A DNA stretch of 38,355 nt from Chloroflexaceae bacterium (GCA_012031815.1 JAAUTE010000002.1:1-38355); one strand, 5' to 3'. Positions 1 through 38,355 are shown, counted from the stretch's first letter. The notes: generated by a model from the sequence alone, not told the origin. Program-made: numbers and translations.

Positions 1-124
1 GGTTCAGGGGATGGCAGCACCTGAGCAGGATGCGCCCAGGCAAAAGGCGAGGCCCTCCCAGGGATTCGCTATGATCCGAAGTAGAATGCAATCAATCGAT
101 TAATCTAACTGTCAAGCAGAAACT

Positions 125-740
125 ATGACCTCCTATGCAACTGCTGCTGCAAGGGCTGAGATGAGCGAATTGCGGCGCTTAAAAACCCTTTTACCCCCAG
201 AATTGCAAAGCTGGTCATGGTAGAAGGCTCTAGTGATGTTAACCCGCCCTTGATTCGCTGCGAAGAGATCGGTCGCGATGAAGTAGAAATCCAGCTCGAT
301 CTCGCCAAGTGGGAGAACCTGGCCATTGACCAGCGCAATCTGCTGTTCTGGCACGAAGTGGCCCGGATTCAAAATGACACGATTCCGCGCGAAGGCTGGG
401 AAATGGCGGCCCTGGCCATCGGGTTAGGGGGCGCGGTGGGCGAACTGTGGGTACAAGACGGGTTGCTCTTGCTCCTCGCCCTCTCCCTGTGCGGGATTTC
501 TGGCTATCGCCTTTGGCAAAAAACAGCGGCCAGCGGACTTTGACCGAAGCCATCGAAGCCGACGAAAAGGCGATCGCCCTGGCCAATCGTTTCGGTTACT
601 CCCTGCCCAACGCCTACAAAAGTTTAGGCAGCGCCTTAAAAACCCTGATTGAGCAGACCCCGAACCGAGGCAAGCGCAAGCGCTACGAAGAACGGCTGCA
701 ATCCCTGCGACGTAGCGCTTCTAAACCAAAGACCGCATGA
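125..740 (+). CDS. Conserved cyanobacterial membrane protein (DUF3318-like, name from memory); reading frame broken twice in this assembly
   Basis: Track ORFs 217-543 and 447-740 join into one sensible protein if one A is added to the A6 run 518-523 (...GYRLWQK|NSGQRTLTEAIEADEKAIALANRFGYSLPNAYKSLGSALK...). An unlisted ATG ORF 125-223 (MTSYATAAARAEMSELRRLKTLLPPELQSW) runs into the 217 frame if one G is added at GG 213-214. Two hydrophobic segments are present (MAALAIGLGGAVGELW, LLLLLALSLCGISGY). The N-terminal extension 125-216 is the least certain part. Confidence 0.5.
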
Positions 741-950
741 AAGCCCAGCGCGACAGCGCCGTTTAGTCGGTAAACAGTCCCTAAAACGACCGTTTATGGG
801 CGACCCAACCGAGATACTGTTCAGGCAAAACGGCTCCAAACGCCTGATTGAATGGCAGTGGGGAGTTGGTCTTGGCGGCGCGATCGGGTTAAAACAAAAT
901 AAATGATATTTTTAGATTAACCTCCACCAAACACAATCGAGTCGCTGGTC

Positions 951-1948
951 GTGATGAATAGCCAAGTTCCCCCGGTCGAATTTCCGGTTGTTGTGGTTGA
1001 AACGGTTCCGGTGATCCAAATGCCTGGTCGCTTGAGCATTCTTGAGGCAATCTCTTTCAAGGAGATCTGCCACAACCTTCTAGAGCAAAAGCCTAACCTC
1101 CAGCGCATTATTCTTGAGTGCAGCGAGACACAATTTATTGACAGTAGCGGGGTTGGGGCCCTGGTTCATAATCATAAAGCGGCTCAAGATCGAGGAGTGG
1201 AACTCGTATTGCGGAATGTGCCTCCCCCTTTTATGGCCGTACTGTCGATGACGGGGTTAAGCGCAGTTCTCCACATTGCCTCGATTTTGGAACGACCGCC
1301 CGCGACCCCACGCCGCCAGCTTTCCCAACCGCCGGAGACACATCCCTCTGTGCGCTCTTGGGTAAAACGATTCTTGGATATCATTGGCAGTTTAGTAGGT
1401 TTGGGAATTACCGCAACGATTTTTATTCCCGTGGCGATCGCCATTCGCCTAGACAGTCCGGGGCCTATTTTTTTGGTCAAATCCGCTGCGGTTGGTTGGG
1501 CAAACGCTTCCGCATCTGGAAATTTCGCTCTATGTGCATTAATGCCGAGCAATTAAAATCTCAGGTATCTAACGAGGCGAAAGGCGCTATTTTCAAAAAC
1601 GATAACGATCCGCGCATTACGCGGATAGGGCGATTTTTACGCCGCACCAGCCTAGACGAGTTTCCCCAATTTTGGAACGTCCTCAAGGGCGACATGAGTT
1701 TGGTGGGAACGCGCCCCCCAACCCCCGATGAAGTGGAGCGCTACGAAGTTCCCGCCTGGCAGCGCTTGGATGTTAAGCCCGGCATGACCGGAGAATGGCA
1801 AGTCAATGGGCGATCGCAAATCCGTGATTTTGAAGATGTGATCAAGCTCGATTTGCGCTATCAGCAAAACTGGTCTTTAAATTACGACCTTGGGTTAATT
1901 TTGAGAACCCTGCTGATCCTATTCCGCAAAAATAGTGGCGCTGTTTAG
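951..1948 (+). CDS. STAS (anti-sigma-antagonist-like) domain fused to a bacterial sugar transferase (polyprenyl-phosphate glycosyl-1-phosphate transferase, PF02397-type) domain; one frameshift at T7 run 1468-1474
   Basis: aa ~15-112 are STAS-like and include the phospho-acceptor motif FIDSSGVGALV (Ser codons 1143-1148). From aa ~139 the sequence reads KRFLDIIGSLVGL...IRLDSPGPIF. After a -1 frame change it continues FGQIRCGWLGKRFRIWKFRSM...DPRITRIGRFLRRTSLDEFPQFWNVLKGDMSLVGTRP...KPGMTGEWQVNGR, which are classic sugar-transferase motifs. Built from track ORFs 951-1556 and 1358-1948. Confidence 0.8.
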
Positions 1949-1973
1949 ACCTCCTCGCAAATGGGTGGCGTTA

Positions 1974-2408
1974 ATGCCAGAGGAAAAGCCAATTCACCAA
2001 ACCTACCTACAGGTGCATACCAAGCTAGAAGACCTGACCGAGGTGCTGCAATGGTTTGAACGTGCCATTAAGCAGTGCGTTCCCGAAGCCGTTTTTTGGC
2101 AATGTCAAGTCGCCCTGGCGGAAGGATTCACCAACACGGTGCGTCATGCCCACCGAAATTTGCCAGCCACTACGCCGATTGAACTTAAGGTAGATTTATT
2201 TGCCCGCAGCCTGGAAATTTGCATCTGGAATTTTGGTCAGCCCTTCGATCTAGAAGCTGCCCTGCGGGCCTTGCCCAGGGAAAAGGAACAGCTTCTCTAC
2301 AAAGAAGATGGCCGCGGTTTGTTTTTTATGGAGCAGCTTACCGATGAGTTGCGCTATGTCCGTACTGATAACGGTCGCAATTGTCTGATTATGCGGAAGC
2401 AGTTTTAG
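1974..2408 (+). CDS. RsbW/SpoIIAB-like anti-sigma-factor-type serine kinase (HATPase_c_2)
   Basis: N-box-like ALAEGFTNTVRHAH and G2-like EDGRGLFFMEQLTDEL motifs, and a small size (~144 aa from ATG 1974). The track ORF starts at GTG 1935, which would overlap the upstream stop at 1946-1948. The gene lies 25 nt downstream of the STAS-transferase gene on the same strand. Confidence 0.75.
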   Translation: MPEEKPIHQTYLQVHTKLEDLTEVLQWFERAIKQCVPEAVFWQCQVALAEGFTNTVRHAHRNLPATTPIELKVDLFARSLEICIWNFGQPFDLEAALRALPREKEQLLYKEDGRGLFFMEQLTDELRYVRTDNGRNCLIMRKQF

Positions 2409-2420
2409 AGAAGCATGACC

Positions 2421-4310
2421 CTAAAATAAAGGTTGGTGCTCCAAGCTGGGCTGGACTTTCAGGCGAATGGCGATCGCACTTAGGTTATCGTGACCATTTT
2501 GCTCGTTGGCAAACTCGATCATCTTGCGCAGTCCCTGTTCCAGATTGGCGCGGGAGCTGAGCAGGGGAACGAGATAGGTATCGCCGTGCTGCTCGAGCAA
2601 TTGGTTGTCTGAAAGTCCATCGGAACACAACAAGAGTAAAGTGTCCTCATTAACCTCAAAAAACTGCACATCTGGTTTGACATAGCCGTTATTGCGGGGC
2701 CCGAGGGCTTGGGTGAGCTGGTAGGCGTCGGGACGGGCGTAGGCAACCTCTCGTTCAACCCCGCGCATAATCTCTCGCTGGCCGACGGCATGATCGAGGG
2801 TCAATAGCTCGCTGCCCCGACGGCGGGTGACCCGATAGATGCGGCTGTCTCCGACATGGGCGATGGCAACGTGAGTATTATGAACCAGGGCGAGGGCAAT
2901 GGTTGTCCCCATGCGTCCAACCCCGGAACGGGACTCCTTGAGGTTCTCGTCGTAGATAGCCTGGTTAGCCTGCAAAATCCCCTCAATAATCGTCTCCTCA
3001 CTGGGTAAATTCTCCTGCCGGCAGGACTGAAAATAGCGCTGTAGGGTCTCAACGGCTAAGGCAGAAGCCACTTCACCGCCGGCATGACCCCCCATGCCAT
3101 CGCAAACAATAAATAAGCCACTGACCTGGATTTTTTGGCGGCGGGAGTTTTCCCAGCGAGAAATTTGGGTTTCAATGCCGTAAAAGTCTTCATTTTGAGC
3201 GCGCTGACTGCCAATATCGGTGATACCAGCCTCGGCTAGGCTCAGCAGTTCCATCGGCAGCACGACCGTCGGCAACTCATCCCCTTCACTGTCTTCACGG
3301 GTGGTGAGGAAATTGGTGCTGTCTTCCTCTGGCGGGTTCACAACCTCCCTAGGGGTTTCCGGCTCAGTTGCTTGGGTGCGGGCCAGTTGCTGGAGTTGCG
3401 ATCGCACTTGAGCGACGTGATCGAACTGGCCGTTGCTGACACGCTGGAGGAAAGGCCGTAGCAACTGGGAATCCGGGGAGTGGCGTTCTCCTAGCAGTTC
3501 CAGCCAGAGCTGGCCCAGTTGTGCGAGGGAGGTGACGCCCCCACTGTCGGGATAAAGTTGCAACAGCACCAGATACTGGTCTTCATCCACCCGCAGATTT
3601 TCCAAGGCCAACAGCGAGCGGCGGCAGTTCACCTTCGTCAGGGCCTCCCAAAGTTGGAGCATTTCATCGAAATAATAGAGAAGTTGCAGCAGGGGCAGGC
3701 TTTCCGCCGCCAGAAATTCTTCCAGGGGCTGCCATTGGGAGCGATCGGCCAGTAACAAAACCGTTCGGGCAGCGTCTTGCCAAGCATCGCCAATTTCAGG
3801 AATGGCGGGCAAGTCCTGGAGGGCCAGGTAGTTCAAGGCGCTCTCCGGCAGGTCAAAAGTCGGGGGAAGGGTCTGGAGGCTATCCGTGGATGGAGTGAGG
3901 GGTTCGGCTTGCGCTTCCAAAAAAAGAGACAGGCGAGTTTTGGCGAGGGGTTGGCGGTCGAGTACCCGTCCTTGCCAAGGGAGTTGTGACGGAGCATCGC
4001 CAGAAACTGGCGGGGTGGCTTCCAGGGATAGGAGCTGATAGCGTCCATCGGCATCAAGGGAGTCTTGGAGTTGCAACTGCCACTGAGCCGTTGCCTCGGA
4101 GGGGGAAGTCCCTGCTAGTTCGGGGGAGTGGAGGATAAGCGCTCGCCAGATCGTCCCGATAAAGGCTCCACAGTTGGGACAATCGGGCACACTGAGGGGA
4201 GCTTGAGTACCGCATTCAGGACAATTTTTGTGGGTTAGAGACGTTCCACAGCGATCGCAATTAGGCGCGGCAGCGGCATTTTCAAACTGGCACTGCGGGC
4301 AAATTAACAT
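2421..4310 (-). CDS. Double zinc-ribbon / degenerate kinase-like domain / PP2C (PPM) Ser-Thr phosphatase
   Basis: aa 1-50 carry four CxxC pairs (CPQC..CDRC, CPEC..CPNC). aa ~88-310 are kinase-like but lack catalytic residues. aa ~355-625 carry PP2C motifs: ITDIGSQRAQNEDF, FIVCDGMGGHAGGEVAS, LLLCSDGLSD, NGHDNLSAIAI. Uninterrupted 629-aa ORF. Confidence 0.85.
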   Translation of the reverse strand: MLICPQCQFENAAAAPNCDRCGTSLTHKNCPECGTQAPLSVPDCPNCGAFIGTIWRALILHSPELAGTSPSEATAQWQLQLQDSLDADGRYQLLSLEATPPVSGDAPSQLPWQGRVLDRQPLAKTRLSLFLEAQAEPLTPSTDSLQTLPPTFDLPESALNYLALQDLPAIPEIGDAWQDAARTVLLLADRSQWQPLEEFLAAESLPLLQLLYYFDEMLQLWEALTKVNCRRSLLALENLRVDEDQYLVLLQLYPDSGGVTSLAQLGQLWLELLGERHSPDSQLLRPFLQRVSNGQFDHVAQVRSQLQQLARTQATEPETPREVVNPPEEDSTNFLTTREDSEGDELPTVVLPMELLSLAEAGITDIGSQRAQNEDFYGIETQISRWENSRRQKIQVSGLFIVCDGMGGHAGGEVASALAVETLQRYFQSCRQENLPSEETIIEGILQANQAIYDENLKESRSGVGRMGTTIALALVHNTHVAIAHVGDSRIYRVTRRRGSELLTLDHAVGQREIMRGVEREVAYARPDAYQLTQALGPRNNGYVKPDVQFFEVNEDTLLLLCSDGLSDNQLLEQHGDTYLVPLLSSRANLEQGLRKMIEFANEQNGHDNLSAIAIRLKVQPSLEHQPLF

Positions 4311-4473
4311 GGGTGCAACCCCCTCGATTTCCCTGGAGTGGTCAATGGCGATTCCCCATTACTATAGCTGCTGTATGGCTGACTAGGGAGTAGTTATCGA
4401 ACATTTGCCGGCAAAATATAGCTAAGGGTTATTGTCAAAAAAACAACTGGAAGCGAAAAAGGTCAAGACAACC

Positions 4474-5169
4474 ATGAAGGACAAAGCGGTTTTACTGACG
4501 GGAGGGACGGGCGGTTTGGGGTTGGGCGTCGTGTCAGCGGTTCTGGCCCGAGGGGCAAAGGTAACCCTTCCTTATCGGGGAGAATCGGGGCGCCAGCGGC
4601 TCCAGGAACAATTAACCCCGGAAATGGGCGATCGCCTCCGGTTTGTTCCCTGCGACCTCAGCAATGAAGGGGCAGTGGCTCAGTTGGTAGCGGAGATGGG
4701 CCGGGTAGAGGTGTTAATTCACCTGGTTGGCGGGTTCTCAATGGGAGCAACCCATCAGTTGAGCTACGACGACTGGCAAGCGTCCTTCAATCTCAATCTC
4801 AACACCACCTTTTTGGTGTGCAAGCACTGCCTGGGGGCAATGCTACAACAAGACTATGGGCGCATTGTTACCGTGGGATCTGGCGCATCCCTCAAACCAG
4901 GGGCCAACTTAGCTGCCTACAGTGCCGCCAAAGCTGGGGTCGCGGCCCTCACTCAGGCGATCGCAGCGGAAACCAAAGGAACCAACATCACGGCCAATGT
5001 GGTTTTGCCCAGCGTCATTGACACGCCGACGAATCGGGAGGCAATGGGAAGCGATCGCGCAGAGAACTGGGTCAAGCCAGAGTCTTTAGCGGAAGCCATT
5101 TGTTTTCTGGCATCGGCAGCGGCTGGGGATCTTCGCGGAGCTGTAATTCCAGTTTTTGGCAATACTTAA
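4474..5169 (+). CDS. SDR family NAD(P)-dependent oxidoreductase
   Basis: Rossmann motif LLTGGTGGLGLG and catalytic YSAAK, with typical SDR length. ATG 4474 is preferred to the TTG at 4432 used by the ORF track. Confidence 0.85.
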   Translation: MKDKAVLLTGGTGGLGLGVVSAVLARGAKVTLPYRGESGRQRLQEQLTPEMGDRLRFVPCDLSNEGAVAQLVAEMGRVEVLIHLVGGFSMGATHQLSYDDWQASFNLNLNTTFLVCKHCLGAMLQQDYGRIVTVGSGASLKPGANLAAYSAAKAGVAALTQAIAAETKGTNITANVVLPSVIDTPTNREAMGSDRAENWVKPESLAEAICFLASAAAGDLRGAVIPVFGNT

Positions 5170-5284
5170 ATTTAGTGAGAATTCAGCAGGTATTGCGGTC
5201 AATAACCAAAAAGCCTGCTAATAGCCCATTTGGAGATTGGGAAAACCTTTAAACTGAAATTAGCGTTGGGAGGCCAATTTGACG

Positions 5285-5866
5285 ATGACACAAGCACTAG
5301 AAACCACAGCCCAGACCCTAGAAGCTTATTTTGAGCAGGAAACTAACTCACAGCAACGTCACGAATACATCAAGGGTGAAATTATTTCTATGGCTGGGGG
5401 AACCCCTAATCACAACAGGATTTTGCTCAATTTTGGTGCGGCGCTTAATGTCGCTTTTAAACGCCAACCCTATGAAGTATTCGTTTGTGACCAGCGCCTT
5501 TGGATTCCTGAGGCTGGAATTTGTACCTATCCTGACGTGATGATTGTCGCTCCGCCCCTAGGGTATGGGCAAAACCGACGGGACACCTTGACCAATCCGC
5601 TATTTATTGCCGAGGTCTTGTCAAAATCTACCGCTAATTATGACCAAACCGAGAAATTTTCCGCTTACCGCACCATTGATAGTTTGCAGGAATACGTGAT
5701 GCTCGATCAAACTAAAATGCACGTAGAACAATACACCAAAGTCGAACCGCGTCAGTGGATTTTTCGGGAGTACGATGGGGATGCAATTTTATCGCTAGCG
5801 TCTGTTCCCTTCGAGATTGCCCTGGCTGACCTCTACGATAAAGTTGATTTTGCTGCCGAGGAATAA
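5285..5866 (+). CDS. Uma2 family (DUF820) restriction-endonuclease-fold protein
   Basis: Typical Uma2 layout: [21 protein letters not shown]..., [33 protein letters not shown] 5285 follows GGGAGG (5268-5273). Confidence 0.8.
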
Positions 5867-5867
5867 A

Positions 5868-5889
5868 GGGGAAAAAGGCGTTTTTCTCC
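5868..5889 (+). terminator. Possible hairpin downstream of the Uma2 gene
   Basis: GGGGAAAAA-GGCG-TTTTTCTCC gives a stem of about 9 bp (one G.U) with a 4-nt loop, 2 nt after the stop codon. There is no separate U-tract after the stem, so it is not a canonical intrinsic terminator. Confidence 0.3.
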
Positions 5890-5955
5890 AGTAACAAGGC
5901 CCTTGGGCCAAATGATATAAGATCGGGGATGCAAGCCCCTCGCCTCGGTGTTTTC

Positions 5956-8273
5956 ATGTCTGCTCCCTTTTCTGCCGAAGAAATTGCTGCCGAACGCCTC
6001 AAACCCCAAGAATACGAAGAAATCGTCCAACGCCTGGGTCGCCATCCCAACCGCGCTGAATTAGGCATGTTTGGGGTCATGTGGTCGGAACATTGCTGCT
6101 ACAAAAACTCCCGTCCTCTCCTTAAACAGTTTCCCACCACCGGCGATCTCATTTTGGTAGGGCCGGGGGAGAATGCGGGTGTCGTGGACGTGGGGGACGG
6201 ACTGAAACTAGCCTTTAAAATTGAATCCCACAATCACCCGTCGGCGATCGAACCGTTTCAAGGGGCGGCCACCGGGGTTGGCGGAATTTTGCGGGATATT
6301 TTCACGATGGGAGCGCGTCCCATTGCTATTTTAAACTCCCTACGCTTCGGAACCCTGGATAACAACCGTGCCCGCCAGATCTTTACCGGGGTAGTTGAAG
6401 GCATTGCTCACTACGGCAATAGCGTGGGCGTTCCCACCGTGGGCGGCGAGGTTTACTTCGATGAAGCCTATGCAGGCAATCCCCTGGTCAATGTCATGGC
6501 CCTGGGACTATTGGAAACCCCAGAAATTGTCACCGCCAAAGCAGAGGGCATCGGCAATCCGGTGCTGTACGTGGGGTCAACCACCGGGCGGGATGGGATG
6601 GGAGGAGCGGCCTTTGCCAGCGTTGAATTAAGCGAGGAATCCATAGATGACCGACCCGCCGTCCAGGTAGGCGACCCTTTTTTGGAAAAATCCCTGATTG
6701 AAGCCTGTTTAGAAGCGTTTAAGACCGGTGCAGTGATTGCCGCTCAGGACATGGGAGCCGCCGGCATTACTTGCTCGACCGCAGAAATGGCAGCGAAAGG
6801 CGGCATCGGCATTGAATTTGATTTAGACCGGGTTCCGGCGCGGGAAACGGCCATGGTTCCCTACGAATACCTGCTCTCCGAATCCCAGGAGCGGATGCTG
6901 CTCATCGCCCACCAAGGCCGGGAGCAAGAGCTGATCGACATTTTTCACCGCTGGGGACTCCATGCGGTGGTTGCCGGGGTGGCGATCGCCGAACCGGTGG
7001 TGCGGATCTGGTTTCAGGGCAAAATTGTCGCAGAAGTACCAGCGACGGCCCTAGCCGAGAATACCCCCATTTATCACCGGGAAATCCTCTCGGAACCGCC
7101 AGAATACGCTACCCAAGCCTGGTCTTGGACGAGTGATGCCCTGCCATCCTGTCAGCTAACGGGGATCGAAATTGAGGGAAAACCCTACACCTGGTCGGAA
7201 ATTTTACTAAAGTTGCTGAGCTTGCCAACCCTGGCGTCTAAAGCCTGGATTTATCGCCAGTACGACCATCAGGTACAAAATAACACCGTCTTGCTGCCGG
7301 GGGGGGGCGATGCCGCCGTGATTCGCCTGCGCCCCATTCCGGAAGTGGATGCGGCGGTTGTCCCCTACCGCAAGGGCATTGCCGCTACCACCGACTGTAA
7401 CTCGCGCTATGTCTATCTCGATCCCCACGAGGGAGCCAAAGCTGCCGTGGCCGAAGCCGCCCGCAATTTAAGCTGTGTGGGAGCCGAACCCCTCGCCGTA
7501 ACCGATAACCTCAACTTTGGCAGCCCCGAAAACCCGGTTATCTACTGGCAGCTCGCCTTGGCGTGCCAGGGCATTGCCGCTGCCTGCCGGGAACTCAATA
7601 CCCCGGTTACGGGCGGCAACGTCTCTCTCTACAACGAAACCCGCGACGCCCAAGGCAATCCCCAAGCCATCTACCCCACGCCCACCATCGGCATGGTCGG
7701 TTTGCTCGAAGATATCACCAAAGCCTGCTCCCAAAGTTGGAAACAGCCGGGAGACGCCATTTATTGGCTGGGCTATGTTCCCAACGCTCAAACTCTCGGC
7801 GGTTCCGAATATTTAGCCTCTCTCCACGGCATCGTCGCTGGCCGGCGCCCCAGGTGGATTTTGAGCGGGAGCGCCGCACCCAAGCCGCCTGCCGCTACGG
7901 AATTCAACAGGACTGGATTAATGCCGCCCACGACCTCTCAGAAGGGGGCTTGGCGATCGCTTTAGCAGAATGCTGTCTAAGCGGTAATTTGGGCGCTGAG
8001 GTACGACTGCCAGAAAGTTCACAGCGCTGGGACGAACAGCTCTTTGGCGAAGCGACGAGCCAAATTCTGACGGCCGTTTCTCCAGAACAGCAAATTACTT
8101 GGGAAGCCTACCTGACACAACAACTGGGTTGCGCCTGGCAAAAGCTGGGCCAGGTTAGCGATCGCTCCCACTTGCGGGTAATTACGGCTGACGATCGCCT
8201 CTTAATAAACGTTAATATCGGTGATATGGGCGATCGGTGGCACCAAGCAATTTCGCGATCGCTTAACCTCTGA
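5956..8273 (+). CDS. purL: Phosphoribosylformylglycinamidine synthase subunit PurL; frameshift at C4 run 7848-7851
   Basis: [66 protein letters not shown]. The C-terminal ~140 aa continue in track ORF 7563-8273 (...[41 protein letters not shown]...) once one C is added. ATG 5956 is preferred to 5929. Confidence 0.9.
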
Positions 8274-8368
8274 TAGTTGCCCGTCCCCGTAGCCAGAATC
8301 CGGCAAGTCCGGTTACTTTGGTTTTTTTGGCTTAAATTTATTTGACTTGTCAAAAGACTGAGCAAAGA

Positions 8369-8392
8369 CCCCTGGCTGGGCGCTCCCAGGGG
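8369..8392 (+). other. Stem-loop in the purL-purF spacer
   Basis: CCCCTGG-10 nt-CCAGGGG forms a perfect 7-bp GC-rich stem with no U-tract. It could be a processing or pause element, or have no function. Confidence 0.3.
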
Positions 8393-8488
8393 TATTAAGA
8401 AATATTAAGGACTGTCCTGATAAGATAATTAAGGTTTCGCCCCGCCATTGACTCACCCGCTGCTGCCCTTTAGGAGCTAACCCAGAGA

Positions 8489-9969
8489 ATGAGCCTTTAT
8501 CCTGTTGCTTCGCCTGTCCCGTCCCCTGCCTTCGTCGAGACGATTCCCGACAAACCCGAAGAAGCCTGTGGCGTGTTTGGCCTCTACGCTCCTGGCGAGG
8601 ATGTCGCCAAATTGACGTATTTTGGCTTATTTGCTTTACAGCACCGAGGCCAGGAGTCGGCAGGCATTGCCAGCTTCGAGAGGGAGCAAGTCCACGTTTA
8701 CAAGGACATGGGGCTGGTTTCCCAGGTATTTAACGAAAAAATCCTGCGACAGCTCCCAGGCAACTTGGCGGTCGGCCATACTCGTTATTCCACCACAGGT
8801 TCCAGCGTCGTTGTCAACGCTCAGCCCGCCGTCTTGCAAACCCGTCTTGGGCCACTAGCCCTGGCCCACAACGGCAATTTGGTCAATGCAGCCCAACTGC
8901 GCTCAATTTTACAAAATCATAACTGTCGCTTTGAAACTACCACCGATTCGGAAATGATCGCGGTGCGATCGCGCGGGAGGTCAACAGCGGCAAGGATTGG
9001 TTAGAAGCCGCCATTAGTGCCTTTCAACTGTGCAGCGGGGCCTATAGTTTAGCGATCGGGACGCCCCAGGGAGTAATGGGCGCTCGCGACCCCAACGGCA
9101 TTCGACCCCTAGTGCTTGGTACATTCCTCAGCAACGGCATCACCCGCTACGTTCTGGCTTCGGAAACCTGTGCCCTGGACATTATTGGAGCGGAATACCT
9201 GCGAGAGGTGGAACCAGGGGAATTGGTTTGGATCACGGAAGCGGGTCTGGCCTCTTTCCACTGGGCTAAAAAACCGGAGCGCAAGCTGTGTATCTTCGAA
9301 ATGATTTATTTTGCCCGTCCCGACAGCCTCATGCACGAAGAGACGCTCTATCGCTACCGCGTTCGCCTCGGCGAGCAACTGGCTAAAGAATCCCCCGTTG
9401 ACGCTGATTTTGTCATGGGCGTGCCTGATTCTGGAATTCCAGCGGCGATCGGGTATTCCCGCCATTCCGGCATTCCCTACGAAGAAGGCTTGATCAAAAA
9501 TCGCTACGTCGGTCGTACCTTCATTCAACCGACCCAGACCATGCGAGAATCGGGAATTCGCATGAAACTCAATCCCCTCAAGGATGTTTTGGCGGGCAAG
9601 CGGGCGATTATCGTGGATGATTCCATCGTGCGCGGTACCACCAGCCGCAAAATTGTCCGCGAGATGCGAGAAGCGGGGGCGAAGGAAGTTCACATGCGTA
9701 TTTCTTCACCGCCGGTTACCCATCCTTGTTTTTATGGCATCGACACTGACTCTCAGGATCAGCTGATTGCGGCGACCAAATCCGTAACTGAGATTGCGGC
9801 GCAACTGGGCGTCGATTCTCTGGCTTATTTGAGTTGGGAAGGCATGTTGGCGGCCACTGGAGAAGATCCCAATAGTTTCTGTTCCGCTTGCTTCACGGGG
9901 GATTATCCCGTTCCCGTTCCCGACCCCCTCAAACGGGCTAAACTGCGGCTGGAGGAGCTGGCGGTTTAG
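8489..9969 (+). CDS. purF: Amidophosphoribosyltransferase PurF; frameshift near 8964
   Basis: Propeptide then the N-terminal nucleophile EEACGVFGLY, followed by LQHRGQESAGI and GHTRYSTTG. After TTTDSEMIAV the protein continues in the frame of track ORF 9076-9969, which is open from ~8941: AIAREVNSGKDWLEAAISAFQLCSGAYSLAIGTPQGVMGARDPNGIRPL. PRPP loop IIVDDSIVRGTT. Confidence 0.9.
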
Positions 9970-10095
9970 TGACAATTGGGAAAGGCTTCCCTGGCGATCG
10001 CAACTAGGTGGCGCTGGTAAAACCAGGGGCTATGAGATAATGTATAAATTTGGTAATCGAGATTGCGAGCCGATATCAGTTTGGGAGCGCCGAGA

Positions 10096-11379
10096 GTGAA
10101 GGCATTGATCGTTGGCAACGGCGGGAGAGAACATGCACTGGCTTGGAAGTTTCAGCAGTCCCCGCAGGTAAATCAAGTGATTTGCGTTCCTGGCAACGGC
10201 GGTACGGCAATGTTACCGAACTGTATTAATATTCCCTTACCCGTGGACGATCTAGAAGGGATTGCGAGAGCGGCCCTGGTCAATGGAGTAGGGTTGGTGG
10301 TGGTTGGCCCGGAATTGCCCTTGGCGTTAGGAATAACAGATTATTTGCAGGGTCAGGGTTTGAAGGTGTTTGGCCCGAGCAAAGTCGGGGCACAAATTGA
10401 GGCGAGCAAAGCCTGGGCGAAAGCTTTAATGGCAGAAGCCGGGGTTCCCACAGCGGCTTGGGCGGTTTTTAGCGATCGCGTAGCGGCTAAAGCTTATATT
10501 GCCCAGCAGGGAGCGCCGCTGGTGGTTAAGGCCGACGGTTTGGCTGCGGGAAAAGGGGTGATCGTCTGTGGCAGTGAGGCGGAGGCGGAGCAAGCGGTAG
10601 ACAGCCTCTTTCAGCAAGGGTTTAGCACCATCGTGATCGAGGAGCAGTTGGCGGGGGAAGAAGTTTCCGTGTTGGCGATCGCCGATGGGAAGACGCTGCG
10701 GATGTTGCTGCCGGCCCAGGATCACAAGCGCATTGGCGAGGGAGACACGGGCGCAAATACGGGGGGAATGGGGGCTTATGCACCGGCTCCGGTTTTAACG
10801 CCAGCATTAAGCGAACAAGTGGAGCGAAACATTCTTCAGCCGACCTTGCGGGCACTGCAACAGCGGGGCATTGACTATCGGGGCGTGCTATATGCGGGTT
10901 TGATGATTGCTCCAGGGGGAAAGCCCTCTGTTTTAGAGTTTAATTGCCGCTTTGGCGACCCGGAAACCCAGGTTTTGTTGCCGTTGCTGGAGTCGTCTTT
11001 GGCAGATATACTGTCTGCCTGTGTTGATGGCAGGCTCGACCAATTGCCGCCGTTGCAATGGCGCTCTGGCAGTGCGGTCTGTGTGGTGGCCTCGGCAGAA
11101 GGTTATCCCGGTTCCTACAGTAAAGGGATGGCGATCGCGGGCATTGAGTCAGCCCAGGCTCAAGATGTGCTGGTTTTTCAGGCAGGCACAAAACTTCAAC
11201 AGCAGCAGTTGATTGTGACGGGCGGGCGAGTGTTGGGTGTTACGGCGGTCAGCAGCGATTTTGACAGCGCGATCGCCAAAGCTTATCGAGGCTTAGAAAG
11301 CATTCAGTTTCCAGGAATTTACTACCGCCGCGATATCGGCTACCGGGTTCGCCACCACAATAGCGAAGCCAGTCCCTAG
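10096..11379 (+). CDS. purD: Phosphoribosylamine-glycine ligase
   Basis: VKALIVGNGGREHALAWK, an ATP-grasp core (VVKADGLAAGKGV, EEQLAGEEVSV) and CRFGDPETQ. GTG 10096, 8 nt after GGGAG (10083-10087), is preferred to TTG 10063. Confidence 0.9.
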   Translation: MKALIVGNGGREHALAWKFQQSPQVNQVICVPGNGGTAMLPNCINIPLPVDDLEGIARAALVNGVGLVVVGPELPLALGITDYLQGQGLKVFGPSKVGAQIEASKAWAKALMAEAGVPTAAWAVFSDRVAAKAYIAQQGAPLVVKADGLAAGKGVIVCGSEAEAEQAVDSLFQQGFSTIVIEEQLAGEEVSVLAIADGKTLRMLLPAQDHKRIGEGDTGANTGGMGAYAPAPVLTPALSEQVERNILQPTLRALQQRGIDYRGVLYAGLMIAPGGKPSVLEFNCRFGDPETQVLLPLLESSLADILSACVDGRLDQLPPLQWRSGSAVCVVASAEGYPGSYSKGMAIAGIESAQAQDVLVFQAGTKLQQQQLIVTGGRVLGVTAVSSDFDSAIAKAYRGLESIQFPGIYYRRDIGYRVRHHNSEASP

Positions 11380-11687
11380 ACTTATCGCCAGTTCAAACAA
11401 CTTAAACCCCAATAAAACGTTTGCTGATAATGGCAAGTTTTAGGGAAGAAAATCGTCTGGAGTTGAGACAAACCTTGAAAGAGAATGGCAATTGCTCTTT
11501 AAAAGGTAAGAGGCAAAAAGGTAGATTTAGACAAAAAAACTGAGCCAAACATAGGGCTTACCCGACCGAGAACAGCTAAATTTTTTCCTAATATCGACTT
11601 AACTTAACAAACCCATCTCTGGGACTGTCAGGGGTGAGCGGGAACCTGATAGGCTGGAACTTATCTGCCCCCAAAATCAGCTAATTT

Positions 11688-13201
11688 ATGTTTCCCACCA
11701 GAGCTAGTGGTATTTTACTCCATCCCACCTGCTTCCCCAGTCGCTTTGGCATTGGCGATCTTGGCAAGCAAGCCTATCACTTTATTGATTTCTTACAGGC
11801 CAGCGACCAGCAATGGTGGCAGATCTTGCCCTTGGCCCCACAGGCGTTGGTGACTCTCCCTACTTAGCCTATTCCTCCCAGGCAGGAAATCCCCTGCTAA
11901 TTAGTCTGGACTTCCTCCACATCGACGGTTTTCTCTCAGAAGCTGACCTCGGCAGTTTACCCGATTTCCCTGGGGATTTCGTTGACTACGATCGCGTCCG
12001 CGACTACAAATATCCCCTCCTCAAAACCGCCAGCTACCACTTTAAACGCCACGCAGCGTCCGCTCAGCAGCAAGCCTTTGCTCAATTCTGTGATCGCCAC
12101 CAATTTTGGCTGAATGATTACGCCCTGTTTATGTCCCTCAAAGACGAGTTTGCCGGAACTGGCTGGTACGAATGGCCAGAGGCGATCGCCAAACGAGAAC
12201 CAGAAGCTTTACAAGAATGGACACAGCGCCTACAGGAAGCTATTTTTGTCCACAAATTCATGCAGTTTGAGTTCGTGCGTCAGTGGACAAACCTAAAAAA
12301 TTACGCCAACGAGCGCAAGATTGTTATTTTCGGAGATCTGCCGATCTATGTCGCCCACGATAGCGCCGATGTTTGGGCACACCCGCAAATTTTCTGCCTC
12401 GACGAGGAAACAGGCAAACCCTCGCTTATGGCCGGAGTGCCGCCGGACTACTTCAGCGCCACCGGACAGCTTTGGGGCAATCCCGTTTACAACTGGGAGG
12501 AACTGGAGCGCACTAACTTTGATTGGTGGATACGGCGCATTGAAAGCATCCTCGAATATGTCGATGTGGTTCGCATCGATCACTTCCGGGGCTTTGAATC
12601 CTACTGGGCGGTTCCGGGGGCAGAAACCACCGCCGTCAATGGCAGTTGGGTCGAAGCTCCAGGGGATGAGTTTTTTACCCTCTTGGAGCAGCGCTTGGGC
12701 AGGCTTCCCATTGTGGCCGAAGATTTAGGACTGATTACGGCTGAGGTCGAGGCCCTGCGCGATCGCTTTGAGTTCCCCGGCATGAAAATTTTGCACTTTG
12801 CCTTTGATAGCGATCGGGCCAATCCCTTCCTGCCCTACAACTACACCAGCAACTGTATTGTCTATACGGGAACTCACGATAACGATACAACCCTGGGTTG
12901 GTTTGAATCGAGGCCCCCAGAAGCCCAGGAGCGAGTCTTGGAGTATCTCGGCAGCGTCGATCCCCAGGGCATTCACTGGAGTTTAATTCGCCTGGCCATG
13001 AGTTCCATTGCCAATCAAGCCATCTTTCCCCTGCAAGACATCCTTGGTCTGGGTAGCGATGCGAAAATGAACACCCCCAGCCAAGGCGAAGGCAACTGGC
13101 GCTGGCGCTATCAGAGCGACGCCCTCACCCAACCCCTGAGCGATCACCTGCGACGCCTAACTTACCTGTACGGACGAGCGGCTCAATCTTCCCCCGCCTG
13201 A
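11688..13201 (+). CDS. malQ: 4-alpha-glucanotransferase (GH77 amylomaltase); frameshift at GG 11834-11835
   Basis: An unlisted 59-aa ORF from ATG 11688 (MFPTRASGILLHPTCFPSRFGIGDLGKQAYHFIDFLQASDQQWWQILPL) joins track ORF 11813-13201 (GPTGVGDSPYLAYSSQAGNPLLISLD...) if one G is added. Later motifs: VRIDHFRGF, TGTHDNDT. Confidence 0.85.
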
Positions 13202-13227
13202 CCCAGCCCCGCCACTGCTTCCCCGAC

Positions 13228-13257
13228 CTCTCCTAGCCGAGAAGACGGCCAGGAGAG
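13228..13257. terminator. Imperfect hairpin between the convergent malQ and glycosyltransferase genes
   Basis: CTCTCCTAGCC-8 nt-GGCCAGGAGAG pairs 10 of 11 positions. It sits in the 100-bp gap between two convergent stop codons and has no clear U-tract on either strand. Confidence 0.35.
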
Positions 13258-13301
13258 TAGGTAATCAAAAGGAATCGGGCAACCATTACTCTGCCTAGAA
13301 T

Positions 13302-14084
13302 TTAAACCGGATTACTTTGGTATTGAGGCGTCATAGGGGCTTCTACGAGGTCGTAGAGTCCAAACTCATCGCGAAGTTTCTGAGTCAGCGGTCGGCGGCT
13401 GAGCAAACTAAAGAAAAGCTTGTTTTCATTGGCAGACATATTATCCCCCGTTCCGAGAACATAAACGCTGCCAGGAAAAGGTAACGCCTTCATTGGTTGG
13501 CCTTGATCGGCCATGATGGCTTTGACTTTTTGGTGATCGATTAAAAACTTGTAATGTCCATACCCACGATTGTATTCGGGATATTCCGGCAATGCTAAAT
13601 GGTTAAAATGTAAAATATTGCAGGTTCCCGACAGGCGATAGAAGTGACTGCCCTTGTAGTGTACTACTGGAGCGCTTTCCCGATACTTGTAGCCGCGATC
13701 GACATACCAACCAGTCTCCTGGCGATCGCGAACAAACTCGGCCAGTCGGGAACTCACCAAATCGTCAGCATCCACCGTCATTGCATAGTCTGGGGAAAAG
13801 CGATCGCGAGCATAAACCAGCCCAGCCAGGACTTTGCGTCCCTTATCAGTCAACCCTCGGACAACCGGGTCAGTTTCCTTCACCAGGGGAAAATCCACTT
13901 CCAAATAGTGCAGGCGAGGGCTGGCAAAGGCGATTTCAGGCCGGTCGTGGCAAACGACAACTACTTGAAAATCTGGGGAACTTTGCTGGCAAATCGATCT
14001 CGCGCACCGTTCAAACAATTGACAGACACGCTCCCAGGACTTAGAAACCCGTCGACTTTTCAATGGAACTATAAATACGAGCAT
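13302..14084 (-). CDS. GT-A fold (family 2-like) glycosyltransferase
   Basis: 260-aa uninterrupted ORF. The N-terminus MLVFIVPLKSRRVSKSWERV...FQVVVVCHD and the acidic DADD motif are typical of GT-A enzymes. The exact family was not determined. Confidence 0.65.
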   Translation of the reverse strand: MLVFIVPLKSRRVSKSWERVCQLFERCARSICQQSSPDFQVVVVCHDRPEIAFASPRLHYLEVDFPLVKETDPVVRGLTDKGRKVLAGLVYARDRFSPDYAMTVDADDLVSSRLAEFVRDRQETGWYVDRGYKYRESAPVVHYKGSHFYRLSGTCNILHFNHLALPEYPEYNRGYGHYKFLIDHQKVKAIMADQGQPMKALPFPGSVYVLGTGDNMSANENKLFFSLLSRRPLTQKLRDEFGLYDLVEAPMTPQYQSNPV

Positions 14085-14751
14085 AGTATAAATATTGTTG
14101 CAACCGAGGACAATGACAGCAAGAAACAGCTTGTTGACAAGCCAGAGATCTTCACCTCAGCCCATATCCTTTCAGCCAGTCTGAACCTGTCCAGGAAGCC
14201 ACAGAAGAGGAAATAGCTGCGGTGCTTTCGTAAATCCTAATTTTCCTTTCAGAAAGCGTAAATTGGCGAATTCACGGAAACTAATTGTGAAATTTTAGTA
14301 AAGTTGACTCGCTGCGGCGATCGCTCCAAAAGAATCCAGCGGCAATTTAAGCCAGAACAATGACAGAAACCAGCAAGTGTCCAAGGAATGATTGCCTCAG
14401 CAGCACCAGAAACTTTGATTTCGCTAAGATTACTGATCGCCACCTCTAAATCAATCAGTCACCAGTCGAAATACGAGAACGGCAGTTTCTCTCAGCCAAC
14501 CATCATCGGCAAGGCTTCTCTCAATAGAAGAACCAGGGATTAGCCATAAACGCCCTTAGAAACTTTCCCGGACGCTAAAGACCCCATTGAGCCATTGATT
14601 TAACTTCCTGCGGAATTCGCTAAAAGAAACTGGCCTATCAGTTTTTTATGAAGCTGGAGTTTAAACTCAGAAAAAATCAGTATAAATAGCTAGGCAACCC
14701 AAAATTTTGTAAAGCTAGATACAGAATTTGCGAGAAACTTTAGCCAAAATC

Positions 14752-14791
14752 ACCCAAAAAAACAAGCACGCTAGGAGGGTTGGTGCTTGTT
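14752..14791 (-). terminator. Rho-independent terminator downstream of glmM
   Basis: On the minus strand AACAAGCAC-13 nt-GTGCTTGTT forms a perfect 9-bp stem (14761-14791) followed by a T-run (complement of the A-run ending at 14762). It lies ~30 nt after the glmM stop at 14822. Confidence 0.7.
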
Positions 14792-14821
14792 TAATTTAAC
14801 TTGGGATCGGAAGCGTCGGTA

Positions 14822-16280
14822 TTAAGTGAGGTGAGTTGCGATCGCAGCCAGCAAGGTTTTGCTCCAGTACTCGGCTACGGCCCCATCCGCCGCTTCCACC
14901 ATCACCCGAATCACCGGTTCCGTTCCAGACGCACGCACCAATACCCGACCCGTTTGACCCATTGCCTCTTGGGCTGCGGCGATCGCTGCCTGGAGAGGTT
15001 CGCACTCCTGCCAGTGACGGCGGCGGCTATCCTCGACACGGGCGTTGCAAAGAATTTGGGGATAAGGCTGAAAACTGCCATCAATCAACTGAGCCAGGGT
15101 CTGACCCGACTCCCGAACCAAGGCTGCCACCTGGAGCGCGCTCAGCAGGCCATCCCCCGAAATACCGTAGTGATGACAAATGATGTGTCCAGACTGTTCG
15201 CCGCCGAGCATGGCTCCCGTTTGCTGCATTTGAGCTTGGACATGGCGATCGCCCACTGGGGTTCGCAACAGTTGGCCGCCCCGCTGCTGCCAGGCCCGTT
15301 CAAAACCCAGATTGGCCATAACTGTCCCCACAATCAGATTTTCTGGCAGGCGCTGCTGCTGCTGGAGGGCTTGGCCCCACAAATAAAGGAGGTAGTCGCC
15401 ATTGACCTCGCGGCCGCGATTGTCCGCCGCTAAAACCCGATCCGCATCCCCATCAAAGGCAAAGCCCAGATCGGCTTGATGTTCCGCGACAGCGCCTGCA
15501 ATCGTCCAGATGGGTTGAGCCACAGCTAACATTGATGCGATCGCCATCGGGTTGGTCGTGTAAGGCGATGACCTCAGCCCCCAAACGGCGAAACAGTCCC
15601 CCTCCCAAGGGTGCTGCTGCGCCCCAAGCCAGATCTAGGACAATCCGCAAACCCGCCAGGGTTGCCCCCTCTCCCAAGGATGCTTGCAAGGCTTGACCGT
15701 AGTCCGCCACCAATTGGGGCCGGTAGTACTGCTTGCCCCAAGCCCCCGCAGTTCCCAGGGACGGAACGCCATCGCCATTCCCCTCCCACCGCTGCCGTAG
15801 TTGCGCGGCGATCGCCGTGGTGCTGCTGGTCGCTAGCTTAGTTCCCGCTCCGCCAAAAAACTTGATGCCATTGTCTTCGGGGGGATTGTGGCTCGCCGAA
15901 ATCATAATGCCGCCCATTGCCTCTGTGATACGAGTGAGGTAGGCAACGCAAGGAGTAGGACACAGGCCCAACTGCCAAACCTCAATTCCCGCCGCCGTCA
16001 ACCCTGCCGCGATCGCCGCTGCCAGCATATCGCTGGAGTTGCGGGAATCTTGGCCAATAATCACCGGGCCTGGCACAGAAGCCTGGCTTTGCAGGACTTG
16101 CCCCCCACAAAAACCAACTTGCAGCGCAAAGGGAGCCGTCAGTAATTCTCCCACCTTACCCCGAATGCCATCGGTACCAAACAGGGGATCGGGAAGGGCA
16201 GCCAAAGTGGGGCCGGGCAAGCTCTCCGGGGCAAGGGTTATCTGAGCGCTGCCGTTAGGGCCAGATAAAGAAGCCACCAT
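14822..16280 (-). CDS. glmM: Phosphoglucosamine mutase; frameshift around 15500-15510
   Basis: [11 protein letters not shown], phosphoserine loop [33 protein letters not shown]. Built from track ORFs 15453-16583 and 14822-15547. ATG 16280 is preceded by GAGGAG with a 9-nt spacer. The 101 extra N-terminal residues in the track ORF overlap the upstream gene and look non-protein-like. Confidence 0.9.
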
Positions 16281-16452
16281 AGCGTAATTCTCCTCACACA
16301 ACTTGCATTCACAAGACAAATCGTACTCGATTCTTGGCAGACCCCATTGCCTGGACGAGTGCCGATCCAAGGGCGGCTTCTCTAGTTTTTTCGCGCTCAG
16401 GACTAGCAGTTTCCTGATTTTGCGCCAACTCCACCCAGGCCGCTTTCCCCTC

Positions 16453-16749
16453 CTAGACTCCTGCCTCCTTGAGGAGTTCCACCATCTCTGACCAGGTGAA
16501 ATGGCGTTGCAAGTAACGAGGACGATCGGGCTGGTAGGGACTGGCCAGGCGATCGATGCTAACAATGGTCGCCTTCTCGTCAATGAGAGGAACGTCCGGA
16601 TCGCTGGGGGTCGATCGCCACAAAGAACTGGAAAATCCCCTAAAAATCATCACCAGATCGATTTCACCCTCGGTTTCCGCTTCGACCAGCAACACTTCTT
16701 GCGATCGCTGGCGGCTGTAGTCCTCTAGTCGTTTGATCCTTGTGGGCAT
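16453..16749 (-). CDS. Conserved hypothetical protein (98 aa)
   Basis: From ATG 16749: [42 protein letters not shown]...[20 protein letters not shown]. The composition is protein-like and the gene sits directly upstream of glmM on the same strand. I believe homologues are common in cyanobacteria but cannot name the family with confidence. Confidence 0.55.
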
Positions 16750-17017
16750 GATTATTCTGGCAATGTTCCCGGCTTTCATACCATCGTGGCAGTAAAGAAA
16801 TAAGATTAGGTTCAATATCAGTTTTAGCCAAGAATAGCCCAAGGGGATCTGAATCAGCCGCCGTTAGTGAGAATCGCGAGTGAAGTTCCTTAACAGCGAA
16901 GCAGATGAGATTTGGGCGACTCCAGAGCGGGGGTGCTATGATAGACTCTAGGTATCGGTGGCTGAGTTTTCGCTAGTATGTAGGAGAGTATTTCCGCTTG
17001 AGTATTAGTTTCGTAGG

Positions 17018-17070
17018 CTTACCTCCGAGTTCCTATGTATCTCTGCACATTTCCAGTTTCTTGAGGTAAG
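17018..17070 (+). promoter_or_regulatory. Possible Shine-Dalgarno-sequestering stem in the rbp 5' leader
   Basis: CTTACCTC (17018-17025) is the perfect reverse complement of GAGGTAAG (17063-17070). The latter contains the GAGG ribosome-binding site 2 nt before ATG 17073. The loop is 37 nt. Confidence 0.3.
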
Positions 17071-17072
17071 TT

Positions 17073-17375
17073 ATGACAATTTATGTAGGCAACCTATCCT
17101 ATCAGGTTACCGAAGACGATTTGACTTCCGTTTTTGCGGAATACGGCTCAGTAAAGCGCATCAAGTTGCCTGTGGATCGAGAAACGGGGCGCATGCGTGG
17201 TTTTGCTTTTGTGGACATGGCTTCAGAAGCAGAAGAAGCGGCGGCGATCGACGACCTCGATGGTGCAGAATGGATGGATCGCACGCTCAAGGTCAATAAA
17301 GCCAAACCTCGGGATGACAAGAAACCGGCGGGAAATGGTTGGGGCAAGGAACGCAATTTTTCGGAACGTTATTAG
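17073..17375 (+). CDS. RRM-type RNA-binding protein (cyanobacterial Rbp family)
   Basis: RNP2 IYVGNL and RNP1 RGFAFVDM in a 100-aa protein with a short basic tail. Followed by rpsU, as is usual in cyanobacteria. Confidence 0.9.
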   Translation: MTIYVGNLSYQVTEDDLTSVFAEYGSVKRIKLPVDRETGRMRGFAFVDMASEAEEAAAIDDLDGAEWMDRTLKVNKAKPRDDKKPAGNGWGKERNFSERY

Positions 17376-17414
17376 CCGTTCTGACTTAATAGCAAGTGAA
17401 TCTCTAGATCCGAG

Positions 17415-17438
17415 GGGGGACGGCAGAGCTAGTCTCCC
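17415..17438 (+). terminator. Possible hairpin (attenuator or terminator) between rbp and rpsU
   Basis: GGGGGAC-10 nt-GTCTCCC gives a 7-bp stem with one G.U, followed by ATTCTTTGG. The signal is weak. Confidence 0.25.
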
Positions 17439-17499
17439 ATTCTTTGGCCAAAACCAGACTAGCCAAATTTATTCGGTTTTACCAGCAAGAGGGAGTTAG

Positions 17500-17697
17500 A
17501 TGGCTCAGGTAGTAATTGGTGAAAATGAGCAGTTAGAATCTGCATTGCGTCGCTTCAAGCGGAAAGTTTCCAGCGCTGGTATTTTTGCCGACATGAAGAA
17601 AGGACGCCACTTTGAAACGCCCAAGGAAAAGCGCAAGCGCAAGGAATTGGCAAGGCACCGAGAACGCCGCCGCTTCCAACGTCGCAAGCAGTCTTAA
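17500..17697 (+). CDS. rpsU: 30S ribosomal protein S21
   Basis: [48 protein letters not shown]... is an unmistakable S21. GGGAG lies upstream of the ATG. Confidence 0.95.
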
Positions 17698-17778
17698 TTG
17701 ATTGGGAACCGTGGTTGGGGCTTCGATACACTAAGGGCAGACAGTCTTGAGTCCTGTTGATTATCGAACCCTAAAGCT

Positions 17779-18340
17779 ATGGCGATCGCAGCAAGAGCAG
17801 CAGCCCAAGCATCCTTAAAGGAAGCGCTGAAGAAGGAGGGCGGCGATGGCGATGTCCATCGAGCCACCATTGCGGCGGCCATTGATGCCCTCTGTCAGCT
17901 CAACCCGACCCCAGCACCAACCCGTTGCCCGGAACTGCTGGAAGGCCAATGGCGGCTGCTCAGTACGCCCAATTTTCCCCAGGGACAGCGGTTGCCTGGG
18001 GTTTAAACCCTTGTCAGCCAAAAACGGACAAAGTTCTGACGGTTCAATTTACGGGCGGCAAGCTAGTCCTGCAACCGGGAACGAACCTGGCGCAATGGAG
18101 AGAAATCTTTGGAGAACAGCAGTCAATTTCCTTAAAATGGCGGGAAAGGCTGAAGTGGTCGCCATTAAACCTGTTTTTGGGCTTGGTTCCGCCCCGTCGA
18201 TGAAAGGGGATACGGGAGAAGTTAGCTTTAAGATGGCGCGATCGCCCCAGGGAAGTCTGGAAATTCTTTGTTTGGGCGAAAAATTGCGCATCACGCAAGG
18301 CCAGAGGGAAACCGTCTTGGTCTGCGAGCGCCAGAGCTAA
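17779..18340 (+). CDS. PAP/fibrillin-like protein; two frameshifts (G4 17998-18001, A4 18134-18137)
   Basis: Three track ORFs (17779-18006, 17925-18203, 17846-18340) chain together: ...LNPTPAPTRCPELLEGQWRLLSTPNFPQGQRLPG|GLNPCQPKTDKVLTVQFTGGKLVLQPG...QQSISLK|MAGKAEVVAIKPVFGLGSAPSMKGDTGEVSFKM...LEILCLGEKLRITQGQRETVLVCERQS. The NPTP...LLEGxWRLL signature resembles cyanobacterial fibrillins (from memory). Confidence 0.55.
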
Positions 18341-18365
18341 ACTCCGGTTAGAAACGGGCACACTT

Positions 18366-18887
18366 CTAGCGACAACCGAGACTGTCTCTGGTAGCGACCC
18401 CCGTAACTGGATTGACTCCCGCAGCCCGCTTACAGAGGAGCGCCACCTGGTAGCGATCGAGAATGGCATCGCTAAAGTCCGCACCCTCGATTCTTGCATC
18501 AAAAAAACGGCTGCGGGCAGCATTAGCTTCCAATAAAATGGCATTAGTCAGGTTAGCGCGGTCTAGCACCATTTGATCCATGAGCGCCCCGCTTAAGTTG
18601 GCTCCGCTAAGATTGGCTTCCAGGAGAATTCCTTTGGTAAGAATGGCATTGCTGAGGTTGGCCCCGCTAAAGTCGGCTTGCCGCATGTCTGCATCAGCAA
18701 ACACGGCTTTTTCCAGATTTTTGTGGGAAAAGTCCCGCTCTCTGAGAATGGTACTCGTGTAGTTAACCGTTCGCTCTTGGGCGATCGCCAAACGAGCATC
18801 CAATAGCACCCAAAGCGCTACCAGCATCAAGAGTGCTAGCAAGGTCAGAAATCGCCGAAACCAGGGATTTGTTGCCACAACTGCCAA
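18366..18887 (-). CDS. Pentapeptide-repeat protein with N-terminal hydrophobic signal or anchor (thylakoid-lumen type)
   Basis: Tandem pentapeptides ([33 protein letters not shown]...) follow the hydrophobic segment [17 protein letters not shown]. There is no ATG; the start is TTG 18887 or GTG 18878. Confidence 0.85.
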
Positions 18888-18918
18888 ATTAGAAAGGAAC
18901 TGTTTTCCACGTTGGCTA

Positions 18919-19865
18919 CTATTTTACCGCGCTGACATTGGGGTGAGGCGGGGGAATCTCGTACCAATGGGAGAGATCGCGCTGAATGAGCGCCCCTAAA
19001 CGCACAATTTCCGGCTTAAATTCCTGTAGGAGCTGATAGCGTAGGGTTGGCTCCAGGGGAGGACGGGGGGCAAATTCAGTATTGAGCTGTTTGAGTCGGT
19101 TTTGACCCTTGCCAACAGCGATCGCCGTAGGGACTGGGGTAGAGGCAATAAATATTTTCCGAGGGCTAGCACTTTAGCGGGGGGGTACTTGAGTAAAGTC
19201 TGGAGAAAAGAGCTGCGGACTTTTTTATTAGAATTGACGGGATTAAACTCCGTTGTAAAATCTGGATTAACGCCCAAAAAAGTCAGGGTCTCTCGAAAGA
19301 TGGGGCTGATATTACGGCTAAAGTCTTCAAATAAAATAAAGTGAATTTGCTCGCGGCTAAAAATATCAAGATAGCGCTGGATTTGCACCGAGAAGGTCGC
19401 CTTATCCCGATAAAATAAAACCTTGGGATCGCGGCAGCGATCGGGGATGTGACGCCCTTGTTTCCGTTCTGTCTCCAGGTCTAAAGCCGTTTTAAAATCT
19501 GGAACCGTTTCGCTCGATCCGTTAAACAACAGTTGACTGTGGTAAGAATACATCATGGAAACAGGATCGCGCAGCATAATAATAATTTTCGCTGCTGGCT
19601 CAAACTCATAAATGCCTTGGGCTGCCACTTCTGAATACAGGTAAGTCGGCGTTCCCTCCCCGCAGAGCTTGGCTTCCCCCTCGGCAAAAAAAGCCAAATA
19701 ATCCGCCAGTGAATTAGCGGGTTTAGATGTCTTCAAATCAGTATCGAAATAGTGCAATTCTTTGAGGGGCGGAAGATAAATCTCAGGGTGGCAGCTCAAA
19801 TAACGACACAGAGCAGTGGTTCCACATTTAGCAGCGCCGACAATGAAAAAACTGGGCTTGGGCAT
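18919..19865 (-). CDS. Sulfotransferase family protein; frameshift at 19100-19103 (A4 on the coding strand)
   Basis: PAPS 5'-phosphosulfate loop [12 protein letters not shown] after MPKPS (ATG 19865). The last ~60 aa are in another frame: [58 protein letters not shown], ending at TAG 18919-18921. The track ORF tail ([17 protein letters not shown]...) is the out-of-frame reading. Confidence 0.8.
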
Positions 19866-19947
19866 GAGGGACTCCTGGGCTTGGCAGCAATCCATAGCCT
19901 AGAATACCCCCAAATCAGCCAGGATTCACTCTCCACAGCCTAGGCGG

Positions 19948-22767
19948 TCAGTTCGGTTCTGGTTTGGGGTTTGTCGGTTGCGATCGCGACCATCGGGCGA
20001 AACTAGCGGCTAGTTCAGCTAAGGCAGCGACCAATTGGGGGGAAACCTCCAAACTCCCAGAGCGCAGGTGTAAATCCCGCTGAGGAAAGGGAACGTGCAG
20101 CTCGTGCTGGCGCAACAGGGCTTCAATGGCAAAATACAGGTCACTTTTGATCTGAAACTGCTTGCGGGGTTCGCCGATCCACACCAACAGGTCAAAATTC
20201 AAAGCATTTTCCCCAAATCCCAGGAAAAATACCCTTGGCGAGGGCGCGCTTAGCACATCCTTTTGTTCCCTCGCCGCTGCCAGCAAAACCGATCGTACCG
20301 TATTGGGATTAGAACCATAGGCAACCCCCACCGGAATTCGTAGGCGGGACACGGAGGTATTGTGGCTCCAATTAATTACTTCTGCTTCGAGAAAGCGAGA
20401 ATTTGGCAAGATCACTGAAATATGATCAAGAGTGCGGATTTCGGTGCTGCGGACGCTAATACGCTCCACCGTTCCCATCAAACCGCCCACTTCCACAAAA
20501 TCTCCCACCTGAATCGGGCGCTCAAACATCAACACCAAGCCACTGACAAACTCCTTGGCAATGCCCTGGATGCCCAAACCAATCCCCACCCCCAGCACCC
20601 CGGCAAACACCGTCAGGGAACTGATGTCCAGGCCCCACAATTGCAGGAGTACGATCGCCCCAATCAGAATAAACGTGTAGTTAGCAATAATAGCAATGGT
20701 TTCCTGCGCCGCCCGACTCAGGCCCGTCAAGCGCAGAATGCGGGACTGCAATCCTTTTTTCAGGCTCCGGGCTGCAACAATCAACGCCGCCAATAAGGCC
20801 AGCAACAGGATCAAATCCAGCACCGAATAGGCACTGTCTCCCAGGGAAAACAGGTCAGAAAAGAGACTATTAACGACTATATCAACAAAAAAGCGGCTCC
20901 ATTGACGGGTTTGCGGGAATAACTCCAAAATCGACACCAGCACGCTCAGCCACACCCCGGCTCGTCCCAAAGTTAACAGCACCCGCGCTCCCGTTTCTGC
21001 CTGGATCGGCTGTTGAGCTGCGGTTTGTAATCCCACCGTTACCGGCTCCTCGCCAGACACCGGCTCCGATTCCCAACGGGGTTTTAACCAGCGATGCCAC
21101 AACCAGCCCAACCCCCAACTGGCTGCGATCGCCAATCCTGCGTACACCAGAGATAGCACCAGCGCCTGGATCAAGTAATCCGGCTGACGTTCCCGCTCCG
21201 CCTGGGCGAGGGCAGTTTGCAAGGTTTGAACCCAAATTTCCGCCTGCTCCTGCACCGTTCGGCCTTGGGGCGCATCTTCTGCGGTTACCGAAAGGAGATG
21301 GGCATTGCCATTGAGGCGAATCACTGGAATTTCCTGGGAATAATCTACCCTCACCGCTGGCGATAGCGGCAACTCCCGTAGAGTCTCTCGGAGAAGACGG
21401 TTCGCTTCCTCTGCCCGCTGTTTGGCACTGTACTCCCCCGACTGACTGACGTTAAAGATTCGGCGGCCATCGACAACAATAGGCGCACTGTCCCGGAATT
21501 GAGCCAATGCGACCAGAGGACTCGCCAGCAGCAAACAAAGCATTCCCCAGCATAGCCAGCGCCACACCAACCCGCAAAACCGCCCCTTCATAGACTCAGA
21601 AAACTGCTCTAAATTTTGGGCAGAAACGGGTTTCGGCGACTCTGGCTCAGGGATTAACTCTCCCAAGCGATTTGGGACAACCGCATTGCCGCCCGCAGCC
21701 AGTGCCTGCTGTTCCGCCAACAGCTTCGGTTCCAGGTACAAATTTTCCAGGAGTACTGACACCCCCGCAACCCAGGGTGGGACAATCAACGCGCCAATAA
21801 TGCCCAACACCTGGGCCCCGCCTAGAACGGCCAACAATTGATACAGCGGCGCGACCCGGACGGAAGACCCCACCAGCAAGGGATCGAGGACGTAGGTTTC
21901 CACGTTTTGAATAATTACAAACAGCAGCAGCACCCAGGCAAACGTCCACCCGCCCTGAGCCACCGCCACAATCAGCGCCGGGACGGCTCCCAATACCGGG
22001 CCAAAAAAGGGAATCAGGTTCGTAAACCCGGCAATGACGCCCAAACCCAACGCCAACTCCGAAATTCCCAATATCCGCAACCCTAAGGTCACAGCGATCG
22101 CCAAAATCCCGGACACCAAGAGACGACCTTGAATATACCCACCCATGCGGCGGCTCACCGGCAATACCTGGGCTGCCAGCCGCCGATCCCAAGGGTAGGG
22201 AAACAAACTCACGAGTCCCGGCAACAAACGCTGGGAGCCAGACAGCATGTATCCAGACAGCAATACCGCCAGAAATAGATTAAAAACGCCTCCCACGAGT
22301 CCCCGCGTCACCCCTAGGGACTGCAACAAAAGCTGCTGGCTAGAAGCCAGGGCCCAAGCCACCAGAGCCTGTAAATCGAAATACTGATTGAGCAGCGCCA
22401 GGGATTCCGGTTCGTTGATCCCAAAGCGAATTACCAGGGCTTGGCTCAGTTGCGCTAACACTTCCAGATAACCAGGCAGCGCCCGCACCAAGCGCTCAAT
22501 TTGCTCTACCACGGTCGGGCCAATCAGCACACCCGCGCCAGTTAGCAGGGCAATAATGCTTAAATAGACGAGAATAACGGCTAACCAGCGAGGAATTTTG
22601 AGTTTCTCCGCTTTTTCCACAACTGGAGCCAGTGTAGCCGCCAAGATTACTGCGATCATGCAAGTCAACAGTAGACTTCGCAACTGCCACAGTAGAATTA
22701 CCCCAAAGACCACTGCTAGGAGCAGCAGAAGACTCGTTAAAGGAAGAAAGATGCGCCGCTCAGTCAT
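19948..22767 (-). CDS. Single 939-aa ORF combining an AI-2E (PerM/UPF0118) transporter module (aa 1-~350) and an MscS-family mechanosensitive channel module (aa ~393-939)
   Basis: N-terminal part: multiple TM segments and GLGVIAGFTNLIPFFGPVLGAVPALIVA, typical of AI-2E. From internal ATG 21591: a signal-like MKGRFCGLVWRWLCWGMLCLLLASPLVALAQ, a periplasmic-type domain, TM segments, then the MscS core FERPIQVGDFVEVGGLMGTVERISVRSTEIRTLDHISVILPNS. No stop codon separates the two in this assembly. Confidence 0.75.
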   Translation of the reverse strand: MTERRIFLPLTSLLLLLAVVFGVILLWQLRSLLLTCMIAVILAATLAPVVEKAEKLKIPRWLAVILVYLSIIALLTGAGVLIGPTVVEQIERLVRALPGYLEVLAQLSQALVIRFGINEPESLALLNQYFDLQALVAWALASSQQLLLQSLGVTRGLVGGVFNLFLAVLLSGYMLSGSQRLLPGLVSLFPYPWDRRLAAQVLPVSRRMGGYIQGRLLVSGILAIAVTLGLRILGISELALGLGVIAGFTNLIPFFGPVLGAVPALIVAVAQGGWTFAWVLLLFVIIQNVETYVLDPLLVGSSVRVAPLYQLLAVLGGAQVLGIIGALIVPPWVAGVSVLLENLYLEPKLLAEQQALAAGGNAVVPNRLGELIPEPESPKPVSAQNLEQFSESMKGRFCGLVWRWLCWGMLCLLLASPLVALAQFRDSAPIVVDGRRIFNVSQSGEYSAKQRAEEANRLLRETLRELPLSPAVRVDYSQEIPVIRLNGNAHLLSVTAEDAPQGRTVQEQAEIWVQTLQTALAQAERERQPDYLIQALVLSLVYAGLAIAASWGLGWLWHRWLKPRWESEPVSGEEPVTVGLQTAAQQPIQAETGARVLLTLGRAGVWLSVLVSILELFPQTRQWSRFFVDIVVNSLFSDLFSLGDSAYSVLDLILLLALLAALIVAARSLKKGLQSRILRLTGLSRAAQETIAIIANYTFILIGAIVLLQLWGLDISSLTVFAGVLGVGIGLGIQGIAKEFVSGLVLMFERPIQVGDFVEVGGLMGTVERISVRSTEIRTLDHISVILPNSRFLEAEVINWSHNTSVSRLRIPVGVAYGSNPNTVRSVLLAAAREQKDVLSAPSPRVFFLGFGENALNFDLLVWIGEPRKQFQIKSDLYFAIEALLRQHELHVPFPQRDLHLRSGSLEVSPQLVAALAELAASFARWSRSQPTNPKPEPN

Positions 22768-23035
22768 TTATTGTCTTTAACCACCGTTCTGTTGTCCAGT
22801 CTAGCGATTCCGGTTTCTGGCTCCGGTTAATCCCTATGGGTTGAACTGGGGAAAACTGACCCTTGAGCCGCCAGAGTTGGTGAATTTTTCCGAAACGTTG
22901 CTTGCAGGGGATGAAGCTAGGGTTAATAGCCAAGAGCGAGATAAATTCAGGTTTAGTTACCTCAAATACTTTCGCAATAGTAGTAAACCTCACTTCTAAC
23001 TGACTCCCGCCGCTGAAGGTAGGCGATCGCCCCAT
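22760..23035 (-). CDS. Hypothetical 91-aa ORF (weak)
   Basis: It is the only long ORF in a ~660-bp poorly coding gap. The stretch LEVRFTTIAKVFEVTKPEFISLL faintly resembles the C-terminal half of an XRE-type HTH. It overlaps the start of the AI-2E/MscS gene by 8 nt. I recognise no family. Confidence 0.25.
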   Translation of the reverse strand: MGRSPTFSGGSQLEVRFTTIAKVFEVTKPEFISLLAINPSFIPCKQRFGKIHQLWRLKGQFSPVQPIGINRSQKPESLDWTTERWLKTIND

Positions 23036-23429
23036 TGCGGCTTTGCACTTTCAATCATAAGATAGACCCAATTCGTAGCAACAGAGCTATTTTTCTGGAA
23101 ATGCAGGAGATAGTATCCCAAGCAAAGCTATTCTGACCGAGAGCATGAACATTCTTTTTTTGGCACTTATTTACATGGCTAGCTTCCTGTCGGTGTTTTC
23201 GACCGCGCCGAACCTGAATTAATTCCAGGGGGCAGCTTGATTGCTCAACGGGGCGCACAGCAGCGATCGCTAACCCGGAACCGGGAACGGCTCATCCCCC
23301 TGTCAAGCCCGCTCCTTCTTTCTAAACCCGTTTGCCGGGGGCTAACCGATGAAAGAGCTGCTGGTTGGGTGGATTTGCCCCCTTAGTAAAAATCTTTTGA
23401 TATTCAACCAAATCCTTGAGCTTACGACC

Positions 23430-24062
23430 ATGTTCAATTGTCCTGTATTCTTTCTCGCCGGCCTTGCTGTTCTCCTGGGTACAGACGCTGCCCTCAGTCA
23501 GTCGATTCCTCAACCCCTAGACCCTCCCCTGGAAGCAACGCCATCCATTCAATTTTCCTGTGTTGTTGAGGGTGGATTGCCTACTACCCAGGCGCGTAAC
23601 CCCCTTACCGATCGCACCCTGTCCGTCATTCGCTGGCAGTCTCAATATTTCTCCAATTCGGGATTTGACAATACAAGGCGCTGTCAGATCGTAGCTTCTC
23701 GGTTTCAAGCGGCTTACGACGAAGGGCGCTTGAATTACATTACCGCAGGCGTGGTCAATCGCTTGCCCGTCATTTGCGCCACAACGAATCAAGACACCTG
23801 CGACAGCACGAATATTTTATTCACCCTGGAGCCATCCCATAATCCCGCTCAAACCCTACAGGACTTGTTTGAAGTGCGTCACTACAGCGCTCCGCCCCTA
23901 GTCAGGGGAGGGACGCCTCGCTACCCCTACATTAACGTTGGGGAAGTGCTGGCCCCCCTTGGCGAGCAGAATTGGCGATCGCCCAATTCCCAACCAAACC
24001 CTGCCGCCCAACCGGCTTCCTCCTCCCAGGTTCCCGTGCCGAAGCTGAATCCTTGGTTTTAA
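23430..24062 (+). CDS. COP23 (circadian oscillating protein 23) family secreted protein
   Basis: Signal peptide MFNCPVFFLAGLAVLLGTDAALSQS, then FSCVVEGGLPTTQARNP...VIRWQSQYFSNSGFDNTRRCQIVASRFQ...NRLPVICAT...CDSTNILFTLEP. This matches my memory of the COP23 domain. ATG 23430 is preferred to the track start 23349. Confidence 0.65.
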   Translation: MFNCPVFFLAGLAVLLGTDAALSQSIPQPLDPPLEATPSIQFSCVVEGGLPTTQARNPLTDRTLSVIRWQSQYFSNSGFDNTRRCQIVASRFQAAYDEGRLNYITAGVVNRLPVICATTNQDTCDSTNILFTLEPSHNPAQTLQDLFEVRHYSAPPLVRGGTPRYPYINVGEVLAPLGEQNWRSPNSQPNPAAQPASSSQVPVPKLNPWF

Positions 24063-24096
24063 GCGGTATTTTTCAGGAATGTAACGGCTTTTTGCC

Positions 24097-24130
24097 ACGG
24101 CCTAGTTCATTTTTGGAGCTAGGCCGTTTT
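24097..24130 (+). terminator. Rho-independent terminator after the COP23 gene
   Basis: ACGGCCTAG-13 nt-CTAGGCCGT forms a perfect 9-bp stem (24097-24127) followed by TTTGATTT. It abuts the stop codon of the convergent hydrolase gene (24134). Confidence 0.7.
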
Positions 24131-24133
24131 GAT

Positions 24134-25354
24134 TTAGTAATTCCAGCGGATAAGGCGGTTGGGGCCGGGGCGCAGATCGACGTGGACAAAGCCTTTGCGT
24201 GCGCCATAGCCCAGGGCCTTGTCTTTCCAGGCAGCTTTATCTAACCATTCTTGAAACTGGGGCAGATTTCCCTTGGCAGGATGAATATCGGCGGCTATGC
24301 CGAGAATGTGCTGGGAATTCTCCGCTCCACCTACCGCCTGATTGATAGCGCGGGGCCGATACCAAGAAGTCACCAAAATGGGAGACCCCCAGGCTTCTCG
24401 AACGCGATCCAACTCCTGGGCCAGGCTAACAATGTTGGCTTTGATGGCGTCATCCTGGGGAATGCGTCGAGGGTCGCCGTTGGTAACCTCTCGCACGGTA
24501 AAGTATTTCGAGACGGAGGCGTTGAAATCATTCCAGTTGACTTGCTGCCAGGTTTCCGGGATTGCCTGCACGCTATTATTTTCGGCGTTGAGGACTTTTT
24601 TCGCCCGCTCCCAAAACTCCAGGCGATCGCTTTGGCCGTTGAGACCGCCGTTGATGCGGCGCGTTACCGCTGCAAAATCGCCCCGCTCAGCAACAGCGTT
24701 AATGTTGCGAGACTGCCAATACCAACCCGCGATCGCCGCATTGATGTAGGGGTCTCTGACCACCAATTCGGGCTGGTCTTCTAGGGGCAATTTCATGGCT
24801 TCACCAGCCTGACGATAATTGGCCCGTCCGGTGAGTTGAATTAGCCCACGGCCCTTGTAGCGCCTGCCATCACCGGGTTTAATGTTGCCCAGGTCTAATC
24901 TGCCTTCGTAGGCGCTGCCGTCCGCGATTTCTTCTTTGTATTTGAGGGAACCGCTTTCGTGGGCCACCTGGGCAATGAAGGCGGCGGCTCTGGTTTTGGT
25001 ATCTAAATCGAAGTCGTAGAGGGTTTTGTTGATGGGTTCGACATAGGTTCTAATATCGGCGCTGGACGCCTGGGGCATGATGGTTTTAAGGTCGGCTTCT
25101 GTGAACATCCGCATAGGTTCATCGTCGGACTCCTCGCCATCCTCCCAAGACAACCGCCAATGTCCCGACCAGATGTACCAAATTCCCGCTCCAAAGTCTA
25201 ATTCAACCTTGTAGTGACCGCCTTCGGCCTCTTCATAGCTCACGACGGCATATTCTTGACCAGCAGGCACTTCCTTGAGCTGTTCAGGGGATGATTCTGA
25301 CGATTGTTGGGGGCTTTTTTTGAGCAGCGTGGCAACGTCCGCTTTTATGTTCAC
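24134..25354 (-). CDS. Two-catalytic-domain peptidoglycan hydrolase: GH19 lysozyme/chitinase-like domain + peptidase M15A domain
   Basis: GH19: AAFIAQVAHESGSLKYKEEI...YKGRGLIQLTGRANYRQAG...GWYW. M15A: VTSWYRPRAINQAVGGAENSQHILGIAADIHP...GFVHVDLR (H..D...H zinc ligands). The preferred start is GTG 25354, 7 nt after AGGAG. The track ORF begins at GTG 25447. Confidence 0.85.
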   Translation of the reverse strand: MNIKADVATLLKKSPQQSSESSPEQLKEVPAGQEYAVVSYEEAEGGHYKVELDFGAGIWYIWSGHWRLSWEDGEESDDEPMRMFTEADLKTIMPQASSADIRTYVEPINKTLYDFDLDTKTRAAAFIAQVAHESGSLKYKEEIADGSAYEGRLDLGNIKPGDGRRYKGRGLIQLTGRANYRQAGEAMKLPLEDQPELVVRDPYINAAIAGWYWQSRNINAVAERGDFAAVTRRINGGLNGQSDRLEFWERAKKVLNAENNSVQAIPETWQQVNWNDFNASVSKYFTVREVTNGDPRRIPQDDAIKANIVSLAQELDRVREAWGSPILVTSWYRPRAINQAVGGAENSQHILGIAADIHPAKGNLPQFQEWLDKAAWKDKALGYGARKGFVHVDLRPGPNRLIRWNY

Positions 25355-25563
25355 TGGCTTACTCCTAGGATTGATAATCCGGTAGTTGAGGGCGGCAGCT
25401 TGGGCACATGACCAGTCCCGCTCATCCTGACGCCCTTTCTTCTCCACACGAATAGGGACGAATTCCCGATGATGTCCCCAATCATCGACGATCGCGGCGG
25501 AGATTGACGCTTTCAGGATTCAACCAGATTTGCCAGAGAAAAAAAGCTGGATGGATGGCAAGT

Positions 25564-26343
25564 TCATTTAAAGCGCAGGAGCTGAACGCGGTAGCGTCCT
25601 TTTTTGGTGACGCTGACCTCCCCGACTTCCAGGCGGCCCTTGCCAGTAACCGCGATTAAATCCCCGGATTGAAGGGTGTGGCTCGCTTGGGTAATCTCTT
25701 TCCAGTTCACGCGCACGTCCCCGGACTGAATGGCCTCGGCCATTTTGCTGCGGGACATCCCCAACCCCGCAGAGGCGATCGCATCCAGGCGGAGGGAGGC
25801 TTCTACGGTGGTTAATTCCTTGGTTTGGGGCGGTTGAACGCGCAATTCGCTTAAATCTAGAGGCCGCACCTTAACTGGAACAGTGCGGACTTGATTCAAG
25901 GAGAATTGCAGAAATTCCACCAGTTCCGGCACAACTAAAACCTGTGCGCCCCGTTCTCCTAAGACGATAATGTCGCCAATTTTTTCCCGAACCACTCCTG
26001 TGCCCAGAATTGCCCCTAAAAAATCCCGATGGCTGGCCGGATCGAAGAGAAAATTACCTTCAATATTCAAAGCGGCGATCGCAATTTGGGAGAGATCGAG
26101 GGGCACTTCTTGGCGAGCCATACCGAGGCGCTGGCGTTCTGCTTGGGGATAACCGCCCCAAGGGAGGAGTTCAACCTCGGTGAGACGATTAAAAATGGTT
26201 TTCGCGGCAATGAGGACAGGCGGCGGGCAAAAATCCGTTAAAGCAACTTCCCAGGTACGCAGGGCTTGTTCGGCCTTGTCCAGGAGGCGAGCCATGATTT
26301 CTCGGTTTTCGACGCCTTTGAGTAACTCTTCTCTAGGTAGCAT
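25564..26343 (-). CDS. Photosystem II S4 domain protein (YlmH-like RNA-binding S4 protein)
   Basis: From ATG 26343: MLPREELLKGVENREIMARLLDKAEQALRTWE..., with a C-terminal S4 motif LRLDAIASAGLGMSRSKMAEAIQSGDVRVNWKE. The family name is from memory of the cyanobacterial TIGR03069-type proteins. Confidence 0.7.
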   Translation of the reverse strand: MLPREELLKGVENREIMARLLDKAEQALRTWEVALTDFCPPPVLIAAKTIFNRLTEVELLPWGGYPQAERQRLGMARQEVPLDLSQIAIAALNIEGNFLFDPASHRDFLGAILGTGVVREKIGDIIVLGERGAQVLVVPELVEFLQFSLNQVRTVPVKVRPLDLSELRVQPPQTKELTTVEASLRLDAIASAGLGMSRSKMAEAIQSGDVRVNWKEITQASHTLQSGDLIAVTGKGRLEVGEVSVTKKGRYRVQLLRFK

Positions 26344-26498
26344 GAAATTGGTTGTCAGCGCTGAAGGGTGAGGCCAAGGGTGAGCGCAACACAAGTTCCT
26401 CTTGACAAACTATAGAAACTTTTAACTCACGCTGCATTTTCTGACTCCACCCGCTAAATTTTGGGGTAAAAACCCATCTTCCCACCGTCCTTGAGCAA

Positions 26499-28154
26499 TT
26501 ACTGTCCTTGCAGCAAGGCTCTGGTTTCCGATTGTCCAGCCAGGCGGAGCTGTCGGGTCATCTGCACACTCACCAGGGTAATCACCAGCCACTGTCCGAG
26601 TAAGGCAAAGGCCATGGTTGTCACTGAACCGTTATGAGTGGCAACCAAAGGAATAAAAGAAAAGAACATCAACCAGGGAGCCGTGCTAGTAGCCCAACCG
26701 ATGAATAACGACCCTATCAAAGGAATAACGGCCAAAAATCCGACAGTGGCCGTTGCTATCAGGACGCGCTTGCTGGTTCGCTGCAACAAAATTAACTGCG
26801 CGATCGCCGCGTGGATCAAAATAACCCCCGCGAACAAAACTAGTCCCGACAATAATGCCAGCCGATGCTGACCCAGGGGCCAAATCAAGACAGCGGGGAG
26901 GATGTAGGCTGTTATTAATGCTAAATTCAGGGCGATCGCCAGGGTAGAAGGACTTTTTTCACCCCAAAGCAAGTCTGCTAGCAATCCGCCCCGTCCCTGT
27001 TGATGGCGGTAGCGTGCCCAGTCCCGGAGCGCTTGACGCTGGGGAGACAGCGCCGCCATCAAAATCAGAAATAACATCGCCTGGAACAGCATCACCAGGG
27101 CAAAGTTGCCCAAGAGATAGTCCACCGAACTCACCCTTGGAGGAACGAATCCCAGGGTACTGACCACAAAGAAGCCTGTAATCCAATAACTCTGCTTTTT
27201 GCTCAAAACTGTAGCACCAGGATTGTGAAAGTAGCGTTTTAACCCCTGCCAAACCCAGTAGCTCCACAATCCGCAATTAAGCAACACAAAGGTAATGGTG
27301 CTAGCCCCGTGGGCAAAAATTGCCTGTCCGTACCAGTGAATCTTAGCTAATTCGTTGGCATCCAACGTTCCATTGGCAAGCAGTCCAATGTCGCTCGCGG
27401 GCAAGAAGCTCGCCTTGACTAGATGGGGCAACAAGGTTCCTGGATAGAACAGCCGCAGCCAATCCAGGGCCGTTGGTTCAATAAAATTTAGGGTCGTTAA
27501 AGTCAGAATCGTTAAGAATAACAGTACCGCACCGCTGCCAAGAAAGGCTTGAAAAATACCCAGCTTGTGGCTGACTAAGCCTTCTAACAGGGCTAAACTG
27601 TAGAAAAAGATGCAGCTAGCGGCTAAAATCCCATAAAATTCCACAATTTCCAGTGGTGGGATGCCTCCACTCAGACCCGCCATGAGATGCAAGGGCATGG
27701 CGATGGCGGCGACAACATAAAGTAAAACCGGTGTACCGAGCAGTTTACCCAGGAGAATATTTGAGGCCGATCGAGGACTGTAGCGGACAAAATTGAGAGT
27801 ACCGCGCTGTTCTTCCTGGGCCAGGTCAGCAATTAACAGATAGGTGCCGCCAACGAGCAAAACGAAAATCCCAATTAAGCTCAGATCGACATAGAGATCC
27901 AGCCACCAGAGCTTTAAATTCAGGACTAAATCGCCAAAATCATCGATAAAACAGTTGCCCGTCCCGCCACAGTAGCGGCTGTAATTTCCTGGCTCGGTTG
28001 GTAAGGCTGCCTGATAGAGCAAAACCAGGAACAGTTGCCCGATCGCCGAAAGTCCAGCCGCGATCGCCAATTTCCCATTGGTGAGCCGGCCCTTGAGTTC
28101 GCGAAACAGTTGGGGGTTGCGATCGCCCAACCAATTTAAGAGTGACTCGCCCAT
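26499..28154 (-). CDS. Large polytopic membrane protein, probable ABC-2-type permease partner of the upstream ATPase
   Basis: 551 aa with many hydrophobic segments. The loop motif AQEEQRGTLNFVRYSPRSASNILLGKLLG is typical of ABC-2 permeases. The gene starts 31 nt after the ATPase gene on the same strand. Confidence 0.65.
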   Translation of the reverse strand: MGESLLNWLGDRNPQLFRELKGRLTNGKLAIAAGLSAIGQLFLVLLYQAALPTEPGNYSRYCGGTGNCFIDDFGDLVLNLKLWWLDLYVDLSLIGIFVLLVGGTYLLIADLAQEEQRGTLNFVRYSPRSASNILLGKLLGTPVLLYVVAAIAMPLHLMAGLSGGIPPLEIVEFYGILAASCIFFYSLALLEGLVSHKLGIFQAFLGSGAVLLFLTILTLTTLNFIEPTALDWLRLFYPGTLLPHLVKASFLPASDIGLLANGTLDANELAKIHWYGQAIFAHGASTITFVLLNCGLWSYWVWQGLKRYFHNPGATVLSKKQSYWITGFFVVSTLGFVPPRVSSVDYLLGNFALVMLFQAMLFLILMAALSPQRQALRDWARYRHQQGRGGLLADLLWGEKSPSTLAIALNLALITAYILPAVLIWPLGQHRLALLSGLVLFAGVILIHAAIAQLILLQRTSKRVLIATATVGFLAVIPLIGSLFIGWATSTAPWLMFFSFIPLVATHNGSVTTMAFALLGQWLVITLVSVQMTRQLRLAGQSETRALLQGQ

Positions 28155-28185
28155 GATCTGCCTGTCTCCTGTGAGGTAGTGAGGA

Positions 28186-29120
28186 TTAGTTAGCCTGTTT
28201 GTGGTCTAATTGCAGAAAAATAGTTTCTAGACTGTCAATTTCACTGCGAAACTCCGTTAGGGGAATGCTAGCCGCCACCAAATCCCGCAACAATTGGGCG
28301 CTGTCGGCGGGAGACCCGGTAAAATTCAAGCGCAGCCGACCGGGTTCCGGTAAATATTCCCATTCCTGGACGAAGGGGCAGTTTTCTAAGGCTTGCTCCA
28401 GGGTTTGGCGATCGCCAAGGTAGAAAGAATGAGCCACTGGCGGGAGCGCTGATAGAGAGATTCCAGGGGGGCACTTTCCACGAGACAGCCCAGCTCCATG
28501 ATACCGATGGCACTGCAAAGCTCGGCCAGATCGCTGAGGACGTGGGAAGAAATGAGAACCGTCATGCCGGCTGCTTGCAACACCTTGATAATATCCCGGA
28601 ATTGCTGGCGAGCAATGGGGTCTAGTCCAGAAACAGGCTCGTCCAAAAGGAGAAGCCAGGGTTCGTGAATGATGGTGCGGGCGAGGCTGAGCCGTTGTTT
28701 CATGCCCCGCGACAGGGTAGAGATGAAACTATCCCGTTTGTGGGCAAGATCGACTAATTCGAGCACTTCATTGAGGCGGCGGCGGCGGGACTTTCCCTGC
28801 AAGCGGTACAGGCGGGCAAAGTAATCTAGGTAATCCCAAACGGTAAGGTCATCGTAGACGGGAAAATCGTCGGGAAGATAGCCTAATTGTCTCTTTAACC
28901 AGGGGTCGCAGCGATCCAGGCGCAAACGCTGGCCAAAAAGCTGAATTTCTCCGGCGGTTGGCTCCTCGGCGGCGGCTAACAGGCGAATCAGGGTGGTCTT
29001 GCCTGCGCCATTGGGGCCGATCAAACCGTAGACGGTTCCGCTTTCTACCTGTAAATCAACCTCTCGAACGGCAATGTGGCGCTCGAATTGTTTGGTCAGT
29101 CCCTCGGTGCGATCGCCCAT
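28186..29120 (-). CDS. ABC transporter ATP-binding protein (ABC-2/DrrA-like, with C-terminal accessory domain); frameshift near 28442-28444
   Basis: Walker A GPNGAGKTT, signature LSRGMKQRL, Walker B LLLLDEPVSGLD, H-loop SSHVL. After ...APLESLYQRS the protein continues in track ORF 28186-28518 (VAHSFYLGDRQTLEQALENCPFVQEWEYLPEPGRLRLNF...SLETIFLQL). Confidence 0.85.
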
Positions 29121-29365
29121 TCGGCCATAGTCCGTTCTCCTAGAATTCTGTCTTCAGCAAGTTGCGAAGACACCCCAGCTTAGCTTTTTCTTTGAGGGGC
29201 TGCCATCCTCAGTGCTAAAACTGCAACAAAGTAGCTTGAAAATGGAAAATTTTCCTTGGATTTTAGCATTGGCAGCCAGGAAATCAGGTTTACAAAACTT
29301 TAATTTATCAGTAGTTCTGCTAAAATTCTGGAGGTAAAGTTGCTGGCTTGAATTTCAATTTCTGC

Positions 29366-30361
29366 ATGAGTGAGAGCAAACCGATATCAATAGGACAGTG
29401 GCTTTTATCCTGGAGCTTGCTGGCGACAATTTTGGCAGTGACGGGATTCGCCTTGCTGGTGTCCCGCTTCGGTTGGCAACTTTATCTAGAAATTTTTTCC
29501 CACTTCCAAGTTCAGTATTTAATCCTGGTGTTGCTGTTGGCGATCGCCTTGGGTTTTACAGGGCGCAGAATGTTTATTTTGGTGGGATTATTTTGTGTGG
29601 CGATTTTAGGATCGCAAATTTTACCCTGGTACTTCCCACCACCAGATTTTTTGGGGAATTCCAACCGGGATCTGCGAATTTTAGTGGCCAATGTGAATAC
29701 CCAAAATCGGGAATTTTCTCAAGTCATTGCCCTCACGCGCCGGGAAAAACCGGGACTTGCCGTTTTTATCGAGGTGGACAAAAGTTGGCTAGAACAGCTT
29801 GATTCCCTACGAGATCTTTTACCCTACTCCTTTGGAGAAGCGAATCCCTATAACCTTGGCATTGTTGTCTTCAGTCAGTATCCTCTTATCAATCCTCAAG
29901 TGGAATTTTTTGGCACGACCCAAAATGCCAGCATCACTGGCCAGGTCGTGATCGCCAATCAAACCCTGTCTTTTGTGGCAGCCCATCCCCCGCCACCTTT
30001 GAAAGCTAATTTTTTTGGCGATCGCAACCAACAATTAGATGCGATCGGGCAATATTTAAAAACTGTAGAGGAGCCAAAACTGGTGATGGGAGATCTAAAT
30101 ATCACCATGTGGTCGCCCTATTATCGACGGTTGATTAAGCGCACTGGCTTGAAAAATGCCCGTCAAGGCTTTGGGATTCTGCCAAGCTGGCCAACCCAGC
30201 GAACCTACCACCAAGTCCCTGCTGCTATTTCGTCATTTTTATTGATTCCCATCGATCATTGCCTGGTCAGTTCCGGTATTAAGGTTACCCAGATTCAAAC
30301 AGGCGCAGAAATAGGCTCCGATCATTTGCCGTTGCTAGTCGATCTAAAACTGCTCCCTTAA
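29366..30361 (+). CDS. Membrane-anchored endonuclease/exonuclease/phosphatase (EEP) family protein
   Basis: N-terminal TM segments, then LRILVANVN, FIEVD, MGDLNITMWSP and the C-terminal GSDHLPLLVDL, which are the EEP catalytic motifs. ATG 29366 is preferred to TTG 29348. Confidence 0.8.
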   Translation: MSESKPISIGQWLLSWSLLATILAVTGFALLVSRFGWQLYLEIFSHFQVQYLILVLLLAIALGFTGRRMFILVGLFCVAILGSQILPWYFPPPDFLGNSNRDLRILVANVNTQNREFSQVIALTRREKPGLAVFIEVDKSWLEQLDSLRDLLPYSFGEANPYNLGIVVFSQYPLINPQVEFFGTTQNASITGQVVIANQTLSFVAAHPPPPLKANFFGDRNQQLDAIGQYLKTVEEPKLVMGDLNITMWSPYYRRLIKRTGLKNARQGFGILPSWPTQRTYHQVPAAISSFLLIPIDHCLVSSGIKVTQIQTGAEIGSDHLPLLVDLKLLP

Positions 30362-30490
30362 ATGTTAGAAATAGCCCTGGAGAATTAACCTGCTACAGGT
30401 CATCTCGGTTACCAATTTTGCAGTGCTGTCGCGAGGTCGGAGCGTTTCGCTAATCTTGAGATGACAACGCCCGCAAAACGGTAGTTCACT

Positions 30491-31282
30491 ATGATCGATC
30501 CTCGTTTGTGCAACCGTCCCCCCATTCCTTGGCTCTCCTGGCGGGGGTTTATCGAACAAGGACTGAGTAATGTCGCTGGTGTTACTGCGATTCTGCTGGC
30601 AATTCTCCTGGGAATTTTGGCTATTTTATCGAGGTCGCTGGCGCTTTGGCTGCGAGGCACGATTCTGTCTGCGATCGCCGCTTATGCCATCATTTTGTTA
30701 CCGCCGACTGCACAATTGGCGGAATGGGGCTTAACGACCTGGCTGCCTGCGGATCTAGGACAGCCCGCCGATGCGATCGTGGTCTTGGGTCGGGGGCGGG
30801 AATTAAACCAAAATCGGGCCAGGGATGCGCTACAGTTGTGGCAAGCTGGCCGCGCTCCTCTCATTTTTGCCAGCGGCATTGGTGATGCTCCCATACTGTA
30901 TCGTGATTTATTACAAAGGGGCGTCCCAAGTAACTCTTTACAATTAGAAGCCTGTTCCCAAACCACCGAAGAAAATGCCCGATTTACCGCTTATCTGCTC
31001 CAACCCCAGGGAATTTATCGTATTATTTTAGTCAGCGATCCGCCCCATCTCTTGCGCTCTTTGCTGACATTTCAGAGTTTTGGTTTTCGGGTAATTCCCC
31101 ACCGCAGCCGCGTTCCTGAGGATATCACTCCCCGCCGTCGTTCTCTGCTGTTGGTTCGAGAATATGCGGGACTGGTTGCCTACGCTTTAAGAGGGCGATA
31201 CTTCCCCCGTGATGTGACTGAAGTGCGGCGGGTTGCTCAAGTGCTCTCCCCGGCGCTCACCCCGAATGGCCCTAGGAGTTAA
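30491..31282 (+). CDS. YdcF/ElyC family (DUF218) protein
   Basis: TM segments, then AIVVLGRG...IFASGIG...CSQTTEENARFT...IILVSDPPHLLR, the DUF218 pattern. Confidence 0.75.
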   Translation: MIDPRLCNRPPIPWLSWRGFIEQGLSNVAGVTAILLAILLGILAILSRSLALWLRGTILSAIAAYAIILLPPTAQLAEWGLTTWLPADLGQPADAIVVLGRGRELNQNRARDALQLWQAGRAPLIFASGIGDAPILYRDLLQRGVPSNSLQLEACSQTTEENARFTAYLLQPQGIYRIILVSDPPHLLRSLLTFQSFGFRVIPHRSRVPEDITPRRRSLLLVREYAGLVAYALRGRYFPRDVTEVRRVAQVLSPALTPNGPRS

Positions 31283-31371
31283 CCCAGTGGCAAAGTATTT
31301 TCAGCGGCTGTCACTCTGCTGGGCAAAACTTCTAACATAAATAAGCAGATGCCATAACCGAAACCCTGCCG

Positions 31372-32216
31372 ATGTTAGAGGCCAAACTAGAGCAACTTCA
31401 AGCCATTTTTAGAGAGATGGAACGGGCGCTAATCGCCTATTCGGGAGGCATTGATAGCACCCTGGTCGCCAAAATTGCCTGGGATATCCTCCAAGACCGC
31501 GCCCTGGCCGTGACTGCCCTCTCCCCGTCCCTCCTACCAGAAGAATTTGAAGAAGCCCAAATTCAGGCAGCCCAAATCGGAATTCGCCATGAATGGGTGG
31601 AAACCCACGAAATGGACAACCCTCACTACACCGCCAATCCCGTTAACCGCTGCTACTTCTGCAAAAGCGAACTCCACGACACCCTCAAACCCCTCGCCGC
31701 GATCGCGGCTATCCCTACGTGGTTGATGGGGTTAACGCCGATGACCTGCGGGATTACCGCCCCGGCATCCAGGCCGCCCAAGAACGGGGGGCGCGATCGC
31801 CGCTGGCCGAAGTTGGCATCACCAAAACAGAAGTAAGAGAGTTATCCAGGCAATTAGGACTACCCTGGTGGAATAAACCGGCCCAACCTTGCTTAAGCTC
31901 TCGTTTTCCCTACGGCGAAGCCATTACCGTTGCCAAACTCCAGCGCGTGGGCCGGGCCGAAATTTATCTGCGAAATCTAGGCTATCACACCCTACGAGTG
32001 CGTTCCCAAGGGGATACCGCCCGCATCGAACTCCCACCCGACCAGATTAAACCCTTTGTCAACCAGAGTGATTTAGGACAATTGGTCGCAGCCTTCCAAG
32101 ACCTGGGCTTTTTGTTTGTGACCCTCGATCTCGAAGGCTTTGCCAGCGGCAAGCTTAACCGCGTCTTAGAGCAGAATCAGCCAGATCGAGTTAGCGCCCT
32201 GAGCGCCGCCAAATAA
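31372..32216 (+). CDS. LarE-family PP-loop ATPase / sulfur transferase (TIGR00268-type); frameshift near 31698-31701
   Basis: PP-loop AYSGGIDST, then NRCYFCKSEL. After ...LKPLAA the protein continues in the frame of track ORF 31719-32216: DRGYPYVVDGVNADDLRDYRPGIQAAQERGARSPL...QPCLSSRFPYG...LRVRSQGDTARIEL. Confidence 0.75.
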
Positions 32217-32224
32217 CGGGTTTG

Positions 32225-33092
32225 ATGGGGTTATCAACCAGAAAGCAGGGAATTCTCTTTGCCCTCGCCGCCAGTTTTTGTTCGGTTTGATGAGCTTCCT
32301 GGTTCATCATGTCTCTGGAGCGGTTCCTTACTCACAAATCGTGTTTGTTCGGGCAGTGGTGTCCAGTTTTGTGCTGCTGCCGGCGATTTCCCTGGCTGAT
32401 CTGAATCTGCGCCGCCCAGCAACCTCGTTTCTGATTCTGCGGGGATTGGCGGGATCAGTAGCACTGTGCAGCTATTTTTGGACGTTAGCCAATACTTCTG
32501 TCGGTAATGCCCGCATCCTCGCCGATTTAGCACCGCTTTTGGTGGCTGTCTTGGGCTGGCTCCTGCTAAAAGAGCGCCTCTCCCCACGACAAGTGGCCGC
32601 GATCGCCTGCGGGGTGGTAGGGTCGGGTGGTGGTTGAGCTGGCCGGGGGCGGATTCAACTCTGGAGCCGCTGGTGGTGGCCGTGGGTTTGCTCGGCGCAC
32701 TGGCAACGGCGATCGCCTTTTTATCTTTGCGCCAGGCCACGCGGAAGTTTTCTCCGGAGGCCATTGTCTTTGTCTTTAACCTGATTCTCTGCGGTTTTGT
32801 GCTGTTAATCCCCTCTGTCCCCTGGATTGTCCCCAATTTTTGGCAAGGTGCCTCAGTGCTGGGGGTGGCAGCTACGGGCCTGGGGGGACAGCTTTGTTTG
32901 ACCCGCGCCTTTGCTCGCCTGCCGGCCACCGTTGCTACCGGGATTAATCCCTCCGTGCTACTGTTCGGGGTGTTGCTGGATTGGTTGCTAGAAGGTGACA
33001 GCCCCACTCAGAGCGAATGGCTAAGCTATCTGCTGATTATCCTGGGTGTCTGGGGCATCATTCCGCGATCGCCAGCCCCCAAGCCAAATTAA
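32225..33092 (+). CDS. EamA/DMT family transporter; two frameshifts (T5 32275-32279, G3 32620-32622)
   Basis: The unlisted ATG 32225 ORF (MGLSTRKQGILFALAASF) joins track ORF 32278-32637 (LFGLMSFLVHH...LLKERLSPRQVAAIACGVVG) and then 32634-33092 (...WPGADSTLEPLVVAVGLLGALATAIAFLSLRQA...). This gives two EamA-like halves with about 10 hydrophobic segments. Confidence 0.7.
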
Positions 33093-33381
33093 CCTAAGAA
33101 TACCGTTTTTTTCCGGCAAAAACCCCGTCAAGAACCTCCAGGACTGCATTTTAAACCAAGAAACCACGATAGTCCCGTTTTCCACCCTGGATGAGTCCCG
33201 CTAAAGTTGCCTGCTCCAACTAATTAAGAATATCTATCATCAAGTCTCTTGCGAACTATTTGCATTTAGCTCTAAACTGTATCTCAGGAAACGTCCTCAG
33301 CTACTGTTTACGGCACTAAACGCTTGCTGGGGAGGAATGCGCTTGTCAACGTACTGCTAAATCCTATCTTTACTAACCCCA

Positions 33382-33630
33382 ATGACTTTAGCTAACTTAG
33401 AATCAGTTGCAGTCAACTGGAGCGATCGCTGGTCAATCTACCATCGTTTGCAAGAGCTGCAAATCCCCTGTCACTGTTCTCCCAACCAACCCCTGCGGGT
33501 ACAGCTAGATCGCCCCAGTGCAGCCGTTCAACTGTGGAGCGTAGTCAAACAGCACGTTGCCTGCCGTCAGGAATTATTGCAGTGGCTGGAGCGCTGCTCG
33601 CAACTGGACTGCCAAGAGCGCAACAGTTAG
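33382..33630 (+). CDS. Asr1405/Asl0597-like small conserved cyanobacterial protein
   Basis: 82 aa. The pattern WSDRWSIYHRLQELQIPCHCSPNQPLRVQL...AVQLWSVVKQ matches my memory of this family. Confidence 0.6.
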   Translation: MTLANLESVAVNWSDRWSIYHRLQELQIPCHCSPNQPLRVQLDRPSAAVQLWSVVKQHVACRQELLQWLERCSQLDCQERNS

Positions 33631-33697
33631 CGTAGCACAAAAACCCGGTAAAACCCTTGAGATTCTTCGAAATCCCGCTAAAATCAGGAATTTAGCC

Positions 33698-34342
33698 ATG
33701 TCACAGAAACTCGTTTCCCAATTTCAACTCCTCGGTCAATTACAGGAGTGGGTTGTCAAAGATGGCGATCGCATTAAATATCTCTGGTTACAAGTGGGGA
33801 ACGAGAGCTATCGCCTGAAACTGGCCAAAGAAATTCGCCATTGTCTCGATCCGGAGCTAAAACCCGGCTGTTGGCTAGAAGTCAGCGGCAGGCAGGCAGA
33901 AAAAGTCAAAACCGGCGAAGTCAAGCGAAAAATAGACAATATTCGCCTCCTAGCCCCACCAGCAGATGAAATAACCCAGCCCGTCCCCCCGGAAACGGCT
34001 CCGGCGAAAAAATCCCGTGCCTGCGTTTTGGTGTGCAGCAAATCCAACTGCTGGCACCAACATGGGGGTCAAGCCGTCGCCCAAGCCTTAGAAGCCAGCT
34101 TAGCCGAACAAGGATTAACAGAACAGGTCACCCTCAAGTTAACGGGCTGCCTCAAAGAGTGCAAAAAAGGGCCCAATATCGTCATGATGCCCGACAAAGC
34201 CCGCTACAGCCGCGTCAGCTCCCAAGAAATTCCCGTCCTCGTCGCCGAACATTTTGTCGCCGAGATTGCGCTCCGCGCACTGGCAAAGCCAATCGCTAAC
34301 GACCCGGCCTCAGAACCGTTCCCTGCCTACAATGACGAGTAG
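33698..34342 (+). CDS. Thioredoxin-like [2Fe-2S] ferredoxin domain protein with an N-terminal extension
   Basis: The C-terminal half carries VLVCSKSNCWHQHGG...LTGCLKECKKGPNIVMMPD (4 Cys arranged as in NuoE-type/thioredoxin-like 2Fe-2S ferredoxins). ATG 33698 is preferred; the track start 33557 would overlap the previous gene. Confidence 0.65.
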   Translation: MSQKLVSQFQLLGQLQEWVVKDGDRIKYLWLQVGNESYRLKLAKEIRHCLDPELKPGCWLEVSGRQAEKVKTGEVKRKIDNIRLLAPPADEITQPVPPETAPAKKSRACVLVCSKSNCWHQHGGQAVAQALEASLAEQGLTEQVTLKLTGCLKECKKGPNIVMMPDKARYSRVSSQEIPVLVAEHFVAEIALRALAKPIANDPASEPFPAYNDE

Positions 34343-34361
34343 GTACCCTTAATAACTCGCC

Positions 34362-35521
34362 GTGGCCACCCAAACCCCAACCCTAGCCTCCGTTCTTGAC
34401 AAAACCTTAGCCGCCGAAGATTTGACGCCCCAGGAAGGGCTATGGCTCCTCCAGCAAACCCAACCAGCGGCCCTTGCCCAGATTCGCGACGCGAGCGATC
34501 GCCTCCGCCAACAGTTGGTGGGAGAGACGGTCACCTACGTGATCAACCGCAACCTAAATTTTACGAATATCTGCGAGCAGCACTGTAATTTCTGCGCTTT
34601 TCGCCGGGATGATGGACAAGAAGGTGCCTTCTGGCTAGAAGAAGCCCAACTCTTGGAGAAAGTCGCCGATGCCGTTGCTCGCAAGGCCACCGAAATTTGT
34701 ATCCAGGGCGGACTCAACCCCGCCGCCAAACGGGCTGGTTCCTCCCTGTCCTACTATCAGCATCTAATCGAAACCATCAAAACCGCCCATCCCCAACTGC
34801 ACCTCCACGCCTTTTCTCCCCAGGAAATTCAATTTATCTCCAGAGAAGACCATCTAAGCTACGAAACCGTCCTGCGATCGCTCCACGCCGCCGGGGTAGA
34901 TTCGCTGCCGGGAACAGCGGCAGAAGTGCTAGATGATGCTGTCCGGCGAGTAATCTGCCCTGAAAGATTAACACCCAAACCTGGCTCGAAATCGTGGCGG
35001 CGGCTCATCGCCTGGGTATCCCGACCACCAGTACCCTGCTCTGCGGTCATATCGAAACGCCCCAGCAGCAGATTACCCACCTCCTCCAGCTCCGACAACT
35101 CCAGCAGCAGGCCAGCCACAACGACTTTCCCGCTCGCATCAGCGAATTTATCCTGCTGCCCTTTGTGGGCCAGCAAGCCCCCGCCCCCTTACGCAAGCGC
35201 GTCGGCCGCGATCAGCCGGATTTAGCGGCTACCCTGCACTTAACGGCGGTATCTCGCTTATTTTTGGGACGCTGGATCGTCAACCACCAACCAAGCTGGG
35301 TCAAACTGGGTCTAGCCGGAGCCAGCGAAGCCCTGACCTGGGGCTGCAACGACCTCGGCGGCACCCTCATGGAAGAACATATCACCACCATGGCCGGAGC
35401 CCAAGGCGGCACTTGTCTCGAAGTCCCAACCTTGCAGGCGGCGATCGCCAAAATGGGTCGTCCCTATCGAGAGAGATCGACCCTCTATGGTGAGGTCAGA
35501 CCCCTAATTCAAGTCCCGTAG
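34362..35521 (+). CDS. cofH: Radical-SAM FO (7,8-didemethyl-8-hydroxy-5-deazariboflavin) synthase subunit CofH; frameshift at AAA 34963-34965
   Basis: [21 protein letters not shown] (CxxxCxxC), ICIQGGLNP. After ...RRVICPE the protein continues in the frame of track ORF 34994-35521: (K)[32 protein letters not shown]...[19 protein letters not shown]. The futalosine-pathway enzymes MqnC/MqnE are the main alternative. CofH is favoured because cyanobacteria normally use the classical men pathway. Confidence 0.65.
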
Positions 35522-35699
35522 CAGATTATCCTAGTGAAGACCTGATTTTGCCGGAATTAAAGGACTATACTTGGGCATTTAAGCTCACTAGAGCCATCTA
35601 AAGACCGCAGACACCACCAGACACAAAAATAAGGATCTGGACAGAAAAGCAGTCCAAGGTTAATTTAAGATTAATTTCAAAATTGGCAAGGTCAGTTTC

Positions 35700-36635
35700 A
35701 TGAGAATCTTAGTCACTGGCGGTGCAGGTTTCATTGGCTCCCACCTCATCGATCGCCTAATGGAACAGGGACACGAGGTTCTCTGTTTAGATAACTTTTA
35801 TACCGGGCACAAGCGCAATATCGAAAAGTGGCTAGGACATCCTTACTTTGAATGCATTCGCCACGATATTACGGAACCCATTCGTCTAGAAGTCGATCGC
35901 ATTTATCACCTGGCCTGCCCAGCGTCCCCGGTTCACTACCAGTTTAATCCGGTAAAAACGATTAAAACCAACGTAATCGGGACATTACATATGCTCGGAC
36001 TGGCCAAACGTGTAAAAGCACGGTTTTTACTCGCTTCCACCTCAGAAGTCTACGGCGATCCCCTGGTTCACCCCCAAACCGAAGAATACTGGGGCAATGT
36101 TAATCCGATTGGCATCCGCAGTTGCTACGACGAAGGCAAGCGCGTGGCCGAAACCCTGACCTTTGACTACCATCGCAACAATGGCGTCGATATTCGCGTC
36201 GCCCGGATCTTCAATACCTACGGGCCCCGCATGTTTGAGAATGACGGGCGAGTTGTTAGTAATTTTGTTGTGCAAGCACTACAGGGAATTCCGCTAACGG
36301 TCTATGGCGACGGTTCCCAAACCCGGAGTTTTTGCTATGTTTCTGACTTGGTAGAAGGGTTAATGCGTTTGATGGAAGGGGATTACATCGGGCCGGTGAA
36401 CCTGGGCAATCCGGTTGAGTATACCATTCTAGAACTTGCCCAAACCATTCAAAAAATGGTCAATCCCAACGCCGATATTGCCTTTAAACCCTTACCCCAG
36501 GACGATCCCAAAAAGCGCCAACCCGACATTTCTCGGGCCAAGACCTATTTGGGCTGGGAGCCATTGGTTCCGCTCCAGGAGGGGCTGACTAAAACCATCG
36601 CCGATTTTGAGGAGCGCCTGAACGCCTCACGTTAG
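35700..36635 (+). CDS. UDP-glucuronate decarboxylase (UDP-xylose synthase)
   Basis: [46 protein letters not shown] (YxxxK), [11 protein letters not shown]. This is the highly characteristic UXS pattern. Confidence 0.9.
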
Positions 36636-36704
36636 ATCGGCAAGCTTCGGTTGGGCAAAAGCGGCTGGCAGCTTGATTGTAGTGTTCATCAAGAGGAAAA
36701 AAAC

Positions 36705-38093
36705 ATGCGCGTTTGCGTCATTGGCACTGGTTACGTTGGTTTAGTCACAGGTGTTTGCCTGTCTCACATCGGCCACGAAGTCATCTGCGTGGACAACAAC
36801 GAAGAGAAGGTCAAAATTCTCAAGTCAGGGCAGTCGCCGATCTACGAACCAGGACTAGCAGAACTGATGAAATCTTCCATCGAAGTGGGACGGCTGCACT
36901 TTACCTCAGATTTAGCGGCTGGCGTCGCTCATGGAGACATTCTCTTTATTGCCGTAGGGACGCCCCCCCTGCCAACGGGTGAGAGCGATACGCGCTATGT
37001 GGAAGCGGTGGCGCGGGGTATTGGCGCCCATCTGGACGGCGGTTACAAGGTAATTGTTAATAAATCCACGGTTCCCATCGGCTCTGGGGACTGGGTACGC
37101 ATGATTGTATTAGATGGCATTGTGGAGCGTCAAAAGTCCCTGGTAACTGCTGGCGGCGGCGGGGTGACGACCTTAGAAGAGATTAAGGCGGATTTCGATG
37201 TGGTGAGCAACCCCGAATTTCTGCGGGAAGGCTCGGCGGTTTACGATACCTTCAATCCCGATCGCATTGTTTTGGGCAGCAACAGTCCCAAGGCGATCCA
37301 GATGATGAAGAAGCTCTACGAACCCCTGGTCAATCGCGGTTTTTCTGACGATTCCAATCTGCCTCCCGTGCCCGTGGTAGTCACTGACCTCAACTCCGCT
37401 GAAATGATTAAATACGCAGCTAATGCGTTCCTGGCAACCAAGATTAGCTTCATTAACGAGGTGGCCAATATTTGCGATCGCGTGGGAGCGGACGTCACCC
37501 AGGTAGCCAGGGGCATTGGCCTAGATTCCCGCATTGGCAACAAGTTCTTGCAAGCGGGCATTGGTTGGGGTGGTTCTTGCTTTCCCAAGGATGTTTCCGC
37601 GCTCATCCACACCGCCGATGACTATGGCTACGAGGCCGAACTGCTCAAGGCGGCTGTCAACGTCAACCGACGCCAGCGGGTAATTACCATTGAAAAACTC
37701 CAGCACGAGCTGAAAATCCTCAAAGGTAAGACGGTGGGCTTGCTGGGGCTGACCTTTAAGCCCAATACCGACGACATGCGCGACGCTCCGGCACTGAATA
37801 TCATCGAGCAACTGAACCGTTTGGGGGCCAGGGTAAAGGCTTATGACCCCATCGTGTCCCAAGCAGGCATCGGTCAGGGATTGTCTGGGGTGATTGTGGA
37901 AAGCGACCCGGAAATGCTGGCGGATGGTTGCGATGCGCTGGTGTTGGTGACCGACTGGCAGGAGTTTCTCCAGCTTGACTACCGCAAAATGGCATCGCTC
38001 ATGAACAACCCGGTGATGATTGACGGACGCAACTTCCTCGATCGCCAACAGTTGGAAACAGCCGGATTCCGCTACGTGGGCATTGGCCGCTAA
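36705..38093 (+). CDS. ugd: UDP-glucose 6-dehydrogenase
   Basis: MRVCVIGTGYVGLVTG, NPEFLREGSA, catalytic GWGGSCFPKD, FKPNTDDMRDAPA. ATG 36705 follows AGAGGA (36692-36697). Confidence 0.9.
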   Translation: MRVCVIGTGYVGLVTGVCLSHIGHEVICVDNNEEKVKILKSGQSPIYEPGLAELMKSSIEVGRLHFTSDLAAGVAHGDILFIAVGTPPLPTGESDTRYVEAVARGIGAHLDGGYKVIVNKSTVPIGSGDWVRMIVLDGIVERQKSLVTAGGGGVTTLEEIKADFDVVSNPEFLREGSAVYDTFNPDRIVLGSNSPKAIQMMKKLYEPLVNRGFSDDSNLPPVPVVVTDLNSAEMIKYAANAFLATKISFINEVANICDRVGADVTQVARGIGLDSRIGNKFLQAGIGWGGSCFPKDVSALIHTADDYGYEAELLKAAVNVNRRQRVITIEKLQHELKILKGKTVGLLGLTFKPNTDDMRDAPALNIIEQLNRLGARVKAYDPIVSQAGIGQGLSGVIVESDPEMLADGCDALVLVTDWQEFLQLDYRKMASLMNNPVMIDGRNFLDRQQLETAGFRYVGIGR

Positions 38094-38119
38094 GAGATTC
38101 CCTGAAATCAAGTAACCTG

Positions 38120-38142
38120 GGGCGTGGAAGTCTGCGCCCTTT
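38120..38142 (+). terminator. Weak candidate terminator after ugd
   Basis: GGGCGTGG-AAGT-CTGCGCCC gives a stem of about 8 bp including two G.U pairs, followed by only TTT. Confidence 0.3.
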
Positions 38143-38290
38143 AAAACCAGATAAATTCCACTCGCTCCCCTGGCGATCGCCCGGCTCTATCCTTGAAATG
38201 GCGATCGCTTTTTTCGTGACGCTCTGGAGCAGCGGCTAAACCCTAGGCGGAAAAATTAAACTTCTCCCAATAAAGTAGGCGTCTCGGAGC

Positions 38291-38355
38291 TTAAAGCTGG
38301 TGGGTCGCCAAGGAAATCTGATGGGTCGCCAAGGAAACCTGGTGGGTCGCCAAGG
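38291..38355 (-). CDS. Possible 3' end of a minus-strand gene encoding heptapeptide repeats (partial, continues beyond the window)
   Basis: The minus-strand frame reads ...LATHQVS LATHQIS LATHQL, then TAA (38291-38293). The differences between repeat copies are a synonymous CAC/CAT and conservative GTT/ATT/CTT (V/I/L), as expected for coding sequence. Confidence 0.35.
   Translation of the reverse strand, partial: LATHQVSLATHQISLATHQL
38297..38355. repeat. 21-bp tandem repeat, 2.8 copies, cut by the window end
   Basis: CTGGTGGGTCGCCAAGGAAAT / CTGATGGGTCGCCAAGGAAAC / CTGGTGGGTCGCCAAGG. The copies differ only at repeat positions 4 and 21. Confidence 0.9.

Follow-up and report, generated by a model that had tools for sequence, protein, structure and literature searches.

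An apparent All4160 orthologue and a neighbouring RsbW-type kinase as a probable phospho-switch on a polysaccharide-priming transferase

The window, i.e., the whole stretch of 38,355 nucleotides that was analysed, carries near its start a DUF3318 gene, a gene for a STAS domain fused to a phosphoglycosyl transferase (PGT), an RsbW/SpoIIAB-type kinase gene and, convergent with the latter, a PP2C phosphatase gene. Their main features are as follows.

217-740, plus strand: DUF3318 gene, the conserved upstream neighbour (Pfam DUF3318, 3e-32); frameshifted
954-1948, plus strand: STAS-phosphoglycosyl transferase gene, apparent All4160 orthologue; 331 aa with one T restored in the T7 run
987-1280, plus strand: STAS domain, residues 12-109 (PF01740, E=1.6e-15; TIGR00377, 2e-16)
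1143-1145, plus strand: first serine of DSSG, the predicted phospho-acceptor from alignment with All4160 Ser74
1287-1349, plus strand: linker from STAS to membrane helix, residues 112-132, predicted disordered (AF2 pLDDT <50)
1359-1454, plus strand: long hydrophobic helix (AF2 helix 136-167), presumed re-entrant membrane helix of a monotopic PGT
1468-1474, plus strand: T7 run with the frame break; one T fewer than in-frame homologues
1655-1660, plus strand: catalytic Asp-Glu dyad in the PGT domain (motif SLDEFPQ); D235 and E236 invariant
1974-2408, plus strand: RsbW/SpoIIAB-type Ser kinase (HATPase_c_2), 144 aa (PF13581, E=8e-24, 84.5 bits)
2229-2231, plus strand: G1-box Asn of the kinase (IWNFGQPFD), aligned with Asp in RsbW/SpoIIAB
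2409-2420, no strand: 12-nt gap between the convergent kinase and PP2C stop codons
2421-4310, minus strand: zinc-ribbon Group I PP2C (NF011149 family), 629 aa (PP2C_2, PP2C, double zinc ribbon)

As sequenced, the transferase gene is divided between two open reading frames, 951-1556 (frame 0) and 1358-1948 (frame 2), which form one 331-aa protein if the T7 run gains a single T; ATG 954 is its likely start codon. Pfam finds both PF01740 (57 bits, cut-off 22.6; TIGR00377 scores 59.8 bits, cut-off 53.45) and PF02397 Bac_transf (residues 138-324, E=9e-65, 218 bits) in the joined protein, and no stop codon separates the two domains, in agreement with the initial annotation of a DSSG-bearing STAS domain ahead of a sugar transferase. 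The PF02397 domain lies 3' of the T7 run and, in the sequence as given, in a different frame from STAS, with its DE dyad intact. The STAS domain can be aligned to the SpoIIAA structures 1auz and 1th8, and AF2 assigns most of it a pLDDT of about 80-90. Within it, the DSSG motif (gac agt agc ggg, 1140-1151; Ser codons 1143-1148) contains the predicted acceptor as its first serine, which is Ser64 from ATG 954 or Ser65 from GTG 951, occupies the position of SpoIIAA Ser58 (counted on the SpoIIAA sequence), and is invariant in the family alignment (81 of 81 members). The linker is poorly conserved in the family alignment, and Pro159 of the hydrophobic helix is nearly invariant, being conserved in at least 90% of sequences. 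The membrane-helix/catalytic region corresponds in alignment to residues 6-187 of PglC and 280-474 of WbaP, and the dyad motif SLDEFPQ to SLDELPQ of WbaP. The protein thus combines the Bac_transf core, Asp-Glu dyad and upstream Pro-kinked membrane helix of a monotopic PGT.

The open reading frame of the kinase spans 1935-2408; homologue alignment places its start at ATG 1974, 25 nt past the transferase stop, which together with the PF13581 match bears out the earlier description of an RsbW/SpoIIAB-type kinase at that distance. The two genes are probably co-transcribed. The kinase, which belongs to the HATPase_c_2 family found in canonical partner-switching triads, aligns to the RsbW structure 6m36, and its N-box (E..N) and G2 box (GRGL) are present. 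The G1 box has Asn, as do 38 of the 120 closest homologues (76 have Asp), and because of this frequency we judge the residue to be a natural variant. Replacement of the adenine-contacting Asp may weaken ATP binding in the window protein, although the Asn recurs in a third of its closest homologues. The homologue search for the kinase yielded 168 proteins, from non-Nostocales only, and gave no assignment of the kinase to either Alr3423 or All2284.

The T7 indel, listed by the initial annotation as the only interruption of the fused gene, is most probably an assembly error. Across the site, the motif-matched homologues encode GP[I/L][F/L]F in one frame: all 71 compared at the equivalent position are uninterrupted, 47 of them with ATTTTCTTT, and four homologues carry ATTTTTTTT, an in-frame T8 run, where the window gene breaks. 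Elsewhere in the 38 kb, six or more conserved genes are split as well (DUF3318, purL, purF, PGM, ABC ATPase and radical-SAM), and exactly one base is missing in seven of eight split genes. Homopolymer runs lie inside most overlaps between split reading frames, and both breaks that could be mapped, the T7 run of the transferase and the A6 run of the DUF3318 gene (518-523, where the homologue needs A7), are homopolymer runs. Because so many conserved genes in the window are frameshifted, nearly all by the loss of one base, the T7 break most probably arose in assembly, and the organism itself most probably has an unbroken STAS-transferase gene. A true pseudogene, in which a real 1-nt deletion in the T run has left a dead transferase and a product of only 201 aa (STAS plus a membrane-helix stub), would match the frameshifted sequence as given, and a search for another assembly of the same organism for comparison returned none. 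This is nonetheless improbable: the other split genes include purine genes (purL, purF) and phosphoglucomutase, and the remaining coding sequence shows no decay, with every invariant catalytic residue preserved and only a few departures from the 90% consensus. Programmed -1 ribosomal frameshifting, or slippage during transcription, at T TTT TTG (1469-1475), producing a STAS-only stub alongside the full-length enzyme, has in its favor a heptamer of the slippery X XXY YYZ type and a required shift of -1. A -1 frameshift site, however, consists of a conserved slippery heptamer and a stimulatory structure; here the heptamer is not conserved among the 71 homologues, stable structure is absent downstream (z = -0.42), and the same type of break recurs across the window in many genes unrelated to this one, so that we give this explanation practically no weight. 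The assembly carries many single-base deletions, and any "indel" or "pseudogene" call from the window should be made with caution.

Among the relatives, the STAS-Bac_transf fusion (PF01740 plus PF02397) is present in all 120 best database matches, at 64-71% identity, and relatives are encoded in 596 genome stretches; cyanobacteria carry this architecture as a rule, and it is not unusual. Of 80 genome loci, 64 have DUF3318 upstream of the fusion, with 77-94% identity. Twenty of the 80 (ORF-boundary gaps of -64 to +863 nt) and both closest relatives (L292 and L293) have a kinase gene as the immediate next gene in the same orientation, so the kinase-fusion synteny that the initial annotation proposed to survey does recur. 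In Nostocales, no kinase occurs within 6 kb of the fusion, and the operonic layout is seen only in non-heterocystous lineages. Both of these relatives, L292 and L293, and 35 of the 80 loci have a GT4 glycosyltransferase gene downstream; the window has none. DUF3318, STAS-transferase, kinase and, in the relatives, GT4 make up a recurrent cyanobacterial neighborhood.

The closest characterized counterpart is All4160 of Anabaena (Nostoc) sp. PCC 7120 (BAB75859.1, P0278 in our set; 351 aa, complement strand of BA000019.2 within 5,000,384-5,013,439). All4160 shares 62% identity with the window protein over the full length, and the predicted acceptor of the latter aligns with S74 of the All4160 motif F71-M72-D73-S74, i.e., the published Ser74. 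DUF3318 also lies upstream of all4160 in PCC 7120. Similarity and shared neighborhood together identify the window gene, at the sequence level, as an All4160 orthologue; an N-terminal STAS domain, a Ser74-equivalent acceptor and this orthology place it within the STAS-Bac_transf group. All4160 functions in the formation of heterocyst envelope polysaccharide. Its STAS domain is phosphorylated in vitro at Ser74 by Alr3423 and All2284; serine phosphorylation by the RsbW-type kinase turns All4160 off, and the SpoIIE-type phosphatase HenR is required for reactivation (PMC13555669). The S74A variant bypasses loss of HenR, and the henR defect is suppressed by loss of alr3423 (PMC13555669). A STAS phospho-switch on a priming transferase has thus been described for this Anabaena orthologue (Harada, Matsuoka, Ehira 2026, Mol Microbiol; PMC13555669), and the earlier statement that such control had not been characterized experimentally is outdated. 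The two proteins share the order STAS, linker, membrane helix and Bac_transf, and the two genes share a position outside any large polysaccharide cluster, DUF3318 upstream and, for the window as a prediction, an RsbW-type kinase as regulator. They differ in that Alr3423 is encoded far from all4160, whereas the window kinase is operonic, and in that the window gene is frameshifted as sequenced; furthermore, no gene for a HenR-like receiver-SpoIIE phosphatase was found in Pfam scans of the larger ORFs of the window.

Other known systems resemble the locus in part. In Anabaena sp. PCC 7120 the second pair, all2285-all2284, consists of adjacent genes, as in the window, and encodes a STAS-glycosyltransferase with its kinase; by its description (PMC13555669 and the preprint) this is apparently the window's layout. 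DUF3318 synteny and best-match relationships nevertheless suggest that the window gene groups with All4160 and not with the second paralogue; a paralogue in our set (L075), with 58-60% identity, sits in a different context. XssP of Synechocystis sp. PCC 6803, which acts in synechan biosynthesis, likewise joins STAS to Bac_transf (48% identity over residues 21-330), but it is encoded in a glycosyltransferase cluster on plasmid pSYSM without an adjacent kinase and has DSAA in place of DSSG; it is a paralogue of the window protein, not an orthologue. PglC (Campylobacter) and WbaP (Salmonella) align with the whole length of the catalytic domain (E=5e-28 and 3e-42, respectively), including full-length PGT alignments with the PglC structures 8e37 and 8g1n and with WbaP structures, and share the conserved DE dyad and the Pro-containing membrane helix. 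PglC lacks a regulatory domain, however, and WbaP has additional transmembrane helices and another N-terminal region, whereas the N-terminus of the window protein is a STAS domain with a putative phospho-switch. Finally, the RsbW/RsbV/RsbU, SpoIIAB/SpoIIAA/SpoIIE and cyanobacterial HmpU/V/W modules share with the window an RsbW-type kinase and a STAS substrate with a DSSG acceptor. In those canonical modules the STAS protein stands alone, whereas here it is fused to an enzyme; no sigma target was found in the scanned ORFs of the window, and the neighboring phosphatase does not belong to the SpoIIE/RsbU type.

We propose, with a probability of about 0.75, that the window encodes an All4160 orthologue and its kinase, that the STAS domain acts as a phospho-switch on the priming transferase, and that the PP2C gene is incidental and the T7 break an artefact. 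The enzyme would be a small monotopic PGT that produces a polysaccharide's first lipid-linked sugar, with the STAS domain as its cytoplasmic N-terminus. By analogy with All4160, the downstream kinase would phosphorylate the first Ser of DSSG (1143-1145) and turn the transferase off, and reactivation would come from a SpoIIE/RsbU-type phosphatase encoded at another locus (in Anabaena, HenR); the output of the switch would be the activity of the enzyme, not a sigma factor. We infer, on the Anabaena precedent, that the All4160 logic also holds in the organism of the window. The initial annotation had likewise suggested that STAS phosphorylation gates the transferase through the adjacent kinase; that part gains support from All4160 orthology (PMC13555669), but its extension to a triad with the PP2C does not.

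The phosphatase itself was correctly described as a 629-aa PP2C convergent with the kinase: a minus-strand reading frame at 2421-4310 matches the PP2C profiles and leaves 12 nt between the stop codons. Profile searches for the expected families (PF01740, PF02397, PF13581 and PP2C) all matched at the expected genes, and for the phosphatase the PP2C_2, PP2C and NF011149 models are positive (NF011149 at 781 bits), while PF07228 SpoIIE, at 20.6 bits, falls under its cut-off of 25. The best PDB matches (tPphA, Stp1, PstP) indicate a Group I, eukaryote-like enzyme rather than the Group II (SpoIIE/RsbU-type) PPM phosphatase that belongs to a partner-switching module. Because the conserved gene order in the window stops just after the kinase, we regard the PP2C, from its context, as probably an incidental neighbor outside the switch module. 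A self-contained triad, in which this PP2C is the cognate STAS phosphatase and kinase, substrate and phosphatase share one locus, would be in keeping with its closeness to the kinase stop, with the lack of a SpoIIE-type gene among the scanned ORFs, and with canonical PPM motifs that, on our reading of the sequence and domain matches, probably make it active. It is unlikely all the same, given its Group I affinity, given that HenR, demonstrated as the All4160 phosphatase, is a receiver-SpoIIE protein (PMC13555669), and given synteny: the PP2C is found at none of 80 fusion loci and in neither closest relative, neither fusion nor kinase is found at any of 80 loci of PP2C orthologues, its partner, where one is conserved, is the divergent SDR gene (three of those 80 loci), and in the relatives its position is held by the GT4 gene. 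Slightly less probable still is that a lineage rearrangement set the zinc-ribbon Group I PP2C tail-to-tail with the kinase and that it then took over the role of HenR on the STAS domain; this would yield a self-contained triad linking a phosphatase of Hanks-type signaling to a partner-switching substrate. Antisense or collision coupling between the convergent transcripts, as once suggested, has a lineage-specific juxtaposition as its sole basis, and the gap at 2409-2420 shows neither a terminator-like site nor notable structure (fold z-score -0.9). Under classical partner switching, the kinase would instead act primarily as the anti-sigma factor of a sigma factor encoded elsewhere; the membrane-anchored STAS domain would do no more than sequester or release the kinase, and the transferase would not itself be regulated. 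The kinase does come from the RsbW/SpoIIAB family, and its G1-box Asn might favor binding over catalysis. This reading is very unlikely, however: Pfam scans of the larger ORFs in the window revealed no sigma factor gene, as the initial annotation had stated, and none was noted in the relatives' loci inspected, where GT4 is the recurrent neighbor. Moreover, non-phosphorylatable All4160 alone restores polysaccharide in Anabaena without HenR, which argues that the enzyme itself is controlled (PMC13555669).

With the mechanism already published in 2026 for the Anabaena orthologue, what the All4160-type reading of the window adds is comparative. The orthologue group is much wider than the heterocyst formers, and the kinase is usually operonic outside Nostocales. 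Since the operonic kinase layout was seen in non-heterocystous lineages only, the product of the window locus cannot be heterocyst envelope polysaccharide. The wide orthologue group, the operonic kinase and the DUF3318 and GT4 neighbors hint at a pan-cyanobacterial glycan under the same switch.

Two open reading frames in the window, 951-1556 (frame 0) and 1358-1948 (frame 2), resolve into a single 331-aa protein from the ATG at 954 when one T is added to the T7 run at 1468-1474. The initial annotation had described a STAS domain fused to a Bac_transf sugar transferase, an RsbW-type kinase and a convergent PP2C phosphatase; all are present in the sequence, and HMM searches on the repaired proteins matched the PF01740, PF02397, PF13581 and PP2C assignments.

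Features of the STAS-transferase locus (window positions)
217-740, DUF3318 gene
954-1948 (+), STAS-transferase fusion, with a STAS domain at residues 12-109 (PF01740, E=1.6e-15; TIGR00377; Pfam, NCBIfam) and a Bac_transf phosphoglycosyl transferase domain at residues 138-324 (PF02397, E=9e-65; TIGR03025, 284 bits)
1140-1151, DSSG motif, encoded in the STAS part of the fusion
1974-2408 (+), RsbW/SpoIIAB-type kinase, ATG at 1974, 25 nt past the transferase stop (PF13581, E=8e-24; homologue alignment)
2421-4310 (-), PP2C phosphatase, 629 aa, convergent, N-terminal double zinc ribbon (NF011149, 781 bits)
4432-5169, divergent short-chain dehydrogenase (SDR)

Both PF01740 and PF02397 occur in all of the best 120 relatives in the protein collection (64-71% identity), some of which are already annotated "anti-sigma-factor antagonist and sugar transferase", and relatives are encoded in 596 genome stretches. 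The monotopic enzymes PglC and WbaP match the catalytic domain end to end in alignment, with the Asp-Glu dyad kept, and a long helix, in which one proline is nearly invariant, lies N-terminal to it. In the AF2 model, a disordered linker of about 20 residues joins the STAS domain to the remainder of the protein; at a pTM of 0.49, the inter-domain geometry of the model is not reliable. Family members L006, L027, L065 and L069 carry DSCG in place of DSSG and retain its first Ser (Ser64 in the window protein, codon 1143-1145).

Harada, Matsuoka and Ehira (2026, Mol Microbiol; PMC13555669) describe the same architecture for the Anabaena sp. PCC 7120 protein All4160. Two RsbW-type kinases, Alr3423 and All2284, phosphorylate its STAS domain at Ser74 in vitro, loss of HenR, a SpoIIE-type phosphatase, is bypassed by an S74A variant, and deletion of alr3423 suppresses the henR defect; all2285-all2284, neighbours in the Anabaena genome, form a second pair (PMC13555669). 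The STAS-Bac_transf fusion is widespread among cyanobacteria and is also the architecture of Synechocystis XssP (PMC13555669). Because control of All4160 has been published (PMC13555669), the earlier statement that such control of a priming transferase had not been characterised experimentally is out of date.

We identified protein P0278 as All4160 on the grounds of strand, position and Ser74 numbering. P0278 (BAB75859.1, 351 aa) is encoded on the complement strand of the PCC 7120 chromosome (BA000019.2), within 5,000,384-5,013,439, in a record without a locus tag; its sequence reads F71-M72-D73-S74-S75-G76, and the published Ser74 is therefore the first Ser of DSSG. The accession offset also agrees with BAB75859.1 being All4160. 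The window protein aligns with P0278 over its full length at 62% identity, with Ser64 opposite Ser74, and a DUF3318 gene lies upstream of both fusion genes. This identity and the shared neighbour mark the window STAS-transferase, at the level of sequence, as the All4160 orthologue. XssP (L288, 4980-5933), by contrast, shares only 48% identity with the window protein, has DSAA instead of DSSG with the first Ser retained, and is not adjoined by a kinase; it is a paralogue. In Nostoc sp. UHCC 0251 (L075, 4840-7017), a 725-aa open frame holds a second STAS-transferase paralogue together with an apparent N-terminal glycosyltransferase part; a response regulator and a hybrid histidine kinase adjoin it. 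This frame may be a triple fusion, or two genes joined by read-through.

A synteny survey, as the initial annotation had suggested, bears out the pairing of fusion and kinase. With a profile built from the window kinase, a homologue was found directly downstream of the fusion and on the same strand in 20 of the 80 genome loci (L001-L080), and likewise in the two closest relatives, L292 and L293, which share the order DUF3318, STAS-transferase, kinase, GT4 glycosyltransferase (GT4 at 7770-9026 and 7705-8964, respectively). The boundaries of the two ORFs frequently overlap in those 20 loci, all of which are non-Nostocales (Microcystis, Planktothrix, Microcoleus, Snowella, Limnothrix, Spirulina and others); no kinase was found within 6 kb of the fusion in Nostocales loci, all4160 included. 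A strongly conserved DUF3318 gene (77-94% identity) precedes the STAS-transferase in 64/80 loci and was also located at 4145-4783 of L291; we found no paper mentioning DUF3318. Downstream of the fusion or kinase, a GT4 gene recurs in 35/80 loci, within 6 kb and mostly on the same strand (55-69% identity among loci). Since the operonic kinase arrangement of the window was seen only in non-heterocystous lineages, heterocyst envelope polysaccharide is excluded as the glycan made via the window fusion. The sole hint to this glycan is the GT4 gene that recurs as a neighbour in relatives.

The N-box and G2 box of the kinase are intact. In its G1 box, the adenine-contacting position is Asn (2229-2231) rather than the Asp of RsbW and SpoIIAB, and in other GHKL ATPases the Asp-to-Asn change impairs ATP binding. 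Among the 120 closest kinase homologues (P0322-P0441), 76 have Asp at this position and 38 have Asn; a base-call error is thus ruled out and the Asn is a natural variant. A homologue search for the kinase lineage (Alr3423 versus All2284) returned 168 proteins, all non-Nostocales. In Cyanobacteria bacterium SBLK (L010, 6908-8155), two RsbW-type kinase genes lie in tandem 3' of the STAS-transferase.

In PglC-type enzymes, a re-entrant helix puts both termini in the cytoplasm, so a soluble kinase would have access to the STAS domain on its disordered linker. Homology with All4160 suggests that the enzyme would be inactivated when Ser64 is phosphorylated, and that its reactivation would fall to a SpoIIE-type phosphatase encoded at another locus. 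What stands of the initial interpretation is the switch on the enzyme, through orthology to All4160. Neither the triad nor the claim of novelty holds, and the same goes for antisense coupling and for an indel of biological origin.

The triad had counted the PP2C as the partner-switching phosphatase. Among proteins of solved structure, those closest to it by sequence are tPphA, Stp1, PstP and MspP, which are Group I, eukaryote-like PPMs, and the SpoIIE model scores below the cut-off. Group II includes partner-switching phosphatases such as RsbU and IcfG (PMC9430166), and HenR is SpoIIE-like (PMC13555669); IcfG and HltA, both Group II (PMC9430166), are ruled out as identities for this Group I protein. 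Synteny likewise argues against the triad: this PP2C was found at 0/80 fusion loci and in neither closest relative, and the fusion or kinase at 0/80 loci encoding PP2C orthologues. Since a GT4 gene is also absent from the whole window, the conserved order stops right after the kinase. The adjacency of PP2C to the kinase looks like a by-product of rearrangement. Only 12 nt separate their stop codons, and the proposed antisense or collision coupling comes down to this proximity: a search of the junction found no terminator-like site, unusual structure, bidirectional terminator or antisense element. The divergent SDR also adjoins PP2C in 3/80 PP2C loci, L209, L215 and L253 (Pleurocapsa-type genomes and Gomphosphaeria).

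The initial annotation had placed an indel in the T7 run at 1468-1474. An exact 28-mer search of genome contigs, and an exact look-up of the kinase in its 157-aa version with a GTG start, gave no match that would let T7 be compared with T8 in a second assembly. Homologues, counted where the motif could be matched, encode GP[I/L][F/L]F in a single frame across the site, mostly with ATTTTCTTT and in four cases with ATTTTTTTT, a T8 run; the window is one T short. Further conserved genes in the window are likewise split.

Other split genes (window positions)
217-740, DUF3318
5929-8273, purL
8489-9969, purF
14822-16583, phosphoglucomutase
28186-29120, ABC ATPase
34362-35521, radical-SAM CofH/MqnC-like gene
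31372-32216, NAD-synthase-like gene, possibly split

Exactly one base is missing in 7/8 splits, and most split-gene overlaps contain homopolymer runs; the DUF3318 break, for example, falls exactly at an A6 run, one A short of the A7 that the homologue requires. Homopolymers seem to be under-called in the assembly, and systematic single-base under-calling in such runs is the simplest explanation of the T7 break (probability roughly 0.85-0.9). A real pseudogene would also break the frame, but is unlikely given a transferase with no further decay and intact invariant residues. Programmed frameshifting at the slippery-like heptamer is scarcely credible and was rejected, because the heptamer is not conserved in homologues and no structure lies downstream of it.

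Rfam and tRNA scans of the window gave no matches, and no Wzx, Wzy, Wza or Wzc genes were found in the scanned ORFs. A 939-aa ORF at 19948-22767 (-) has an AI-2E family transporter domain at residues 13-342 and MscS mechanosensitive-channel domains at residues 694-891, and a sulfotransferase gene lies at 18996-19895 (-). A sugar-nucleotide gene pair, NAD-dependent epimerase/dehydratase and UDP-glucose dehydrogenase, occupies 35700-38093 (+).
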